A stretch of 64,000 nt of DNA from assembly GCA_034521595.1 (NCBI GenBank), contig JAXHMG010000003.1, positions 2,496,001 to 2,560,000 on the forward strand, in the 5' to 3' direction. Positions 1-64,000 of the stretch are shown here, piece after piece (within the stretch, counting starts at the first letter, position 1; every line of letters begins with the position of its first letter). Source of the DNA: Gemmatimonadota bacterium (GTDB taxonomy: Bacteria; Gemmatimonadota; Gemmatimonadetes; Longimicrobiales; Gaopeijiaceae). The notes under the pieces were generated by a model. The model saw only the letters and a program-made list of their open reading frames with translations, had not been told where the DNA came from and made no database searches. The translations under genes were made by a program, and so were the position numbers.

Positions 1-424
1 ACTCGGCCGCCGCGCGGCTGTCGCCGTGCATCCCGATGTAGTGCTCGACCCCCACGTACAAGCCCTCGGTGTTCTCTCGAATGAGCACGAGGTCGATGTC
101 GTCATAGCGCCCACCCGGCACGATGGTGCGCACCGGCCGCACGTTCGCGTAGAGGTCGAACGCCTTGCGGAGCTGCACGTTGATGGAACGGAAGCCGCGT
201 CCCGAAGGTGTGGTCAACGGCCCCTTCAAGAGCACCCGCGTTCGTTCGAACGAGTCGAGCGTCTCCTGCGGGAGGGGGTCATGGACTTCCTCCAGCGCCG
301 TGACACCCGCGAGCTGCATATCGAAGTCGAGATCGACCCCGGCTCCACGCAGCACTCGCAGGGTGGCATCGGTGACCTCGGGGCCGATCCCGTCTCCGGG
401 CACGACTGTGATCGTCTTGGACAT
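1..424 (-). CDS. Isocitrate/isopropylmalate dehydrogenase family protein (5' part; runs off window start)
   Basis: Hand translation from ATG at 424: MSKTITVVPGDGIGPEVT...LKGPLTTP...SINVQLRKAFDLYANVRP...IRENTEGLY, the hallmark motifs of the family. Not in the ORF track because it has no stop in the window. Confidence 0.92.
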   Translation of the reverse strand, partial: MSKTITVVPGDGIGPEVTDATLRVLRGAGVDLDFDMQLAGVTALEEVHDPLPQETLDSFERTRVLLKGPLTTPSGRGFRSINVQLRKAFDLYANVRPVRTIVPGGRYDDIDLVLIRENTEGLYVGVEHYIGMHGDSRAAAE

Positions 425-489
425 GGTTCGTGAGTTGTGGGTGAAGCCGGACCGCGCGTCCGGCGGGTGGAATGGTTCACACGGCGGGA

Positions 490-1095
490 TCAGCTAGAAT
501 CCTCGTCGCCAACGTACCAGAGCAGCGTCCGGGACACTTCGTCAACCGCCGACGCGAGCAGTCGGGGATCGTCGGTCGGATGGGGTTCGCCCTCGAGGAC
601 GGCGAACCATGCCACCCGCCCGCTGCGTGTGTCGATGAGCGTGACCGTGAGTCTCACCCGCGGATGTTGCTCGTCCGGATTTTGGACGAGCTCGGCGCGG
701 ATGGGCAGCACGGCCGCCTGCGCGTCCACGAGCGCGGAGAGCCGGTAGAGCTCGCCGAACAGAGGATCGCCCACCCGGAGCACCTCGGCGGAGAGGAACT
801 GACCCACGGCCAGCCCGCGGGTGCGCGCGTCCAGACTCGGCGAGCGCGCCAGGGCCCGATCCAGATCCTCCGGTGGCACCCACGTGACGTCGGTCGCGCG
901 CGACCTCAGGCCGAACAGGAGCTCGGCGTCGGGATTCCCGGGCACGCCCATCACCTGTTGGATCGGGAGGAGCATGACCGTGCTTCCCCGCAAATCCGGC
1001 GGCACGCCCTGCGACGAGCCGGGCTCGGGTGGCGGCGCCGTCCGGGAGCCGCAGCCGACCAGCGCGACGAGCAATGTCAACGTCAGGGAAAGCAC
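490..1095 (-). CDS. Hypothetical lipoprotein
   Basis: ORF 490..1368 contains a hydrophobic stretch plus lipobox-like LVGC followed by a globular region. Start (GTG 1095, or ATG near 1200) is uncertain. Confidence 0.65.
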   Translation of the reverse strand: MLSLTLTLLVALVGCGSRTAPPPEPGSSQGVPPDLRGSTVMLLPIQQVMGVPGNPDAELLFGLRSRATDVTWVPPEDLDRALARSPSLDARTRGLAVGQFLSAEVLRVGDPLFGELYRLSALVDAQAAVLPIRAELVQNPDEQHPRVRLTVTLIDTRSGRVAWFAVLEGEPHPTDDPRLLASAVDEVSRTLLWYVGDEDSS

Positions 1096-1382
1096 GCGCC
1101 ATCTGTCACCATGCCGTTCCAACCGCGAATCTCCTCCGAGATGATTCCGGCCACGCCTGAGCGCCGGTGTCGTGTACGGGGAACAGCCCAGGGCGGACAT
1201 CCGGTGGTCGTCGCTGGCAGCGCACCGGGGCGGGCTCCCACGATAAAGTAGGCGTCCACGAGCACGGGTTGAACCTCTCGCTCGATACCCATTGACATCC
1301 GAGCGCGAGGGTGACCGATTGGCCGATCCTTCGCTCGGATGCCGACATCCGGGCCGACACCCGAACAATCGGAGTACGGGGA

Positions 1383-1766
1383 ATGAGTGATGCCACCGTC
1401 CGGCACGAAAAGTGGGACGAGATCGAGCGTGAGGAGGTCACGGATTCGATCGCCCGCCGACTGTTCACCGGCGAGCGGATGATGCTGGCCCAGGTCTACC
1501 TGGACAAGGGAGCGATCGTGCCGAGACACAGCCACGAGAACGAACAACTCACGTGGATCGTGGAAGGCGCTCTCCGGTTCTGGATCGGTGAAGAAGGGTC
1601 GGAGGATTTCCGGGAGCTCGTCGTCTCCGCGGGCGAGGTCCTGTTCATCCCGTCGAACGTCCTCCACAAGGCCGAGGCGCTCGAGGACACGTTCGACGTC
1701 GACGTGTTCAGCCCTCCGCGCCAGGATTGGCTCGACGGCACGGACAGCTACTTCAACCGCACGTAA
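1383..1766 (+). CDS. Cupin domain protein
   Basis: PRHSHENEQ and IPSNVLH cupin metal-binding motifs; DVFSPPRQDW C-terminal signature. Confidence 0.88.
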   Translation: MSDATVRHEKWDEIEREEVTDSIARRLFTGERMMLAQVYLDKGAIVPRHSHENEQLTWIVEGALRFWIGEEGSEDFRELVVSAGEVLFIPSNVLHKAEALEDTFDVDVFSPPRQDWLDGTDSYFNRT

Positions 1767-1779
1767 GGCGATCTGACCC

Positions 1780-2571
1780 ATGGATCTGGGAATCGAGGGA
1801 CGCGTGGCCGTCGTGTGCGGCTCCAGCCAGGGACTCGGGCGTGCGGTCGCGCGGACCTTGGCCGAGGAAGGCGCGAAGGTCGTGGTGAACTCACGTTCCG
1901 CGGACAAGCTGGACGCCACGCGGAAGGCCATCGCCGAGTCCACCGGAGCGGAAGTGGAAGCGATTCCGGCCGACCTCACCCAACCGGATGCGGTGCGCGC
2001 GCTGATCGACGGGGCGGAGCGGGCGTTCGGTCGGGTCGACATTCTCGTGACGAACACGGGAGGACCGCCCTCGGGTCCCTTCGAGGAGCATTCGGAAGAG
2101 GTCTGGAAGGCGGCGATCGCGAACAACTTCGAGAGCGTCGTGAATCTGGTCCGCGAGGGGCTTCCCGGCATGAAGGAACGCGGGTGGGGACGCATCCTCA
2201 ACGTCACGTCCATCTCGGTGAAGCAGCCCGTGGCCGGTCTCATCCTCTCGAACTCGCTGCGTGCCGGTGTGACCGGGTTCGCCCGCACCATCGCGAACGA
2301 AGCCGCGCCGTTCGGCGTGACGGTGAACAACATCCTCCCGGGATTCACCCGCACGGAACGGCTCGTGAACCTCGCCGAGGCCGTCTCGAGCCGGGAGGGA
2401 GGAACGATCGAGGACGCCTACGACGCCTGGGAATCCCAGATTCCGATGGGACGTGTGGGTGAGCCCGAAGAGTTCGCGGCGTTGGCCGCATTCCTGTGCT
2501 CCGAGAGAGCCTCCTATATCACCGGACAGTCGGTCGCCGTCGACGGCGGCTGGATCAAGGGACTGATCTAA
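1780..2571 (+). CDS. SDR family oxidoreductase
   Basis: GSSQGLG nucleotide-binding motif, TNTGGP, SNSLR in place of Yxxx[12 protein letters not shown]. Confidence 0.9.
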
Positions 2572-3503
2572 TGGGTGCTGTGACCTTCCAAGAATCGGAG
2601 TGGATCTGGAAAGACGGCGAGCTCATCCCGTGGCGGGACGCCAAGCTCCACATCTTCTCGACCGCCGTGCAGTTCGGCACCTCGGTCTTCGAGGGGATGC
2701 GCGCGTACGAAACGGAACGGGGCCCCGCGATCTTCCGCCTGGATGCCCACATCCGGAGGCTCTACGACTCCGCGAAGATCTTCCGCATGACGCCCGACAT
2801 CGCCGCGGAGGACGTGCGAAAAGCCAGCATGCGGGTGATCGCGGAGAACGGCCTGGAGAGTGCCTACATCCGCCCCATGGTGCTCCGCGGATACGGTGCT
2901 CCCGGAATCAACCCGTTCGGCAGCCCGATCGAGGTCTACGTGGGCGCCTGGGCATGGGGAACGTACCTGGGTCCGGAAGCCCTCGAGAAAGGGATCGACG
3001 TGTGCGTCTCCTCCTGGCAGCGCGCCCTGCCGAACACGTATCCGCAACGCGCCAAGGCCGGAGGCCACTACGTGAACGCGCAGCTCATGAAGATGGAAGC
3101 GCTCCAGAACGGCTACGCGGACGCGATCGCGCTCGGCCCCGGCGGCCTGGTGAGCGAAGGGAGCGGCATGAACCTCTTTCTGGTCCGGGACGGCGTCGTG
3201 ATCACCCCTTTCCTCGACGGCACCTCACTCGAGGGGATCACACGGAGCGCGATCCTCACCATGGCGCGGGACCTCGGTTTCGAGACGCGCGAGCAACAAG
3301 TGCCCCGGGAGAGCCTCTACACGGCCGACGAGCTCTTCTTCACCGGCACCGCCGCCGAGGTGACGCCCATTCGAAGCGTCGACGGCATCCAGATCGGACA
3401 GGGGAAAGCCGGCCCGGTGGCTCTGGCGCTACAGAAGCACTTCCTCGATACGGTGCACGGCAAGAACGACGACCCGCACGGCTGGCTGACCTACGTGGAG
3501 TGA
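2571..3503 (+). CDS. ilvE: Branched-chain amino acid aminotransferase (PLP fold IV)
   Basis: VFEGMRAY, AKAGGHY, EGSGMNLF, LEGITR, FFTGTAAEVTP motifs; TAATG stop/start overlap with the SDR. Confidence 0.9.
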   Translation: MGAVTFQESEWIWKDGELIPWRDAKLHIFSTAVQFGTSVFEGMRAYETERGPAIFRLDAHIRRLYDSAKIFRMTPDIAAEDVRKASMRVIAENGLESAYIRPMVLRGYGAPGINPFGSPIEVYVGAWAWGTYLGPEALEKGIDVCVSSWQRALPNTYPQRAKAGGHYVNAQLMKMEALQNGYADAIALGPGGLVSEGSGMNLFLVRDGVVITPFLDGTSLEGITRSAILTMARDLGFETREQQVPRESLYTADELFFTGTAAEVTPIRSVDGIQIGQGKAGPVALALQKHFLDTVHGKNDDPHGWLTYVE

Positions 3504-3540
3504 CCTCCGCCGCCCCGCCACTGGAGCGGACGGCTCCGGG

Positions 3541-4101
3541 CTACCAGTCGGGGCTCTCCTCGGCCTCCAGGTTCCGAAGCGCGTCGCGTAGCCGCTCCTG
3601 GTCCTTCTCGTCCAAATCGGCCGGATCGGAGATGGTCGCCGGCCGCTCCCGCTTGGTCGCCCCGTTGCGTATGAGCAGGCCGACCAACATCCCGATGCTG
3701 AGGATGCCGATGGCCGGAAGGAAGTAACCGACGAGGTTGAAGCCTTCCCGCGGCGGCGACATGAGCACGGACGTTCCGAAGTCCGAGACGAAGCTCGCCT
3801 GGATGGCTTCGACGCTTTCGCCTCGCTCCAGTGCCTCCCGGATACGGGTGGACCAGACCGGAGACGTGCCGCACTGCATCTGGAACTGACAGGAGTGCAC
3901 GTCCAAGCCACAACCGCAGCTGCACTTCAACGCGCTCTCGAGGACCATGAGCTTCTCGCCCACCTCACCCACGTGGTAGTGCCCGCCCGTGGGCGCATCC
4001 GGGTCGAAGCCGGGATGGGAAGGGCCGGTCGACTGGGCCTGCGCGGGAACGGAAAGAACCGCGAGCGCGGTCAATCCCGCCGCGAACGTCGAAAGCTTCA
4101 T
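3541..4101 (-). CDS. ccmH: Cytochrome c biogenesis CcmH/CcmL-like protein
   Basis: Signal peptide, LKCSCGC motif, 'I..ALERGES.E.I...FV..FG..VL..PP' segment and a C-terminal TM helix. Confidence 0.7.
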   Translation of the reverse strand: MKLSTFAAGLTALAVLSVPAQAQSTGPSHPGFDPDAPTGGHYHVGEVGEKLMVLESALKCSCGCGLDVHSCQFQMQCGTSPVWSTRIREALERGESVEAIQASFVSDFGTSVLMSPPREGFNLVGYFLPAIGILSIGMLVGLLIRNGATKRERPATISDPADLDEKDQERLRDALRNLEAEESPDW

Positions 4102-4329
4102 GGTTGGCTCAAGTCCTGAGTGGTCGATTCCATGCCGAACTTTTCGGTTCTCCGTAACCGAAAGGGGAGCCGACGTTCCGGTCGCGCCCCGGAGCACGCT
4201 TACACGGCGGCGGCGACGGGCCCCCTGCGACGCCGCGACGTCCGAAACGATTGCCCCGAACGCTCGCACGGGTTACTTAATGGCCTCCCCGAACCGATAT
4301 CCGAAACCGTTACGACACTGGGACGCGAC

Positions 4330-5475
4330 ATGACGATCAAGAGACGCGATTTCCTGAAGAAAGCCGGAACAGGCACGGCCGGTGCGATGGCCCTCGGTGC
4401 TTGCGGAGGAGGCGAAAGCCCGGCCGCCGGCGGCGGTGGCGCCGCCGTCGATGGACCGCAGGTGAACTGGCGGCTGGCCACGAGCTTCCCGCCGAGCCTC
4501 GACATCCTCCACGGCGCGGGTGTCCGGATCGCGGAACGCGTTTCCGAGCTGACCGGCGGGAACTTCACCATGCGTGTCTACGCGGCCGGCGAGCTCGTTC
4601 CGGCGCTCCAGGTCATGGACGCCGTGCAGCAGGGTACGGTCCAGTGTGGCGTGTCCCCGGGCTACTACTACACCGGCAAGAACCCGGCCCTGGCGTTCGA
4701 CACGGCCATCCCGTTCGGACTCAGCACGCGGCAGCAGTATTCGTGGCTCATGTACGGCGGCGGGCTCGAGCTCCTCAACGACATCTACTCCGACTTCGGG
4801 GTCATCATGTTCCCGGCCAACTCGACCGGGGGGCAGATGGGCGGTTGGTTCCGGGAGCCGGTGGGTAGCTTGGCCGAGCTGAACGGCCTTACATTCCGCA
4901 TTCCCGGCATCGGCGGCGAGATCATGTCACGCTTGGGCGTCACGGTCCAGGTGCTCGGCGCGGCCGAGATCTACCCCGCCCTCGAGCGCGGCGCCATCGA
5001 CGCGACCGAGTGGGTCGGCCCGTACGATGACGAGAAGCTGGGACTCCAACAGATCGCCAAGAACTACTATTACCCGGGATGGTGGGAAGGCGGAGTCTCC
5101 ATGGGCCTCCTCATCAGCCAGCAACACTTCAACGAGCTTCCCGAGAGCTATCAGCACATCTTGCGAGCGGTGTGCGCCGAGACGTTCATCGACCGCCTCG
5201 CCCGCTACGACGCGGAGAACCCTCCGGCGCTTCGGCGCCTCGTGCAGGAGCACGGCGTGACGCTCCGACCGTTCCCCGAGGACATCATGGAAGCCGCCTG
5301 GGAAGCGTCCAACAACTACCTCGAGGAGCAGGCCGCGGACGACGAGGCCTTCCGTCGGGTGTACGAGTCGTACAGGGACTACCGGAACATGGCCTTCCCG
5401 TACGCCGCGGGTAATCAGCTCGAGTACGCGAAAGCGGCCTTCACCCGCATCGGCAACCCGCAGATGACCGGGTAG
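4330..5475 (+). CDS. TRAP transporter substrate-binding protein (DctP/TakP-like), Tat-exported lipoprotein
   Basis: KRRDFLK twin-arginine signal plus LGAC lipobox; WRLATSFP, GGQMGGWF, LERGAIDATEWVGPYDD, YYPGWWE motifs. Confidence 0.92.
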   Translation: MTIKRRDFLKKAGTGTAGAMALGACGGGESPAAGGGGAAVDGPQVNWRLATSFPPSLDILHGAGVRIAERVSELTGGNFTMRVYAAGELVPALQVMDAVQQGTVQCGVSPGYYYTGKNPALAFDTAIPFGLSTRQQYSWLMYGGGLELLNDIYSDFGVIMFPANSTGGQMGGWFREPVGSLAELNGLTFRIPGIGGEIMSRLGVTVQVLGAAEIYPALERGAIDATEWVGPYDDEKLGLQQIAKNYYYPGWWEGGVSMGLLISQQHFNELPESYQHILRAVCAETFIDRLARYDAENPPALRRLVQEHGVTLRPFPEDIMEAAWEASNNYLEEQAADDEAFRRVYESYRDYRNMAFPYAAGNQLEYAKAAFTRIGNPQMTG

Positions 5476-5499
5476 GGAGCCGCGACCTCGAAGCGCATC

Positions 5500-5538
5500 G
5501 ACGGCCTCGGGGGACCGTAAGCGTCCTCCGAGGCCGTC
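5500..5538. terminator. GC-rich hairpin between convergent genes, probable bidirectional terminator
   Basis: GACGGCCTCGGGGGAC / GTCCTCCGAGGCCGTC inverted repeat between the SBP stop and the O-methyltransferase stop. Confidence 0.6.
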
Positions 5539-6199
5539 AGCGTTTGCGGGCCAACGTCACGCCGTCCCCGATGGGGACGAGACTCAAGGACACACGCTCG
5601 TCTACGTGGACCTTACGGTTGAAGCTCCGAATCGCTTCAGTCGCGGCCTCCCGGTCGCTCGGGTCGGCCACGCGCCCGTGCCACAAGGTGTTGTCCACCG
5701 CGATCAACCCTCCCTTCCGCACGAGCTCGAGGGAGCGCTCGTAGTAGCCGTCCAGGCCTCGCTTGTCCGCGTCGAGGAACACCAGATCGAACCGGCCCGC
5801 CTCGCCGGAAGCGACGAGATCGGCCAAGGTCTCCGCGGCGGGCGCGATCCTCAGATCGATCCGATCTCCCACGCCGGCCTCCTCCCAATACCGTCGGGCG
5901 ATGGCGGTCCATTCCTCGTCGGTGTCACACGCCACGAGGGTTCCGTCCTCCGGCATCGCCAGGGCCATGGCGAGCGCGCTGTAACCGGTGAACGTACCGA
6001 CCTCGAGGATCCGCCCCGCCCCGAGGACCTCCACGAGCAGCCCCAAAAACTGACCCTGCTCGGGGCTGATCTGCATGTGCCCCTTCTCGAGGGTCGCCGT
6101 CTCGTCTCGGAGCCGCCGCATGACCTCAGGTTCCCGCAGCGACACCTCCAACAGGTAGGCGTGGAGCGCCTCGGTCAGCGGCGTGGTTCGACGGCTCAT
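5537..6199 (-). CDS. Class I SAM-dependent O-methyltransferase (caffeoyl-CoA/catechol OMT-like)
   Basis: MQISPEQGQ, LEVGTFTGYS, FDLVFLDADK, VDNTLWHG, PIGDG motifs. Confidence 0.92.
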   Translation of the reverse strand: MSRRTTPLTEALHAYLLEVSLREPEVMRRLRDETATLEKGHMQISPEQGQFLGLLVEVLGAGRILEVGTFTGYSALAMALAMPEDGTLVACDTDEEWTAIARRYWEEAGVGDRIDLRIAPAAETLADLVASGEAGRFDLVFLDADKRGLDGYYERSLELVRKGGLIAVDNTLWHGRVADPSDREAATEAIRSFNRKVHVDERVSLSLVPIGDGVTLARKR

Positions 6200-7503
6200 C
6201 AGGTCGTGGGCAGCGCCATCCAGCCCAGGAAGGCCAGCACGACCACCTGAATGGCGATGAACGGAATCACCCCTCTATAGATCGCCGTCGTCTCGATGTT
6301 TCGCGGCGTCACCCCCCTCAGGTAGAAGAGGCTGAAGCCGAACGGGGGTGTCAGGAACGACGTCTGCAGGTTGACGGCCAGCAGGATGCCGAGCGAAACC
6401 AGATCCACGCCGAGCACCACGGCGGGGGGCACGATGAGCGGGACGATGATGAACGCGATCTCGAAGAAGTCGATGAAGAACCCGAGGATGAAGACCACGA
6501 GGTTCACGACGATCAGAAAGCCCAGCGCGCCTCCCGGGATGCCCGTCAGCATCTCCTCGATCCAGATGTCGCCGTCGAATCCCCGAAACACGAGCGCGAA
6601 CATGGTCGACCCGATGAGGAGGAACACCACCATGATGGTGAGCCGGCTGGTTTCCTCCATCGCGGCCTTCAGGGTCGTCATGTTGAGCTGACGGTTGAGG
6701 GCCGCGAGCACCATCGCGCCCACCGCGCCGAGCGCGCCCGCTTCGGTCGGCGTCGCAACCCCGGCGAAGATGCTGCCGAGAACCACGACGATGAGCGTCA
6801 GCGGTGGCAGGAGCGACAGGATCACCTGTCGCAGCAAGGTGAGCCCCGTCGAGCGCAGCTCCAGGGGAAGCGCGGGCGCGACGTTCTTGTCCAGGAACGC
6901 CAGTCCGAAAACGTAGACGACGTACGCCCCGGTCAGCACCAGCCCCGGCATCAGGGCCGCTCGGAAGAGATCGCCCACGCTGACGCCCATCTGATCGCCG
7001 AGGACGATCAGCACGATCGATGGTGGAATGATCTGGCCCAGGGTGCCGGACGCCGAGATGACGCCGAGGCTGAGCTCCTTGTTGTACGAGTTGCGGAGCA
7101 TGACCGGAAGCGAGATCAGGCCCATGGCGGTCACGCTGGCGCCCACTACGCCCGTCGCGGCGGCCAGGAGGGCGCCCACCACCACCACGCCCACGGCGAG
7201 CCCACCTCGAAAGCCTCCGAACAGCGCGCCGATCGTCTCGAGAAGCTGTTCGGCCAGCTTGCTCTTCTCCAAGACGGTGCCCATGAAGATGAAGAAGGGC
7301 ACCGCCAGGAGCGTGTAGTTCGACATCGTGCCGAACGTGCGCTCCGGCATGGCGAAGAGAAAGAACAGGTCGAACTGGTTGAACACATGGCCCACGAGGG
7401 CGAACGCCAGCGCGGATCCCCCCAGGACGAACGCCACCGGATATCCGGTGAAGATCAGCCCCAGGGTCACGCAAAACATCATCGGACCCCAAAGATCGCT
7501 CAT
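6199..7503 (-). CDS. TRAP transporter large permease DctM
   Basis: Highly hydrophobic; LLAVPFFIFMG, SGTLGQIIPPSI, ATPTEA, SFLTPPFG motifs. Confidence 0.93.
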   Translation of the reverse strand: MSDLWGPMMFCVTLGLIFTGYPVAFVLGGSALAFALVGHVFNQFDLFFLFAMPERTFGTMSNYTLLAVPFFIFMGTVLEKSKLAEQLLETIGALFGGFRGGLAVGVVVVGALLAAATGVVGASVTAMGLISLPVMLRNSYNKELSLGVISASGTLGQIIPPSIVLIVLGDQMGVSVGDLFRAALMPGLVLTGAYVVYVFGLAFLDKNVAPALPLELRSTGLTLLRQVILSLLPPLTLIVVVLGSIFAGVATPTEAGALGAVGAMVLAALNRQLNMTTLKAAMEETSRLTIMVVFLLIGSTMFALVFRGFDGDIWIEEMLTGIPGGALGFLIVVNLVVFILGFFIDFFEIAFIIVPLIVPPAVVLGVDLVSLGILLAVNLQTSFLTPPFGFSLFYLRGVTPRNIETTAIYRGVIPFIAIQVVVLAFLGWMALPTT

Positions 7504-8105
7504 GCGTCGTCCCTCTCGTTCGGAACGTCCGCCACGGCTCCGTCGACCGCGGGCATCGGAAGGTGACTCGTGCCGGCCTCTGGATCCACGTTGTCTCGCA
7601 TGGTCTCCACTTGCTTGATGATGTGGCTCACGGCCTGGAGCAGGAGCAGGCCGAAGGACACCAGAATGAGCGCCTTGATGGGGTATCGGGGTAACCCGCC
7701 GGGGTCGGGAGACGTCTCTCCGATGGACCAGGAGTTACGCACCGCCGGGAAGGACAGCCACAACATGGCGATCGAGAACGGCACGAGACACACCACGGTG
7801 CCGACCAGGTCGATGATGGCCCGTGTCCGGGCGGAGAGCCGCTCGAACATGACGTCCACTCGCACATGGACGTCCTTGTTCAAGCCGTACGCGGCCCCCA
7901 TGAGAAAGATCACGCTGAACGCGTACCACTGGCCTTCCACCAGGGGCGTGAGGTTCATCGACATGCCCAGACCGCGCGAGAAATACCTCAAGATCGCGCT
8001 TGTGGCGCCGATGAGCACCATGACCAGCGTGAGCCAGCGAATCGTTACTCCGATCGCGTCGTTGAGGCCGTCGATGCCGGCGCTCAGCCTTCTCAGAATA
8101 AGCAT
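7500..8105 (-). CDS. TRAP transporter small permease DctQ
   Basis: Four TM segments, HVRVD and ETSPDPGGLP motifs; 4-bp overlap with dctM. Confidence 0.9.
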   Translation of the reverse strand: MLILRRLSAGIDGLNDAIGVTIRWLTLVMVLIGATSAILRYFSRGLGMSMNLTPLVEGQWYAFSVIFLMGAAYGLNKDVHVRVDVMFERLSARTRAIIDLVGTVVCLVPFSIAMLWLSFPAVRNSWSIGETSPDPGGLPRYPIKALILVSFGLLLLQAVSHIIKQVETMRDNVDPEAGTSHLPMPAVDGAVADVPNERDDA

Positions 8106-8150
8106 GCGCGGATGATGCATAGGGAGGGCGTCCAGGGCAACGGACACCGG

Positions 8151-9017
8151 TTAGATGAGATATCCCCCGTCCACGGGAATCACGGCACCCGTGATATGGC
8201 GGGCGGACTCGGAACAGAGAAAAGCGACCACGTCGGCCACGTCCTGCGGGTCCCCCAAACGCCCCAGCACGGACTCTTCGCGAGCGCGGTCCAGATGCTC
8301 GGTCGGGATGCCCTCCGTGAGCCTCGTCGTCCGGATGTACCCGGGCGCTACCGCATTCACGTTGATGTTCTTCGGACCCAGCTCGACCGCCGTCGAGCGT
8401 GTGAGCCCGATCAGCCCAGCTTTGGACGCGGCGTAATTCGACACTCCGAACGCTCCACGGATCCCGTGCACGGACGTGATGTTCACGATCTTGCCATATT
8501 CCTGGGCTCGTAAAAAGGGGGTCACGGCCCGCGTGAAGTAGAACGCGCCGTCGAGGTTGGTCCGAACGACGGCTTCCCACTCGTGATCCTCCATACGCCA
8601 CAGCGCCCTGTCCCGCCCTATCCCCGCATTGTTGACGAGCACGTGGAGCCCCCCCAGCTCGACGTTGGCCTCCGCGACGAACCCGTTGACGTCGTGCGCG
8701 TCCCGCACGTCGCAGCTCCGGAAGAAGACCTTCACCTCGAGCTCACGCAGTCGCTTCGCCACGTCCTGCGCTTCCAAGCGGGATGTGGATCCCGTGTCCA
8801 GGAAGCAGAAAGCGACGTGCAGCCCGCACCGCGCCAGGGTAATGGCGATCGCCCGCCCGATTCCGCTCGAGCCGCCCGTGACGACCGCGACGCGTCCACG
8901 CAGGTTGTCGGAGACCAACGCCGGTCGAGGTCGGGCCTCCTCGACCTGGTCGAGCAATGCCTCGACTGCATCGTTCAGGCTCGCATCTTCTGCGGTAGCG
9001 GTTTCGCGATCACTCAT
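8151..9017 (-). CDS. FabG-like SDR (3-oxoacyl-ACP/acetoacetyl-CoA reductase family)
   Basis: TGGSSGIG, NNAGIGRD, NYAASKAG, NAVAPGYI; start assigned at ATG 9017. Confidence 0.85.
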   Translation of the reverse strand: MSDRETATAEDASLNDAVEALLDQVEEARPRPALVSDNLRGRVAVVTGGSSGIGRAIAITLARCGLHVAFCFLDTGSTSRLEAQDVAKRLRELEVKVFFRSCDVRDAHDVNGFVAEANVELGGLHVLVNNAGIGRDRALWRMEDHEWEAVVRTNLDGAFYFTRAVTPFLRAQEYGKIVNITSVHGIRGAFGVSNYAASKAGLIGLTRSTAVELGPKNINVNAVAPGYIRTTRLTEGIPTEHLDRAREESVLGRLGDPQDVADVVAFLCSESARHITGAVIPVDGGYLI

Positions 9018-9114
9018 GGGCGAACAGGCTACCCCGGATGTCCGGGCGGCGCAATTCCGCCGGCGGCCGATGTTCGACCGACGCACTCCGGGGCTTCGTG
9101 CGAGGGCCGAGGGA

Positions 9115-9831
9115 TCACTCGGACGAACCGGCGTCCGTCTCGGTCGGGTCGTAGTCTTCGTCGGCTCCGTGCTTGATCGTGCGACCTTCCACGAGAAAGA
9201 CCACATCCTCGGCCAGGTTGGTCGCCAGATCCCCGGTTCGTTCGAGGTTCTGAGAGACGAGGAGAAGCTCCAGCGCACCGCTGATGCGCTTGGGGTCCTC
9301 CAGCATGTGCGTGACGAGGATGCGAAACATGGAGCGCCGTAGCTCGTCCACCTTGTCGTCCGTGAGGCACACGAGCCGAGCCGTCCCCGTGTTGCGAGCC
9401 ACGTACGCCGCGAGCGCGTCCGACACCATCTCGCGCGTCACGTCCACCATCTCCGCCAGCTCGCGCACTTCGGGGAGCGGGGGGGTGTCCGCCAACCGCT
9501 TCGCCGCCTTGGCGATGTTGAGCGCGTGGTCACCCATCCGCTCCAGGTCGTTGGAGAGCTTGTTGGTGGTGATGATCCGACGCAGATCGGTCGCCATCGG
9601 CTGATGGAGCGCGAGCAGCTCGACCACCTGCTCGTCGATCGCGACCTCGAGCTCGTCGATCCGGTCGTCGGTGCGCCTCGCATGCTCGACGACGTTCGGG
9701 TCCCGCTCGAGCACCGCCTTCGTGGCCGCCGCCAACGCCTCCTCGACGAGACCCGCCATCTCCATGAGGCGATCCTGAAGGGCGTCGAGCCGGCTGTGGA
9801 AATGCCGCTGGCTGGCCTGTGGCGTGCTCAA
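9115..9831 (-). CDS. phoU: Phosphate signalling protein PhoU
   Basis: [28 protein letters not shown] motifs; probable TTG start overlapping the pstB stop. Confidence 0.93.
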
Positions 9832-10610
9832 CCGAACCTCCCCGTGATGTAGGCTTCCGTCTGCTCCTCCTTCGGATTCGTGAAGATCGTCTCCGTCGGC
9901 CCGTACTCGACGAGATGTCCCATATACAGGAAGGCGGTATAGTCGGAGATCCGCGCCGCCTGCTGCATGTTGTGGGTGACGATGACGATCGTGTAATCCT
10001 TCTTGAGCTCGTAGATGAGTTCTTCTATCCGCTGCGTCGCGATGGGATCCAACGCCGAGGCCGGCTCGTCCATCAAGACGATCTCGGGCTTCACCGCGAG
10101 CGTGCGTGCGATGCACAACCGTTGTTGCTGGCCACCGGAGAGGGCATAGGCGGAATCCTGGAGCCGATCGTGAACCTCATCCCACAGCGCGCTCTGCTTC
10201 AGGGACGCCTCCACGAGCATGTCCAGGTCCCCTTCGTGCCCGTTCACCCGCGGACCGAACGCCACGTTGTCGAAGATGGACTTCGGGAAGGGATTCGGCT
10301 TCTGGAACACCATGCCGATGCGCCTTCGGACTTCGACGGGATCCACGTCGTCGCCGTACAGGTTCTGGCCGTGGAAGGTGACCGCACCCTCGACGCGAGC
10401 CGCGGGCACGAGATCGTTCATCCGGTTGAAGCACCGCAGAAGCGTGCTCTTGCCGCACCCGGACGGCCCGATGAGGGCCACGACCTGCCTGGAGGGAATC
10501 GTGAGCGACACGTCCTTCACGGCCTCGAGCTCACCGTAAAAGACGGAGAGCCCCTGCGCCTCGAGCGCGGGCACGCGCCCTCCGGTTTCGATATCGTAGA
10601 TCGTGGCCAT
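9828..10610 (-). CDS. pstB: Phosphate ABC transporter ATPase
   Basis: [44 protein letters not shown]. Confidence 0.97.
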
Positions 10611-10614
10611 GTCG

Positions 10615-11502
10615 TCAGTTGCGAGTCTGGTAGCGGTTCCGGAGGACGATCGCGACGGCGTTCATGCTGAGCAGGAGCAGCAGCAGGACGACGATTCCCG
10701 CGGCTGCGAGGGCGCGGAACTCGTCCTGTGGCCGGGACACCCAGTTGTAGATCTGGAGCGGTAACACGGTGAACCGATCCATCGGTCCCGCGGGCGTGAA
10801 GGCGAGGTACCCGACCGCGCCCACCATGATCAGCGGTGCCGTCTCCCCCACCGCCCGCGAGAGCGCCAGAATCGTTCCCGTGAGGATGCCGGGCATCGCG
10901 GACGGGAGCACCTGGGTCCGCACCACCTGCCAGCGGGTGGCGCCCAGACCATAAGCCGCCTCCCGGATCGTGCCGGGCACCGCCCGGATCGCCTCCTGCG
11001 CCGCCATGATGATGACGGGCATGATGAGGAGCGACAGCGTCAACGCGCCGGACAGGACGCTCCGGTCGAGCCGGAAGAAGCGCACGAACAGCGCCAAGCC
11101 CAGGATACCGTACACGATCGAGGGCACCCCCGCCAGGTTCGCTATGTTGGTCTGGATCGTGCGCGTGATCCAGTTCTGCGACGCGTACTCCTCGAGGTAG
11201 ATGGCCGCGGCAACCGACACCGGAAAGGAGATGAGGGCCGTGAGCGTGAGAATCCAGACCGACCCGGCGAGCGCCGCCTTGATGCCCGCCCGCTCGGGGA
11301 TCCGCGAGCCGAAGTTGACGAGGAAATCACCGTCGAGGCTCGGGAGCCCGTCGAGCGCGACGTCCGTCAGGAGCACACCGAGGGCGAGCACGCCGACCGC
11401 GGTGGCCGCGGCACACAGGCCCGCGAACAACACGCCGAGTCGTCGCCGACGACGACCCCGCGGCGTGGTCGCGCCACCGAAAGAGGGTCCGGGATCGCTC
11501 AC
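10615..11502 (-). CDS. pstA: Phosphate ABC transporter permease PstA
   Basis: [24 protein letters not shown] start overlapping the pstC stop. Confidence 0.95.
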
Positions 11503-12434
11503 TCGTACTCCTCCCGGAAGCGGGAAAGGACCCATTGGCTCAGGATGTTCATCGCGAGGGTGATGAGGAACAGCGTCATCCCCACGGCGAACAGGGTCTG
11601 GTAGACGATCGTCCCGCGCGGAGTGTCACCGAGGGACGCCTGGACGATATAGGCAGTCATGGTCTGGATCGATTCGAGCGGATTCAGCGTCATGTTGGGG
11701 AGATTCCCGGCGGCGATGGTCACCGCCATCGTCTCTCCGATGGCCCTCGAAACCGCGAGGATGAACGATGCGATGATCCCCGAAAGGGCCGCCGGGACCA
11801 CCACCCGGGTGGACACCTCGAGCTTGGTCGCTCCCAGCCCGTAGGCGCCGTGGCGCAGCGCCTCCGGCACCGCGCGGAGGGCGTCCTCGGAAAGCGAGGA
11901 GACGGTGGGAATGATCATGATCCCCACCACGATGCTCGCCGACGCGGCGTTGAACACGTCGGTGCCCGGAAACACGCTTCGGAGGAGCGGCGTGACGAAG
12001 GTCAGCGCGAAGTAGCCGTACACGACCGTGGGGATCCCGGCGAGGATCTCGAGGACCGGCTTCAAGACCTTCCGCAGCCCGGCGGTCGAGTACTCGCTCA
12101 GGAACACGGCGGTCAGCAGTCCGATCGGGAGCGCGATCGCGGCCGCGCCCCCGGCCACCATGAACGAGCCGGCCAGCAGCGGAAGGACGCCGAAATGCTT
12201 CTCCTGGAACATCGGCTCCCAGCGAGTCCCGGTGAAGAACTCGACGACCGAGACCTGCGTGAAGAACGCCACGGTCTCGCCCAACAGGACCGCGACCACG
12301 CCGATCGTCACCAGGGTGGACGCGGCGGCGCACGCGAAGAGCAGCGCTCCGATCATCCGCTCCCTGGTGTCGCGGCTGCGGCGGAAGCTTAGTCCCGCGC
12401 CGCCGTTCGCTTGCACTTCCGATGGCTCCTGCAC
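11499..12434 (-). CDS. pstC: Phosphate ABC transporter permease PstC
   Basis: [23 protein letters not shown] motifs. Confidence 0.95.
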
Positions 12435-12458
12435 CGAGGCTCTTCCCTTGGTTCAGAG

Positions 12459-13397
12459 TCAGCCGGAGGTCCCGGCGGCCTCACGAATGAGTCGGAGCTG
12501 CTCTTCGTACTCGACCGGCGACAGTGCGTGGTACCCGGTGGACGGAACGATCTCGGCGGCTTCCTGGAGGATGAACTCGGCGAACGCACGCACCTCGGGT
12601 CGCTCGAGCGCGGTATGTTGCACGTAGATGTAGAGCGGCCTCGCGAGCGGGGTGTAGGAGCCGTTTTCGATCGTCTCGTCCGACGGCGAGACACATCCCG
12701 AGCCATTATCGACGGCGACGAGCTCGAGGGCGTCCCGGTTCTCGGTGAAGTACGCATACCCGAAGTACCCGAGCGCGTACTCGTCGCCCGCGACCCCCTG
12801 TACGAGGATGTTGTCGTCCTCGCTGGCCTGGAAGTCGGCCCGGCTCGCGCCGCTCTCGCCGTTGATCGTCTCGGTGAAGTAGTCGAAGGTGCCCGAGTCG
12901 GTGCCGGGGCCGTACAGACGGATCTCCTCATCGGGCCACTCGGAGCGCACGTCACGCCAGGTCGTCACCGAGCTTCCGGGCTCCCAGATGCGTTGGAGCT
13001 CCTCCACCGTGAGGCATTCCACGAAATCGTTGGAGGGGTTCACGATCACCGAGAGCCCGTCCCAGCCGACGCGCAGCTCCGTCATCTCGATTCCGGCCTC
13101 CTCACAGGCTTCGCGCTCGTCCTCCGCGATGGGACGGGAAGCGTTCGTGAAATCGGTTTCTCCGGCGCAAAAGCGCTGGAACCCCCCGCCGGTTCCGGAG
13201 ACCCCGACGGTGACCCGCGCCCGTGGATTCGCGATCTGGAATTCTTCGGCCAGAGCCTCGGCGACCGGGAACACCGTGCTCGAGCCGTCGATGCGGATGT
13301 TGCCCTGGACGCCGGTACCGTCACCGGTCTCGCCTCCGCATGCGGCGAGGGAGAAAGCGGTGGCAACGCAGGCGAGAGCAATGGTGGACTTCGACAT
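12459..13397 (-). CDS. pstS: Phosphate-binding lipoprotein PstS
   Basis: LAAC lipobox, DGSSTVFP, SGTGGGF, GTDSGTFDYF, YTPLARPLYIY. Confidence 0.96.
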   Translation of the reverse strand: MSKSTIALACVATAFSLAACGGETGDGTGVQGNIRIDGSSTVFPVAEALAEEFQIANPRARVTVGVSGTGGGFQRFCAGETDFTNASRPIAEDEREACEEAGIEMTELRVGWDGLSVIVNPSNDFVECLTVEELQRIWEPGSSVTTWRDVRSEWPDEEIRLYGPGTDSGTFDYFTETINGESGASRADFQASEDDNILVQGVAGDEYALGYFGYAYFTENRDALELVAVDNGSGCVSPSDETIENGSYTPLARPLYIYVQHTALERPEVRAFAEFILQEAAEIVPSTGYHALSPVEYEEQLRLIREAAGTSG

Positions 13398-13448
13398 TCC
13401 GAACCGTCCTGAAGGAAGGAGCAGCGAGATGGGGATGGTGGCTGGCAT

Positions 13449-13502
13449 ACTTTAGGGCGAATCGACGTCAGAATGATAAAGGACCGGTAACGAAACCGTA
13501 AC
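13449..13502 (-). promoter_or_regulatory. Putative Pho box (GTTAC direct repeats, 11-bp period) and -10 element upstream of pstS
   Basis: Minus strand GTTACGGTTTC-GTTACCGGTCC-TTTAT, then TAAAGT at 13454-13449. OmpR/PhoB regulators bind 11-bp-period direct repeats. Confidence 0.65.
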
Positions 13503-13523
13503 GCCCCCATGCGCACGGACCAC

Positions 13524-15260
13524 TCAGGGCGCCGGCAACGTGAAGCGGATGGTGGTGCCGCGGCCGAGCTCGCTCTCCGCCTCGACGCTCCCTCCCATGG
13601 CGCCCACGAGGTGTTTCACGATGGCGAGCCCCAGCCCCGTGCCTCCCGCGTCGCGCGCACGGGAGGCGTCCGCCCGGTAGAAGCGCTCGAAGATCCTGGG
13701 CAGGACGCTCACGGGGATTCCCTCGCCATCGTCCGAGACGTCCACGGCCACGAGTCCCTCCGCCGCTGGGCGCACTCGGACGTGCACGGTCCCTCGCCCA
13801 CCGGTGTGGCGGATGGCGTTTTCGAAGAGGTTCCGGAACACCTGCGCCAAGCCTTGCGGGTCCGCGACCGCCACCGCCTCGCCGTCGACCTCGAAATCGA
13901 TCGCCGACGTTCCGGCCGCCGCCTCGACGACCGTCCACGTGTCTCGCGCCACCCGACCGATATCGACGTGTTCCGATCCCGCGCTCCACCCTCCGGACTC
14001 CAGCCGAGAAAGGTCCAGAAGGTCGTCTACGAGGTTCTGCAGGCGAACCGTGTTCGTGTGGATCGCTTCGAGGAAGCGTCGACGCACGTCTTCGGGCGGA
14101 TCGTCCTCGACGAGCGATTCCGCGTACCCGCGGATGGACGTCAACGGCGTCTTGATCTCGTGAGAAGCGTTGGCCACGAAATCACGACGTACCGTCTCGA
14201 GCCGACGGATCTCCGTGACGTCGAGCAGGGTGGTCACGGCTCCGCCGCGATCCAGAGCACGTGACGACACCAGCACGTGGCGTCCGGCCACCTCGATCTC
14301 CCGAGAAGGCACGTCGCCACGGAGTGAAGCCTCGAGCACCTCACGTAGCTCGCGGTGTCGCACGACCGCCCCAAGGGGGGGACGTTCGCTCGTGCCCGAC
14401 GGATCCGGCAAGCGCAACATGGCCCGTGCGGTGCGGTTCGTCCGCAGAAGACGCCCGTCGTCCGTGAGCGCGATGACCCCTTCCGCCATGCAGTCGATGA
14501 GCACCTGCATCTCGTCGCGTTCCTCGCCGAGCTCCGCGAGCCGCCCTCTGAGCTCGTCGCTGAGGCGGTTGAACGCGACGGCGACGTCGCGGAGCTCCGA
14601 GACCGGCCCCGCCCGCACGCTTCCGCTGAAATCGCCCCGGGCGAGACGCCGTGCGTGGTCCGCCAGCGCCACCAGGGGGCGGGCGAACAATCTGCTCAGG
14701 AGGTACGCCGCGGTGAGCGCCACCAGCATGGCGAGGAGCCCGGCCGCTGCAACCGCGCGTTGCACGCGGTCGACCGCCTGCTCCACCTCCGTGCGCGGAG
14801 CCGCGATCCGCAGAATCATCGGCTCGGTGTTCAGAGCGCCCAACGTCGCGGCGTAGAGAAGGGGCATTTCCACGGTGGCGCTCACGCGCTCGTCGAAGGC
14901 AACGTCTTCCTCGCCCTCGAGCACCGCGCGGACCTCCGGCCGCTGGCGATGACTCTCCATCTCGCCCAGGCGCCCGGGCTCCAGATACGACTCGCCGCGC
15001 ACGACGCCCGTGGTATCGATGATCGTCACGCGGTAGTCGATGCGCTCCGTGATCGCGCGGGCCAGAGCATCGGGATCCATGTCCCCGGACCGCGCCATGA
15101 GCCCCCGACCGAGGATGAGCTGCCGCTCGAGCTCGGCCCTGAAGGTCGCGCCGAGCTCCCGGTCGAGGCCCGTGCCCACGAGCACGAGCGTGAGGACGGT
15201 GAGCAGACCGACGACCCCGAAGAATCCGGCGAAGAGCACATGGTGGATACGGAGTCGCAT
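13524..15260 (-). CDS. phoR: Phosphate regulon sensor histidine kinase (HAMP-PAS-HisKA-HATPase)
   Basis: RRDFVANASHEIKTPLT H-box, NLFENAI, FERFYR, GGTGLGLAIVKH; two TM segments; adjacent to pst and phoB. Confidence 0.88.
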   Translation of the reverse strand: MRLRIHHVLFAGFFGVVGLLTVLTLVLVGTGLDRELGATFRAELERQLILGRGLMARSGDMDPDALARAITERIDYRVTIIDTTGVVRGESYLEPGRLGEMESHRQRPEVRAVLEGEEDVAFDERVSATVEMPLLYAATLGALNTEPMILRIAAPRTEVEQAVDRVQRAVAAAGLLAMLVALTAAYLLSRLFARPLVALADHARRLARGDFSGSVRAGPVSELRDVAVAFNRLSDELRGRLAELGEERDEMQVLIDCMAEGVIALTDDGRLLRTNRTARAMLRLPDPSGTSERPPLGAVVRHRELREVLEASLRGDVPSREIEVAGRHVLVSSRALDRGGAVTTLLDVTEIRRLETVRRDFVANASHEIKTPLTSIRGYAESLVEDDPPEDVRRRFLEAIHTNTVRLQNLVDDLLDLSRLESGGWSAGSEHVDIGRVARDTWTVVEAAAGTSAIDFEVDGEAVAVADPQGLAQVFRNLFENAIRHTGGRGTVHVRVRPAAEGLVAVDVSDDGEGIPVSVLPRIFERFYRADASRARDAGGTGLGLAIVKHLVGAMGGSVEAESELGRGTTIRFTLPAP

Positions 15261-15269
15261 CAGCCTCCG

Positions 15270-16007
15270 TTATTCCCTTCCTTCGGGAATATCGAGCCGA
15301 TATCCGAAGCCCCGGATCGTGTGAATCCATCCCCCGACCTCTCCGAGCTTGCTTCGGAGTCGCCGCACGTGCATGTCCACGGTCCGAGTCTGTATCCGCT
15401 CGGAGACGCCCGATTCCAGGCTCCACGCCTTCTCGAGGAGTTGCCGGCGGCTCTGCGTCTTCCCACGCCGTTCGAGAAGCGCCTGCAGGAGCCGGAACTC
15501 GGTGGGTGTCAGACTGAGCTCCGACCCGTCGAGGGACGCCTGATGCGCTCCGACGTCCACCCGGAGCGGACCCGCCCGCAGGACCCGGCCTCCCGACGTG
15601 ATGCCCGCTTCCCGAACCCGGCGAAGGATCGCCTGGACGCGGAGCACCAGCTCCCTCGGGCTGAACGGCTTCGTGAGGTAGTCGTCCGCACCGAGCTCCA
15701 GGCCGCTGATGCGGTCTTCTTGCTCGCGCTTGGCCGTCAGCACGAGGATCGGAATGTTCACCGTGCTCGGTTCGGACCTGAGCTGCTCCAGCACGGTGTC
15801 GCCGCTGAGTCCGGGAAGCATGCGATCCAACACCACCAGATCGGGGATCTCGCGACCCACCGCGTCGAGCGCCTCGGGTCCGTTTCCGGCGGTTTCCACC
15901 CGGAAGCCTTCCCGAGTGAGTTGGTACGCGATCAATGCCGCGATATCGTGCTCGTCTTCCACCACGAGCACCCGCGGCACCACCGTGGACTTCGGGGAAG
16001 CGTCCAT
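15270..16007 (-). CDS. phoB: OmpR/PhoB family response regulator
   Basis: Receiver domain (VEDE, LDRMLP, GADDYLTKPF) and winged helix (RTVDMHVRRLRSKL, IRGFGY); context with phoR and pst. Confidence 0.88.
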   Translation of the reverse strand: MDASPKSTVVPRVLVVEDEHDIAALIAYQLTREGFRVETAGNGPEALDAVGREIPDLVVLDRMLPGLSGDTVLEQLRSEPSTVNIPILVLTAKREQEDRISGLELGADDYLTKPFSPRELVLRVQAILRRVREAGITSGGRVLRAGPLRVDVGAHQASLDGSELSLTPTEFRLLQALLERRGKTQSRRQLLEKAWSLESGVSERIQTRTVDMHVRRLRSKLGEVGGWIHTIRGFGYRLDIPEGRE

Positions 16008-16087
16008 GGAATCTCTAGAAGGGTGTCGTCATGGGGTCGTCGACCGAGAACCGGTCCCGACCGGCCCCGCCGCAGCTCCACTCGCGG

Positions 16088-17320
16088 TCAGCCCGCCCGG
16101 ATCAGCTCCTCGACCTCTCCTTCCGTGAAGGTGTGGTCGGTCTGCTTGGCCGCCTCGAAGATTCGCTTCACGAGCTCGTCGTCGCGCGGATCGTATCCGT
16201 GTTCGCGCAGCCAATACTTCACGTTCGACAGGCCCGACATCGGGCCGATCTCGATGTGCTGCTTGCGCCCGACCATGGACGCCGGAATCGCCGAGTAGAT
16301 CCGATCCGCGAGCCATGCGTCGCCCTTCTCCTCGGCCTTGATGATCGCGGCCGCGTGCACGCCCGTTCCGGTCCGAAAGGCGTCGTGGCCCACGACCGGA
16401 TACGAATGCGAGAGCGGAACCTGGCACGCCTCCGACGTGAGCCCGCAGTAGTCGGGAAGCACCGACAGGTCGGCATCGTGAACGCCGAGCAGCTGCAGGT
16501 TGACGAGCAGGAGGTCCATCTCGGTGTTGCCGCACCGTTCCCCGATCCCGAGGGCCGTGCCGTGCACCCGCGTCGCACCGGCCTCGATGGCCGCGAGCGC
16601 GTTCGCCAGACCGAAGCCCCGGTCGCGGTGCCCGTGCCAGTCGACCTCGACATCTTCCCCGGACGGCTTCACGATCTCCTCGATCACGAAGCGCACCAGC
16701 GCCCGTGTCCCATCGGGCGTGGCATGTCCGACCGTATCCGCGATACAGAGACGGCGCGCTCCCCAGGCGATCGCGTTTCCGTAGAGCGTCTTCAGGACAT
16801 CCGGATTGGCGCGCGTCGTGTCTTCGGTGACCATCAGCACCGGAAGCCCTTCGGAGACCGCGAAGGTGACCGCTTCCTCGCTGGTTTCCAGCATCCGGTC
16901 CAGCGTCCAGCTCTCGGCGTACTGGCGGATCGGAGAGCTCCCGATGAAGGTGCACGCCTCGATGGGGATGCCGACCTTCTGGCTGATCTCGACGATCGGC
17001 TTCACGTCGGCGACCACCGTGCGCGCGGCACAGTTGGGGCGAATGGAGAGCCCGGCGTCGACGATCTCTTGCGCCAGAACGGTCACCGCTTCGACCGCGC
17101 GCGGCCCGGCACCGGGCAACCCGATATCCGCCGTGTGGATGCCGAGCTGATCCATCATGTGGAGGAGCCGAACCTTGTCGTCCAGCGGAGGGTCCACGAC
17201 CGACGGGTTCTGGAGGCCGTCCCGCAGGGTCTCGTCGTCCAACTCCACCTTCTCGACGGCCGACCAGTCGAATGTCGCGCCGGTCTCGTTCCAGTCGTAG
17301 ATGAGTTCCCGCTCTTCCAT
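16088..17320 (-). CDS. LeuA/homocitrate synthase family (DRE-TIM) acyl-CoA condensing enzyme without C-terminal regulatory domain
   Basis: DETLRDG, HGHRD, GIGERCGN, AFRTGTGVHAAA; about 410 aa. Confidence 0.85.
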   Translation of the reverse strand: MEERELIYDWNETGATFDWSAVEKVELDDETLRDGLQNPSVVDPPLDDKVRLLHMMDQLGIHTADIGLPGAGPRAVEAVTVLAQEIVDAGLSIRPNCAARTVVADVKPIVEISQKVGIPIEACTFIGSSPIRQYAESWTLDRMLETSEEAVTFAVSEGLPVLMVTEDTTRANPDVLKTLYGNAIAWGARRLCIADTVGHATPDGTRALVRFVIEEIVKPSGEDVEVDWHGHRDRGFGLANALAAIEAGATRVHGTALGIGERCGNTEMDLLLVNLQLLGVHDADLSVLPDYCGLTSEACQVPLSHSYPVVGHDAFRTGTGVHAAAIIKAEEKGDAWLADRIYSAIPASMVGRKQHIEIGPMSGLSNVKYWLREHGYDPRDDELVKRIFEAAKQTDHTFTEGEVEELIRAG

Positions 17321-17415
17321 GCTCACCCTCGGCATCGGCGGTGGTCTGGATCCTCTCCATAAACATAGAGGGGGAGTGGCGACAGGTCACCGTGCGGGGG
17401 TCCCGACGCCCGACG

Positions 17416-18030
17416 TCAGTCCACACCGGCCGGAAGGTAAGGACGGGGTCGCTCATCGTAGTAGCGGAAGACCTTGTGACCGCCGCCCCGTACCAACACG
17501 TCCTTGAAGAGCTGCGCTTCGAACAGCCCTTCGCGACCCTCGACCTCGAAGAGGGTCCAGCAGTCCGTGAGCACCCGAAAGGTCGCGTACTCCCGGGTGT
17601 CGCCACGGCACTGCACCGTTCCGTACGTCAGCTCCAGATCGGCGAACATCGGCAGGAGTCGGTGGATGCTACGGCGGTCACGCAACTCGATGTTCTTCCA
17701 CGCGAAGTCGAGGGGAAAGCCGACCTCGGGCCGTGAAGCCGGGAGCTCCGGCCACACCACTTCGTTGTGTTCACGCTCGGTGAGACGGAACCCACCGAGC
17801 TCCGCCGTATCGCCGTCCACCAGAGCGCTCAAGACCCGCCGGCCGAGACCGTCGAGGGTGCCCGTCGCGCCCTCGAACGGGGCGTGTGCCTCCGCCCTTC
17901 CGGCCGGGTCGGTTGCGGGCTGGCGGCCATCTCCTTCACCACAACCGCCCACCACCACCGTGAGCGCGACGACCCACGTGGAGACCCCTCTCGATCGCCG
18001 CGTCGCCCTGGCTACCTTCTGCTGGCTCAC
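17416..18030 (-). CDS. Hypothetical lipoprotein
   Basis: GTG start with GAGGAGG RBS; basic N-region, hydrophobic stretch, VGGC lipobox-like. Confidence 0.7.
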   Translation of the reverse strand: MSQQKVARATRRSRGVSTWVVALTVVVGGCGEGDGRQPATDPAGRAEAHAPFEGATGTLDGLGRRVLSALVDGDTAELGGFRLTEREHNEVVWPELPASRPEVGFPLDFAWKNIELRDRRSIHRLLPMFADLELTYGTVQCRGDTREYATFRVLTDCWTLFEVEGREGLFEAQLFKDVLVRGGGHKVFRYYDERPRPYLPAGVD

Positions 18031-18150
18031 TTCACTACCTCCTCTGTCGGCGAAGGAGCCGGCGCCCTCGCACACCAGCCTGCGTCCGAAGCACGGAGCA
18101 GGAGCGCGGGTGTGCCTGGCATGCGAGGGGCACCGAGCACCGTCAATGGC

Positions 18151-19731
18151 TCAGTTCAACGCCTGCGTCGTCCAACCCTGGTACCAGGGCGTGGCCTCGT
18201 CCGGATCGACGCCACCGATGAAGTCGACGGCCTCGAAGAACCCGTCGTCCGGCGGGGTGGCGAAGCCATTCAGCGCGGGCGAGCCGGCTTCCGGCCGGAA
18301 GTCCGGCGAGGCACGGTCGAACGGTGCCGCGAGCATCGGATCGATGCCGAAGCGGTTGTTCCAAGCCGCGTTCGTGAAGAACGCATCCTCGTCGATCCCG
18401 TCGTCGTCGTTCGCGATATCGAGAGCATTCAACCCGACGATCGAGTTCCGGAAGGCGAGGCCGTTGTCGATCGACTCCTGATTGTCGACGTCCAGGCCCA
18501 CCGTGCCGAAGCCCACGACGATGGCGTTGCGGATGTCACCGGCGGCGCCTCGCCGAAGCACCATGCCCTGGGTCGATTCACCCGCCGCTCCTCCCGCACC
18601 GTCCACGCCCTTCCCGACGAGCGTCACGTTATAGAGCGTCGGGTCGGTGAAGGGCGTCGCCCCGAAGTCGTCCGAGTTGCCGTCGACCTCGAAGCCGTTG
18701 TCGGCGTTGTCCGGATCCTGCTGCGCGATCCAGAACTGACCGCGTCCCTGCCAGCCCGTCGAGTAGTCGAACGAGTCGTCCGAGATGCCGGTGGACAGAA
18801 GGTACTTGGCGTCCACGGTTCCGCCGAACCACTCGAAGCCGTCGTCCGAGCCGTAGTGGGTCTGCAGGTGGTGCAGCTCCGTTCCGGAACCCACGCCGTT
18901 GAGCGTCAACGCGTTCAGCTCGTTCCCGAAGCTCACCTCGAACCCGGCGAACTCGATGCGGGTGTAAACCATGCGCCCGCTGTCGTCATCGAGCACGTCA
19001 CCGCCGTACGGGCCGGACGAGCCCTCGCCCACGCATTCGTCCGCCGGGAAGTTGCAGAGGGAGCGACCGTTCAACACGACTCCCCCCCAGTCTCCACGGC
19101 TGCGCTCCCCTTCCGGGTTCTCGGAGGTGAAGACGACCGGTGCGTCGGCCGTGCCGTTGGAGAAGAGCTTCCCACCCTTCCGCACGATGAGCGCGGACGG
19201 GGTGATGTCCACGTCCCCGAGAAGCAGGGTTCCCGCCGGAACGGTCAGGCTTGCGCCGTCGACCACCGTCACGATTCCCTGGATGAAGTAGGTGGTGTCG
19301 GCGGAGAGCTCCCGATCACCGGTGATCTCACCGGTGAGGGCGGCCTCCCGGACGTCCGGGTCGAGCGCGCCGACGGCCGGGTCGCTCGGATCCGAGCTCC
19401 CGCTCGAGTTCTTCGCGATCACCCGGTAGTTGTACGTCGTCCCGGCGCTGACGCCGTCGTCCGTGTATTCGGTTTCCGTGACGTCCGTCGCGATATCGCT
19501 GAAGCTCGCGCCGGACGTCGCGGCCTGGCGCTGCACGTCGTAGGCGTCCGCGCCGTTCACGGCGGACCATGAGACGACGAGCGCGTTTCCGGACTGGCTG
19601 ACCGACGAGATGGTCGGCGCCGCCGGCGCGGTGTCCACACCGGTCGGATCCGGGTCGTCGTCACCACAGCCGGCCAGCGCCACCACGGCGAGGGTGGCCA
19701 CATGGGGAATCATATTTCTTTTACGGAACAT
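18151..19731 (-). CDS. Acidic lipoprotein with fibronectin type III domain and right-handed beta-helix-like domain
   Basis: LAGC lipobox; FN3 pattern (VSWSAV...YDVQR...YNYRVIAKN); GDWGGVVL, DDDSG, DDGFEWFGG, DDSFD, NGFEVD repeats. Confidence 0.8.
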   Translation of the reverse strand: MFRKRNMIPHVATLAVVALAGCGDDDPDPTGVDTAPAAPTISSVSQSGNALVVSWSAVNGADAYDVQRQAATSGASFSDIATDVTETEYTDDGVSAGTTYNYRVIAKNSSGSSDPSDPAVGALDPDVREAALTGEITGDRELSADTTYFIQGIVTVVDGASLTVPAGTLLLGDVDITPSALIVRKGGKLFSNGTADAPVVFTSENPEGERSRGDWGGVVLNGRSLCNFPADECVGEGSSGPYGGDVLDDDSGRMVYTRIEFAGFEVSFGNELNALTLNGVGSGTELHHLQTHYGSDDGFEWFGGTVDAKYLLSTGISDDSFDYSTGWQGRGQFWIAQQDPDNADNGFEVDGNSDDFGATPFTDPTLYNVTLVGKGVDGAGGAAGESTQGMVLRRGAAGDIRNAIVVGFGTVGLDVDNQESIDNGLAFRNSIVGLNALDIANDDDGIDEDAFFTNAAWNNRFGIDPMLAAPFDRASPDFRPEAGSPALNGFATPPDDGFFEAVDFIGGVDPDEATPWYQGWTTQALN

Positions 19732-19841
19732 CCTGTTGATCTCCTGTTATTGGATGTTGCTCGGGCCGTGAAGCCCACGACCCGCCTGCATGGCACCTTC
19801 GCCCGAACGGCTCCGGCACCGGTGGGGAGCCCTCGCCGACG

Positions 19842-22655
19842 TCATCGGCCGCTCCCCCAACTGAGCGAGAGCGACAAGGACCGTCCGACCTCGTACGATC
19901 GGAGCGTCCCTCCGCCCTGCGTGAATTCCACTTGATTGCCGAGCAGCCGGTTGGCCGAAAGCTTGGCGCTCCAGCCCGACGCGATCGGCCACTGCAGCAC
20001 CGCGTCCAACTGACCGCGCGCTTCTTCGTAGATCTCGGGCGAGGCCTGTGCCCCTACCGCGTCGATGCGACGACCGAATCGGTTGAAGAGGATGCTCGCC
20101 GACGCACCCCGATCGTCGTCCCAGGTGACGCCCAGGTTCAGGACGTACGGTGACTGGCCCTGGAGCCCGCGGCTCTTGGGATCCACACCGATCTCGGTGG
20201 GTCCGGTCCCGGGGACGTAGGCGTCGACGGTGCTCCGCGTGGTCACGTCCGATACGACGAGCGTCGTGTTGGCGTTGACCGAAAGAGATCGGAGGCCTTC
20301 CGAGAGGAACCCGAGATCCGACCTCGCCTCCACCTCCACTCCGTAATTGTCGGCTTCCCGGGCATTCACCCAGGTCTTCATCAACTCGCTGCTCGGAAGG
20401 ACGAAGGTTTCGATGGGACTGGAGAACTCCTTGTAGAAGCCGCTCACCGCGACCACCGACTGCGGCCCGCCGAACCACTCCCATCGCAGATCGAAATTCG
20501 AGATCCGGGTGCCCTCGAGCTGTGGGTTCCCGATGACCAGGAAGCCTCCCGCATAATCCGCGAAGGAAAACGGGGCGAGCTCACGAAGCTCCGCCCTGGC
20601 CAGAGTGCGCGACGCGCTCGCGCGCAGGTTCATCGTTTCGGACAGCGACAGCGTCGCGTTGATCGCCGGCAGGAGATCGGTCGACTCGATGTCCGCCCCC
20701 TCCACCGGAGGAAGCCCGGTATCCCAGAGGTCCTTCGGAGACACGGCCTGGCTCGTCCGCTCGACGCGCGCCCCTCCCGAGAAACGAAGTCCCGGGACGG
20801 GCTCGAGCTCGGCCATGAGGTAGGCCGCCTCGATCGTCTGCCGGGCGTCGTAGTTGTCCGTACGGAACGTGGCTTCGCGAATCTCGAAGCCGTCCGGGGC
20901 GATGTAGGGGCTCGAGGCGCCGAACAGCTCGTCGGGCGCCAGGGTGCGAACATCGTTCCCGATCGTGCCACCGGACTGCGGACGGAAGCGGAAGCGCCGT
21001 GTGTAGGCTTCCCGGTCCTTGTGCTCGACGCTCGAGCCCGCCGAGAGCGACGCGGGCAGCCCTGCGAGCTCGAACGGCAGTCGCAGCGAGGCCGCCCCAT
21101 TCCACCCGGAATCGACCATGTCCTGGTGAAACACCGAGCCGCTCTGGATGAAGTCGTCCCAGTAGAACTGCCCGTCGAACTCCCGGTATAGCACTTCCCG
21201 CGTGCTCGGTTCGTACCTGTTCGCCCGCGTGAGGGCGCCACGCCACTTGAACGTCGCATCGCTCAAGAAACGGAGGAGGTGCTCCCCTTCGAGCTGGCTG
21301 TTCAGGAGCGACTGTCCGAGGTACTGGACGCGGGAGTTCCACTGATCGGTGTTGGAGTCCAGATTGAAGCCGGTCAACACCCGTGACACGTCGTCCGTGA
21401 GGCGGTTATAGACGGTCTGGAGCTTGATCTGGTCACCCGCCCGGGGTTGGAAGGCGACGTTCGCCAGTGCGCCCAGGCTGATCGAGTGCTCTCCGATCTC
21501 TCCGGTGTAGTCGACTACCGGGTCGTCCACGCCGGATGTCGAGAAGACCCGCTCCACGAGATTCCGGCGAACGCTTTGACTCGAGGAGTAGTTCACGGAA
21601 GTGATGAACCCGAGGCGCCGGTCACCACCGAGGTCGATGTCGTCACCGAAGGTGGCGCCGAGACCGAAGTTGGGCGGAAGGCTGCGCTCGGTGGGTCCCC
21701 AGCCACCTTCGAATCCTCTCCCGATCTCCTGGAGCTCGGTGGACGAGAAGTTGGTCGGCGTGACCTGCACGTCTCTCGCAATGCCCGCCGGAAGACCACG
21801 GGTCCCGTCATCGAACCCGGTGAGGTCGAGGTCGCCACCCCGGTATCCGAGACCTTCCTCGAACGTGGCCGTGGAGTTCCACCCACCCGAGACGCTCACC
21901 GAGAAGATCCGGTTCGCGGGAAAGTCGCGCGTCCTCAGCTGAACGAGGCCGCCCGCTTGGTCTCCGGACTGGTCGGGGGAGTAGCTCTTGGAGGTGACGA
22001 TGCTCTGCAAGAGTCCCGAAGGGATCACGTCGAGCGGAATCGCATTCTTGTCCGGAACCGGTGAGGCGAGGGGAGCTCCGTTGAGCGTGGTCGCGCTGTA
22101 TCGCCCTCCGAGCCCGCGCACGTGCGCGAACTTCCCATCCACGACCGACAACCCGGGAACTCGACGCAACGCCGCCCCGGCGTCCCCATCGGGCGTACGG
22201 GCCATCTGCTCGGATCCGATGGCGTCGGAGACGACCGCCGAGCGCCGACGCTCGGACATGAGCGCGGTCGTGCTTCCCCGCTCCGCCCGCGAAGTCACGA
22301 CGACGCCTTCGACATCCACCGCCCGGGATTCGAGCGTCACGTCCAGGACCACGGTCTCGTCCCGGGTAACCTCCACGTCCGTGACCGTCTTCGTCCCGAA
22401 CCCGATGCGCTCTACGTGGACCTCGTGGATCCCCGCGGGCACGTCGCGTAGCACGTACCGACCGTCGACCGAGGAAAGCGCCCCGATGGTGCCCTCTCCC
22501 ACGAAGACCTGCGCGCTCGCCAGGGGCTCGGCCGTTTGCGCGCTGATGACGCGCCCGACGATGCGCCCCGTCTGTGCCTCGGCCGCAGCGGGCAGCCCGA
22601 GGAGGACGATGGCTACCAACAGGCCTTTGATCCACCTTCGCTTCATATCGTTCAT
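19842..22655 (-). CDS. TonB-dependent receptor with N-terminal carboxypeptidase-regulatory-like domain
   Basis: Signal peptide, plug region (LRRVPGLSV...VRGLGGRY...LDVIPS), beta-barrel motifs (LLPAINA, GNPQL, GQSPY); GAGGAG RBS. Confidence 0.93.
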   Translation of the reverse strand: MNDMKRRWIKGLLVAIVLLGLPAAAEAQTGRIVGRVISAQTAEPLASAQVFVGEGTIGALSSVDGRYVLRDVPAGIHEVHVERIGFGTKTVTDVEVTRDETVVLDVTLESRAVDVEGVVVTSRAERGSTTALMSERRRSAVVSDAIGSEQMARTPDGDAGAALRRVPGLSVVDGKFAHVRGLGGRYSATTLNGAPLASPVPDKNAIPLDVIPSGLLQSIVTSKSYSPDQSGDQAGGLVQLRTRDFPANRIFSVSVSGGWNSTATFEEGLGYRGGDLDLTGFDDGTRGLPAGIARDVQVTPTNFSSTELQEIGRGFEGGWGPTERSLPPNFGLGATFGDDIDLGGDRRLGFITSVNYSSSQSVRRNLVERVFSTSGVDDPVVDYTGEIGEHSISLGALANVAFQPRAGDQIKLQTVYNRLTDDVSRVLTGFNLDSNTDQWNSRVQYLGQSLLNSQLEGEHLLRFLSDATFKWRGALTRANRYEPSTREVLYREFDGQFYWDDFIQSGSVFHQDMVDSGWNGAASLRLPFELAGLPASLSAGSSVEHKDREAYTRRFRFRPQSGGTIGNDVRTLAPDELFGASSPYIAPDGFEIREATFRTDNYDARQTIEAAYLMAELEPVPGLRFSGGARVERTSQAVSPKDLWDTGLPPVEGADIESTDLLPAINATLSLSETMNLRASASRTLARAELRELAPFSFADYAGGFLVIGNPQLEGTRISNFDLRWEWFGGPQSVVAVSGFYKEFSSPIETFVLPSSELMKTWVNAREADNYGVEVEARSDLGFLSEGLRSLSVNANTTLVVSDVTTRSTVDAYVPGTGPTEIGVDPKSRGLQGQSPYVLNLGVTWDDDRGASASILFNRFGRRIDAVGAQASPEIYEEARGQLDAVLQWPIASGWSAKLSANRLLGNQVEFTQGGGTLRSYEVGRSLSLSLSWGSGR

Positions 22656-22728
22656 TGCTCCTCACCGTTGCCTGAGTGGAACGGGCCAACTCGCTCAAGG
22701 AGCCCCGCGCTCCCTTTTGCATGATCGA

Positions 22729-22783
22729 AGCTTAGAGGGGGCGGGTAACGGCGAAGGCTCGGGATCCGTAACAGTGGGGTAAC
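22729..22783 (-). promoter_or_regulatory. Putative Pho box and -10 element upstream of the TonB-dependent receptor
   Basis: GTTAC at 22783-22779 and 22772-22768 (11-bp period), a third copy at 22749-22745, TAAGCT at 22734-22729; same layout as at pstS. Confidence 0.6.
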
Positions 22784-22820
22784 GCGAAGCGAGGGTTGGC
22801 GCGGCGAGGGGAAAACGACG

Positions 22821-22855
22821 AAAAAGGGGCGCCCCTCCGGATGGAGGAGCGCCCC
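22821..22855 (-). terminator. Intrinsic terminator after the nucleotidyltransferase gene
   Basis: Minus strand GGGGCGCTCCTCC-ATCC-GGAGGGGCGCCCC followed by TTTTT. Confidence 0.75.
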
Positions 22856-22898
22856 GACCTGCCGAGCGTCGCCGAATCGTCGCGCGGATTGCGGCCCG

Positions 22899-23897
22899 CT
22901 ATCCCCCGTCCACCAGGGAGTCGTCGGTCACGGAGAGTGTCGCGCTGACGTCCCGAACGACGGCCCGCGCGCCCAGGATGGAGTCGTGGAGGGCCGCCCG
23001 CTCCAGCCGCGCGTCCACTCCCACGACACTGTCCCGGACCGTGGAGTCGGTCAGGTGGGTGCCCCGTTCGAGCGTGACGTTCGGCCCGATGGTACCGCCC
23101 CGCACGACCACGCCTTCCTCGAGCCTCACGGGCTCGACGATCTCGGCACCTTCCACCGTCGCGCCGGAATCCACGCCCCCGCGCGTGGTTGCCACCAGAT
23201 GCGCGTTCGTCTCCAGCAAGGTCTCCGGCTTTCCGGCATCCCACCAACCGCGCACGGGCGCCGTGAGAATCTTGCTCCCGTGGTCCACCATGTACTGGAA
23301 GGCGTCGGTCAGATAGAACTCACCCGACGGTCCGGGGGGCGAGTCGAGGGCGTGTCGAATCCCTTCGAAGAGCAATTCGTGCTCCCGGATGTGATAGAGG
23401 CCGATGTTCGCGAGCCTGGACACGGGCTCGGAAGGCTTCTCCACGATTCGGGTCATCGTGCCGTCGTCGTCCGTGACGATCACCCCGAAGCGCTGATAGT
23501 CCTCGACCTCTTTGGCCCAGATGACCCCCGCGTACTTGGGATCCAGCGACCGAGCCAACTCGTAGTCCACCTCGAGCACCGCATCGGGAAACACGATCAG
23601 CAGCTCGTCGTCGATGAACGGTTCGGCGAGGCCCACGGCTCCGGCGGTCCCGTCCTGAACTTCCTGCAGGACGTAGTGCCCCCGTATTTGCGGGTACTCC
23701 GCCTTGATCCACTCTTCGATGGTGTCGCGAAGGTAGCCGACGACGAAGACCATCTCCTCGACACCCACGTCGATCAGGTCGTCGAGGATATAGGCCAGAA
23801 CCGGCTTCCCGGCGACCTTGAGGAGCGGCTTGGGGGTATGGTGCGTGTGCGGGCGGAGGCGGGTGCCTTTCCCGGCGAGGGGGATGACGGCTTTCAT
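22899..23897 (-). CDS. Sugar-phosphate nucleotidyltransferase (glucose-1-phosphate thymidylyltransferase-like, long form)
   Basis: AGKGTRLRPHT...PKPL, EKP, WWDAG, C-terminal left-handed beta-helix repeats. Confidence 0.9.
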   Translation of the reverse strand: MKAVIPLAGKGTRLRPHTHHTPKPLLKVAGKPVLAYILDDLIDVGVEEMVFVVGYLRDTIEEWIKAEYPQIRGHYVLQEVQDGTAGAVGLAEPFIDDELLIVFPDAVLEVDYELARSLDPKYAGVIWAKEVEDYQRFGVIVTDDDGTMTRIVEKPSEPVSRLANIGLYHIREHELLFEGIRHALDSPPGPSGEFYLTDAFQYMVDHGSKILTAPVRGWWDAGKPETLLETNAHLVATTRGGVDSGATVEGAEIVEPVRLEEGVVVRGGTIGPNVTLERGTHLTDSTVRDSVVGVDARLERAALHDSILGARAVVRDVSATLSVTDDSLVDGG

Positions 23898-23975
23898 GGG
23901 CTCCGGTCTTGGCGGTACGCGAAGGTTGGCGCCACACTATACGCAACCGAAGCGTCGTTGTCAGGGAGAAGTGCG

Positions 23976-24806
23976 ATGAGACCCAGAGGGAAGGCGGCAT
24001 CCGTAGCGTTGGCCGGCTGGCTGCTGTTGGGCGGGTGCGCGGGATCGACCGCCGGGGGGAGCGAGGCCACGGGCGGCAACGCACCCGCACCGCGCACCGA
24101 CCCGGCGCTGGAGGAACCGAACGTCTACGAGGTCCCGGTCGAAGCCTTCGCCCCCGACGAGGAGCGGCCCGCGTTCATCCAAGTCCGCGGAGGCGCGAGT
24201 GTGACGCTCCCCGCCGACCGAGCCAGCGTGACGTTCGCCGTGGAGACGCGCGCCGTCACCGCCACCGACGCGGCCGCTGAAAACGCGAACCTCATGGATG
24301 CCGTGCTCCGGGCCGTTCGCGAGGCGGGCTTCGCGGATCTTACCATCGAGACGTTCGGATACACGTTGCAGCCGGACTACATCGTACGGGACGACCGCTC
24401 GAGGGAGATCGAAGGGTATACCTCGTTGAACAACGTGCGGGCGCGCGTGCACGACATGGAATCCATCGGATCAGTCGTCGACGCGGCCATCGCGGCGGGT
24501 GCCAACCGGATCGCTTCCATCGATTTCGAAGCTTCCGACACCGAGGCCGCACGTTCCGAGGCGCTGGCCGAAGCCGTCCGGAGCGCCCGCTCACAGGCCC
24601 GTGCCATCGCCGCTTCGCTCGGGTACGAGCTCGGGCCGGTCCTGGAAGTGCGGGGGGGCGCCGACCGCTCGGACCCGCCGGGCATCGAGACCATGCTCAT
24701 GCGTAATGAAACCGCCTCGACACCGATCGAGGCGGGAACCCGTGCCGTGAGCGCGAACGTGACCGTGCGCTTCGCGCTCGGCAGCGCCCTCCCCGGCGGA
24801 CAGTGA
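23976..24806 (+). CDS. SIMPL (DUF541) domain lipoprotein
   Basis: LGGC lipobox; VRGGASV.LPADRA.V, LQPDY, AIAAGANRI, PIEAG...VTVRF pattern. Confidence 0.85.
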   Translation: MRPRGKAASVALAGWLLLGGCAGSTAGGSEATGGNAPAPRTDPALEEPNVYEVPVEAFAPDEERPAFIQVRGGASVTLPADRASVTFAVETRAVTATDAAAENANLMDAVLRAVREAGFADLTIETFGYTLQPDYIVRDDRSREIEGYTSLNNVRARVHDMESIGSVVDAAIAAGANRIASIDFEASDTEAARSEALAEAVRSARSQARAIAASLGYELGPVLEVRGGADRSDPPGIETMLMRNETASTPIEAGTRAVSANVTVRFALGSALPGGQ

Positions 24807-25249
24807 GCGAGTCGACCGAGCCCGGTGCCTCGACCGAGTCGTGGGGCACGGCGACCGATCCGCACGCCGCGGACACCGGTCTCCGCGGGCGCACCTACGC
24901 GATTCCCTTCGATCGCGTGTGGAAGGCGGCCCGTGGCCTGGCCGACGGGGGACTGCGCCGATGGTCGCTGGTGCGCGACGACGATCGGGAAGGAACGCTG
25001 GAAGCCCGCAGCAGGACGTGGCCGCTGGGCCGTGTCGACGAGGTGATGGTCTCAGTCGGGCTGGACGAGAACGGTCAGACCCGCGTCGACCTTCGATGCC
25101 GACGCATTGGCGACCAGGTGGTGCAGCGGCGCCACCCCCGCCTCGTGAGGACCTTCTTCGCGAGACTCGACCGGGCCCTGGGCGCCACGGCCGCCGACGT
25201 GCTCGATCCGACCCGCCCACCTCCGTGGGCGGAGGAAGCTCCGCGGTGA
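24803..25249 (+). CDS. DUF1499-like hypothetical protein
   Basis: LRGRTYAIPF..VW, LEA.SRT...G.VDEV, TRVD pattern; GTGA overlaps at both ends. Confidence 0.65.
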   Translation: MSESTEPGASTESWGTATDPHAADTGLRGRTYAIPFDRVWKAARGLADGGLRRWSLVRDDDREGTLEARSRTWPLGRVDEVMVSVGLDENGQTRVDLRCRRIGDQVVQRRHPRLVRTFFARLDRALGATAADVLDPTRPPPWAEEAPR

Positions 25250-26232
25250 ATATCCCCAGGTTTCCGGTATCCCGCCGGCTCTCCGCGCTCGTCCGTCGTA
25301 GCCTTCTCGTGCTCTCGGCGGTCCTCCTCTCCGCCTGCGGTGGTTCCGAACCCGAAGCGCTCCCGTCGGACGGAGAGAACGGCTCCACGGACGCGAGCGA
25401 ACAGAAGGTCCAGCGAACCTACGAACGGAGCTTCGCGTTCATGGCGGAGCTCGGCGACAGCCTCCTGCTGGTGCCCTGGATCATGAGAAACGAGGCTCGG
25501 GCCGACTCCGTCACGCGCGAGGCGGGAGGCTGGCTCGCACGGGGCGGCGAATGGGAGCCCTTCTACCACGAGCGGTGGAGCACCCCCGGAGACCGCGCAC
25601 CGGAAAGGATCCTGCCTCACCGCAGCCTGAGCCTCGTGGTCCGTGACGGAGGCGTGGTCGACGGCCTGCTGTTCCAGGACGGGCTCCGGAACCTCGAGAT
25701 CCTCATGGGTGAGGTGCTCGCGGCCTGGGTCGGACCCAACGGGGAAACGCTCGACGTCATGCGAGGCTCGGCATATTTGTCCGACGAGCGGGTCGATGGG
25801 CGAGTCGTGGACGTGTCTCGGTCCTGGAGCGCCGAAGGCCCACCCGCGGGCGACTGGGCGTTTCTGATCTCCGGGGATTCCGTGGAGCTCGCCCTCGCCG
25901 GCGATGTGGAGCACGGCCTGGATCGTGACCCCGTCTACCGAGGCTGGGCACAGATCGGCGCAGAAGACCTGGTCTGGCCCGAAGTGGACCTCGCGTGGAC
26001 GGACCGCGAAGGGTTCCCGCCGGCGAGACGCGACGTGCCCACGGCTTGGCGCATCCGTTCCGGTGACGGAAGCCTCACCGGCACGCTCGAGAGCGTCAGC
26101 TCGGAGACGCAAGCCGGCGAAGGGCCTGGGCCCCTGCTGCCCGTGCGGGCGCTCGTGGAGGTTTCCGGAGAGATCACGACCGTGGAAGGCCGCTTCCCGG
26201 TGCGAGGGCTGCTCATTCACGAACGCAGGTGA
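25246..26232 (+). CDS. Hypothetical lipoprotein
   Basis: GTG overlapping the previous stop; LSAC lipobox; beta-rich body. Confidence 0.7.
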   Translation: MNIPRFPVSRRLSALVRRSLLVLSAVLLSACGGSEPEALPSDGENGSTDASEQKVQRTYERSFAFMAELGDSLLLVPWIMRNEARADSVTREAGGWLARGGEWEPFYHERWSTPGDRAPERILPHRSLSLVVRDGGVVDGLLFQDGLRNLEILMGEVLAAWVGPNGETLDVMRGSAYLSDERVDGRVVDVSRSWSAEGPPAGDWAFLISGDSVELALAGDVEHGLDRDPVYRGWAQIGAEDLVWPEVDLAWTDREGFPPARRDVPTAWRIRSGDGSLTGTLESVSSETQAGEGPGPLLPVRALVEVSGEITTVEGRFPVRGLLIHERR

Positions 26233-26238
26233 CGGCAC

Positions 26239-27810
26239 ATGCCCGACGACGTGCTGCGGGCCCTCCTCACCGTCGGCTTTGGGGCGCTCGCCGGTGGGCT
26301 GACCAACACGATCGCCATTTGGATGCTCTTCCATCCTTACGAGCCCCCGCGGCTCTTCGGTCGGTGGCGCCTCACGTTTTTCCAAGGTGCGATCCCCAAG
26401 AGCCAGGGCCGATTGGCCGCAGCGATCGGTCGCACGGTAGGGAACAGGCTCCTCACGCACGAAGACCTGACGCGGACGTTCGCGAACCGCGAGTTTCGCG
26501 AAGCCTTCGACCGCAGGCTGGCCGCATTCCTGGACGAAGTGTTGCACAAGGAGCGGGGTCCGTTGCGCGAGCTGCTTCCCAGCGGAGCCGCCTCGGACAT
26601 GGAAGCGCTCCTCGACGACGCCATCGGCCACGGCATCGAGCAGCTCGAGGCATACCTCGAGAGCGAAGCGTTCGAGGAACAGGTTCGTCGTCGCACGGAC
26701 CAACTGATCGCGACCGTCGCGGACCAGCCGGTGGGCGGCGTGCTCACCCCGGCCCGAGGTGCGGCCGTCGAATCCGCGGTGGACGATTGGCTCGAAAGCG
26801 CCGTCGAGAGCAGCGAATTCACGGTGGCGGTCGACGACTACCTGGATCGCGGCTCGCGCAAGCTCCTGAGTGCGGACAGGACGTTCGAAGACATCCTTCC
26901 CCAGGGATTGGCCGGCTCCGTGGAGCGAGCGATCGCGAGTTATCTACCCCTCGCCGCCGAGCGCCTCGGCGGGCTTCTCGAGGATCCCGAGGCACGGGCG
27001 AAATTCGAGTCGACGATCCACGAGCTCCTCCATCGATTCCTCCGCGACCTCAAGTTCCACCAGCGAGTCATGGCTCGACTCGTGGTGAACGAGGACACCG
27101 TCGATCGCGTGTTGGACACGATCGAAGCCGAAGGAGCCCAACGGCTCTCCGAGATCCTCCAGGACCCGCCGGTCCAGGCCGCCATCGCTCGCAGCGTCAA
27201 CGAAGCGATCATCGACCTGTTGCACCGCCCGGTGGCCGACGTCCTCGGAGACGCCGACGACCCGAGCATTGTCGAAGCAAGGGCGACGTTGAGAGGCTGG
27301 ATCGTGGACATGGCCCGCGACGAAGAGAGCCGAGCGTTCCTGGTCGAGAAGCTCAGGAACGGCCTCGACCGCGCGGGCGCCAAAACCTGGGGAGACGTGC
27401 TCGAGCGCCTGCCCCCGGACCGGATCGCCTCCGCGATCGTCGCGGCGGCACGCACCGACAGCGTGAGTCGGATCGCAACGACCACGGCAGAGCGGGTCGC
27501 GAAGGGTCTACTCGATCGGCCGATCGGTACGCCGTCGCGATGGTTGCCGCCGGACGGAGCCCGGCGCATCGAAGCGGCGATCGGCGATCCGCTGTGGTCG
27601 TGGCTCCAGACCCAGGTGCCCGACGTGGTCGAGCGCATCGACGTGGCCCGTCGGGTCGAGGAAAAGGTTCTCCATTTCCCGACCCCACGCATGGAGGAGC
27701 TCGTCCGCAAGGTCACGGACCGTGAGCTACGGATGATCGTGCGGCTGGGCTACTTGCTCGGAGCGATCATCGGCCTCGCCCTGGTGGCCGTAGACAGCAC
27801 GCTGGGTTGA
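26239..27810 (+). CDS. DUF445 family membrane-anchored protein
   Basis: GGLTNTIAIWMLFHP N-terminus and ELRMIVRLGYLLGAIIG C-terminal TM, typical of DUF445. Confidence 0.85.
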   Translation: MPDDVLRALLTVGFGALAGGLTNTIAIWMLFHPYEPPRLFGRWRLTFFQGAIPKSQGRLAAAIGRTVGNRLLTHEDLTRTFANREFREAFDRRLAAFLDEVLHKERGPLRELLPSGAASDMEALLDDAIGHGIEQLEAYLESEAFEEQVRRRTDQLIATVADQPVGGVLTPARGAAVESAVDDWLESAVESSEFTVAVDDYLDRGSRKLLSADRTFEDILPQGLAGSVERAIASYLPLAAERLGGLLEDPEARAKFESTIHELLHRFLRDLKFHQRVMARLVVNEDTVDRVLDTIEAEGAQRLSEILQDPPVQAAIARSVNEAIIDLLHRPVADVLGDADDPSIVEARATLRGWIVDMARDEESRAFLVEKLRNGLDRAGAKTWGDVLERLPPDRIASAIVAAARTDSVSRIATTTAERVAKGLLDRPIGTPSRWLPPDGARRIEAAIGDPLWSWLQTQVPDVVERIDVARRVEEKVLHFPTPRMEELVRKVTDRELRMIVRLGYLLGAIIGLALVAVDSTLG

Positions 27811-27854
27811 GGGGCGGGACCTCGTCCCGCGCCGTGCCTCGACCGGGAACGGTG

Positions 27855-28106
27855 CTAGCGGTCGTCCGGCGACTCCAGCGTGAATCCACGGCGGTCGCCG
27901 CTACGCCGTCCGGATCGCGCGTTCGCCTTGCGTTGGAACCACGCGAGGGGCGTGAACGCTTTCTTCGTCTTGCGGCGCCGTCTTCCGCCTTCGGCCATGA
28001 TTCGCTCGATCTCCTCCGGCGTCTGCTCATACCGGCCGGGGAGCCCGAGCCAGATACCGAACCCGAGCGCGAGAATGCCGCTGACGACCCAGAACGCTAC
28101 CGTCAC
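27855..28106 (-). CDS. Small membrane-anchored basic protein (83 aa)
   Basis: GTG at 28106 overlaps the upstream TGA; N-terminal TM (VAFWVVSGILALGFGIWLGL) then an Arg/Lys-rich tail. Confidence 0.6.
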   Translation of the reverse strand: MTVAFWVVSGILALGFGIWLGLPGRYEQTPEEIERIMAEGGRRRRKTKKAFTPLAWFQRKANARSGRRSGDRRGFTLESPDDR

Positions 28107-28252
28107 TTCTTCGTAGCGGTCTCGAAGACGAGCAGCCCGAGGCCGATGGAAAGGATGATCGCCACGGCGTTCGTACCGACAGCCACCATCGCGATCACGG
28201 TCCAGAAGATCACGTGCGTGAAGAGGTAGCCACCGGGGACCAGATCGAGCAT
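28103..28252 (-). CDS. Small hydrophobic protein (49 aa)
   Basis: Hand translation MLDLVPGGYLFTHVIFWTVIAMVAVGTNAVAIILSIGLGLLVFETATKK*; GC-rich third positions; below the ORF-track length cutoff. Confidence 0.55.
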   Translation of the reverse strand: MLDLVPGGYLFTHVIFWTVIAMVAVGTNAVAIILSIGLGLLVFETATKK

Positions 28253-28340
28253 CGTCTTGACTCTTCGGATGAGGTTGCGATGCGTTGAATATGCTCGCGC
28301 ACACGGCCGCTGTCACCCCCGGAGCAGGGCAGGAACCCTT

Positions 28341-30050
28341 CTAGAAGTCGACGTCCCGAACGCGCCGCACACCGGCGCTCAAGGGAAGCCAGATGGCCAG
28401 CACGGTCAGGCCTACGACTCCGCCGAGGCCAGCCACCACGGGGACGAGCGAGGCGCCCGAAGCTCCATCCCCGTCCAGGCCGGCGCTCAGATACACATAA
28501 ACCGGCCAACCCTCGAGCACGACGACGAGCCCCAGGTAGATGACGGCCGCCATCATGAAGAGCAACCCGCCGAACGAGGTCGGGATCTCGGCCACGTTCT
28601 CGGTCTCGTAGTTCGGGTAGAGCGCGCCGAGCCCCAGGGCGAGGGCGGTCAGCGCGAAGGTCATCGCGACCATCGTGAGGCTCGTGAGCACGAGGATCGG
28701 CCAGGAAGCCTCGAGCACGATGTTCGTCACCACGATGAGCGGGACGGCCACGACCAGGAGCGGGACCGTGCCCACCCAATACTTCGACCAGAAGAGCGCG
28801 CGCACGTCGAGAGGGGACGACCTCAGCAGCCACATCATCCGTCCCTCGACGGACACCGCGGGAAACACGAAGCGCGCCGCGATGGCCGCGACCACGAAGC
28901 CCGCGAGGCCGAGGTTCAGGAAGGATACGACGTTGATGAGCAGGAAGGAGACCTGCTCCCCGGTATAGAGCGGAAGGGCTCCGATGTTGTAGACGTAAAC
29001 GACGACCAAGACAGCCAGAAGAATGAGCTGCGACCACTGGGTCGTGTCCCGGAAGAACGTGCGAACCTCTTTCACGACGACCCCCCGAGTGCTCGGCCGG
29101 AGCCAGAAGAGCAAGCGCTCGGGCAGGATCGACCGGCTCCGCCCTTCGCTCCGCTCCGCACCTTCTTGAGCCCGCGAAAATCCTTCGGGAAAGTACCTCC
29201 GATGGAGCCATGCGCCGATGACGACGAACGCGGCCGCCGTGCTCCAGAGGAACGCGAACGGGAACCAGTCGAAGAAGCCGTTCAGGTACGACATGAGCGT
29301 GTCGGCCACCCACTCGCTGGGTAGCCACGGGGAGGTCGGCGTCTGCAGCACCGCCACGAAGTCCACCAGGTCGCGGAACTCCTCCGGTCTCATGAGTCGC
29401 TCCGGCCGCAGGAACCGGAACAGCGCCACGACCCCGGCCGCGGCGAAGAGTCCGATGAGCGCGAGGAGGTCCCGAGTGCGCCTCGCCGGGAACACGTTCA
29501 CCAGCGCGAGCGTCACCGCGCTCCCCACCACCGCCGGCACGACGAGGAACGGAACCAGCGTCGCGAGGGCCAGCACGTAGTAGCCCCAGTCCGCGGCATA
29601 GACGACCCCGTAAGCCGCCAACAACGGCACGGCGAGCAGGGCGACCATCCAGGAAGAGTCGACGATCGTCTCCGTGAGCCGCGCCGTGTAGACGGTCGCC
29701 GGGTCCGTGGGTGACGCGACCATCAACTCCAGATCTTCCGAGAGAAAGAAGGTCGATAGCGCCGTGATGACATTGGACAGCACCAGGATCATCAGGAACG
29801 TCACGAACGCGAGACCGAGAAGCTTGGCCGACAGGACGTCTCCGATTCCCTGGGTGCCCCGGAAATACAGGAGCATCCGGAAGATCACCGCGAAGATAAG
29901 CCCCCAGAAGAAGATGCCGACCGTTCCGAGCAACACGCCCTTGAACAGCCGTCCCTCTCCGCCCCGAGCCCGGTTGAGCTTCGTCGTGAGCTTCGGCCGG
30001 AGCAGCCAGCCCGCCCCGGCACGCCTCCGAGCCACGGATCCGTCCTTCAT
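28341..30050 (-). CDS. Putative ABC exporter permease (multi-TM)
   Basis: Many TM segments; SEDLELMVASP, KEVRTFFRD, SVEGRMMWLLRSSP; follows the ABC ATPase. Confidence 0.82.
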   Translation of the reverse strand: MKDGSVARRRAGAGWLLRPKLTTKLNRARGGEGRLFKGVLLGTVGIFFWGLIFAVIFRMLLYFRGTQGIGDVLSAKLLGLAFVTFLMILVLSNVITALSTFFLSEDLELMVASPTDPATVYTARLTETIVDSSWMVALLAVPLLAAYGVVYAADWGYYVLALATLVPFLVVPAVVGSAVTLALVNVFPARRTRDLLALIGLFAAAGVVALFRFLRPERLMRPEEFRDLVDFVAVLQTPTSPWLPSEWVADTLMSYLNGFFDWFPFAFLWSTAAAFVVIGAWLHRRYFPEGFSRAQEGAERSEGRSRSILPERLLFWLRPSTRGVVVKEVRTFFRDTTQWSQLILLAVLVVVYVYNIGALPLYTGEQVSFLLINVVSFLNLGLAGFVVAAIAARFVFPAVSVEGRMMWLLRSSPLDVRALFWSKYWVGTVPLLVVAVPLIVVTNIVLEASWPILVLTSLTMVAMTFALTALALGLGALYPNYETENVAEIPTSFGGLLFMMAAVIYLGLVVVLEGWPVYVYLSAGLDGDGASGASLVPVVAGLGGVVGLTVLAIWLPLSAGVRRVRDVDF

Positions 30051-30071
30051 CGTCTTCGCCCACTCGAACGA

Positions 30072-30896
30072 CTAGAGGGCATCGCGCAGGCCGGCGATCA
30101 CGTCCGCCATCACGTCGCCGCCGGTCACCTTCAGAAAGATCTCCTCGAGGTGTGCGCTCCCGGACTCCGCCTGGGCGCGAAGCTCGTCCATGGTACCCGA
30201 GGCGATGATCCGACCTTCCTGAATGATCGAGATCCGGTCGCAAAGAGCCTCGGCGACCTCGAGCGTGTGCGTGGACAGGAAGACCGTGCCCCCTTCGCTC
30301 ACGAAGGTCTGGAGGAGATCCTTCAGAAGCCGTGCGGCCCGGGGATCCAACCCCACCATGGGCTCGTCCACGACGATCAGGTCCGGCTGGTGGATGAGAG
30401 CCGACGCGATCAGGATCTTCTGCCGCATCCCGTGCGAGTAGCTCTCGATGAGCTCGTCCTTCCACGCCACCAGCCCGAAGAGCTCCAGGAGGCGGGCGGC
30501 CCGCTGGTCGGTCTCGGCATCCGCTCGCCCCCACAGCCCGGCCACGAACCGGAGGAACTCCGCACCCGAAAGCTTCTCGTACAGGAAGGGACGGTCGGGG
30601 ATGTAGCCGATGCGAGCCTTCGCCGCCTCGGGCTCACGCTCCATGTCCAGACCGCGCACCAGCACCTGTCCCGCGCTCGGCCGAAGCACGCCCGCGACCA
30701 TACGGATCGTCGTCGTCTTGCCGGCGCCGTTCGGGCCCAGAAAGCCGAAGATCTCGCCGGGCTCCGCGCGGAGGTCGAGCGCCTTGACGGCCTCGAAGTC
30801 ACCGTATCGCTTGACGACGCCTCGCAGATCCAGCATGGGCGTCGCCGGCCGCGCCGGCTCCGTGGCCGGGGACGTCACCGCTACGGGCTCGCTCAT
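30072..30896 (-). CDS. ABC transporter ATP-binding protein
   Basis: GPNGAGKTT, YSHGMRQK, VVDEP, STH; TGATG overlap with the upstream gene. Confidence 0.93.
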   Translation of the reverse strand: MSEPVAVTSPATEPARPATPMLDLRGVVKRYGDFEAVKALDLRAEPGEIFGFLGPNGAGKTTTIRMVAGVLRPSAGQVLVRGLDMEREPEAAKARIGYIPDRPFLYEKLSGAEFLRFVAGLWGRADAETDQRAARLLELFGLVAWKDELIESYSHGMRQKILIASALIHQPDLIVVDEPMVGLDPRAARLLKDLLQTFVSEGGTVFLSTHTLEVAEALCDRISIIQEGRIIASGTMDELRAQAESGSAHLEEIFLKVTGGDVMADVIAGLRDAL

Positions 30897-32446
30897 CAGT
30901 CCGCAGCCTCCCTGTCGAGGACTTCGATATCCAGGTTGCCGATGAGCCGGACGATCTCGACCTGTTGGGCCAACCCGCCCACCACGAACCGGATGTGCGA
31001 AGCGTCGGCCGGGTACTGCCCAAAGGTGGGATCGACGGCCACCCACTCCCCCAACCAGACCTCGGGCCAGGCGTGGTAGAAGAACGCGCCGTTCACGTAC
31101 ACCAAGCCGACCGCGGTGCGCGCGGGTAGGCCGAGGGCCCGGGCGAGCGCGACGTAAAGGACCGTATGCTCGTTGCAGTCGCCGCGCAGCGTCTCGAGCA
31201 CCTGGACCGCATTCGGCATCGAGAAGGTGATGCGCTTGTCGAGCATGCCGTGGACCGAGTTGGTGAGCCCCTCGGCGACGGAAGACGGGTCCTGAGCCCA
31301 GGAGGCCCGGCTCGCCGTGATCTCCCGCGCCCTGTCGATGATGCGTTGGTCGTCGCTCTGGATGAGCGGCTCGGGCTCCAGCGCCTCCCGCAGGTCCATG
31401 CGCTTGTACGGGAGCGTGTACCCGGGAGCGAGCTCGCTGCGATCCTCCCTGCGCACGATCAGGGTGTCGCCTCGGAGGGTCTGACGCCCTCCGTCGAGCT
31501 CGAACCCGCTCAGATCCACGCCCGACAGGCGGAAGCGCAGCTCGTCGAACTCCTCGGCGTTGGAAAGGTCCACGTTGCTCTGGACGGCGGTCGAGAGGAT
31601 CACGTCGTCATCCACCGGAGAGCCCTCCGCGAGACGGCTGTCCTCCTGAGCCTGTCGGGCGAGCTCGTATTCGGTCTTCTCCATGGAGAAGCCCATGGGG
31701 CTGGACGCGCGCAGGATCCGTCCGTCCTCGTCGACCCAACTCTCCACCTGCATCCCGCCGAAGACCTCCGCGATGCGCCACGCCGGCACGGAATCGGACC
31801 GCGCCGGCTCCCAGCGTCCCTCGGCCGATCTCGCGACCGAATCGGTGACGACGAGCGTGTCGCGCTCGAGGACGCGCACTTCCACCGTCCGAGTGGACAA
31901 GGCGGTCGGATCGAATACCGGAAGCTGCACGCGGTTGCCCACCTCGAGATCCCCTCCCATCGCGACCCGGATCGGGACGAGGTTCGCGAAGACCGGAGGT
32001 TGCGCCAGCCGGAAGCTCAGCTCCTGCCGATTTCCCGCCGACTCGACCGAGACGGCCAGCGTGGTGTCCGGCAGCAACTCCCCTTCCGCGCGAAAACGCC
32101 CCACTTCGCTATCGAGTGTGAAGCTGAACGACCGCATGGTCAGCGACCGGTCCAGCTCCACACGCGTCCTGGAGACGGCCGACCCGGTCTGGCCGAGCGC
32201 CGGCATCTCCAGATTCATCACGTCTTCGAGCGCGAATCCGTCGGAGAGGGTGTCGAGCCGCGACGTGGCCTGACCCACCGTGCGGTCCCCCATCGTCAGC
32301 GTGTAGAAGCTCACGCCCGGAGCCAGCCCGAGCGTGGCGTCGGCCAGGCGCACGAGCTCCGGTTGGAAGTATTCGCGCCGGATCTGCCAGCCCACCATCC
32401 CCAGCCAAGCGACGACCAAAAGCAGCGCGAGGCTACGTCTCAGCAT
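30896..32446 (-). CDS. Exported transglutaminase-like domain protein
   Basis: N-terminal TM/signal; C-terminal GDCNEH...YHAW...WVAVDPT Cys-His-Asp triad. Confidence 0.88.
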   Translation of the reverse strand: MLRRSLALLLVVAWLGMVGWQIRREYFQPELVRLADATLGLAPGVSFYTLTMGDRTVGQATSRLDTLSDGFALEDVMNLEMPALGQTGSAVSRTRVELDRSLTMRSFSFTLDSEVGRFRAEGELLPDTTLAVSVESAGNRQELSFRLAQPPVFANLVPIRVAMGGDLEVGNRVQLPVFDPTALSTRTVEVRVLERDTLVVTDSVARSAEGRWEPARSDSVPAWRIAEVFGGMQVESWVDEDGRILRASSPMGFSMEKTEYELARQAQEDSRLAEGSPVDDDVILSTAVQSNVDLSNAEEFDELRFRLSGVDLSGFELDGGRQTLRGDTLIVRREDRSELAPGYTLPYKRMDLREALEPEPLIQSDDQRIIDRAREITASRASWAQDPSSVAEGLTNSVHGMLDKRITFSMPNAVQVLETLRGDCNEHTVLYVALARALGLPARTAVGLVYVNGAFFYHAWPEVWLGEWVAVDPTFGQYPADASHIRFVVGGLAQQVEIVRLIGNLDIEVLDREAAD

Positions 32447-32595
32447 GTGAAGTCCCCGTCTTCAGAGAGGGTCACGAACGAAGCCGCCCGGGCTGTCGGG
32501 GGGATGGGGCGACCAACCCTGTACAAGTCTCGGGGCGCACCGTTCCTCACGGAAGCGTCGAACACCCGCCGGAGGGTCCGCACGTGGATCCGGGC

Positions 32596-33087
32596 TCAAC
32601 CCAGCATGCGAGCCAGGAGGTCCCGCTCGAACTCGTTGATCGCCACGACGCGCAGCTCTCGCGGTGGCTCCCCGGTCTCGAGGTGCCCTTGGAGCACGTC
32701 GAGAAAGGCCCGCGCGGACTCCTCGGGGTTCATGCTTCCGGCCCCGAGCCCCAACGCCGGGAGCGACAGAGACGTGACGCCCCAGTCCCGAGCCCGCGCC
32801 AACCCGTTGCCGAGGGCACGCTCCACCGTCGCCCGACTTTGGGGCTCCTCCATCGACATGACGACGGCGTGGATCAAGAACGAGGCCACGAGCCCTCCGC
32901 CGGGAGTCAACACCGCACCGCCGACGGGCACGCGCCCGGTAGCCTCCAGCCGGTCTTCGACCGCGGCTCCGGCACGCTGTCCGACGTCGCGCGCAGCAGC
33001 GGTCACCGGCGCGAGGTCGGACCGGATCGGTCGGAGCACGGCGTCGGTGTCCTGATCCGACAGCTCGCCCTGGACGATCTCGATCAT
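32596..33087 (-). CDS. Macro domain protein (degenerate)
   Basis: IEIVQGEL...DAV, GGAVLTPGGGL...LIHAV, SLSLPALGLG fold pattern. Confidence 0.75.
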   Translation of the reverse strand: MIEIVQGELSDQDTDAVLRPIRSDLAPVTAAARDVGQRAGAAVEDRLEATGRVPVGGAVLTPGGGLVASFLIHAVVMSMEEPQSRATVERALGNGLARARDWGVTSLSLPALGLGAGSMNPEESARAFLDVLQGHLETGEPPRELRVVAINEFERDLLARMLG

Positions 33088-33782
33088 CGATCCTGGAGCG
33101 CTCGCGCCCGCCGATACATGGCCGTCGCTTCAGCGGGCTCGAACCTGCGATCGTGCAGGTGTCCGAGCGTATAACACACCCTCGGATCGTCCGGAAGCAG
33201 CTCGGCAGCCCGCTGCATCACCGCGAACGCTTCCTCATACCGCCCGAGCCGATTCAGCGCCTCACCGCGATAGTAGTGCGCCGGTCCATGCTCCGGGTCC
33301 CGGTCGCAGACCCAGCGCAACTCCGGCTCGGCCTGCTGATACACGCCCTTCCGGAAGCGAACGATGCCGAGCTCCGCCCTCGGCTCGACGGCATCCGGCG
33401 CGAGCCTGAGCACTCTGCGCAGGACGGACTCCGCGTCACGATACTCCCCGAGCGCGCCGAGGCTGGCACCGAGGTTCGTCAGCACCTCGACGTTCTCCGG
33501 CTCCAGGCGCTGCGCGCTGCGAAACCGCTCGGTCGCTTCTCGGTGGCGACCGAGCTCGTCGTAAAGCACCCCCAGATTGTTCAGGGCCTTCAGGTTGTCC
33601 GGATCGTCTTTGAGGACCTCGACGTACAGCTCGACGGCTTCCTCGACGTTTCCCTCACCGACCAGGGCCTTGGCGCGCGCCAGGCGCTCGTCTCCTTCGT
33701 CCGCCGACGCCGCGGGTTCCCTTTGCTCGACCTCGGGAGCTTCCTCGGGGGCGCCTTCATCGCCCGTTCCCGTCCCCTTCAT
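33084..33782 (-). CDS. Tetratricopeptide repeat protein
   Basis: ALNNLGVLY, VLTNLGASL, AHYYRGEAL, VCYTLG repeats of about 34 aa. Confidence 0.9.
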   Translation of the reverse strand: MKGTGTGDEGAPEEAPEVEQREPAASADEGDERLARAKALVGEGNVEEAVELYVEVLKDDPDNLKALNNLGVLYDELGRHREATERFRSAQRLEPENVEVLTNLGASLGALGEYRDAESVLRRVLRLAPDAVEPRAELGIVRFRKGVYQQAEPELRWVCDRDPEHGPAHYYRGEALNRLGRYEEAFAVMQRAAELLPDDPRVCYTLGHLHDRRFEPAEATAMYRRARALQDR

Positions 33783-34117
33783 GGTCCGGGCCTCACCTCC
33801 TCCCGCACCCAGGCCAGGTACCGCTCATCTCCCCCTCCCACCGGAAGCTCGATCACCTCGGGCGAATCATAGGGATGCAACTCGATCACGCGCCGCCGCA
33901 GGCGCTCGAAGCCGTCCGAGGTGCTTTTCACGACCATCAGCACCTCGGCTTCCTTCTCCACCGAACCTTCCCAGCGGAACAGCGAGGTCACGCCCGGCAC
34001 GAGGTTCACGCATGCCGCGAGGTGCTCGTCGACGAGCACGCGGCCCACCCTCTCGGCCACATCCGTGTCGGGAGCCGTGATGAGAACGACGGAAATGCCG
34101 CGTCCACCGTCAGTCAT
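33779..34117 (-). CDS. cutA: Divalent-cation tolerance protein CutA
   Basis: LAACVN, SLFRWEG, HPYDSPEVI, YLAW motifs. Confidence 0.92.
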   Translation of the reverse strand: MTDGGRGISVVLITAPDTDVAERVGRVLVDEHLAACVNLVPGVTSLFRWEGSVEKEAEVLMVVKSTSDGFERLRRRVIELHPYDSPEVIELPVGGGDERYLAWVREEVRPGP

Positions 34118-35957
34118 CTGGATCGTACCCTCCATCGGCGGGTTCGTGTTCGTACAAGGCGTCGATGATCTCCTCGAAGTGCTCCTGCACCTTCCGTCTC
34201 TTGACCTTGAGCGACGGGGTGAGGAAGCCGTTCTCGACCGTCAACTCCTCGGACAGCAGAGCCAGCTTCTTCGGACGCTCGTAGCGGGCCACGTCGTCCA
34301 TGGACTCCAACGTCTCATGCTCCATGTGGGCCACGACTTCCGGGTGGCGCACCAATTCTTCTCGACCGGTCCATTTGAGCCCCTTCCCTTGCGCCCATCG
34401 CTCCAGGGCGGCGAAATCCGGCACGACGAGCAGGGAGGGGAACCGCCGCCGATCGCCGACGACCACGGCCTGTTCCACCAACGGATGCGTCTTGATCCGG
34501 TTCTCGATGGGTTGCGGCGCGATGTTCTTTCCACCGGCCGTCACGATGATATCCTTTTTCCGGTCCGTTATCGACAAATATCCGTCGTCGTCGATCTCGC
34601 CGATGTCCCCCGTCGCGAACCAACCCTCCTCGTCGATGACCGCCCGGGTCGCCTCCTCGTTCTTATAGTAGCCCTTCATGACCTGAGGACCGCGGACCAG
34701 GATCTCGCCGTCGTCGGCGATTCGCACCTCGGTCCCCGCAACAGGCTTGCCCACCGTCCCGATGCGGAAGTCCTCCTCGGTGTTCACATTGGTCACCGGA
34801 CTGGTCTCGGTGAGCCCGTAACCTTCGAGAATCGTGAGGCCGATGGAATAGAAGAAACGGTTCAGCTCCGGCGCGAGTGGTCCACCCCCGCTGACGAAGA
34901 TGCGGATACGACCTCCCACGGCATCCCTCACCTTGGAAAAGACCAGCCGGTCCGCGATGCGATACTGCAACGCCAGGAGGCCCTTCACGGGGCGCCCGGC
35001 CAGGCGGTCGTCAGCGGCACGATCAGCCACGCGCGCCCCCCAGCGCACGAGGAGCTTCTTCACTCCGGTCGCCGCCATCACGCGGTTGTGGACCTTCTCG
35101 TAGATGCGGGGAACCGAGACGACGACCGTCGGCTGAATGACCTTCATGTCGTCGGTCAGCGTATCGATGCTGCGCGGGTACGCGATCCGACAGCCCACCC
35201 ACATGAACAGGTAGTCGCACATGCGTTGCAGGATGTGCGACAGCGGGAGAAAGCTGACGGTGCTGTCGGCCTCGGTGACCTCGAACGCCATGCTGCTCGC
35301 GCGCACGTTGGACGCGATGTTGTTGTGCGAGAGCACGACCCCCTTCGGATCCCCGGTCGTTCCCGACGTATACAGGATCGTGGCCGTGTCGTCGGGAGTG
35401 ATGGAACTTGCCTTGCGGCGGAACTCCTCTTCCGTCGACCCGTCGGCGCGCTCGCGCCCCCGTTCGAGGAACTCCTCCCAGGGCACGACGCCGTCCGGAA
35501 GGTCGCCCGGGTCGAAGACCACCACCGTGATCTCCTGTGGACACTGCTCGGCGGCTTCGAGGACTTTCTCCGCCTGTTCGGGATCGGAGACGAAGGCCAT
35601 CCGCGCTCCCGAATCGCGCAACAGGTAGGCAGCCTGCCCCGCCGTCAACGTCGGGTAGATCGGGACCGGAATGATCGCCGTGCACAGGCATCCGTAATCC
35701 ACGAACGCCCACTCCGGCCGGTTCTCCGAAAGGATCGCGACCCGGTCGCTCCGGTCCACCCCGGACTCCTCCAGAGCGGCCGCGATGGTCCGGACCACGT
35801 CGAACGCCTCCCCGAAGGTGATGTCTTCGAGCACGCCCTCCGAGGGCATCCGCTGGAACGCGACCCGATCACGATGGCGGTCCAGAGACTCGAAGAAGAG
35901 CTCGGTGAGCGTCGACTCCGGCACGGGCGTCGGGTTCGAAGCGTAGTCGCGCGTCAT
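34110..35957 (-). CDS. Long-chain fatty acid-CoA ligase (AMP-binding)
   Basis: YTSGTTGDPKG, FLPLSH, EGYGLTETSP, WFATGDIG, ITDRKKD, LTPSLKVKR. Confidence 0.93.
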   Translation of the reverse strand: MTRDYASNPTPVPESTLTELFFESLDRHRDRVAFQRMPSEGVLEDITFGEAFDVVRTIAAALEESGVDRSDRVAILSENRPEWAFVDYGCLCTAIIPVPIYPTLTAGQAAYLLRDSGARMAFVSDPEQAEKVLEAAEQCPQEITVVVFDPGDLPDGVVPWEEFLERGRERADGSTEEEFRRKASSITPDDTATILYTSGTTGDPKGVVLSHNNIASNVRASSMAFEVTEADSTVSFLPLSHILQRMCDYLFMWVGCRIAYPRSIDTLTDDMKVIQPTVVVSVPRIYEKVHNRVMAATGVKKLLVRWGARVADRAADDRLAGRPVKGLLALQYRIADRLVFSKVRDAVGGRIRIFVSGGGPLAPELNRFFYSIGLTILEGYGLTETSPVTNVNTEEDFRIGTVGKPVAGTEVRIADDGEILVRGPQVMKGYYKNEEATRAVIDEEGWFATGDIGEIDDDGYLSITDRKKDIIVTAGGKNIAPQPIENRIKTHPLVEQAVVVGDRRRFPSLLVVPDFAALERWAQGKGLKWTGREELVRHPEVVAHMEHETLESMDDVARYERPKKLALLSEELTVENGFLTPSLKVKRRKVQEHFEEIIDALYEHEPADGGYDPDD

Positions 35958-36406
35958 CCGAGGGACGCCGCGTCGGGCCCGGAGAAGCCGGGAACGGTGA
36001 CGGTCACGTCCATCGACGGGTCCAACGAGTGGAGCACGCTGCAATACTTGTCTCGGGAGAGCTCCACCGCCCGCAGAACCTTTTCGGCGTCCTCGGGACC
36101 CGGGCCCTTCACGCGGCATACGAGCTCGAGACGCACGTACCGCCTGGGCGCCTCTTCGGCCCGCTCTCCAATCGCCTCGATCTCGAGACCATCCATCGGC
36201 ACACGCGACTTCTCGAGGATCATCTTGATGTCGATGCCCATGCAGCCGGCGACGGCCAACAAGAGCTGCTGCATGGGCGCGGGACCCTGGTCGGCGCCAC
36301 CGTCCACCACGACCTCGGGACCACCATCCGGACCACCCCGGAAGACGAGACCGTCACCGCTCCAACGAAGGCGGATTTGGCGGAGGTTCTCATTCGAAGA
36401 AGTCAT
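35954..36406 (-). CDS. OsmC/YhfA family protein
   Basis: GPAPMQ..L.AVAGCMG and SRDKYCSV conserved Cys pair. Confidence 0.88.
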   Translation of the reverse strand: MTSSNENLRQIRLRWSGDGLVFRGGPDGGPEVVVDGGADQGPAPMQQLLLAVAGCMGIDIKMILEKSRVPMDGLEIEAIGERAEEAPRRYVRLELVCRVKGPGPEDAEKVLRAVELSRDKYCSVLHSLDPSMDVTVTVPGFSGPDAASLG

Positions 36407-36848
36407 CGGGTGCCGGTTGGTCGAGAGAGCGGTCATGCGCCTCCCCTCGCAGCTTGGCGAGCGTGCGGCGCGCGTGTTCTATGTGGTCGCTGGCCTCCCC
36501 CCCCTCCGGAGGCTGAGCGAGAAAGGCTTCGAGGTGGGGAATGCACTGCTCCGGGGACTCCGTGTGAAGGAGAATGAACGCCAGTCCGTAATGGGCTCCC
36601 GCGGAGGCCGGATTCTTCTGGAGCACGTGTCGGTAGGTCTTGGCGGCTTCCTCCAACATCCCGATCCGTGTGTAACACATCGCGATCTGCTGGAGCACGA
36701 CCGGATCACCCGGCGACTCCTTGAGCGCGAGGCGGAACGAGGTCAACGCCTCGTGGATCTTTTCCGCGGCGAGCAACTCCTCACCTTCGCGGTAGTAGTC
36801 GACACGATCGGGATCGTCGTCACCGAAGAGCTTCTTCCAAAACGCCAT
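36390..36848 (-). CDS. Tetratricopeptide repeat protein
   Basis: MAFWKKLFG start; VLQQIAMCY and AHYGLAFIL TPR-like repeats. Confidence 0.8.
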   Translation of the reverse strand: MAFWKKLFGDDDPDRVDYYREGEELLAAEKIHEALTSFRLALKESPGDPVVLQQIAMCYTRIGMLEEAAKTYRHVLQKNPASAGAHYGLAFILLHTESPEQCIPHLEAFLAQPPEGGEASDHIEHARRTLAKLRGEAHDRSLDQPAPDDFFE

Positions 36849-36951
36849 GCGTAGGGGGCCGGGAAGGGGACGGAAGGACACGCTCCGTACCGGTGCGAGA
36901 CCGTCCGGGGGCTGCGTGAAGGTAGACGAGCGCCAGGGGTCGACGCAACGC

Positions 36952-37587
36952 TCAACTCCGTGCCGCGACGACGGTTCCGGCTTCGGTCGCGAGGACCTCG
37001 AGCCCGTGCGATTCGAGCGCCTTTGCCGTCTCGGCCCCGGCGTGCACGACCACCACCCGTCCCTTCGGCACGACGACACGCGCAGCCTCCGCCAGCAGTT
37101 CGGAACCGAGGCGACCGTCGATCGCGATCCCACGCAGGGACAAGCTGTATACCGGCAAGCCCGGAGTGGCCATCAATCGGCTCACGCCGTTGCTTTCAGG
37201 CCACATCTTCTGATCCGGATCGATCGCCAGGACGTGCACGTCGTCCACCCGGTCCGCGAGCGCACGAGCGTGCCGGGAGGGCGCCCCCACGAGCGCGAGC
37301 GTTCCCGGACCCTGGGTCACGCCGAGCAAAGCGATGACCTTGTCCGCATCGGTGTCGGCTTCCCCCTCCCCTCCGGGCATCCCCGCAAGGCCCTCGGGCA
37401 TCTCACGGCGAGGCGGGGCGCGGAGATCCCCGAAGCCATCCCGTACGGGAAAGGCGTCACGACAGTTCGGACATCCGAGCGTACCGTGGAGCACCCTGCG
37501 ATCCTCGAGTCGATCGGCCAGAAGGATGAGGCCGAACTCCGGACCACAACGGGGACAACTCAGACGATCGGTCAGCAGAAGGTGCAT
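36952..37587 (-). CDS. Trm112-like zinc-ribbon domain fused to a degenerate methyltransferase-like fold
   Basis: LSCPRC...LGCPNCRDAFPVRDG N-terminus; C-terminal VLAID and LAEAARVVVPKGRVVV resembling class I MTase motifs. Confidence 0.6.
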   Translation of the reverse strand: MHLLLTDRLSCPRCGPEFGLILLADRLEDRRVLHGTLGCPNCRDAFPVRDGFGDLRAPPRREMPEGLAGMPGGEGEADTDADKVIALLGVTQGPGTLALVGAPSRHARALADRVDDVHVLAIDPDQKMWPESNGVSRLMATPGLPVYSLSLRGIAIDGRLGSELLAEAARVVVPKGRVVVVHAGAETAKALESHGLEVLATEAGTVVAARS

Positions 37588-37618
37588 GGAGCGCTCGGGC
37601 CGCGAGGCCGGTCGCGGG

Positions 37619-38344
37619 TCAGGCGTGCTCGATCTGGAGTAGCGGGATGCGGACGTCCCGTGGGCATCGGGCAACGAACAGGGCCGCATCGGCTACGTCT
37701 TCGGGACGTAGCATGGCCGAGCGGGGAGGAAGGCTCGGATCGGCGTCGGGATCGAGAGGATCCCAGATGGACGTATCGGTCGCCGAGGGCTCCAGGAGCG
37801 TGGCCCGAACCCCGGTCCCGCGCACCTCCTCCAGGAGCACCTCGTGAAAACCTCTGAGCCCGAACTTGGACGCGGAATACGCCCCATTCCCAGGAAGAGC
37901 CTTTCGTCCCGCCACCGAGCCCACGTTGACGATCAACCCCGAGCCACGCTCCAGCATGGAAGGCAGCAGGGTTCGCACCACCAGAACGGGAGCCCGGAGG
38001 TTAAGGGCCAACTCCAGGTCGAGCGCCGCCACGGTTTCCTCGGCGATCGGAGTGATTCCGAAGACGCCCGCCGCGTTCACGACGACATCGGGGGCCCCTT
38101 CGAGCTCGTCGCTCAGGCGGTCCATCGCGTCCCAGACGGCCACGTCGTCGGTCAGATCCACGACGAGCGCTCGTCCTCCCGTCTCGTCGGCCAACCTCCG
38201 CAACGCGTCCTCCGAGCGGCCGAGTCCGAACACGCGCGCGCCCGCCGCTGCGAACCGCTCCGCGATGCACCGTCCGATGCCCCGGCTCGCTCCGGTGACC
38301 AAGACGCTTCGGCCATCCAGGGCTCCGTGCTCCGTGGTGCTCAT
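37619..38344 (-). CDS. SDR oxidoreductase, candidate sepiapterin reductase
   Basis: [21 protein letters not shown] overlap with folE. SDR family is secure; the specific function is inferred from context. Confidence 0.8.
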
Positions 38345-38949
38345 CCCAACGGCTGATGCGAGCTGGTCGTGAGTCGCAGGAACTCGTCCCGCGTCCGTTG
38401 ATCGTCCAGGAACACTCCGCGCATGGCTGAGGTGATCGTCTTCGAATTCTGCTTCTCGACCCCCCGCATCATCATGCAGAGATGATAGGCTTCCACGACC
38501 ACCGCGACCCCTAGTGGCTGCACCGTGTCCCACATGGCCTGCGCGACCTGCTCCGTGAGCCGCTCCTGAACCTGGAACCGGCGGGCGAACACCTCGACGA
38601 GGCGGGCGACCTTCGAAAGGCCCACGATCTGTCCGTTCGGGATGTACGCCAGGTGCGCCTTGCCGAAGAACGGAAGCATGTGGTGCTCACACATCGAATA
38701 GAGCTCGATGTCCTTCACGAGCACCATGCTCTGGTGGGACTCGTCGAAGAGCGCATCCCCCATCACCTGCTCGGGTGTCTCCCGATACCCCTTCGTGAGG
38801 AAGGCCATCGATTCGGCCACCCGTTCCGGCGTGCGCTTCATCCCTTCCCGGGTAGGATCTTCCCCCAGGCGCCGGATCATCTCCGAGACGAGGTCCTCGA
38901 ACGAGGCCGTGCCGAGGTCCCCATCTCCACCCCTCTTCCGTTCACTCAT
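38341..38949 (-). CDS. folE: GTP cyclohydrolase I
   Basis: [40 protein letters not shown]. Confidence 0.97.
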
Positions 38950-39379
38950 GCGCCGTGTCCTCCTGCGGGCCACGATACTCCACGGAGTTGTTCGGTGTCT
39001 CCCGGATCACGACGCTCCGCAGCCGCACCTCTTCCGGCAGCCGCTCGGCGATCCGCTCCCAGACCGCCACCGCGAGATTCTCGGTGGATGGAATGATCCC
39101 GGAGAGCCACGGCACTTCGACGTTCAGGTTCTTGTGATCGACGTCCACCACGACCCGACTCTGGATGATGTCCTTCAACCGCTTCAGGTCCATGACGAAC
39201 CCGGTCTCGGGATCGACCGACCCCTCCACGGAGACGATCAGCTCGTAGTTGTGACCGTGCCAATTCGGGTTCGCGCAATCCCCGAACACGCGGAGGTTCT
39301 CCTCTTCGGACCAGTCGTCGCGGTGCAAGCGGTGCGCCGCGGAGAAGTAGGCGCGACGGGTCACGGTTACGATCGACAT
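38942..39379 (-). CDS. 6-pyruvoyl-tetrahydropterin synthase family protein with C-x5-HGH (PTPS-II-type) motif
   Basis: [35 protein letters not shown]. Confidence 0.9.
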
Positions 39380-39426
39380 GACGCTCCTGCACGGATTTCC
39401 GGAAAGGGAGCGGTCTCCCGAAACAC

Positions 39427-39480
39427 GTGGAGGCCGGACCCTCGTTCCCACCTTGCGGTGGGTGGGGAACCGGCCTCCAC
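39427..39480 (-). terminator. Hairpin directly 3' of the putative 6S RNA
   Basis: GTGGAGGCCGG...CCGGCCTCCAC inverted repeat with an inner CCCACC/GGTGGG stem; short GTGTTTC tail on the minus strand. Confidence 0.55.
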
Positions 39481-39631
39481 TGCGCATCGGAGGGGTTTAT
39501 TGAAGCCCGGGATGGAATTGATGGTGACCTCCCCGAACCCTTTCGCTTTCCCTCAAAGGGCCTAGCGTCGAGCCCGAGAGTCAGTCCCGGCTTCTTTTGC
39601 GTTGGCTCAATAACGGATTCTCCGACACGCA
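39481..39631 (-). ncRNA. ssrS: Probable 6S (SsrS)-like RNA
   Basis: Ends pair (TGCGTGTCGGAG with CTCCGATGCGCA; TTATTGA with TCAATAA); A-rich central bubble (AACGCAAAAGAAG); apical stem; TATATT -10 at 39642-39637; hairpin downstream. Confidence 0.65.
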
Positions 39632-39772
39632 CCTCTAATATACCCCACCCGTGGGTGATACGACAGGGTCGGGCCGTACCGACCGGAGCGGCCCTCCCCG
39701 TCGCGCGGCCGGGAGCAACCCTCGCGGCGCCTGTGGGACAACGGAAGACCTCACGGCTGCTGCCCGGCTCGC

Positions 39773-40639
39773 TCATTGGGCGCGGAATCCCCTCAACCGC
39801 CCCAGATTGGCAAGGTCGCTCGCCACGGGATCGTCCCCCTTCGGCGTCTCCAGGATCTTCGGCACGCCCCGAAGGCGCTCGTCCCTCATGATCCTTCGGA
39901 ACGGCTCCTCGCCCAGGGTCCCTTGCCCGATGGACTCGTGCCGGTCCTTGTGCGAAGCGAATGGATGCCGGGAGTCGTTCATGTGCACGAGTCCGAGCCG
40001 GTCGAGCCCCAGCACCCGATCGAACGCACTCCAAACGCCGTCGTAATCACCCACGAGATCGTACCCGGCGCTGTAGGCGTGGCACGTGTCGAAGCAGATG
40101 CCCAGACGCTCCTGCAGACGGCTCGGAACGTGGTCGAGAATCGTGCGCAGATTCTCGAAGGATCCACCCACGCTCGACCCGCTTCCCGCGGTGAGCTCCA
40201 GGAGCACCCGGGTCGGACCGTCCACCGCTTCCAGGCAGCGGGCGAGCTCCCCGGCGTTCCGTTCGAGGCCGGCCTCGGTGTCACCGTCCGTGGCGTTTCC
40301 GGGGTGCGTGACGAGGAAGTCCAACTCCAGCATCGTGCACCGCTCGAGCTCCGCCTCGAAAGACCGACGCGACCGGCCCCTGAGCGAGCCCTTCGGCGAC
40401 GAAAGGTTGATGAGATAGGAATCGTGTGCCCCGGCGACCTCGATCTCATGAGTGCTCCGCGCCTCCCGAAACGCAGCGGCTTCGTCCTCGGTGAGGGTCG
40501 GTTCTGCCCACCGGCTCGGCTGCTTGGTGAAGAGCTGGAGCACGACGGAATCGACGGCGCGGGCCCGCTCCGGAGCCTTGCTCACCCCGCCGGCCGCCGA
40601 AACGTGGGCACCGAGCTCGTCGTGTGAATGGGTCGTCAT
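39773..40639 (-). CDS. nfo: Endonuclease IV
   Basis: GAHVSAAGG, HDSYLINL, HPG, LELTAG, CFDTCH, HMNDS, KDRHE, ILETPK. Confidence 0.95.
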   Translation of the reverse strand: MTTHSHDELGAHVSAAGGVSKAPERARAVDSVVLQLFTKQPSRWAEPTLTEDEAAAFREARSTHEIEVAGAHDSYLINLSSPKGSLRGRSRRSFEAELERCTMLELDFLVTHPGNATDGDTEAGLERNAGELARCLEAVDGPTRVLLELTAGSGSSVGGSFENLRTILDHVPSRLQERLGICFDTCHAYSAGYDLVGDYDGVWSAFDRVLGLDRLGLVHMNDSRHPFASHKDRHESIGQGTLGEEPFRRIMRDERLRGVPKILETPKGDDPVASDLANLGRLRGFRAQ

Positions 40640-40852
40640 GAGCAGCAAGCCGGAAAGAAGTGATGGAATGGGAAGACTTTGACGGGCGTGGCGCATCGAA
40701 CGGCGTCATCCAGCCCGGGGGCGAAAAAGCTAAGGCGTTAATCGACAGCATCTTACGAAAACACGGGCGGAAGCCCGCGAACGGCACGCGACTTGAACCA
40801 ACCGATCGGGTGTGCCGAAAGGACGATTCCCCCGCGCGGAGCTCCCCCCGAG

Positions 40853-41293
40853 ATGCGCATCGCCACGGACGGATACATCGACTTGACCGACGCCCGCCAT
40901 GTTCGGACCCCCGGAGAACACGGAGACCAAGCCGAGCCGGTTCCCGAAGAGGAAGCGCTCGCGTTCCTCCTCTCCCACACCTTCCCCGGACATCGTCGGG
41001 TCATCCGACCGCTCTCCATCGAAGAGCGCAGGCGGATCCAGCGGGCGCTGTGGGCGGACTCGGTATCGGAGCGCATGGCCCTGGTGGACCGTGTCTGGCG
41101 CGCGATCACCGAAGAGGTGGGACCTCCCGCCGACATGGCGACGCCGGAGCTGATCCAGGTCATCCGTTGCCGTCAGCGTACCTATCCCCTGTACCTGGAC
41201 GGCCGTCACACCCGGGTCATCCCGGACCGGCCCCTTCCGGAAGCCGGACTCACCCGTCAGATGGTGATGGATTTCGACCTGAAAACCGCATGA
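40853..41293 (+). CDS. Hypothetical protein
   Basis: Protein-like ORF with a GGAG RBS, divergent from nfo; no motif recognised. Confidence 0.65.
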   Translation: MRIATDGYIDLTDARHVRTPGEHGDQAEPVPEEEALAFLLSHTFPGHRRVIRPLSIEERRRIQRALWADSVSERMALVDRVWRAITEEVGPPADMATPELIQVIRCRQRTYPLYLDGRHTRVIPDRPLPEAGLTRQMVMDFDLKTA

Positions 41294-41393
41294 GCGAAAG
41301 ATCGTGCCGGTCCGGAGCGCTTCGAGCGGCCGGTCGGCACCTGGCGCCCACGCTCGTGAGAGCTGGGTAGACGCCCTGGGGGGGGCGTGCCGG

Positions 41394-41427
41394 GAGCGGC
41401 GGTGGGTGTACGCACCTGCCGTCGCTC
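41394..41427 (+). terminator. Hairpin with TACG loop between convergent genes
   Basis: GAGCGGCGGTGGGTG-TACG-CACCTGCCGTCGCTC; its G-U pairs only form on the + strand RNA. Confidence 0.5.
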
Positions 41428-41472
41428 GATCCATTACGGGACCGAGTGCGACTCGCGCGGACCCGCTCACAC

Positions 41473-42864
41473 TCAGTCCGGCAGTCCCGGCTCGGTCATC
41501 CCCCTCACATCCATCGCTTCGTCGATCTGGTCTTCGGGAAGCAGGCCCTTCTCCAGCACGACCTCGCGGACGCTGATTCCTCGGGCCGCCGCTTCCTTCG
41601 CGACAACGGCCGCCTTGTCGTACCCGATGTAGGGATTCAGCGCGGTCGCGATCGACGGGTTACGCTCGAGGAGTTCCGTGGCTCGCTCCTCGTTCACCTC
41701 GATCCCGCTGACGCAGCGATCCGCGAACACGCGCGCCGTGTTGGCCAAAAGGGTCACGGACTCGAGGAGCGCTTGCGCCAGGACCGGCATCATGACGTTG
41801 AGCTCGAAGTTGCCGCGGCTTCCGGCGACGGTGACGGTCGTGTGATTCCCCATGACGCGAGCGGCAACCATCATCATCGCCTCCGAGAGCACGGGATTGA
41901 CCTTCCCCGGCATGATCGACGAGCCCGGCTGAATCGCGGGCAACCGGATCTCGTGGATCCCCGACGTCGGGCCGGATCCCAGCCACCGGATATCGTCCGC
42001 GATCTTCATGAAGCTCGTGGCCACCGTGTTCAGCGCCCCCGAGAGCTGCACCGCCGCGTCCTTCGCCCCCTGCGCCTCGAAATGGTCGTCGGCCTCTCGA
42101 AAGGAAACTCCGCTGAGGGTTCGGAGCCGAGCGATCGCTTTCCCGGCGAACTGCTCGTGGGTATTGATCCCGGTGCCCGTGGCGGTGCCCCCCAAAGCCA
42201 ACTCCTCGAGCTCGGTACCGGCCGCACGCACGCGATCGCCGCCTTTGTCGAGTTGCGTGGCATAGCCGCGAAACTCCTGTCCGAGCCGAACCGGGGTCGC
42301 GTCCATGAGGTGCGTCCGACCGGACTTCAAGACGTCGTCGAATGCGTCCGCCTTCTCGGCCAACGCGCTCCCGAGATGTGCCAGCGCCGGGAGCAGCTCC
42401 TCCTCGACCGCGACGCGCGTGGCCACATGGATGGCCGTCGGAATGACGTCGTTGGACGACTGCCCGAAGTTGACGTGGTCATTCGGATGCACCGCGGCGT
42501 CCCCATCCGAGAGCTGGGTGGCCCGTCGCGCGATCACCTCGTTGGCATTCATGTGCGTCGACGTCCCGGATCCGGTCTGGTAGATGTCGACGACGAACTC
42601 ACCGTCCCAGCGACCGTCCGCGACCTCGTCGGCCGCCTTCACGATCGCCTCCCCGATGTCGGGATCGAGCGTACCGAGCTCGACGTTCGCCTCGGCCGCC
42701 GCCCGCTTGATCCACCCCAGCGCTTGGATGAAGCGGCGGCCGAAGCGCTGGCCACTGATCGGGAAGTTGTCGACGGCGCGCTGCGTCTGCGCCCCGTAGA
42801 GCGCCTCCGCGGGAACCTTCATCTCGCCGAGCGAGTCCTTCTCGGTACGGAACTCATCAGCCAT
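41473..42864 (-). CDS. fumC: Class II fumarate hydratase
   Basis: GAQTQRA, QTGSGTS..MNANEV, QSSND, GRTHLMDA, GSSIMPGKVNP signature. Confidence 0.95.
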   Translation of the reverse strand: MADEFRTEKDSLGEMKVPAEALYGAQTQRAVDNFPISGQRFGRRFIQALGWIKRAAAEANVELGTLDPDIGEAIVKAADEVADGRWDGEFVVDIYQTGSGTSTHMNANEVIARRATQLSDGDAAVHPNDHVNFGQSSNDVIPTAIHVATRVAVEEELLPALAHLGSALAEKADAFDDVLKSGRTHLMDATPVRLGQEFRGYATQLDKGGDRVRAAGTELEELALGGTATGTGINTHEQFAGKAIARLRTLSGVSFREADDHFEAQGAKDAAVQLSGALNTVATSFMKIADDIRWLGSGPTSGIHEIRLPAIQPGSSIMPGKVNPVLSEAMMMVAARVMGNHTTVTVAGSRGNFELNVMMPVLAQALLESVTLLANTARVFADRCVSGIEVNEERATELLERNPSIATALNPYIGYDKAAVVAKEAAARGISVREVVLEKGLLPEDQIDEAMDVRGMTEPGLPD

Positions 42865-42997
42865 GGAGACGTGTCTCCTCAGTGGGTGGGGGTTCGTGCG
42901 TCGACCCGGTCACGGGCCACGACTGTCGAACAATCTACCGGGGGTCGTGCGGGCGTGAAGCCCCCTGGTCGCGGCCCCGAAGTCGTGCCTCCGGTGT

Positions 42998-43717
42998 TCA
43001 CCGCCCCCCGCCACGGTTCGGTTGGCTCGGCCGCATCTCGATACGGCTCACATGGGCCTCCTTCGGATACTCGAGAAGCTGCATGACCGCCAACGCGCAG
43101 TCTTCGGGCTGAAGCCTCCAGGTGCGTTCGCCACTCGGCTCCCGGCCGCTGAAGGGAGTGTTCACGCTGCCGGGCATCACCACGCTGACACGGACGTCGT
43201 CGTACCGTACATCCAGCATCATCGCTTCCGTCATCCCCAGGAGTCCGAACTTGCTCGCGTTGTAGCCGGTGCCCCCCGGAAAGGTGTTGCGGCTCGCCAA
43301 TGATCCGATGTTGATGATGAATCCGTCACCGCTCTCGCTCAGAGGCTTCAGGGCGGCCTTCGAGCAGTAGAACACACCGCCGAGGTTCACGTCGATCTGA
43401 CGGCGCCATTCCTCCACGGACAGCTCGGAGATCGGCTTGAAGACTCCGAGCCCCGCGTTGTTGACCAGGATATCGAGGCGTCCGAGCTGCCGCACCGTCT
43501 GCTGCACGAGCTTCTCGCACTCCTCCGGATCCGCCACGTCACAGGGGATCGGGGTGGCGAGGTCACCGAGCTCGGCCGCGGTGCGCTCCACGTCCGCTTC
43601 GGTGCGCGCGCTCACCACCACCCGGCTCCCCGCGGCGACGAGGTGCTCGGCGACGGATCGTCCGATTCCCTTGGTGCTTCCGGTCACGATCGCGACTTTA
43701 TCGCTCAGGTCGGGCAT
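42998..43717 (-). CDS. SDR family oxidoreductase
   Basis: TGSTKGIG, NNAG, YNASKFG, PGSVNT. Confidence 0.9.
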   Translation of the reverse strand: MPDLSDKVAIVTGSTKGIGRSVAEHLVAAGSRVVVSARTEADVERTAAELGDLATPIPCDVADPEECEKLVQQTVRQLGRLDILVNNAGLGVFKPISELSVEEWRRQIDVNLGGVFYCSKAALKPLSESGDGFIINIGSLASRNTFPGGTGYNASKFGLLGMTEAMMLDVRYDDVRVSVVMPGSVNTPFSGREPSGERTWRLQPEDCALAVMQLLEYPKEAHVSRIEMRPSQPNRGGGR

Positions 43718-43790
43718 AGGGCCTCTCCGCTCGGCTCGGGTTGGAAGGCGCCCGGCTCGTCGGGCGCCTTCTTCATCATGGAGTCTCGCC

Positions 43791-44540
43791 ATGAAGGGAC
43801 CACCATCGCAACGCGTCGCACTCGTCACCGGAGGGGCCGTTCGCATCGGCGCGGCCATCAGCGAGGGGCTCGCCCACACCGGCCACGACCTCGTCGTGAC
43901 GTACCGGTCGTCCGAAGAGCCCGCACGGGAGCTCGAGGAGCGGGTCCGGTCGCTCGGGCGCCGATGCGCGCTGGTATGGGCGGATCTGGCGGATCCCCAG
44001 GGATGCGCGGCCGTGGTCCGCACCGCCGCTGAGAGCTACGGACGGCTCGACGTGGTCGTGAACTCGGCGTCGACCTTCGAGGCCCGGCCACTCGCTTCCG
44101 TCGACGCGGCCGCCTGGGATGCCGTCATGGCCGTGAACGTGCGCGCACCCCATCTCGTGGTCCGCGCCGCCATCGACCTCCTGCGCGCCTCCCGGGGCTC
44201 GGTCGTCAACATCGCGGATCTGTCCGCGCTCGAACCGTGGACGGCGTTTCCGGATCACTCGGTCTCGAAAGCCGCGCTGGTCCACCTGACCCGCGTGCAA
44301 GCGAAGTCTCTGGCTCCCGAAGTGCGGGTCAACGCCGTCGTGCCCGGAGCCGTGCTCCAGCCCGAGCACAGCTCTCCGGCACACTGGGATCGTCTGGCCA
44401 AGGCCGCCCCGCTCGAGCGGACCGGCTCTCCGGCGGACGTGGTCGACGCCGTGCGCTACCTCATCGCCGCGGAGTTCGTGACCGGACAAGTCCTGACGGT
44501 GGACGGCGGACGCTCGCTCGGGACGACCACCCCACCTTGA
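43791..44540 (+). CDS. Pteridine reductase/FolM-like SDR
   Basis: TGGAVRIG (Arg in the glycine loop), NSAS, VNIAD, LAPEVRVN, VTGQVLTVDGG. Confidence 0.75.
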   Translation: MKGPPSQRVALVTGGAVRIGAAISEGLAHTGHDLVVTYRSSEEPARELEERVRSLGRRCALVWADLADPQGCAAVVRTAAESYGRLDVVVNSASTFEARPLASVDAAAWDAVMAVNVRAPHLVVRAAIDLLRASRGSVVNIADLSALEPWTAFPDHSVSKAALVHLTRVQAKSLAPEVRVNAVVPGAVLQPEHSSPAHWDRLAKAAPLERTGSPADVVDAVRYLIAAEFVTGQVLTVDGGRSLGTTTPP

Positions 44541-44550
44541 CAGCCCGCTG

Positions 44551-45567
44551 CTAGCCGACGGGCTCCTGCGCCTCGGTGCTCGCAGCAGCTTCAGCTCCCC
44601 CCAAAGCGAGCCAACGCTCCGCTTCGAGCGCCGCCATGCAGCCGGTGCCGGCCGCGGTCACCGCCTGCCGGTAGAAGTCGTCCATGACGTCTCCCGCCGC
44701 GTAGACGCCAGGAACGGACGTTTGGGTCCGCCAGGGAATCGGCGTCTCGATGTAGCCGTTCTCCCTCAAGTCCACCGCTCCCTCGAGGAAGCCCGTGTTG
44801 GGATCGTGTCCGATCGCGACGAACAGCCCTCCGATCTCCAGCCTGCTCTCGTCACCGGTGACGGTATCACGAAGCCGAAGCGCGCTGACCGATTCCTCAC
44901 CCTCCACCTCGGTGACGACCTTGTTCCATTCGACGCGGATCTTCTCGTGGTCCAACGCCCGGTCGGCCATGATCTTCGAAGCGCGGAACTCGTCACGCCG
45001 GTGCACGATCACCACCTCCCGAGCGAACTTCGCGAGGTAGAGCGCATCCTCCATCGCCGAGTCCCCGCCGCCGACCACCGCGAGCACCTGGTCGCGGAAA
45101 TGCGGCAGCGCGCCGTCGCACACGGCGCAGGCGCTGACGCCACCACCGGACTGGGCGAGGCGCTCCTCGTTGGGCAGACCCAACCACCGGGCGTTCGCGC
45201 CCGTCGCCACGATGACCGAATCGGCCACGACCTCACGCTCACCGCTCGTTCGGAGCCGGAAGGGGTGCTGCGAGACATCGACGCCCACCACGTCTTCCCA
45301 TGCCGTTCTCGTGCCGAAGCGAACGGCCTGGGCGCGCATCTCGGTCATCAGCTCGGGACCCGTCACGCCCTCCTTGAACCCGGGATAGTTCTCCACCTCG
45401 GTGGTGAACATGAGCTGCCCACCCGGAATCATGGTGCGGCTTCCGGCTCCCTCGAAGACGAAGGGCTCCATGTCCGCCCGGGCCGCGTAGATCGCCGCCG
45501 TCCACGCCGCCGGCCCGGAACCGATGATGACTACGGTCTCACGCTCACGGGGTCCTTGATCCGCCAT
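44551..45567 (-). CDS. trxB: Thioredoxin-disulfide reductase
   Basis: [46 protein letters not shown]. Confidence 0.95.
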
Positions 45568-45572
45568 CGTAC

Positions 45573-46577
45573 TTACTCCTTGAAGACCTTCATGTTGGTC
45601 GAATGCCCCGGGTTCACGCGCGCCGAGGGATCGACGAAGTGGACCGCGTTGTTGACCGCCACGGCCGCCTCTGCGAAACCCGTGGCGATGAGGTCGAGTT
45701 TCCCTTCGTAGTCTACGACGTCTCCCGCGGCATAGATCCCGGACACGTTGGTCCCCATCAACCGATCCACCAGGATGCGGTTCTTGTCGACTTCCAGCCC
45801 CCAGTTCTTGATCGGCCCCAGATCGGGCTTGAAGCCGAGACACGAGATCACGACATCGCAGGGGATCTCCGTGTTCTCGTCGGTCCGGTTGTCGAAGATC
45901 GTCACCCGCTCGACCGTATCGTTCCCGTGAATCTCGCGGATCTCGTGGAACGTCCTGAGATCGATCTCGCCGGCCTCCGCGGCGGCTTCCATCTGCTCCA
46001 CCGAGGAGCCGTGCGCCCGCCACCCGTCACGCCGGTGCACGAGAGTCATCGATTCGGCCGTATCCTTGAGCATGAGCACGAAGTCGAGCGCGGAGTCGCC
46101 ACCGCCGACCACGACCACGCGCTTCCCGCGGAACGCGTCCGGATCCCGAACCGCGAACTCGATGCCCCGGTGCATGAAATCTTCGTATCCGGGGCAAGAG
46201 AGCGTCATGGGCTCGAACGCTCCCTTCCCACCGGCGATCACGATCGTGCGGCTCCGAAACCGTCCGTCGGAGCAGGTGAGCACGAAGTGGTCGTCGACCC
46301 GCTCCAGCGTCCGAACCTGTTGCTCGAGCACGACCTCCGGATCGAACTGCATCGCTTGCTGAACGAGGTTCCGGGTCAGCTCCTTGGCCATGATCTTGGG
46401 ATAGCCACCCACGTCGAAGATGTACTTCTCCGGATACAGGGCCGTCAGCTGACCTCCGAGCTCGGGGAGGGAATCGACGATACGGCAGGAGGAGCCCCTC
46501 ATTCCGGCGTAGAATGCCGCGAACAGGCCCGTCGGCCCTCCGCCGATGATGGTGATATCGCGAATCTCGTCAGCCAT
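45573..46577 (-). CDS. TrxR-like ferredoxin-NADP+ reductase (YumC type)
   Basis: [38 protein letters not shown], no CxxC, C-terminal GHST. Confidence 0.88.
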
Positions 46578-46679
46578 GAGCTTCAGTGGAGCGCGCGCCG
46601 CGCCGGCTCGGGGCACGCGGATGAGACGGATCGGGGAAGCCCCCCGAGCGTCACAAGTGTAACGCTCCCTCGAAACCGA

Positions 46680-47951
46680 TCAAACGGGCGCAGCCTCTTC
46701 ACTGGCGGCCTCTCCACCATAGAAATCCGAGGCACGGTAGCGCTCGAGCGCCCGCAAGACGAGGAGCTTACCCATGGCCGCGGCCGGGACCCCGATCAAC
46801 AGACCGACGAACCCGAAGAAGTAGCCCCCGAGCGCCAGGGCGAGCACGACCCACACGGGATGCAAGCCCACGGACTCTCCGACGATCCGCGGTGAGATCA
46901 CGGTGCCTTCGAGCCCTTGGGCCACGGCGTAGACGACGGCGACTTTCAGAAGTGAGAGCGCCACGGATCCGCTCACCAACGCGATGAGGATCGCCGGAGC
47001 CAGGCTGAGCACCAGACCGAGGTAGGGCACGATCGAGAAGACCGCCACGATCAGCCCCAGCGTCGCCGCGTATGGGAAGCTCACCGCCCAGAGCCCGAGC
47101 CCCGTGACGAGGCCGACGATGGCCGCCACGGTGACCTGGCCCCGCAGATAGCGGGCGATGAGCCGGTCACCCTCCCGGGCGAACGAGACCGTGTCGTCGC
47201 GACGGTCCTCCGGAACGAGCTCCGCCAACCGAGCCGTGATCCGATCCCAGTCGCGCAAGAGATAGAACGTCAGGACGGGCGTGAGCGCCACATAGCCGAG
47301 CACGGTGAAGGCCGAGCCGATCCCTCGCCCCAGGCCCAACACTCCCTCCCAGATCCAGCGTCCGAGGTCGGCCCGGCGCTCCTCCAAGAACGCGACCACG
47401 GCCTCGCCGTCCACGGCACGGAGGCGCGTGAGCAGCGCCTCTTCGTCGACGAGTGGCACATCGAGCGTCCCGAGTCGAGCCGGCGATGCCTCGATCCAGT
47501 CGGCGATCCGCGCGAAGAAGACCGGGAGATCCGAGAGGATGGTCCCCACCTGTCTCGCGGCCGCCGGAATCGCGACGAACAGGAGCAATCCCAGCGCCCC
47601 GAGCGCAGGAAGCGCCAGCAGGAGGATGGCGACCGTTCGCGGGATCCTCCGCTCTTGCATCCAGTCCACGAGCGGGTCGAGCACGTACGCCAACACGACG
47701 GCGAGCACGAACGGCGCGAGGAGCGTCCCGGTCGTCGACAACAGCCAGACCAGGGTGATCACTCCCGCGATGCCCAGAAGCGCCCCGTACCCGGCTCGAC
47801 CGCGGTGCGGGAGCATCACGCCCCAAAAGAGCAGGAAGAGGAAGACGGGGTTGAGGATGGATCGCGTCGAGAAGAGAAAGAACCCCAGCACGAGCACGAC
47901 GGCCGCGGTCTGAACCCACGGCCACGCGCTTCCCCCGTCTCGATCGCTCAC
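46680..47951 (-). CDS. AI-2E family transporter
   Basis: LAYVLDPLV, FYLLRDW, YLRGQ, VPYLG, PRIVGESVGLHP motifs. Confidence 0.9.
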   Translation of the reverse strand: MSDRDGGSAWPWVQTAAVVLVLGFFLFSTRSILNPVFLFLLFWGVMLPHRGRAGYGALLGIAGVITLVWLLSTTGTLLAPFVLAVVLAYVLDPLVDWMQERRIPRTVAILLLALPALGALGLLLFVAIPAAARQVGTILSDLPVFFARIADWIEASPARLGTLDVPLVDEEALLTRLRAVDGEAVVAFLEERRADLGRWIWEGVLGLGRGIGSAFTVLGYVALTPVLTFYLLRDWDRITARLAELVPEDRRDDTVSFAREGDRLIARYLRGQVTVAAIVGLVTGLGLWAVSFPYAATLGLIVAVFSIVPYLGLVLSLAPAILIALVSGSVALSLLKVAVVYAVAQGLEGTVISPRIVGESVGLHPVWVVLALALGGYFFGFVGLLIGVPAAAMGKLLVLRALERYRASDFYGGEAASEEAAPV

Positions 47952-47962
47952 CGCGCCACGGA

Positions 47963-49003
47963 TCAGAAGATCGAGAGCCGCACGTAGCGGCCGGGATTCT
48001 CCCGAAAGTCCGCCAACAGCCGGTCGAGCTGGGCGAGCACGCCCTCCGCCTGGACCGCGAAAGTGGTGTCCGTGAGCAACCGCCCGAGCGAGCCTTCACC
48101 CCGCTCGAGGCGCTCGGTCATACGATCGATGCGCGCGAACGTCGAATCCGCGCGTTGCAACGTTCCGTCCAATCCCCCGGTCGAATCCGTGAGCTGCTCC
48201 ATGATCCTTCGGAGGTCCTGGGACGCGACGGAGACATTCGTGATCATCGAGTCGACCTTCTCGTCGGCGAGCAGGCCGTCCACCCGCTCGAACGACGTCC
48301 GGGCGGCGACCGCGGCGGTCTGGATCTCTCCGAGCGCGCTGTCGGCGTTGGCCGTGAGCGCCTCAGCGACGGCGGCCTGCTGATTCACGAGCGTGCGCAC
48401 CTCCTCGGTGATCGCTTCGATGTTCCCGATGGCGCGGGCCAAATTGTCGGCGGTTTCCTGGTTGAACGCGATCTCGAAGCGCTCGGTGAGCTCCGCCAGG
48501 TTCCCGGAGATCTCCTCGGCCGACGCCGTGAGCCGCGATATCTCCGGAAGCGCATACCCTCCGAGCACGGGCACGGACTCGGGCTGCTCCATGCCACGGC
48601 GATCAACCGTCCGCCGGATGACCGAATCTTCCACCTCGAAGAACGGGAATCGTGGATACGCGTCACGGCTGACGATCTCGGCCTGCCACGCGCCGAACAG
48701 CGATTCGGGACCGAGCACGACACCCGCGTCGTCGGGAAGCGTGACCTCTTCGTCGAGGAGCAAGCTCACCCGCACCGCTTCACCACCGGGCTCCACCTGA
48801 ATCCGTGACACCTGGCCGATGGGAACGCCGCGGTAGGTCACCACGTTGCCTTCGGCGAGCTGGCCGGCGCTTTCCAGGCGGACGTCGATCGGCATCAACG
48901 TCACGCCGAAGTTGGTGCCCTGGAGCCAAAGCGTGCCACCGACACCGACGATGATCGCTCCGATGATGACGAGCCCAACCAGCAGCTCTTTCCCTCGATT
49001 CAT
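47963..49003 (-). CDS. mlaD: MlaD/MCE family protein
   Basis: N-terminal TM, MCE motif VTYRGVPIGQV, helical tail GEGSLGRLL...NPGRY. Confidence 0.88.
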   Translation of the reverse strand: MNRGKELLVGLVIIGAIIVGVGGTLWLQGTNFGVTLMPIDVRLESAGQLAEGNVVTYRGVPIGQVSRIQVEPGGEAVRVSLLLDEEVTLPDDAGVVLGPESLFGAWQAEIVSRDAYPRFPFFEVEDSVIRRTVDRRGMEQPESVPVLGGYALPEISRLTASAEEISGNLAELTERFEIAFNQETADNLARAIGNIEAITEEVRTLVNQQAAVAEALTANADSALGEIQTAAVAARTSFERVDGLLADEKVDSMITNVSVASQDLRRIMEQLTDSTGGLDGTLQRADSTFARIDRMTERLERGEGSLGRLLTDTTFAVQAEGVLAQLDRLLADFRENPGRYVRLSIF

Positions 49004-49749
49004 AGGGCGGACTCCATCAACTCTGGTCTTCCTTCGACGAACCCTTTCACCACCCCGTCGTCCGTGTTGCGGACCTCTTCGGGGCTTCCCTCGAAGCGGA
49101 TGTGCCCCTCGTACAGCATCGCAATCCGGTCCGAAATGCGATATGCGCTCGTCATGTCGTGTGTGATGACGATCCCTGTCACCGAGAGTTCGTCGGCCAT
49201 GCGGATGATCAGGTCGTCGATGACGGCCGTGGTGACCGGATCCAGACCCGTTGTGGGCTCATCGTAGAGAAGGTACTTGGGCTCCGTCGCGATCGCTCTC
49301 GCGAGCCCCGCACGCTTCTGCTGTCCCCCGGAAAGCTCGGCGGGGAGACGAGCACCATATCCCTGGAGATCCACGAGGCGGAGGCACTCGTGCGCGCGGT
49401 CGCGGATCTCGTCGTCCGTATGCGTGCCCATCCGCTTGAGACCCATGCCGACATTCTCCTCGATCGTCATGGAATCGAACAGCGCGGCAAACTGAAAGAC
49501 GTATCCGACCTTCCGGCGGAGCTTGTAGAGCGACTGCTGATCGAGCCTGCCCACGTTCTCGCCATCGACCCAGACCTCGCCCTCGTCCGGACGCAGCAGC
49601 CCGATGATGTGCTTCAGAGCAACCGACTTTCCGGAACCCGATCCACCAATGATGGTCATTGTCTGACCCTCCGCGATCGATACGGAAAAGCCCTTGAGCA
49701 CCTCGTTGCTCCCGAAGGCCTTGTGCACGTCGACCATCTCGATGCTCAT
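49000..49749 (-). CDS. mlaF: MlaF-like ABC ATPase
   Basis: GGSGSGKS, FQFAALFDSMT, LSGGQQKR, YDEPTTGLDP, THD. Confidence 0.9.
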   Translation of the reverse strand: MSIEMVDVHKAFGSNEVLKGFSVSIAEGQTMTIIGGSGSGKSVALKHIIGLLRPDEGEVWVDGENVGRLDQQSLYKLRRKVGYVFQFAALFDSMTIEENVGMGLKRMGTHTDDEIRDRAHECLRLVDLQGYGARLPAELSGGQQKRAGLARAIATEPKYLLYDEPTTGLDPVTTAVIDDLIIRMADELSVTGIVITHDMTSAYRISDRIAMLYEGHIRFEGSPEEVRNTDDGVVKGFVEGRPELMESAL

Positions 49750-50525
49750 AGGAGTACCGCCGCCCAGAAGGCGTCCAGAACGAGGATCACCATGCTCGAC
49801 ACCACGACGGCCCGTGTGGTGGCCCTCCCCACCCCTTCCGCTCCGCCACTCGTATGGAAGCCGAACGCACACCCCACGGCCGTCACCGTGAGCCCGAAAG
49901 AGGCCGATTTGATCAGCGAGTACCTCACGTCGAACGGGAGGAAGAACAGCCGCAGCCCCTTCACGAACTCCTGGGACGACATGTCGAGCAGCGCCATCGA
50001 CGTGACCCACCCGGCCACGACCCCCACACAGTTCGCGAGCGTGACCACGACCGGGAACATGAGAATGCCCGCGAGCACCTTGGGTACCACCAGATACGCG
50101 ATAGGATCGTAGGCTAGAGCCTCCAGCGCGTCGATTTGCTCCGAAACGCGCATCGACCCGAGCTCTGCGGCGATGTTGGCACCGACCCGCCCGGACAGCG
50201 CGAGCCCGGTCAGCACCGGACCCAACTCCAACACCATCGTCTTCCCGACAAGGGTCCCGACGAAGTACAGGGGAACGGCACCCGTGAACGTATAGGACGC
50301 CTGGAGGGCGAGCACGATTCCCGTGAACATCGCGATGAACAGCGCGATAGGAACGGATTCCACACCCACGCGAGCCATCTGGCCGAGCAGGTGGGGCGCC
50401 CAGAGGCCGACCTTCCGCAGGGCGTCGACAGCGTCCGCACCGAGGTATCCGGCCCGGCCGAGCGCGGCTACGCTCGACAAAGCCCCGCGGCCGATCGCCC
50501 GTACAGGATTCAGGATCGCTTCCAT
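49746..50525 (-). CDS. mlaE: MlaE-like ABC permease
   Basis: ELGPVLT, AELGSMRVSEQIDAL, GGAEGVGRATT. Confidence 0.92.
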   Translation of the reverse strand: MEAILNPVRAIGRGALSSVAALGRAGYLGADAVDALRKVGLWAPHLLGQMARVGVESVPIALFIAMFTGIVLALQASYTFTGAVPLYFVGTLVGKTMVLELGPVLTGLALSGRVGANIAAELGSMRVSEQIDALEALAYDPIAYLVVPKVLAGILMFPVVVTLANCVGVVAGWVTSMALLDMSSQEFVKGLRLFFLPFDVRYSLIKSASFGLTVTAVGCAFGFHTSGGAEGVGRATTRAVVVSSMVILVLDAFWAAVLL

Positions 50526-50588
50526 ACCCGATTATACTACGGATGAGGCCAATGCACAGAGGGGGCGACCTCTAGCGAGTGGCTCGCG

Positions 50589-50936
50589 TCAGTCGTGGAC
50601 CGGGGCGCGCTCCAGCGTGAACTCCACTTCCTCGGTCCGTCCATCGCCCGCCGAGACCTCGTACGCGACCCGCACCCGTCGCACCGCCGAGCCCGGATCG
50701 GTGACCGCCACCTCGAAGTCGAGATCCTGGTCGGCCGACGTGATTCTCGTGCGCACCCGCTCGCCGGGCTGTGCCTCGGGTAGCCCCGGATTCCGGAAGA
50801 GCGTCTTGGTCGACTGGCGACCGCTTTCGAGCTGCCGGGTGACCTTCACGAGGCGAAGCCAGTCCGGTTGATAACTCACACCGTACACGTAGCCCCGCTG
50901 GTCGGCACCCGTCCCGTCCCGGTTGTGTCGTGCCAC
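50589..50936 (-). CDS. Hypothetical protein
   Basis: GTG start with GGAGG RBS; 115 aa; no recognised motif. Confidence 0.65.
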   Translation of the reverse strand: MARHNRDGTGADQRGYVYGVSYQPDWLRLVKVTRQLESGRQSTKTLFRNPGLPEAQPGERVRTRITSADQDLDFEVAVTDPGSAVRRVRVAYEVSAGDGRTEEVEFTLERAPVHD

Positions 50937-51093
50937 CCGGCCCCTCCGCGAGCTCAGTATTCCTAAAAAAAGTGATCAAACAAATGTTTCTCGCCAACCC
51001 GGTGAATTGTCAAGATCACCCTTCGACGACCGCGGGATGACCTGTGACATACGCGATGTTCGTCGCCACCGGTATGCGCGAATTATTCACGAA

Positions 51094-52254
51094 TTACACA
51101 CGCAACGGCACGGGGACGAAGGAGAGAAAAAAGATCAAGATGAGGATCACGCCGAGGACGAAGCGGGTCTTCCCGATCTCGGGTGCCCGCTGGATCACGG
51201 GCGGATGCGTGACCTTCCCCCGATGGAGCACCGCGATCAGCCCGCCCCAGGCCCACCACCCCCACCACACGAACCCGAGCGGCACCATGGCCACGAGGAA
51301 CCACCGTGCCGCCTTCGCCGAGCGTGCCGGATGCATCGCATAGAGGACGTGCCCTCCATCCAACTGGCCCAGCGGTAACAGGTTGAGAGCCGTCACGAAG
51401 AGGCCCAGCCAACCCACGAGCGCCAGGGGATGGAGGAGGATCGGAGCTTCGCCGAGCGGCATGGGCAAAGCCAACGATGCTACGAAGTGCGTCATCAGGC
51501 CATTTCCCAGCCACACCGGCTGGCCTGCGAAGCGAATCAAAAACGGGGTGCCGATGGAAGCGTCGCCCGGCACCGGCTGGGACAGCGCCAAGCCGACCGC
51601 GAGGAGAGGAATCGAAAGGACGAAGCTGACCAACGGCCCGGCGGCGCCCACGTCGAAGAGCGTGGACCTCCGCACGGTCGGGCCCTTGAGCCGGATGAAA
51701 GCCCCCACGGTGCCGATGATCGAGAAGTACGGAGGGAAAGGAATCACGTAGGGCAAGGAGGCTCGCACCCGGTGCGCGCGAGCCGCCACGTAGTGGCCCA
51801 TCTCGTGGGCGAGCAGCACCCCCAGGAACGGCAGAGCGAAAAGCGCACCGCCGAGGAGGGTCTCCCACTGCACCCCCGACGGATACGGAAGGAAGAAGCC
51901 GCCGAGGTCGAGCGCGCGCGTGCGAAACGGATCGCGCCCACCCATGAGCGCGCCCGCGGCGAGGGTGGTCACGAGGGTGACGGCGAGCAGCGCCGCGTGG
52001 AGCCATGGCACGCCCGACCGCTCGGACCGCATCTCGAACACCAGGACGACGTGCGTCACGCCGTCGCGATGATCGAGGTACGCGGGAGCAGGCCAGGCTT
52101 CGAGCGCCTCCACGACCTCGGGCGAAGCCCCGTCGAGTCCCGGTCGGAGCGTGCCCTCCAACACCGTATCGTGGGGTAGCGTCGTGAGGCGATAGGAGTC
52201 CAGCAACGGCAACCACACGGCCGGATCGAGCTTGACCGGCTTTCCGGCGCCCAT
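51094..52254 (-). CDS. Site-2 protease (peptidase M50) family
   Basis: [21 protein letters not shown] motifs within TM segments. Confidence 0.92.
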
Positions 52255-52427
52255 TAGTATCGCCTCATCTTGGATATTTAGCTGTCGTTCCGTCCAGCGA
52301 GCCTTCCCTCCCGTCGCCGCTCGCGGGCTCTCTGCCCGTCACGGTCACGCCTGCCACCCAGCATCCGCCCTCCGGCGAGCCGCCGCAGCCGGCGCTCCCT
52401 CCAGGGTCTCACCACCGGAGCCCTCCT

Positions 52428-53687
52428 GTGGACATCGCAGAGCTCAAGAGCAAGAGCCTCGGGGAGTTACACGACCTGGCGGGCGAGCTGAACATCAGCG
52501 ACGCCGAGAATCTCCGCAAGCCGGACCTGATCTCCAAGATCGAGGCGGGGCTGTCGTCCACCGAAGTCGGTCTGCGGGGTGAGGGCGTCCTCGAGGTGCT
52601 TTCCGAGGGATATGGGTTCCTCCGCTCCACGGAGTGGAACTACACGGCCGGCCCCGACGACATCTACGTGAGCCCGTCTCAGATCAAGCGCTTCGGTCTG
52701 CGAACCGGGGACGGAGTCACGGGGCAGGTCCGCCCCCCGAAGGACGGCGAACGGTATCTGGCGCTCCTCAAGGTCGAAGCGATCAACGGGCTCGACCCCG
52801 AATCGGCTTCAGGCCGGCAGGACTTCGAGGAGCTGCGGCCGCAATACCCGTCGGAGCGCCTGCGCCTGGAGGTTGCGGGAGCGGGAGGCAGCCTGGCGAT
52901 GCGGGTCATCGACCTGATCGCCCCGGTCGGGAAGGGCCAGCGCGGCCTGATCGTGTCGCCCCCGAAAGCGGGAAAGACGACGATCCTTCAGCAGATGGCC
53001 AACGCGGTCACCCGGAATGCTCCGGACGTGACCCTTTTCGTGCTCCTCATCGACGAGCGCCCCGAAGAGGTTTCGGACATGCGCGCGCAGGTGGACGCGG
53101 AAGTGCTCGCCTCGACCTTCGACGAGCCCACGGACCACCACGTGGAGGTCGCGGAGATGGTGCTCAACCGGGCCAAGCGACTGGTCGAGCACGGCAAGGA
53201 CGTCGTGATCCTCCTGGATTCCATCACGCGCCTCGCGCGCGCTTACAACGCGACCGTCCCGCACTCGGGGAAGATCCTGTCCGGGGGTATCGACGCCAAC
53301 GCCCTCCAGAAGCCGAAGCGATTCTTCGGATCCGCCCGCGACATCGAAAATGGGGGCTCGCTGACCATCGTGGCCACGGCGCTCATCGAGACGGGGAGCC
53401 GCATGGACGAGGTGATCTTCGAAGAGTTCAAGGGAACGGGGAACATGGAGCTGGTCCTCGACCGGCAGATCTCGGACCGCCGGATCTTCCCTGCCATCAA
53501 CCTGAACAAGTCGAGCACCCGGAAGGAAGAGCTGCTTCTGAGCGAGACGGAGCTCAACCGCGTCTACCTGCTCCGCCATTTCCTCGCCGACATGCCGCCG
53601 CCGGAAGCGATCGAGTTCTTGCTGGCCCGCATGGGGGAGACGGCGAGCAATCGGGAATTCCTGGACGCCATGGCGAAGGGGGAGTAG
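52428..53687 (+). CDS. rho: Transcription termination factor Rho
   Basis: [62 protein letters not shown]. Confidence 0.98.
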
Positions 53688-53695
53688 ACGGGGGT

Positions 53696-53799
53696 GTCGG
53701 TTCGCGGGCGCGGGACGCTCCGCTCTGGGCATCTTTCCCGCACCTCCCCCATCCGCACACGATGCAACGGCGCTCCGCGTCCCGCGCCCGCGAACCGAC
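53696..53799 (-). repeat. Hairpin repeat element, copy 1 (inverted orientation)
   Basis: Perfect 23-bp terminal inverted repeat; the minus-strand core GAGCG.CGTTGCATC...GGTGCGG...AGATGCCCAGAGCG is shared with copies 2 and 3. Confidence 0.8.
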
Positions 53800-53846
53800 C
53801 ACACCGTTACGGGTGAGGGGTCGGACCTCCGCTCCGGTGGGGGCGG

Positions 53847-53939
53847 CGGGGGAGGCTGGACGCAGAGCGGCGTTGCATCCGGCGGGGGAGGCGGCCGGTG
53901 CGGTGTAGATGCCCAGAGCGACGCGTCCAGCCTCCCCCG
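53847..53939 (+). repeat. Hairpin repeat element, copy 2
   Basis: 17-bp inverted repeat CGGGGGAGGCTGGACGC / GCGTCCAGCCTCCCCCG around the conserved core. Confidence 0.85.
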
Positions 53940-54041
53940 GCGGTCCCACAGCTACGGTAGGACGACAACACTCACTCCGGGGGGCCATCAGCTCCACTCG
54001 ACGACCGTACGCCACTCGCTAACGTCACCACCACGGTCGGA

Positions 54042-54145
54042 GCGGCGGGGGAGGCGGGGACGCAGAGCGGCGTTGCATCCGGCGGAGGGAGGCGGCCGGT
54101 GCGGTGTAGATGCCCAGAGCGGCGCGTCCCCGCCTCCCCCGCCGC
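54042..54145 (+). repeat. Hairpin repeat element, copy 3
   Basis: 22-bp inverted repeat GCGGCGGGGGAGGCGGGGACGC / GCGTCCCCGCCTCCCCCGCCGC; core nearly identical to copy 2. Confidence 0.85.
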
Positions 54146-54196
54146 CATCCCACCAGGGCCGTGGCAGTCACCAGTGCACGGCGTACGGGCGAACTC

Positions 54197-54715
54197 CTAC
54201 TCTTCCAGGATGTCCTCGTAGCGCGGGTTCACGACGAGCTGATCCCCGTCGAAGACCTTCCTGTCCCACGGGAATATGACGTTGGCGTCGGTCGTGAGCG
54301 CGGAGTAGTCCGGCTGATAGCCCGTCGTACGGGCGAAGCTCGTCGCGGTGCGGACCTCGGAGGGGTGCGCGTCGCGCACGGCGGCGAGCGCGAGCCGCAG
54401 GGTGTCGCCGGAGCTGGTGACCTCGTCGACGATCAGCACCCGCTTCCCTTCGATGAGCCGGGGGGCCGCCGAGAGGATCTCCGGACGCTGGCGAACCTCG
54501 TCCCCGTAGTGGCGCGAGATGTTCATCGAGTAGAAGTCGACACGCAGGATCGACGACATCACGGCGCCCGGAATGACTCCGGCCCGCGCGATCCCGATGA
54601 TCGCCTCCGGCGCGTAATCACGCGCGACCTTCAGGGCCAGCGCCCGACAGAGCTCGCCGAACATGGTCCAGTCGAGCTCGAGGTGCTCGGTGGGGAGGGA
54701 ATCAAACGTCGCCAT
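54197..54715 (-). CDS. Type I phosphoribosyltransferase
   Basis: IGIARAG, VLIVDEVTSSGDTL PRPP-binding loop, IFPW. Confidence 0.88.
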   Translation of the reverse strand: MATFDSLPTEHLELDWTMFGELCRALALKVARDYAPEAIIGIARAGVIPGAVMSSILRVDFYSMNISRHYGDEVRQRPEILSAAPRLIEGKRVLIVDEVTSSGDTLRLALAAVRDAHPSEVRTATSFARTTGYQPDYSALTTDANVIFPWDRKVFDGDQLVVNPRYEDILEE

Positions 54716-54913
54716 GGGTTGCGTTGCTCCTGCTCGGGTCCGCACGAGCGCCGCTTGCGCTCGCCTCCCGGAACGGCGAAGACCGCGTGCGCGCGAGAGT
54801 GCCGGGGGCCTTAACCTACAACAACCGCTCAGCGGTGACAGTCGGGGCACACCGGCTTAGCAGCCCGTGGTAGGGCGCTTGACGGCGTGGTACCGGGCGA
54901 CAAGCTTCGGGCC

Positions 54914-55354
54914 ATGTCCGATTCGATTCCGGCGGAAGCCGAGCGTAAGCTCGAGCAGGCACTCGAAGCGAGTGGCGCGCGGGACCCCCGCGAGTTCTAC
55001 CGGGAGCGACTGCGGGAGCTCAAGCAGAGCGATGCCACGGCCTACGAGCATGCGGTCGCCTACTACCGCGACACGCTGCTCCCGGCGATCGCGAACGGTG
55101 ACCAGGATCCGCTCGACGCTTGGACGGAATACGGGCGCACGCTGGCGGTCGCCTTGGCCCCGGGACGTACGGTACGGATCGACACCACCGGCAAAGCACA
55201 CCCGTACGAACGGCCGAACCGGGCCGATCTCGTCCTCCAGATCCCCGAGGGGAAGGGGCGAGCGGTCCTCATAGCCTTGCCGCCCCAGCCGACCCGCGCA
55301 CAAAGAGCCGCCTACGACGTCCTGGTCGCAGGCAAGACCCGCACGACTGACTGA
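54914..55354 (+). CDS. Hypothetical protein
   Basis: Protein-like helical ORF filling the gap between opposite-strand genes. Confidence 0.7.
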   Translation: MSDSIPAEAERKLEQALEASGARDPREFYRERLRELKQSDATAYEHAVAYYRDTLLPAIANGDQDPLDAWTEYGRTLAVALAPGRTVRIDTTGKAHPYERPNRADLVLQIPEGKGRAVLIALPPQPTRAQRAAYDVLVAGKTRTTD

Positions 55355-55438
55355 CCGGATCTCGCGTGCCCTCGAGCGCGACCGAGCGCACTCCAGCGAG
55401 GCATCGCAATCACGGGGCGGGCCCGGTCCGAGACCCCG

Positions 55439-55933
55439 TCAGCCGACGCTCTCGAAGATCCCCGTGTCACGGTTCTTCCGAACGTTGTCCCACGGGAAGA
55501 TCCGTCCATTCATGACGATGTAGACACCCGGATCGAGGATCTGCACGGCGGTGAGGGCGCCCCCCAGATTGAACAGTCCGTCCGAGGAACCGAACGTGAT
55601 CGGAATCATCGCTCCGGTCATCACGATCGTACGGTCCGGGACGGCGCGGGCCAGGGCGGCGGCGGTATCGACCATGGTATCGGTCCCGTGCGTGATTACG
55701 ATGTGGCGCTCGGGCACTCGGGCGCAGTTCCGCGCGACGGTCTCCCGGTCGGCGTCCGTCATCTCGAGGGAGTCGATCATCATCAAAGTCCGGACACGCA
55801 CGTCGAGCCGGCACCGTCCCATCTCGAGCATCTGAGGCAGGTGCGTGTCACTGAACTGGAGGGTCCCGTGGATCTCGTCGTACTCCTTGTCGAAGGTCCC
55901 CCCGGTGACGAACAACCTGATGGGTGGAGACAT
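55439..55933 (-). CDS. Short L-asparaginase (N-terminal domain only)
   Basis: TGGT, IDSLEM, HGTDTM, TGAMIP, SDGLFNL motifs; 164 aa. Confidence 0.88.
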   Translation of the reverse strand: MSPPIRLFVTGGTFDKEYDEIHGTLQFSDTHLPQMLEMGRCRLDVRVRTLMMIDSLEMTDADRETVARNCARVPERHIVITHGTDTMVDTAAALARAVPDRTIVMTGAMIPITFGSSDGLFNLGGALTAVQILDPGVYIVMNGRIFPWDNVRKNRDTGIFESVG

Positions 55934-55949
55934 CACGCCCGCGCCCCGC

Positions 55950-56927
55950 TCATTCGAAGGCGTCCGGCACCACCTCGTACATCTTCGAGGCCATCTGGTC
56001 CGCCGAACACATCGTGGACAGGTCGAGCTCGAAGTCGGGGCGCTCGGACGGTTGGAGCTTCCCGAGGAGCTCCCGGATCTCACGGGCGGAGAGGCCCAGC
56101 CCGGCCAGCTCCTCGTGGCCGAGCGCAGCTCCGTCGCGGACCCGGATGCCGTCGTCCGTCGGCTCGAGCAGGCGCGCCAAGGCGTTGCGCTCGGCCAAGC
56201 TGAGCGGCTCACCGCCCAGGTCGTAGTCGATCCAGGCCTCGTAGCTGAGCGGAGCCACACGCTTGACCATGGCCGCGATCACCTCCGCGAAAGCGCGGAT
56301 CTCGTACTGCGCGCGGGGATCGACGCGCAGCGAGAGGAAGTGCAGCAGGTTGTGGAGATCGATCTTCCAGTACCACTGCGTATAGGTCGAGACGGGAAGG
56401 TCGATGCGGGCGATCTCGCGCGCGACATCCTCCTCGAGCAGCCATCCGTAGGTCCCCCCCGCATCGGTCCGGAGGCGCTCCCAGCGCTCGACGGCCTCCC
56501 GATACACCTCGGGCGGCGCGCCGGCGTCCCGCCCCTGCTTGTTGGTGCGGCTCTGGAGGGCGAAATGTTCTTCGTCGGGCGTGTAGAAGAGGAGCGGCAT
56601 CAGGGAGTACCGGGCGGAGAGCTCGTTGACCGACGCCGTACGATGCCGGATCCACTGGCGAGCGACGAACATCGGCATCGCACAGTGGAACTTGAGCTCC
56701 ACCATCTCCGAGGGCGTGGTGTGGCGGTGCCGCCGCAAGAATCGGAGCAGGCCTCTCGTTTGGGACACTTTACGCGTCCCGAATCCGTAGCTCACCCGAG
56801 CGGCGCGCTCCACGTCCCCGTCGGACCCCATGTAGTCCACGAGTGCGACGAATCCGTGGTCCAACACGGGAAAATAGCCACCGACGATCTCCTCGGCGGC
56901 GGCGGTGGTCGGGCGTCGGGTTTCCAT
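55950..56927 (-). CDS. thyX: FAD-dependent thymidylate synthase
   Basis: AARVSY, RHRTASVNELSARY ThyX motif, AREIARIDLP, AQYEIR. Confidence 0.96.
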   Translation of the reverse strand: METRRPTTAAAEEIVGGYFPVLDHGFVALVDYMGSDGDVERAARVSYGFGTRKVSQTRGLLRFLRRHRHTTPSEMVELKFHCAMPMFVARQWIRHRTASVNELSARYSLMPLLFYTPDEEHFALQSRTNKQGRDAGAPPEVYREAVERWERLRTDAGGTYGWLLEEDVAREIARIDLPVSTYTQWYWKIDLHNLLHFLSLRVDPRAQYEIRAFAEVIAAMVKRVAPLSYEAWIDYDLGGEPLSLAERNALARLLEPTDDGIRVRDGAALGHEELAGLGLSAREIRELLGKLQPSERPDFELDLSTMCSADQMASKMYEVVPDAFE

Positions 56928-57027
56928 GGCGCTGGGGATCGGGGAGAAGAGGTCGTTCGAATCTCGACCGGCGGCACGCTCGACGGAAGGGATGGACGCG
57001 AGCCGGAAACCCCGCACCGCCGGAGGA

Positions 57028-58884
57028 TCAGAACGTCTCGGGGCCCAGAGCGAACCACCGGCTCCGGCGCACCTCGGGGTTGAAGAAGCCGGAGCGGAAC
57101 TTGTTCAGCTCGAAGGTGACCCGGAAGATCGGGTCCGAGCCGACAGAGCCGACGGGAAAAACCACGTCGGCGCGCCAGATGTTGCGGGTTCCCGCCGGCA
57201 GCCCGATCCGCAGGCCGAAGCCGACCGAGCCCTGCCATCCGGAATCGACACCGTAAGGCACGTCCCCCGGCAGGACCCGTCCTGCCTCGCCGAACACGGT
57301 CGCGCCGAGGTCCGCCGTGTTCGGCCCGGGCCAGCCGAACGCGATCCGGTCCTCGAGCACGAACAGCAGCATGCGTCCGCCCGGCAACAGGTCCTCCGGC
57401 AACGCTCGCACTCCTTCGCGCCCCCCGAGGCTGAGCTGGTAGGGCACCGTGGTGTTCCATCCCCCTCCGACCGACGCACGCGCGAACCACGTTTGGCCCG
57501 GCAAATAGCCGCTCCGTCCGTAGAAGACCAGGTCCGCGGCCCCGAGGACGTCTTCCCATCGCCCGTTCGCCCACCGACCCTCGAGGGTAGTGCCCCCGTG
57601 CAGCAGCGACCGGCCCAGAGGAGCGGTGAAGCTGGCATGCACGCGACCGGCCAGGTCGTCCAGGCGTTCCACACCGGACGGCGCGAAGGCGGGGATTCCC
57701 TGGGCCAAGCTGATGCCCGCGAACATTCCGAGTCCAACCGTCTGCCGATCGCGCACGCCGTCGAGCCCGACGTACTCCTCGTACCGGAACCTGCGGGTAC
57801 CGAGATGGATCCCGAGCCGCGTCGCCGCCGTCGGTCGCCACTGCCTCGCCATGGCAACGGGAGGCTCACCCTCCAGCGGTAGCCGCTCGTCATACCCCTC
57901 GCCCAGCGTGATCTCGGGCACTCCGTCGTAGCGCGAGACGTCACGGGTCAGGCTGCCGCCCACGATGATCGACGCCCCCGGCTCTCCGAACCGGTGCGCC
58001 GCGGAGAGCTCGATCTCGTCGCGGAAGACCGGCACGAGCACGCGCGTGTGCTGCTCCCTTCCGCCGGTCGAATACCCGAAGAAGTCCGAGCCGCGCGAAT
58101 AACCCTCCCGCAGCGCCCACTGCCCGGCCTCCCCGAGGAACGGGTACCGGACATGCTGCTCGAAGAAGGGGCCCGACCTCGAACGCCCCCCTGCGATCCC
58201 GGCGTCCACCCTCCCGAAGAAGCGAGGCGTGGACACCCCGAACTCGTGCGTGCGCACCTCCCGGCGCTCCACGTACGTGAACTCACCGAAGACGCCCTGA
58301 CCGAGGAAGTTCTCCTCAGTCACCTGGAGCTTCTCGACGTTCGTACCCTCGTCGTAGGTCACCCCCAAGTCGACCTTCGTGGACCATTCGTCCCGGGTGG
58401 TGACGGAAGCCACGTGTCCCCCGTTGCCGTCCGACCTCGACTCGACTCGGGCGGATGCGAGGAATCCGTATTGGTCCAGGAGCCGCTCGGACTCGGACAG
58501 CAGGAACGGATCGAGGCAGTCCCCCTCCTCGAACAGGAGCTCCCTTTCGATGAACGATTCCTGGGTGTTCACGTGCAGCAGGTTGGCGAACCCGTACGCC
58601 AGGGCGAGGGGCGTGAACGGAGTTCCCTCCGGATCGAAGATGGATCGGCTTTCGACCTCGATCGCGGTGATCCGACCACTCGTGCAGACATCGTCGACCG
58701 TCAGCGTGCTGATGTCGCGGTCGGGGCCGCCGGATGCGTCGTCCTGGGCGGCGCCGGACACCGGCAGCGCGAGCATGCACCACGACGCGAGCAGCATCGA
58801 CCACGCGGGCACGGGAGCGCGGGACGGTCGAGGGCGGTGGGCGGCGAAGCCCACGAGCGTTCGTATCGAATCGGGATGCATCAC
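57028..58884 (-). CDS. Omp85/BamA-TamA-like outer membrane protein
   Basis: Signal peptide, POTRA-like IERELLFEEGD...ESERLL, barrel motif LGGREGVRA, VGFGLRIG, terminal Phe; start uncertain. Confidence 0.75.
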   Translation of the reverse strand: MMHPDSIRTLVGFAAHRPRPSRAPVPAWSMLLASWCMLALPVSGAAQDDASGGPDRDISTLTVDDVCTSGRITAIEVESRSIFDPEGTPFTPLALAYGFANLLHVNTQESFIERELLFEEGDCLDPFLLSESERLLDQYGFLASARVESRSDGNGGHVASVTTRDEWSTKVDLGVTYDEGTNVEKLQVTEENFLGQGVFGEFTYVERREVRTHEFGVSTPRFFGRVDAGIAGGRSRSGPFFEQHVRYPFLGEAGQWALREGYSRGSDFFGYSTGGREQHTRVLVPVFRDEIELSAAHRFGEPGASIIVGGSLTRDVSRYDGVPEITLGEGYDERLPLEGEPPVAMARQWRPTAATRLGIHLGTRRFRYEEYVGLDGVRDRQTVGLGMFAGISLAQGIPAFAPSGVERLDDLAGRVHASFTAPLGRSLLHGGTTLEGRWANGRWEDVLGAADLVFYGRSGYLPGQTWFARASVGGGWNTTVPYQLSLGGREGVRALPEDLLPGGRMLLFVLEDRIAFGWPGPNTADLGATVFGEAGRVLPGDVPYGVDSGWQGSVGFGLRIGLPAGTRNIWRADVVFPVGSVGSDPIFRVTFELNKFRSGFFNPEVRRSRWFALGPETF

Positions 58885-59001
58885 ACGTTACTCGGAAGGC
58901 ACGGTTCTTCCATGGACGACACGAGGGTTGCCACGGTCGCCCTTGATTGGATACCGTTTTTCGCCCTTTGTGTTGCGTCAGTCCGCGCTCCTACCCACGG
59001 A

Positions 59002-60570
59002 ATGCCAGCATTGATCTCCCTGCTCTACGGCGTCGCCGCCGTGCTCGGTGCAGCGTTCGCCGCCGTCGAGCTACGCATGCTCTACCGGTTCCTGCGGAAC
59101 CGTGCGGCCATCCGTGCCGGAAGCAGCTCGCGCGCTCAAGAACGTCACGCGGATGGTCGCGCGCAAGAGGATCTACCCCCTTCCGTGACCATCCAGTTAC
59201 CGCTCTATAACGAGCGGACCTCGGCGGAGCAAATCGTCCGCGCGGCCGCCGCACAGGATTACCCGCGGGACCGCTTCGACATCCAGGTGCTCGACGACTC
59301 CACGGACGAGACCACGGATATCGTCGCGGCGGTCGTCGACGAGCTTCGAGCCGAAGGCATCCGGATCGAGCACGTCCGACGGGCTCACCGTACAGGGTAC
59401 AAGGCGGGCGCCCTGAGCGAAGGGCTCGAGCGTTCCGACGCGGCGTTCGTGGCCCTGTTCGACGCGGACTTCGTTCCGGAATCCACGTTCCTCCGGCATC
59501 TGCTCCTGGACGCGCGTCCCTTCGACGATCCGTCCGTGGCGTTCGTCCAGGCACGCTGGTCCTGGAACGGCCGAACCGAAGGGCTCCTTCCCTCCGCCCT
59601 CGCGCTGCTCCTCGATCGGCACTTCTCCATTCAGAAGCCGACCCAGGAGTTCGTGGGTAACGTGACCACGTTCAACGGGTCGGCCGGAATCTGGCGGCGT
59701 CGGGCGATCGACGACGCCGGCGGATGGACCGCGGATACGCTCACGGAGGACCTCGACCTGAGCTATCGGTGCGCCCTGCGGGGCTGGCACGGACGTTACC
59801 TCCAGGACGTGCACGTCGCGAACGAGCTTCCGGAGCACATGCGTGCTTTCAAGCTGCAGCAACGCCGGTGGTCCAAAGGCAATGCCCAGTGCTTCAGAAA
59901 GCTCACCGGGCGTGTCGTCGGCTCGAAAGGGATGGTGCGGGATCGCTTGGACGAAGCCTTCGTGCTGGCGGGATACGCCATCCATCCGCTCCTCCTCATG
60001 AGCCTGATCCTGTGGCCCTGGGCGGTCCTGAACGTCAACCGGGTGCTGTTCTGGGGGCTCCAGGGCCTCATGTCCCTGGGCATGATCGCGGCGCTCCTCA
60101 GCTTCCTGATCACGATCCGGGAACGAGACGACCGTTGGTCGATCCGCTCGATCGGCGAAGTGCTGTTCGGCATGGGCGTGGGGATGGGTCTGATGGTCAA
60201 CAACACCGTCGGCCAGATCCAGGGCTTCCTCCAGTCGGGCGGCGAGTTCATGCGGACACCCAAAGGGTCCCAGCACGCGGAAGCCGCCCAAGCCGACGGT
60301 GGTGCGCCCGGTGGCGTCCAGGAACCGAGCGGCGCCCGGTCGCGCGCCCAGGCGGTCGCCACCCGACGTGTGAAGACTCGGCCTCGGGCCTACACGAGTC
60401 CTCTTGATTGGACCTTCTTCGCCGAGCTGCTGGTGATGGGATACTGCGCCCTCGGCGCCGGCTATCTCATTCAGTCGGGCGAGGCGTTCTGGTCCGTGCC
60501 CATGATCATGTGGGCGCTCTGCATGGCCCTGATGGTGCAACAGCAGATGCTGATGCCGCGCACGGCCTGA
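59002..60570 (+). CDS. Processive GT2 glycosyltransferase (cellulose synthase-like)
   Basis: QLPLYNE, DDS, YKAG, FDAD, TEDLD, QQRRW motifs plus TM helices. Confidence 0.92.
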   Translation: MPALISLLYGVAAVLGAAFAAVELRMLYRFLRNRAAIRAGSSSRAQERHADGRAQEDLPPSVTIQLPLYNERTSAEQIVRAAAAQDYPRDRFDIQVLDDSTDETTDIVAAVVDELRAEGIRIEHVRRAHRTGYKAGALSEGLERSDAAFVALFDADFVPESTFLRHLLLDARPFDDPSVAFVQARWSWNGRTEGLLPSALALLLDRHFSIQKPTQEFVGNVTTFNGSAGIWRRRAIDDAGGWTADTLTEDLDLSYRCALRGWHGRYLQDVHVANELPEHMRAFKLQQRRWSKGNAQCFRKLTGRVVGSKGMVRDRLDEAFVLAGYAIHPLLLMSLILWPWAVLNVNRVLFWGLQGLMSLGMIAALLSFLITIRERDDRWSIRSIGEVLFGMGVGMGLMVNNTVGQIQGFLQSGGEFMRTPKGSQHAEAAQADGGAPGGVQEPSGARSRAQAVATRRVKTRPRAYTSPLDWTFFAELLVMGYCALGAGYLIQSGEAFWSVPMIMWALCMALMVQQQMLMPRTA

Positions 60571-60578
60571 GCCGCTCC

Positions 60579-61457
60579 ATGCAGGAACCCGCACGGGGGT
60601 ACCTGACGATGGCGGTCGGTCCCGAGAAGTACCTTCAGCTCGCCGTGGACATGGCCCTTTCGTTGCGCGAGCACACGGGCCACCCGATCGCGCTGGCGGC
60701 CGATCCCGAGCTGGCCGAGTTGGCCGAGTCGCGCTACCAGCCGGTCTTCGACGCGGTCACGCACGTGCCCCGCCGCTTCCGGGACGGGCGGGCGATCAAG
60801 TACGGGGCCGCGGAAGCGTCACCCTTCGCCCAGACCATGTTCGTCGACTCCGACTGCTTCGTGCTGGGCTCGCTCGAGTACCTGTGGGCGGGGTTGGCGG
60901 AGGCGGATGTCGCCATGCTGGGCGAGATGCTCACGGAGCAGGACAACGAGAACCATCACGGCTTCTCGACCCGGCGGCTGATGCGGCGGTTCGCGCTGGA
61001 GCGCTACCTCAAGACGAACAGCGGCGTCTTCTGCTTCCGAACCGAGCCGGCGCGCGAGATCATGGACACTTGCCTCGACACGTTCCTGCGCGAGGTCCGT
61101 CCAAAGCTACGGGGCGGCGTTCTGCGGGGTGGTTGGGTCGGGGACGAGATCGGGTTCGGCGTCGTCGGGGGACGGCTGGGGCTCGGCACCCTCCCCTTTC
61201 CCCAGCCCATGTACTGGCCTCAGGAGTTCGCCGAAATCGACCTCGAACGGCCGGCCAAGCCCCTGCTGCACTTCATCTGGCCCCCCGAGCCCCCCGTGCT
61301 CGGCGCTCTTCTCGACCGCGCCGCCCGGAGGAGGGAATCCGCCCGGGTGCCCTTCGTGGGCCACGACCACTGGCTCGACGAGGTGGCGAACCTGAGACGG
61401 ATGGCGCGCCGGCGGAGGTGGTTGGAGCGACTCCGCATCTGGAAGACACGGGTCTGA
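60579..61457 (+). CDS. Putative GT-A fold glycosyltransferase (GT8-like)
   Basis: TMFVDSD (DxD), NSGVF, GDE, LLHF motifs; 8 bp after the GT2 stop. Confidence 0.6.
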   Translation: MQEPARGYLTMAVGPEKYLQLAVDMALSLREHTGHPIALAADPELAELAESRYQPVFDAVTHVPRRFRDGRAIKYGAAEASPFAQTMFVDSDCFVLGSLEYLWAGLAEADVAMLGEMLTEQDNENHHGFSTRRLMRRFALERYLKTNSGVFCFRTEPAREIMDTCLDTFLREVRPKLRGGVLRGGWVGDEIGFGVVGGRLGLGTLPFPQPMYWPQEFAEIDLERPAKPLLHFIWPPEPPVLGALLDRAARRRESARVPFVGHDHWLDEVANLRRMARRRRWLERLRIWKTRV

Positions 61458-61514
61458 CGGCCAGACCACCGGCGGCAGAAGGCCGGTAACCGTGGCCGGG
61501 AGCGCCGAGCACCA

Positions 61515-63380
61515 TCAATCCGCGATCGGGGCGTCCTCTCCGAACTGCGCCCAGTAGAGATCCCGGAACGCTCCACCGCGCTCGAGCAGCTCGTCCCATG
61601 TCCCCTGCTCCACGATCCGTCCTTCCCGCATGACCAGGATGCGGTCCGCGTCCCGGATGGTGGAGAGCCTGTGCGCGATCACGAGCAGGGTCCGTCCCTT
61701 GGCCCGTTGCTGAATGGCCCGGGCGACCCGCTGCTCGACGACGCTGTCCAGCGCGGACGTGGCCTCGTCCAGAATGAGGATCTGCGGATCGCGGAGCAAC
61801 GCCCGAGCGAGCGCCACCCGCTGTCGCTGCCCACCGGAGAGTCGAACGCCCCGGTCGCCGAGCTCGGTGTCGAGTCCGTCCGGCAGCGAGGTGAGGAACT
61901 CGCCGAGCTCCACGTCCTCGAGCGCCCGTACCAGCTCGACTTCGGGCACCGCCCGGTCGAGCCCGAAGGCAAGGTTCTCCCGCAGCGTCCGATTGAGCAG
62001 CCACACGTCCTGACTCACGATCGCCATGGTGTGGTGGAGCGAAGGAAGCGAGAGTTCACGGATATCCACGTCGTCGATGAAGATCGTGCCCGGCTCACAA
62101 TCGTAGAACCGGGCGACGAGATCGGCGAAGGTCGTCTTGCCCGCGCCGCTGGGCCCTACGACCGCGGTGACCTTCCCGGCCTCGATCTCGGTATGGATGT
62201 CCTTGAGGGTGTCCTCACCCTCCTGGTACCGGAACGAAAGCCCCCGCACCGAGATGCCCCGCTCGAGCCGCTCGAACGAACGGGACCCGCTCGGCACGAT
62301 GAACTTACCCTCGTCGACGAAGAGCCCGGCGACGGCGTCGAGCCGGGGGATCTCCTCCGCCACTTTGACGCTGAAATGACTGAGGTACTTGTAGTCCGGA
62401 AGCGCCTGCTGGAGGATGAGCAGGAAGGCGCCGAACGCCGCGAGATCGCCCGGCCGGAAATCGCCGGCGAGGTAGATCACCACCCCCTGGACGATCAGCA
62501 TGACGACGAGGATCAGGATCTCTTCGAGCGGATACCTAAGGCTGACGACCCGGTCCCGCCGCACCGCCACGTCCTGAGCCTGCCGGAGGGCCTCGGTATA
62601 CGCGTGAGACGCGGTCCGCTCCTGCGAATAGGCCTTCACCAGCGGGATCGACCCGAGGATGTCCAGAATACGGGAGCGGAGCCGTCGATCCACCTCGATG
62701 GCCTCCCTGGAGATGCGCTGCGCGGCCCGATTGATGATGCGCATCAGCACCTGGACGACCGGAAGCATCACGATGAACGCGATGGAGAGCGGCAGCGAGA
62801 TGGCCACCATGACCCCCGCCTTCACGACGAGGCCGACCGCGTACCGGAACAGCTCTTCGCCCGCTTCGAGTAGGCCGAGCACGGAGCTCGCCCACCCGAT
62901 CTCGGCATCGATATGCCCGATCGAGTGCTGGTCGAAGTATTGGCGGCCGAAGCCGAGAACGCGACCGAACGTCTCGTCGTTCACCGCCACCCGGTACCGC
63001 TCGTTCCGAGCCACGACGTACAGCTTGCGCCCGTAGTCCACCACGAGCTTGCCGATCCGCCCGAGGATGATCAGACCGACCGTGATGACGACGAGGTACG
63101 CGTCTCGCGAGGGACTGTCCGCCACGCGCTCGGGCAGCAAGGCGATCATCCAACCGAAGACCCGCGACTCGTCGAGGAAATCGAAGGAGTTCTCTGCAAC
63201 GGCGTCCGTGAGCGGCACGAGGAGGGAATACGACGCCGCCTCGAAGCCACCCGCCAAGAGCACGAGCAGGATCGGGAAGACGAGCTCCCGGACGCGCACT
63301 CCCGCGACTTGCCAGTAGTGGCGGAGCACCCCCTTCGCGGTGGGTTCGATCAGGACCGCGTCCCGGGCTTCCGTCGTCAT
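61515..63380 (-). CDS. MsbA/PglK-like fused ABC exporter
   Basis: TM domain plus GPSGAGKTT, LSGGQRQR, LDEATSALD, AHRLSTI. Confidence 0.9.
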   Translation of the reverse strand: MTTEARDAVLIEPTAKGVLRHYWQVAGVRVRELVFPILLVLLAGGFEAASYSLLVPLTDAVAENSFDFLDESRVFGWMIALLPERVADSPSRDAYLVVITVGLIILGRIGKLVVDYGRKLYVVARNERYRVAVNDETFGRVLGFGRQYFDQHSIGHIDAEIGWASSVLGLLEAGEELFRYAVGLVVKAGVMVAISLPLSIAFIVMLPVVQVLMRIINRAAQRISREAIEVDRRLRSRILDILGSIPLVKAYSQERTASHAYTEALRQAQDVAVRRDRVVSLRYPLEEILILVVMLIVQGVVIYLAGDFRPGDLAAFGAFLLILQQALPDYKYLSHFSVKVAEEIPRLDAVAGLFVDEGKFIVPSGSRSFERLERGISVRGLSFRYQEGEDTLKDIHTEIEAGKVTAVVGPSGAGKTTFADLVARFYDCEPGTIFIDDVDIRELSLPSLHHTMAIVSQDVWLLNRTLRENLAFGLDRAVPEVELVRALEDVELGEFLTSLPDGLDTELGDRGVRLSGGQRQRVALARALLRDPQILILDEATSALDSVVEQRVARAIQQRAKGRTLLVIAHRLSTIRDADRILVMREGRIVEQGTWDELLERGGAFRDLYWAQFGEDAPIAD

Positions 63381-64000
63381 CGCGCCGCTTCCACCAGCGA
63401 CCGGTAAACCGACGCGTACGCACGGGACATCCCCCCGGGAGACAGGGACCGCCGGGCGTGCTCTCGAATATCGGGGGCTCGCTCTTGCCAAGAGTCGCGG
63501 TGAGCCGCCACGTCGGCCAGGGCATCCGCCAGAGCGCGCTCGTTACGGCCGACCGCCTCTGCGGGAGGTGCGCGCACCGTCGCCGGATTCGCCGAAAGGG
63601 CATCGCCAAGAGGGTTGGGCACAAGCCGACCACGTGCCTCGATGCCCCCGACCAACTCCCGGCTACCCCCGCAGTCGCTCAGCACCAGGGGGAGGCCCAC
63701 CCAAGCCGCCTCGGACGCCGCCACGCTCCACCCCTCGAAGAACGAATCGGAGACGTACGCGTCGGCGGCCGACAGAAACGCTCCGACGTGGGGAACCGGT
63801 GGAAGCGCTCGGATGGTCCCGTCTCTGAAGAGCCGAGGAGCCGCGCCGCGCACCTCGCGAAAGTACGGGCGCTCGGCCCTGGGGCCCGCGAGGATGAGCC
63901 GTGCCCTCGGCACCGATCGAGCGACCTCCGAGAACGCTCGCACCAGGCCGACGAGGTTCTTCTGACGGGCCATCCGGCCGTGGTGGACGAACACGACCTG
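63377..64000 (-). CDS. GT4 (GT-B) glycosyltransferase, 3' part (runs off window end)
   Basis: GRMARQKN, SFFEGWSVAASEA (E-x7-E), SDCGG; ATGA overlap with the ABC gene. Confidence 0.85.
   Translation of the reverse strand, partial: QVVFVHHGRMARQKNLVGLVRAFSEVARSVPRARLILAGPRAERPYFREVRGAAPRLFRDGTIRALPPVPHVGAFLSAADAYVSDSFFEGWSVAASEAAWVGLPLVLSDCGGSRELVGGIEARGRLVPNPLGDALSANPATVRAPPAEAVGRNERALADALADVAAHRDSWQERAPDIREHARRSLSPGGMSRAYASVYRSLVEAAR

Follow-up and report, generated by a model that had tools for sequence, protein, structure and literature searches.

The window, a stretch of 64,000 nucleotides from a Gemmatimonadota bacterium, carries a Gemmatimonadota copy of a widespread and already described gene pair, a TonB-dependent receptor and an ElpS-family lipoprotein, accompanied by a small lipoprotein (sLP). 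The locus is characterized by its genes and their predicted folds, by the conserved pairing, and by a conserved cis-element shared with the promoter of pstS. We consider it, with a probability of roughly 0.6, to encode a system of the ElpS, FII, and BT4056 kind for uptake across the outer membrane under the control of PhoB. The original prediction of an outer-membrane phosphorus-scavenging module has gained support from the shared repeat, the conserved promoter site, the pho/pst neighbors, and the existence of Pi-induced apparent homologs.

Gene content and predicted folds

The receptor gene (19842..22655, minus strand) encodes the anticipated 937-aa TonB-dependent receptor, with a signal peptide, a CarboxypepD_reg N-terminal domain (PF13620), a Plug domain (PF07715), and a 22-strand-type barrel (PF00593); no STN signaling domain was found in the Pfam search. 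The best-matching model, TIGR01782 (TonB-Xanth-Caul), aligns end to end with 253.2 bits (248.6 bits in the genome search), but this score is below the curated cut-off of 310, and membership in that subfamily was rejected. A SusC/RagA-type assignment was likewise discarded, with TIGR04056 reaching 24.8 bits (cut-off, 368.25) and matching only the N-terminal domain. Separated from the receptor gene by 110 nt and on the same strand is the gene for the ElpS-type, putatively surface-located lipoprotein (18151..19731, 526 aa). Its lipobox (VVALAGC, with the Cys at residue 22) is followed by the stretch GDDDPD, an FN3 spacer (about residues 32-126; Pfam fn3 hit at 39-119), and a right-handed beta-helix, Beta_helix_4 (PF28492; about residues 127-500), which takes up approximately the C-terminal 400 residues. 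The PF28492 label combines precomputed annotation with the Atlas naming of the aligned part, and PF28492.1 is precomputed on the 526-aa lipoprotein as well as on all homologs among the matches listed (at least 120). With a pI of 4.05 for the mature protein (81 acidic vs 23 basic residues, including 59 Asp), the acidic lipoprotein on an FN3 stalk that had been foreseen is borne out, as are its Asp-rich motifs (DDDSG at residue 248, DDGFE at 296, DDSFD at 318, and NGFEVD at 345). In Bacteroidota, an acidic stretch after the lipidated Cys is a signal for surface export. By analogy with its apparent homologs, the lipoprotein is probably surface-exposed, GDDDPD being the sole hint of this in the protein itself.

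The beta-helix-like repeats of the original prediction are reproduced by structure prediction of the lipoprotein alone: the AlphaFold model (pLDDT 88.6) is a right-handed parallel beta-helix. The closest folds are Pel9A, AlgE4, AlgG, PL6 alginate lyase, and chondroitinase B, with Z scores of 20-23 and identities of 7-17%. The modeled helix is similar in size to those of AlgE4 (2pyg; Z 23.2) and Pel9A (1ru4; Z 23.0), with 275-290 aligned residues (rmsd 3.3 Å over 290 residues for Pel9A), and the PL6 lyase follows at Z 21.5. As in Ca2+-dependent pectate lyases and alginate epimerases, acidic residues are stacked on consecutive rungs, in this case as an invariant D-D-x-F-[D/E] ladder comprising D296, D297, and E300; D318, D319, and D322; and E348 and D350. 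In contrast to this similarity in structure, identity to Pel9A and AlgE4 is 12-17%, the lipoprotein matches no lyase or hydrolase family in Pfam or NCBIfam and no solved structure in the PDB by sequence, even with a profile, and its setting is a putatively Pho-regulated uptake locus rather than one for pectin or alginate. Because identities to the lyases are only 7-17%, their catalytic residues are not mappable onto the lipoprotein. Roughly 20 residues never vary among proteins from Gemmatimonadota, Bacteroides, Flavobacterium, Alphaproteobacteria, Poribacteria, and Myxococcota whose overall identities are 35-64%; besides the ladder, they include W215, G216, G217, E236, R258, N273, Q290, and R393, among others. 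The lipobox Cys is kept in both lipoprotein alignments. In the Atlas, six clusters that span several phyla match the lipoprotein with TM scores of 0.92-0.95, and a homolog with 61% identity is found in Gaopeijia maritima.

The third gene, for sLP (17416..18030, minus strand), lies in a frame open over 17416-18075 and most likely starts at a GTG at 18030 behind GGAGG, which yields a protein of 204 aa with a lipobox (VGGC, Cys30). It has no Pfam or NCBIfam family match, in agreement with the second uncharacterized lipoprotein originally proposed, and neither lipoprotein has a SusD hit in Pfam, so the partner is indeed not SusD-like. The sLP model (pLDDT about 98 over residues 50-200) suggests an NTF2-like alpha+beta fold at weak fold scores: NTF2-like or cystatin-like proteins lead the matches, yet reach only Z 9.3-5.4, and Atlas TM scores to SnoaL, DUF4864, and MlaC clusters are just 0.37-0.38. 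The family is conserved and unnamed, with members in 36 of 98 loci. As all three proteins have many homologs, the corresponding reading frames stand far above chance ORFs. The spacers between genes measure 80-120 nt, so that the genes may or may not form a single operon.

The module is co-oriented with phoBR-pstSCAB-phoU on the minus strand, as had been stated, but is not directly upstream of these genes: an HMGL-like gene (isopropylmalate/homocitrate-synthase-like by Pfam/NCBIfam search; 16088..17335, 415 aa) intervenes. Related genomes likewise have this gene in the company of phoB, and it probably lies outside the module. The two-component pair (13524..16007) consists of phoB (15270-16007), whose best NCBIfam model is PhoB TIGR02154 (229.9 bits, under the cut-off of 296), and phoR (13524-15260). 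It is followed by pstS (12459-13448), pstC (11499-12434), pstA (10615-11535), pstB (9828-10610), and phoU (about 9115-9800), the last gene of the block 9115..13448, which is the sole pst operon found in the 3.49 Mb searched. On the other side, an intrinsic-terminator-like hairpin (22826..22855, minus strand; 13 pairs and a T run) 3' of the upstream NTP-transferase gene is predicted to set the receptor promoter region apart. An Rfam scan of 13000-24000 returned no riboswitch and no other match.

A direct repeat common to the pstS and receptor promoters

The candidate Pho box, GTTAC-N6-GTTAC (22768..22783, minus strand), is a direct repeat with an 11-bp period located 112 nt 5' of the receptor ATG, with a third GTTAC nearby (22745-22749). 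The exact repeat occurs twice in the 3,489,967 bases of the genome, and the other copy is immediately 5' of pstS (13487..13502, minus strand); the putative Pho box of the original prediction is accordingly real as a sequence feature. In its relaxed form, GTKAC-N6-GTKAC, the repeat has 12 matches in the genome, three of them within 130 nt 5' of a gene start, and the three genes are pstS, the receptor gene, and Porin_O_P, the genome's one phosphate-selective porin gene. As in a Pho box, 11-bp-period direct repeats are thus present 5' of pstS and common to other candidate members of the regulon, and GTTAC-N6-GTTAC can be regarded, on the basis of sequence, as a predicted PhoB site.

The relaxed repeat is also enriched across the phylum, with 60 occurrences over the 803,344 bases of 46 Gemmatimonadota loci, compared with a single occurrence of the reversed word, which served as a composition control, and 1-11 occurrences for other spacings of 3-10 in the same loci. 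In 26 of the 46 loci, it is found at the receptor/lipoprotein promoter, that is, no more than 250 nt 5' of the receptor gene or within the receptor-lipoprotein spacer. The exact box is absent at both promoters in the other 20, some of which are clipped by contig ends and some of which have one-mismatch versions. The genome carries PhoD-type and PhoA-type phosphatase genes, and the repeat, with up to one mismatch, was not found 5' of either type. From this it follows that the motif delimits a very small regulon, unless the model used for it is incomplete.

Conservation of the pair and its described relatives

Of 20 loci of the same order, 19 have the receptor and lipoprotein genes paired and 14 carry pho/pst genes, as do 11 of 20 further loci of the phylum; two loci of the order with room on both sides (L037 and L044) have no pho/pst genes. 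Among 78 cross-phylum loci, collected by domain and with the lipoprotein called in 70 of them, 54 have a receptor of the same cluster within two genes on the same strand. The linkage to pho/pst across phyla for which a survey had been proposed was recovered in part: 29 of the 78 loci have a phosphate link, counting P-specific genes or a PhoBR-like pair, and 49 have no pho/pst gene within the stretch covered, nor do the seven loci from Poribacteria. The phosphate link of the pair is therefore not universal. In several phyla, no genes neighbor the pair more often than pho and pst, the recurrent neighbors being pho, pst, PiT, phosphate porin, Ppx, and TonB-ExbBD genes, and the PhoB model is the best NCBIfam hit for 20 of 20 response regulators encoded beside pairs. 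As the genome has a single pst operon, chance proximity to it within 10 kb has a probability below about 1%.

The Pfam label, the fold, adjacency to a receptor gene, and synteny are the grounds on which the window lipoprotein is tentatively assigned to the family of ElpS, Fjoh_0546, and BT4056. ElpS (CC0170) of Caulobacter crescentus is a surface-exposed lipoprotein of roughly 50 kDa that is induced by Pi starvation, and homologs have been reported from Proteobacteria to Bacteroides (PMC2996285). Its gene, like that of the window lipoprotein, is beside a gene for a TonB-dependent receptor, CC0171, which was reported to be constitutive (PMC2996285). Unlike the window module, beside which no T2SS genes were seen, elpS adjoins a type II secretion cluster, and the protein is cleaved and released; an FN3 spacer and an sLP are not among the features described for ElpS in the accessible text of that report (PMC2996285). 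Gene order differs as well, with the lipoprotein preceding the receptor in the proteobacterial loci (L095, L097, and L116) and following it in the window.

Another parallel is the phoBR cluster of Flavobacterium johnsoniae, in which the receptor Fjoh_0545 is followed by the pectin-lyase-fold lipoprotein FII (Fjoh_0546), and Pi depletion was reported to raise them by log2 8.0 and 9.9, respectively (PMC8115612). Two of our loci, from Flavobacterium (L100) and Paenimyroides (L125), have the order glycosyltransferase (PF04101), phoR, phoB, receptor, and Beta_helix_4 lipoprotein, which is syntenic with Fjoh_0541-0546. Their PF28492 lipoproteins are 40-42% identical to the domain of the window lipoprotein but are shorter (387-390 aa) and come without FN3 and without sLP, and phoBR is divergent and upstream in the flavobacteria, whereas it is downstream and co-oriented in the window. 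In homolog searches with the Bacteroides ilei and Flavobacterium proteins, the best 120 matches were all PF28492, with no B. thetaiotaomicron or F. johnsoniae entry among them.

Homologs of BT4055 and BT4056, same-strand neighbors for which a member of the pectin-lyase superfamily was proposed as an outward-facing lid of non-SusC TonB transporters, are adjacent in 621 genera, mostly of Bacteroidota (394 genera) and Proteobacteria (171) (10.1101/2023.03.17.533168). The AlphaFold-Multimer model of this pair has few confident contacts, and the available text of the preprint names neither a third component nor a Pho box (10.1101/2023.03.17.533168). More generally, the arrangement resembles SusC/SusD and BtuB/BtuG, in which a surface lipoprotein catches the ligand for a TonB-dependent barrel, and the CarboxypepD_reg domain at the N-terminus of the receptor is a feature of SusC-like proteins as well; the lipoprotein differs in being a predicted beta-helix, as opposed to the helical fold of SusD and the propeller of BtuG.

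Proposed function and alternative explanations

Under the preferred explanation, PhoB would bind GTTAC-N6-GTTAC before the receptor gene at low phosphate and switch on the receptor, the beta-helix lipoprotein, and sLP; induction of the three genes by phosphate starvation is expected from the behavior of the apparent homologs (PMC2996285, PMC8115612). The beta-helix lipoprotein would be anchored by its lipid at the cell surface and projected on the FN3 spacer, with its groove, lined by the invariant carboxylate ladder and probably occupied by Ca2+ or a different cation, capturing and perhaps trimming a phosphorus-bearing substrate whose size or scarcity puts it out of reach of porins. We presume cation bridging purely by inference: so acidic a protein would otherwise repel phosphate polyanions. 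The substrate would then be passed to the dedicated receptor and imported at the expense of TonB energy, and periplasmic phosphatases of the PhoD and PhoA types, together with PstSCAB, would complete the uptake, with sLP as a possible accessory subunit.

A variant that departs from this scheme solely in the job of the lipoprotein, and that we regard as possible although doubtful, makes it chiefly an enzyme. This hydrolase, lyase, or phosphoesterase would depend on a cation and cleave, at the cell surface, a phosphorylated polymer (teichoic-acid-like polymers, phosphoglycans, polyphosphate, nucleic acid, or metal-phytate), with the receptor importing the products. The fixity of approximately 20 residues is more usual for an active or metal site than for a binding lid, the closest structural matches are polysaccharide lyases and epimerases acting on polyanions, and ElpS release accompanies raised alkaline phosphatase activity in supernatants (PMC2996285). 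Against this stand the lack of any lyase, hydrolase, or solved-structure match by sequence and the low identities, and a common fold by itself proves no function; moreover, the published passages covered report no activity for any purified member. The carboxylate ladder might instead catch Ca2+, Fe3+, or another cation or chelate to supply PhoD- or PhoX-type phosphatases, such that the pair imports metal. The low pI and the ordered invariant carboxylates, the classical role of TonB-dependent receptors in the uptake of metal chelates, and the PhoD-type gene in the genome fit this proposal, which, if true, would account for the action of ElpS, which is described as stimulating extracellular phosphatase activity and not as a phosphatase in its own right (PMC2996285; PMC11208175). 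We nonetheless find it unlikely: no siderophore, Fur-type, or metal-regulator genes are among the recurrent neighbors of the pair, and the F. johnsoniae genes were reported to be repressed when Fe and N are limiting (PMC8115612). The window also has no E. coli-type Fur box, a weak argument given that this consensus belongs to a different phylum.

Two further readings question phosphate uptake itself. The pair could serve glycan or other nutrient uptake and merely neighbor phoBR-pst, the repeat being due to chance or unrelated, in line with the 49 other-phylum loci devoid of pho/pst neighbors, the fold of polysaccharide-active enzymes, and the plant cell-wall targets suggested by Lidbury et al. 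(PMC8115612). This is very unlikely in view of the restriction of the two exact genome copies to the pstS and receptor promoters, the 60-to-1 excess over the composition-matched control with retention at the same promoters elsewhere in the phylum, the third relaxed copy before the phosphate porin gene, and the lack of glycoside hydrolase or sugar transporter families among the annotated recurrent neighbor clusters. That the receptor is a signaling transducer sensing phosphate stress, and not a transporter, was once raised as a possibility for CC0171 (PMC2996285) but is hardly credible in this case: its extra N-terminal domain is CarboxypepD_reg and not an STN/FecR-type signaling extension, no anti-sigma/ECF sigma pair is among the recurrent neighbors, and deletion of cc0171 left ElpS production going in Caulobacter (PMC2996285).

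A PhoB-controlled uptake module remains our favored explanation for this Gemmatimonadota version of a known pair, to which the present analysis adds a new element, the GTTAC-N6-GTTAC repeat common to the pstS and receptor promoters.

Organization of the locus and of the three-gene module

The module is encoded on the minus strand of the window by the genes for a TonB-dependent receptor (937 aa; 19842-22655), a beta-helix lipoprotein (526 aa; 18151-19731) and a small lipoprotein, sLP (17416-18075, with a probable GTG start at 18030 behind GGAGG). In transcription order, the first gene of the region is that for an NTP-transferase (22899-23897, minus strand), which is followed by a strong terminator-like hairpin (22826-22855, minus strand) and separated from the receptor gene by a 243-nt spacer. 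Downstream of sLP, on the same strand, lie an HMGL-like gene (415 aa; 16088-17335) and then phoB, phoR, pstS, pstC, pstA, pstB and phoU, in this order. The lengths, coordinates, orientation and Asp motifs quoted in the original prediction all agree with the sequence, and the lipoprotein is as acidic as had been claimed, with a computed mature pI of 4.05 and 81 acidic versus 23 basic residues. The module is indeed located upstream of phoBR, but not directly so, because the HMGL-like gene intervenes.

In related genomes, the HMGL-like gene accompanies phoB rather than the receptor gene. It is found beside phoB in six related loci (L031, L032, L039, L046, L048 and L050), and in L039 it is transcribed divergently from the receptor gene, with phoB after it. 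The best models for its product are 2-isopropylmalate and homocitrate synthases, far below the cut-offs, and no LeuA regulatory domain was seen in the 415-aa protein. In the pstS open frame as listed (12459-13448, minus strand), 17 codons precede the typical lipoprotein signal MSKSTIALACVATAFSLAAC; translation probably starts instead at the internal ATG near 13397, and the leader behind the Pho box would then be longer. Just downstream of phoU (4120-8147) are a TRAP transporter set, with DctP-like (4120-5475, plus strand), DctM-like (6199-7503, minus strand) and DctQ-like (7500-8147, minus strand) genes, and an O-methyltransferase-like gene (5537-6199), all assigned by translation and by clustering of related loci; in L031, L046 and L050, too, DctQ/DctM genes come after the pst operon.

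The receptor consists of CarboxypepD_reg, plug and barrel domains, with no signalling (STN) domain found. Among curated models, TonB-Xanth-Caul matches it best, from end to end but with 253 bits versus a cut-off of 310, and it fails the SusC model. The sLP, which has no Pfam or NCBIfam match, is a conserved accessory protein of the module, a third component beside the pair, absent from those parts of the published descriptions of the pair that were consulted. Its predicted structure, very confident over residues 50-200 (pLDDT about 98; 32-row alignment), has helices packed on a curved sheet, and its best fold matches, all modest, are NTF2-like or cystatin-like (Z scores of 9.3 to 5.4; ESM Atlas TM scores of 0.37-0.38). 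Prediction of a complex between receptor residues 115-937 and sLP residues 45-204, using alignments, yielded a score of 0.00 and a mark of 0.32, which speaks neither for nor against such a complex. A 190-aa lipoprotein encoded after the beta-helix gene in five Bacteroidota loci was considered as a relative of sLP and rejected (profile comparison probability of 1%).

A candidate Pho box

The spacer preceding the receptor gene contains the direct repeat GTTAC-N6-GTTAC (period 11 bp), beyond which a third GTTAC lies 23 nt further on, and the direct repeat is also present in the short spacer before pstS; a scan of both strands of the genome (3,489,967 bases) shows these to be its only two exact copies. 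With K allowed in place of T in each half, the genome has 12 matches, only three of which lie less than 130 nt upstream of a gene start, namely, those of pstS, the receptor gene and a gene for a 351-aa phosphate-selective porin (Porin_O_P). The porin gene is located outside the window (G000:C3:1055878-1056996 in the same genome; 342-1397 of locus L129); the GTGAC-N6-GTGAC situated 47 nt ahead of its start brings the promoter-placed copies of the box in the genome to three. Across homologous loci, 33 copies of the relaxed repeat are present in 26 Gemmatimonadota loci (406,947 bases) and 60 in all 46 (803,344 bases). As controls in the 46 loci, the reversed word occurs once and spacings from 3 to 10 other than 6 occur 1 to 11 times each; the 22 copies at spacing 17 are expected from three-unit sites.

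Among the first 26 loci, 13 have a copy upstream of the receptor gene and 5 have one in the spacer between the receptor and lipoprotein genes; among the 20 added later, the corresponding numbers are 5 and 7. Altogether, 26 of the 46 Gemmatimonadota loci carry the box at one or both places, and there are other copies before pstS-type, porin and PiT genes. The intergenic placement is seen in L036, L038, L039, L043 and L047 and in L138, L139, L141, L145, L146, L147 and L149, and is found in more distant Gemmatimonadota copies (33-38% identity). Given that the box is positioned between the genes rather than before the receptor gene, this arrangement suggests that the lipoprotein may be controlled separately from the receptor in these bacteria, recalling Caulobacter, where elpS and the receptor gene cc0171 are reported to be separately regulated.

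Judging from these sequence patterns, we take GTKAC-N6-GTKAC to be the candidate Pho box of the phylum. No box, allowing up to one mismatch, precedes the phoD- or phoA-type genes of the genome, which counts against a broad regulon; PhoX was not found in this genome, which is 93% complete. Neither a riboswitch nor any other RNA family was identified in 13000-24000, and there was no E. coli-type Fur box with up to three mismatches, which is weak evidence, the consensus being that of another phylum.

Fold, family and invariant residues of the beta-helix lipoprotein

In the lipoprotein, the lipobox cysteine (Cys22) precedes the sequence GDDDPD, and an FN3 domain is present as well (structural matches covering residues 32-126). 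The remaining 400 residues match no family in the local Pfam copy but are assigned by precomputed labels and the ESM Atlas to PF28492, Beta_helix_4 ("pectate-lyase like beta helix"). The beta-helix-like repeats noticed initially in the sequence are borne out by the AlphaFold model of the lipoprotein alone (pLDDT 88.6; 16-row alignment), in which residues 127 to about 500 align, using VIA-align, with right-handed beta-helices, including AlgE4 epimerase (Z 23.2) and Pel9A (Z 23.0; 17% identity), as well as phage tailspikes, AlgG, PL6 alginate lyase and chondroitinase B. Foldseek gave poor TM scores because of the domain orientation in the two-domain model, and VIA-align was used instead. A PDB sequence search with the whole lipoprotein retrieved FN3 matches only, and a PDB profile search with the beta-helix part matched no solved structure.

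In a 12-row alignment that spans Gemmatimonadota, Bacteroides, Flavobacterium, an alphaproteobacterium, Poribacteria and Myxococcota, the invariant positions include W215, G216, G217, E236, R258, N273, Q290, D296, D297, E300, D318, D319, D322, E348, D350 and R393 (window protein numbering). Three D-D-x-F-[D/E]-type motifs are spaced 22-25 residues apart; in the model, each sits where a short strand begins, on one rung after another, from which we infer that they would stack as a single acidic stripe.

Some Gemmatimonadota encode two or three Beta_helix_4 copies in tandem within one open frame (1,147 and 1,598 aa; for example, G060:C28:2354-6250 and G045:C40:16524-19097), and elsewhere the domain is also present in giant proteins of up to 5,597 aa (P0121-P0133), in which dozens of stretches were matched, mostly FN3. 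The genome under study encodes one full copy of the beta-helix lipoprotein. Outside the window (G000:C3:2207021-2207359), a 723-aa open frame contains a weak partial match (E 2.7e-11) to positions 34-147 of the beta-helix profile, in its N-terminal part, and this may represent a distant beta-helix relative.

Distribution, phosphate linkage and possible function

A phmmer search of 1.84 billion representative sequences retrieved 26,849 proteins with a threshold of E <= 1e-3 and 3,294 with one of E <= 1e-30, counts that are inflated by FN3 repeats; in many of the matched proteins, the beta-helix domain is repeated two to four times. Matches to the lipoprotein were found in 29 of 41 genomes of the order, and matches to the domain profile at E <= 1e-20 in 57 of 151 sampled genomes of the phylum, each tally taking in one or two unpublished genomes. 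Gaopeijia maritima, a cultured relative that carries the module, encodes a lipoprotein with 61% identity. We then compared gene neighborhoods in 20 loci from the order, 78 from many phyla selected with the domain profile (of 641 candidate stretches, 634 passed confirmation, and the best 80 were taken), and 20 more from other Gemmatimonadota genera. Genes were called with a GC3-filtered ORF caller with start trimming and clustered by all-against-all BLASTP; all counts rest on this crude caller, by which the lipoprotein gene went uncalled in 9 of the first 98 loci. In these 98 loci, the commonest cluster was that of the beta-helix lipoprotein (89), followed by a single receptor cluster (82), sLP (36), OmpR-type regulators (27), histidine kinases (22), PstC/A (11), PstS (10), TonB (6), PhoU (5), and PiT with its PhoU_div partner (5). 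Other recurring neighbors are Ppx, phosphate-selective porin, Na/Pi cotransporter and ExbB/ExbD.

Across phyla, the receptor gene lies within two genes of the lipoprotein gene on the same strand in 54 of 78 loci, and sLP is present in 19, from Gemmatimonadota, Acidobacteriota, Poribacteria and a few others. The anticipated linkage to phosphate genes holds for part of this set, with phosphate-specific genes in 14 loci, a PhoBR-like pair in 25 and one or the other in 29 of the 78, but not for the rest, including all seven Poribacteria loci. In Poribacteria L056, L058, L061, L062, L065 and L066, the receptor, beta-helix lipoprotein and sLP genes (sLP being absent from L061) are followed by a TonB gene and preceded by a divergent gene for a 186-201-aa membrane protein without a Pfam family, with no pho or pst genes within the stretches examined. 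The PhoB model is the best NCBIfam match for all 20 regulators encoded beside pairs, with only three (L095, L097 and L111) exceeding its curated cut-off and the PhoB of the window falling below it; for all seven kinases whose matches were listed, out of 16, PnpS ranks best and phoR_proteo second or third, all below the cut-offs. Within the order, 14 of 20 loci contain pho or pst genes; four of the other six end at contig ends (L035, L040, L047 and L049), and L037 and L044 lack such genes despite room on the locus. Clear pho, pst, PiT or Ppx genes are present in 11 of the 20 further Gemmatimonadota loci, leaving out three with a partial regulator match only.

Related pairs have been described elsewhere. 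In the parts of these reports consulted, ElpS of Caulobacter is a lipoprotein of ~50 kDa that is made under phosphate starvation, exposed at the surface and later released; its gene adjoins that of the TonB-dependent receptor CC0171, increased phosphatase activity of supernatants has been linked to it, and homologs are mentioned for Shewanella and Bacteroides (PMC2996285); the Caulobacter PhoB regulon takes in the ElpS-releasing T2SS and various TonB receptors (Billini et al., PMC11208175). The receptor Fjoh_0545 and the pectin-lyase-fold protein Fjoh_0546 ("FII"), from the phoBR cluster of F. johnsoniae, are among its most Pi-induced genes, and FI, FII and FIII are 31-36% identical to ElpS (Lidbury et al., PMC8115612). 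A 2023 preprint proposes BT4056, related to Fjoh_0546 (40%) and distantly to ElpS, as the "lid" of BT4055, and reports the pair as adjacent in 621 genera (10.1101/2023.03.17.533168). As far as these sources go, such pairs, encoded side by side in hundreds of genera, are among the most phosphate-starvation-induced outer-membrane proteins in the two models studied, with no substrate or activity named. Our link to ElpS, Fjoh_0546 and BT4056 is indirect, through the Pfam label, fold, receptor adjacency and gene order: in L100 and L125 (Flavobacterium and Paenimyroides), the order glycosyltransferase (PF04101), phoR, phoB, receptor, lipoprotein is that of Fjoh_0541-0546. Homolog searches aimed at B. 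thetaiotaomicron and F. johnsoniae did not recover either species among the best 120 matches listed.

The best-supported reading of the locus is a PhoB-controlled capture-and-import module, in which the surface beta-helix lipoprotein on its FN3 stalk would bind or trim a phosphorus-bearing substrate, the dedicated receptor would import it, and phosphatases and PstSCAB would complete uptake. Association with the phosphate genes by chance is unlikely: with a single pst operon in the genome, a random gene would lie within 10 kb of it with a probability of less than about 1%, and the shared cis-element speaks against coincidence as well. A minor rival is that the pair imports a metal required by phosphatases. 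That the site on the beta-helix is enzymatic or metal-centered is a serious possibility, favored by the degree of residue invariance; because the lipoprotein is so acidic, a phosphate polyanion would presumably need bridging cations.

A bolder version of capture and import, which we consider improbable, casts the Beta_helix_4 lipoprotein as a new device for cation-mediated phosphorus capture. The invariant D-D-x-F-[D/E] carboxylates on three to four consecutive rungs, roughly 4.8 Å apart, would bind Ca2+ (or Fe3+) ions in a row, and these would grip, and possibly hydrolyze, phosphate species bridged by metal, for instance Ca-phytate, polyphosphate or even the surfaces of calcium/iron phosphate minerals. 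Once released, the complex would be taken up via the dedicated receptor, and the NTF2-like lipoprotein would be an obligatory, previously undescribed third subunit in Gemmatimonadota, Acidobacteriota and Poribacteria. If true, this device would constitute a third bacterial phosphorus route in hundreds of genera, beside Pst/Pit and secreted phosphatases.

The locus belongs to a kind already known, though biochemically unsolved, and represents a form of it from Gemmatimonadota that bears an FN3 domain and has three genes. New here are a sharply defined candidate Pho box, an invariant-residue map, the third component, sLP, and evidence that the pair is linked to phosphate in Gemmatimonadota and Acidobacteriota as well. 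The invariant residues provide targets for mutagenesis, and the GTKAC-N6-GTKAC element could be used to map Pho regulons in the poorly studied phylum Gemmatimonadota.

Follow-up and report, generated by a model that had tools for sequence, protein, structure and literature searches.

What does the cluster of three overlapping genes in this Gemmatimonadota genome make, and which of its products would carry out the last step? Much is understood about biopterin-type pterins in animals, and few bacterial groups are known to have them. The reading we favor is that the three coupled genes would make a tetrahydrobiopterin (BH4)-like pterin from GTP by a known kind of pathway, to which we give a probability of about 0.65. 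The preliminary description called the cluster an apparently complete BH4-type operon. The part of that claim that concerns GTP cyclohydrolase I (FolE) and 6-pyruvoyl-tetrahydropterin synthase (PTPS) stands by homology, whereas the reductase role comes from context and not from homology. Because the putative reductase does not belong to the animal sepiapterin reductase family, the word "complete" draws on genomic context.

Gene arrangement and the first two enzymes

Within the window (the whole stretch of DNA analyzed, 64,000 nucleotides) the three genes overlap as had been described, all on the minus strand. The PTPS gene (38942-39379, 145 aa) is followed by folE (38341-38949), encoding GTP cyclohydrolase I, and by a gene for a classical NADPH-type short-chain dehydrogenase/reductase, or SDR (37619-38344, 241 aa). 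The folE ATG (38949-38947) lies inside the PTPS gene, whose TGA occupies 38944-38942, giving an 8-bp overlap, and the SDR ATG (38344-38342) overlaps the folE TGA (38343-38341) as ATGA. A fourth, conserved gene (36952-37587, minus strand, 211 aa), encoding a protein with a zinc ribbon and a methyltransferase fold, starts 32 bp past the SDR stop. A signal search found no promoter-like or terminator-like sites, and an Rfam search returned nothing of note, its single microRNA match (E=0.75) being one of chance. ThyX is encoded within the same 64 kb. In the family to which the host belongs, CutA and OsmC genes sit just downstream of the cluster; CutA was reportedly found in recent work to bind pteridines. 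The literature covered, mostly outside subscription journals, yielded no account of such a cluster for Gemmatimonadota or for bacterial PTPS/sepiapterin reductase.

FolE scores 257.6 bits against the equivalog TIGR00063 (cut-off 181.6) and 269 bits against NF006825, and it is the single match to PF01227 genome-wide, so that this folE is the only copy found. Its family assignment is solid, as are those of the PTPS and the SDR.

The PTPS matches PF01242 with 120.5 bits (cut-off 22.4). In the PDB it comes closest to the rat (1B66, E=2.8e-38) and human (3I2B, 9e-38) PTPS structures, whereas E. coli QueD (4NTM) reaches only E=2.9e-8 and the QueD model TIGR03367 gives 63.8 bits, under its cut-off of 89.25. 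The alignment to the rat enzyme keeps AAHRL, C-x5-HGH, DHKNL and the RET/YET glutamate, with conservation relative to 1B66 at H16 (AAHRL), C35, H41 and H43 (HGH), D81-H82 (DHKNL) and E127 (RET); in rat PTPS we take these to be the zinc histidines and the Cys/Asp-His/Glu catalytic set. The C-x5-HGH motif reported earlier is present in the translation as CANPNWHGH, with P at the position where PTPS-III carries E. In PMC5041015, C-x5-HGH is given as the signature of PTPS-II, C-x3-HGH as that of QueD and E-x2-HGH as that of PTPS-III. The animal-like, PTPS-II type proposed at the outset is thus supported by the motif and by E-values that place rat and human PTPS far ahead of QueD, with 6-pyruvoyl-tetrahydropterin synthase as the predicted activity of the protein. 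The motif alone does not fix function, because second paralogues with the same C-x5-HGH sit in other genomic contexts in relatives. The second PF01242 gene of the host genome was considered as a QueD or BH4 enzyme and set aside: it is of the PTPS-IV type (SCO6650, 3D7J, E=1.7e-42), with LHGATY replacing HGH.

The reductase: family and conserved linkage

The SDR matches PF00106 with 149 bits, carries the ordinary cofactor motif TGASRGIG and gives an AlphaFold model with a pLDDT of 94. Across 36 orthologues there is no variation at N115, S143, Y156, K160, R43, F95, W194, D195 and R208, positions that include the N-S-Y-K tetrad and the NADPH-type arginines, and the active site is intact. The substrate-positioning residues of the Chlorobium sepiapterin reductase are Phe-99 and Trp-196. 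The preliminary description had suggested, subject to an alignment, that a 14-residue segment and the segment MLRPEDVA resemble that enzyme. Both segments are present, and the special resemblance did not hold up. The closest PDB sequence matches of the SDR are 2EHD (E=7e-29), 3ASU (1.7e-27) and 2JAH (1.4e-26); no sepiapterin reductase, 2BD0 from Chlorobium included, is among the best 60, and the C-terminal 62 residues, which contain MLRPEDVA, draw only generic SDRs in a PDB phmmer search. Foldseek with the SDR model does not list 2BD0. VIA-align does place it at rank 5 of 1000 (Z 30.8, 28% identity, rmsd 1.9 Å over 224 residues), with 2JAH at the top (Z 31.8) and many SDRs within 1 Z unit of 2BD0, so that the structural match to the Chlorobium enzyme is no better than that to FabG, clavulanate dehydrogenase and others. 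These tied scores, together with Foldseek and with phmmer searches of the whole protein and of its C-terminus, speak against a specific resemblance; the two enzymes may be distantly related.

Comparison with the animal family gave a similar picture. Against the sepiapterin reductase model TIGR01500 the SDR scores 29.1 bits (cut-off 206.55), and of the eight SDRs that match in this genome it ranks seventh. First is another SDR, P0125 (C3:2260498-2261289), which reaches 90.7 bits, also below the cut-off, and matches human and mouse sepiapterin reductase at about 6e-20; it was rejected as the conserved partner of the pterin genes, being unlinked to the cluster and having an orthologue in just one of 40 relatives.

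The linkage of the SDR to pterin genes is where the case for its role lies. Of 29 loci taken from elsewhere in the phylum, 28 have its orthologue adjoining PTPS and/or folE (both in 15, PTPS alone in 9, folE alone in 4) and the last ends at a contig edge; in the nine loci with PTPS alone the pairing persists with folE gone elsewhere. This gene arrangement is far from chance. The orthologue occurs in 102 of the 150 further genomes sampled from the phylum and in 28 of 40 genomes of the family; by comparison of lists, 94 of the 102 also have a PTPS-II-like gene. Eight lack a close PTPS-II orthologue, and in the six of these that were examined the order folE-SDR-(gene)-Trm112-like is retained with no PTPS nearby. 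In the genus to which these loci belong, other PF01242 members occur elsewhere in the genome in 13/13 genomes, a count that takes in the unpublished genome G197. Since folE and SDR stay together there without PTPS, the SDR substrate might come from the FolE product in another way. Among 80 loci listed in a search for relatives of the SDR beyond the phylum, 7 were near PTPS or folE, and 5 of those 7 were from Gemmatimonadota; because the remaining two (L065 and L083) carry a different SDR type, the family looks phylum-specific among the matches listed.

The conserved adjacency supports a functional tie between SDR and PTPS, and conserved gene order and the intact active site together point to the SDR as the probable reductase of the pathway. 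The proposal that it is the sepiapterin reductase is therefore upheld as far as its tie to PTPS goes, and falls short in family homology, in both TIGR01500 and the PDB. We regard it as a possible third kind of sepiapterin reductase, one that would not be orthologous to the others.

Pterin users, recycling enzymes and the fourth protein

No biopterin-using enzyme is encoded in the window, in agreement with the earlier reading, and the genome has one beyond it. This phenylalanine hydroxylase gene (locus at C3:2880282-2880978) lies 345 kb from the cluster and is split by two frameshifts into three reading frames; it may be either a pseudogene or an assembly error. None of the public sequencing runs, sought as a check on the frameshifts, contains more than 0.11 of the sampled words. 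The search for BH4 users proposed earlier thus returned the split hydroxylase, while neither NO synthase nor the fatty-acid-hydroxylase family, which includes alkylglycerol monooxygenase, was found in the host genome (93% complete). Within the family the hydroxylase is found in 5 of 40 genomes and not in the other 35; all five carry the SDR, and 23 of the 28 SDR-positive genomes are without hydroxylase. Of the 49 genomes with hydroxylase in the phylum sample, 47 have a PTPS-II-like gene and 40 the SDR (the phylum tallies of SDR, hydroxylase and PTPS-II-like genes include the unpublished genome G057). Pterin-4a-carbinolamine dehydratase (PCD) is encoded in the host genome and in 38 of 40 family genomes.

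A further gene, at 43791-44540 on the plus strand, encodes a putative pteridine reductase that is FolM/PTR1-like in its profile and PDB sequence matches. It scores 230 bits against NF006598 "pteridine reductase", below the cut-off of 288, its best PDB match is FolM (5TGD, 1.1e-33), PTR1 of trypanosomatids reaching about 2e-27, and it carries TGGAVRIG, a form of the TGxxxRxG that we take to be the mark of the FolM/PTR1 family. In 7 of 25 loci, each arranged as in the host's own family, the gene is close to the cluster and separated from it by FumC. FolA was not found in the host genome or in 12 relatives. The FolM/PTR1-like protein is possibly an accessory that reduces dihydropterins, or could equally be the cell's substitute for dihydrofolate reductase.

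Downstream of the SDR, at a distance of up to 2.5 kb, the fourth gene of the cluster recurs in 19 of 25 loci and in all of 6 additional ones (25/31). Residues 3-51 of its product match PF03966, the Trm112-like zinc ribbon (E=1.6e-6); the remainder matches no Pfam family, and no methyltransferase Pfam appears even at E<=1. The predicted structure (pLDDT 89.5) matches methyltransferases in the Atlas with TM 0.80-0.86, and in Foldseek its best match is RlmA(I) (1P91, E=2e-8), with further methyltransferases lower. The model suggests a Trm112-like zinc ribbon at the N-terminus, followed in the same protein by a class I methyltransferase fold that has diverged. Class I methyltransferases carry the SAM-binding motif I, GxGxG, and a conserved acidic residue after strand 2. 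An alignment of 20 orthologues has no GxGxG and shows D, A, G or N after strand 2, and SAM binding is doubtful because the motif is missing and the acidic position varies.

Proposed pathway, rival readings and known systems

In the pathway that we propose, FolE would convert GTP to 7,8-dihydroneopterin triphosphate and PTPS-II would convert this to 6-pyruvoyl-tetrahydropterin, two steps predicted on strong homology. The SDR, with NADPH, would then reduce one or both side-chain carbonyls to give a tetrahydrobiopterin-type pterin; erythro, threo and half-reduced lactoyl or hydroxy-oxopropyl forms are all compatible with the sequence. Where a genome encodes phenylalanine hydroxylase, that enzyme would use the pterin as cofactor, and PCD, perhaps together with the FolM/PTR1-like reductase, would recycle it. 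The zinc-ribbon/methyltransferase-fold protein may modify or handle the product.

Three other readings bear on different parts of this scheme. One places the PTPS outside biopterin synthesis altogether, as QueD or an enzyme bypassing FolB, with the SDR an unrelated YdfG-like 3-hydroxy-acid dehydrogenase that is merely nearby. The genome does encode TGT, the PTPS does match the QueD model TIGR03367 (at the sub-threshold score given above), and close homologues of the SDR are publicly named just "SDR family oxidoreductase" or "YdfG". Yet QueC was not found in the host genome (93% complete), a result of the queC search that supports a role other than QueD. In 19 other genomes of the order (families f1-f3, a tally that includes the unpublished genomes G057 and G097) it gave weak partial matches only, the best at E=2.9e-7. 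PTPS-II-like genes are present in 15 of 16 f1 genomes, and 4 of 5 QueC-positive relatives checked have a separate short QueD-like copy. With QueC not found and both FolB and FolP encoded in the host genome, queuosine and folate-bypass roles are unlikely. The motif, which is neither C-x3-HGH nor E-x2-HGH, and a PTPS-SDR adjacency kept across several families of the phylum also stand against this reading, which we consider very improbable. A different possibility is that the SDR reduces the pterin ring, recycling or activating the cofactor, and that another enzyme handles the side chain. DHPR, FolM and PTR1 all share the SDR fold, folE and SDR occur together without PTPS in 4 of the 29 loci and in 6/6 PTPS-II-less loci, and with FolA not found in the host genome or its 12 relatives alternative reductases are needed. 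Against this, PTPS already delivers a tetrahydropterin, so that synthesis needs no ring reductase, and a recycling enzyme would have little purpose in those family genomes that have the SDR but no hydroxylase (23 of 28). The SDR moreover has TGASRGIG where the separate FolM/PTR1-like protein has TGxxxRxG, and no DHPR, FolM or PTR1 is among its best 60 PDB matches. We hold ring reduction by the SDR to be quite unlikely.

The remaining reading concerns the product and its use. The four genes could form a unit, with SDR and fourth protein as its conserved core, that makes not plain BH4 but an undescribed, possibly methylated or otherwise modified pterin, serving an unrecognised pterin-dependent enzyme or redox/metal homeostasis and not mainly phenylalanine hydroxylation. 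In 25 of 31 loci the fourth gene comes within 2.5 kb after the SDR, often abutting it, which speaks for this, as does the fact that the two stay when PTPS or folE leaves the cluster. The SDR also far outnumbers the hydroxylase in the family (28 against 5 of 40 genomes), and PCD in 38 of 40 hints at an unrecognised pterin-dependent oxygenase, which would account for a near-universal PCD alongside a rare hydroxylase. The homeostasis variant is suggested by CutA and OsmC lying directly downstream in the host's own family. The methyltransferase fold, however, is without GxGxG and variable at the acidic position, and RlmA(I), an rRNA methyltransferase, has the same zinc-finger-plus-methyltransferase layout; with RlmA(I) as its best look-alike, the fourth protein may be an unrelated RNA enzyme that collinearity keeps nearby. 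Members of the PCD family, too, have been reported in roles apart from hydroxylases. We judge this reading unlikely, and prefer synthesis of a BH4-like pterin from GTP by FolE, PTPS-II and the SDR.

A PTPS-II/SDR module is common across Gemmatimonadota, an abundant phylum of soil and sediment, and is hidden by public annotation, where the SDR goes under the names "SDR family oxidoreductase" and "YdfG". The majority of genomes with the module have no hydroxylase yet keep PCD, and the four-gene set offers a concrete, easily cloned handle on the purpose of bacterial biopterins.

Among solved structures, the closest relatives of the SDR are E. coli YdfG and classical NADP-dependent SDRs (3ASV, 2EHD, 2JAH), none of which, to our knowledge, acts on pterins; the family described here differs from them in its own invariant C-terminal TDTxxWD...R..M and its pterin-gene context. 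The animal BH4 pathway has the same first two enzymes, the PTPS aligning to rat PTPS over residues 6-137, and its third enzyme is also an NADPH-type SDR. The SDR of the cluster is nevertheless not orthologous to animal sepiapterin reductase, and in contrast to animals the genes here form one overlapping operon, carried mostly by genomes without an aromatic amino-acid hydroxylase. The pathway of Chlorobium (Chlorobaculum) tepidum likewise has a bacterial PTPS of type II and a final SDR of about 240 aa, which makes the L-threo isomer according to titles in the reference list of PMC7520308; its structure 2BD0 differs from our SDR in sharing 28% identity and in a match tied with dozens of unrelated SDRs. 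The logic applied here is that of the comparative-genomics clusters of COG0720 "PTPS paralogs" in PMC5041015, where a BH4 pathway is assigned if a PTPS with C-x5-HGH clusters or co-occurs with a reductase, as in about 50 bacteria counted there. Relative to the PTPS-II/SDR clusters predicted in that paper, the arrangement described here is widespread in Gemmatimonadota, has a fourth gene that is also conserved, and for the most part occurs without the hydroxylase.

The pterin gene cluster and its predicted route

Three genes lie head-to-tail on the minus strand of the window (C3:2496001-2560000, about 66% GC) in a genome of 3.49 Mb, three contigs and 93% completeness: a 6-pyruvoyl-tetrahydropterin synthase homologue (PTPS; 38942-39379, 145 aa, motif CANPNWHGH), folE (38341-38949), whose ATG lies 8 bp inside the PTPS gene, and an SDR gene (37619-38344, 241 aa), whose start codon shares an ATGA with the folE stop. 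Translation bore out the three overlapping genes, their coordinates and their motifs as laid out in the preliminary description, and recovered all three SDR segments quoted there. Close homologues of the genes studied here come from public records named Gemmatimonadota and Longimicrobiales. We favor, at a probability of roughly 65%, a three-step route to a tetrahydrobiopterin-type pterin, in which FolE, by homology, would convert GTP to dihydroneopterin triphosphate; PTPS-II, by homology and the exclusion of rival roles, would convert this to 6-pyruvoyl-tetrahydropterin; and the SDR, to judge from gene order and an intact active site, would use NADPH to reduce the side-chain carbonyls. Of the complete tetrahydrobiopterin (BH4) operon proposed earlier, homology thus supports FolE and PTPS-II, whereas the reductase step is suggested by position and active site.

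FolE scores 257.6 bits against an NCBIfam equivalog cut-off of 181.6 and is the only GTP cyclohydrolase I detected by family search of the genome. The PTPS scores 120.5 bits on PF01242, and its alignment with rat PTPS keeps the AAHRL and HGH histidines, the Cys five residues before HGH, DHKNL and the RET Glu, which serve the rat enzyme in zinc binding and catalysis. Of solved structures, rat (E=2.8e-38) and human PTPS (9e-38) resemble it far more than E. coli QueD (2.9e-8) does, and the earlier reading of its C-x5-HGH motif as PTPS-II holds under the signatures given in PMC5041015 (C-x5-HGH for PTPS-II, C-x3-HGH for QueD, E-x2-HGH for PTPS-III). No curated NCBIfam model names the protein, its matches to TIGR00039 (93.9 bits, cut-off 125.5) and the QueD model (63.8 bits, cut-off 89.25) both falling below threshold.

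Other roles of this protein family (COG0720) are unlikely. The preliminary description had proposed searching the genome for queuosine genes; QueC was not found in the source genome, and the 19 other sampled genomes of its order (families f1-f3) gave weak partial matches only (best E=2.9e-7), which speaks against a queuosine role. Full QueC at E<1e-60 occurs in the majority of f4, f5 and f10-f12 genomes of the phylum sample; this QueC survey takes in the unpublished genomes G057 and G097. The presence of TGT in the source genome suggests queuosine salvage. A folate-bypass role is made unlikely by FolB and FolP, which lie together at C3:1.808 Mb on the same contig.

The source genome holds a second PF01242 gene (C3:1086737-1087114; locus L002, region 1085600-1088300), of PTPS-IV type (SCO6650, PDB 3D7J, E=1.7e-42), in which LHGATY replaces HGH and which is flanked by a zinc-dehydrogenase-like gene and a GT4 glycosyltransferase. 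Many f4 and f5 genomes carry a second C-x5-HGH paralogue located elsewhere, which adjoins FdhD, MobA/MobB and tungstate-type ABC transporter genes in 3 of 6 annotated loci, and 4 of 5 genomes with this paralogue have a third, short QueD-like copy. Such contexts mean that the motif by itself is no proof of biopterin synthesis. Loci L148 (genome G010), L150 (G127) and L151 (G059) place the paralogue beside FdhD, MobA/MobB and tungstate/molybdate-type transporter genes, a positional link between a PTPS-II-like protein and molybdenum/tungsten cofactor genes in other Gemmatimonadota families.

Identity and conserved context of the SDR

The SDR is an intact classical type, with [11 protein letters not shown] present, a structure model of pLDDT 94, and R43, F95, N115, S143, Y156, K160, W194, D195, R208 and M211 invariant across 36 orthologues. 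The earlier proposal made it a sepiapterin reductase (SPR). On the animal SPR model TIGR01500, however, it scores 29 bits (cut-off 206) and comes seventh among the eight proteins of this genome that match, and its best 60 PDB sequence matches, led by Thermus SDR 2EHD (7e-29), are all generic SDRs and include no SPR. Neither do the Foldseek matches listed. In VIA-align, Chlorobium SPR 2BD0 ranks fifth among 1000 matches (28% identity, Z 30.8, rmsd 1.9 A over 224 residues); the top Z is 31.8, and dozens of unrelated SDRs fall within one Z unit. The supposed specific resemblance of MLRPEDVA to the Chlorobium enzyme was not borne out: the hits of the C-terminal 62 residues that contain it are all generic SDRs with LKPEDVAEA-like segments. 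On these comparisons, the SDR does not fall among the recognised sepiapterin reductases.

TIGR01500 scores highest in this genome on a different SDR, P0125 (C3:2260498-2261289; locus L042 4496-5290, minus strand), which at 90.7 bits is also below cut-off, resembles benzil reductases and hits SPR of human and mouse (~6e-20); its gene lies away from pterin genes, with an orthologue in 1 of 40 family relatives. A paralogous SDR, P0005 (42998-43717, minus strand), sits between FumC and a FolM/PTR1-like gene, shares 31% identity with the cluster SDR and scores 302 bits against NF005594 (cut-off 271).

Orthologues of the cluster SDR (E<=1e-40) occur in 102 of 150 other phylum genomes sampled and PTPS-II-like genes (E<=1e-15) in 112; comparison of the two lists finds the latter in 94 of the 102. 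Among the best 29 foreign SDR loci, 15 hold PTPS, folE and SDR, 9 have PTPS directly beside the SDR but no folE, 4 have folE directly beside the SDR but no PTPS (in one of these, G019, PTPS lies just beyond the fetched stretch) and 1 ends at a contig end. The 8 SDR-positive genomes without a PTPS-II-like gene come from three genera; 6 of them keep folE-SDR-(gene)-Trm112-like with no PTPS within 5 kb, and other PF01242 members occur in all 13 sampled genomes (unpublished G197 included) of one genus lacking the PTPS-II-like gene. The phylum tallies include unpublished G057, and no conclusion hangs on unpublished genomes alone. These loci come from kin and are not independent events, but the adjacency has outlasted rearrangement, with folE in or out and flanks differing among families f1, f4, f5 and f8, which argues for a functional tie between the SDR and the pterin genes.

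Candidate users and recyclers of the pterin

As the preliminary description observed, no biopterin-dependent enzyme lies within the 64-kb window. The wider genome searches it suggested returned no NO synthase and one Biopterin_H (phenylalanine-hydroxylase-type) gene (C3:2880282-2880978; locus L005 ~1440-2330); the fatty-acid-hydroxylase family was likewise not found in the genome. The Biopterin_H gene is spread over three frames, with two shifts within ~130 bp, each consistent with one G missing from a short G run. Since the nine other matches from the nine family searches with finds in this genome are each in one piece, a pseudogene, perhaps decaying in a lineage that seldom carries the hydroxylase, is somewhat favored over random assembly error.

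Across the phylum, 49 of 150 other genomes have the hydroxylase, 47 of them with a PTPS-II-like gene and 40 with the SDR; of 40 genera of the source family, 38 have pterin-4a-carbinolamine dehydratase (PCD; two copies in some), 28 the SDR and 5 the hydroxylase, each of these 5 together with the SDR. Hydroxylase carriers thus nearly always have the module, while most module carriers lack the hydroxylase. The source genome itself has PCD, with an EEEGHHP...Y...H segment, and the near-universal PCD beside a rare hydroxylase in this family suggests either a further pterin-dependent oxygenase or another function for PCD.

The FolM/PTR1-like gene (43791-44540, plus strand) encodes a protein whose best PDB match is FolM 5TGD (1.1e-33; PTR1 ~2e-27) and which falls short of the pteridine reductase model's threshold (230 bits, cut-off 288). 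It could reduce dihydrobiopterin; as FolA (PF00186) was not found in the source genome or 12 family relatives and ThyX lies in the window (55953-57104, minus strand), it may simply be a dihydrofolate reductase substitute. It is near the cluster in 7 of 25 loci, limited to the gene order of its own family.

Three alternatives compete with this route. A modified pterin with another use would sit well with the many module carriers lacking a hydroxylase; we regard it as rather improbable. Reduction of the pterin ring by the SDR seems less probable still. Coincidental neighbourhood of the genes is very improbable given an adjacency that outlasts rearrangement. We retain the FolE/PTPS-II/SDR route as the preferred reading.

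Downstream genes and comparison with known systems

A fourth gene (36952-37587, minus strand) starts 32 bp past the SDR stop. In 19 of 25 loci an orthologue follows the SDR within 2.5 kb (directly abutting it in 13 of the 19), as it does in 6 of 6 further loci. PF03966 marks a Trm112-like zinc ribbon at residues 3-51 of its product, with no Pfam family over the remaining 150 residues; its structure model (pLDDT 89.5) and an Atlas model resemble class I methyltransferases (TM 0.80-0.86). Among solved structures the top match is the rRNA methyltransferase RlmA(I) (E=2e-8), which has the same zinc-finger-plus-methyltransferase layout. The alignment holds no GxGxG motif and the residue at the methyltransferases' acidic position varies, making SAM binding doubtful.

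The same strand runs CutA (33779-34135, 3.5 kb downstream of the cluster), acyl-CoA synthetase, OsmC-like (35954-36436), TPR, Trm112-like and SDR. Of 25 related loci, 6 keep the CutA end; these 6 belong to the source family, and the arrangement is family-level collinearity only. PMC12685090 (2025) describes CutA binding pteridines such as isosepiapterin, and we treat a CutA-pterin connection as a lead rather than a finding.

In an unrelated unclassified bacterial MAG (locus L065, 3959-7800), a fuller pterin cluster pairs PTPS-II (CNWDNGHGH) with a different SDR type: labels read off ORF translations rather than family scans give a FabG-type SDR, a small membrane protein, FolK on the other strand, a PTR1/FolM-like protein (TGGAKRVG), a C-x3-HGH QueD-like gene and an ORF resembling glutamine amidotransferase.

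The BH4-type pathway is known from animals, Chlorobium and cyanobacteria. Comparative genomics in PMC5041015 predicts such a pathway for ~50 bacteria, and our literature searches, which covered few subscription journals, turned up no account of this cluster in Gemmatimonadota. The original observation is confirmed and its interpretation partly supported; new relative to these systems are the spread of the module across the phylum, an SDR family distinct from that of animal SPR and not demonstrably that of Chlorobium, the fourth gene, and the mismatch of a near-universal PCD with a rare hydroxylase.
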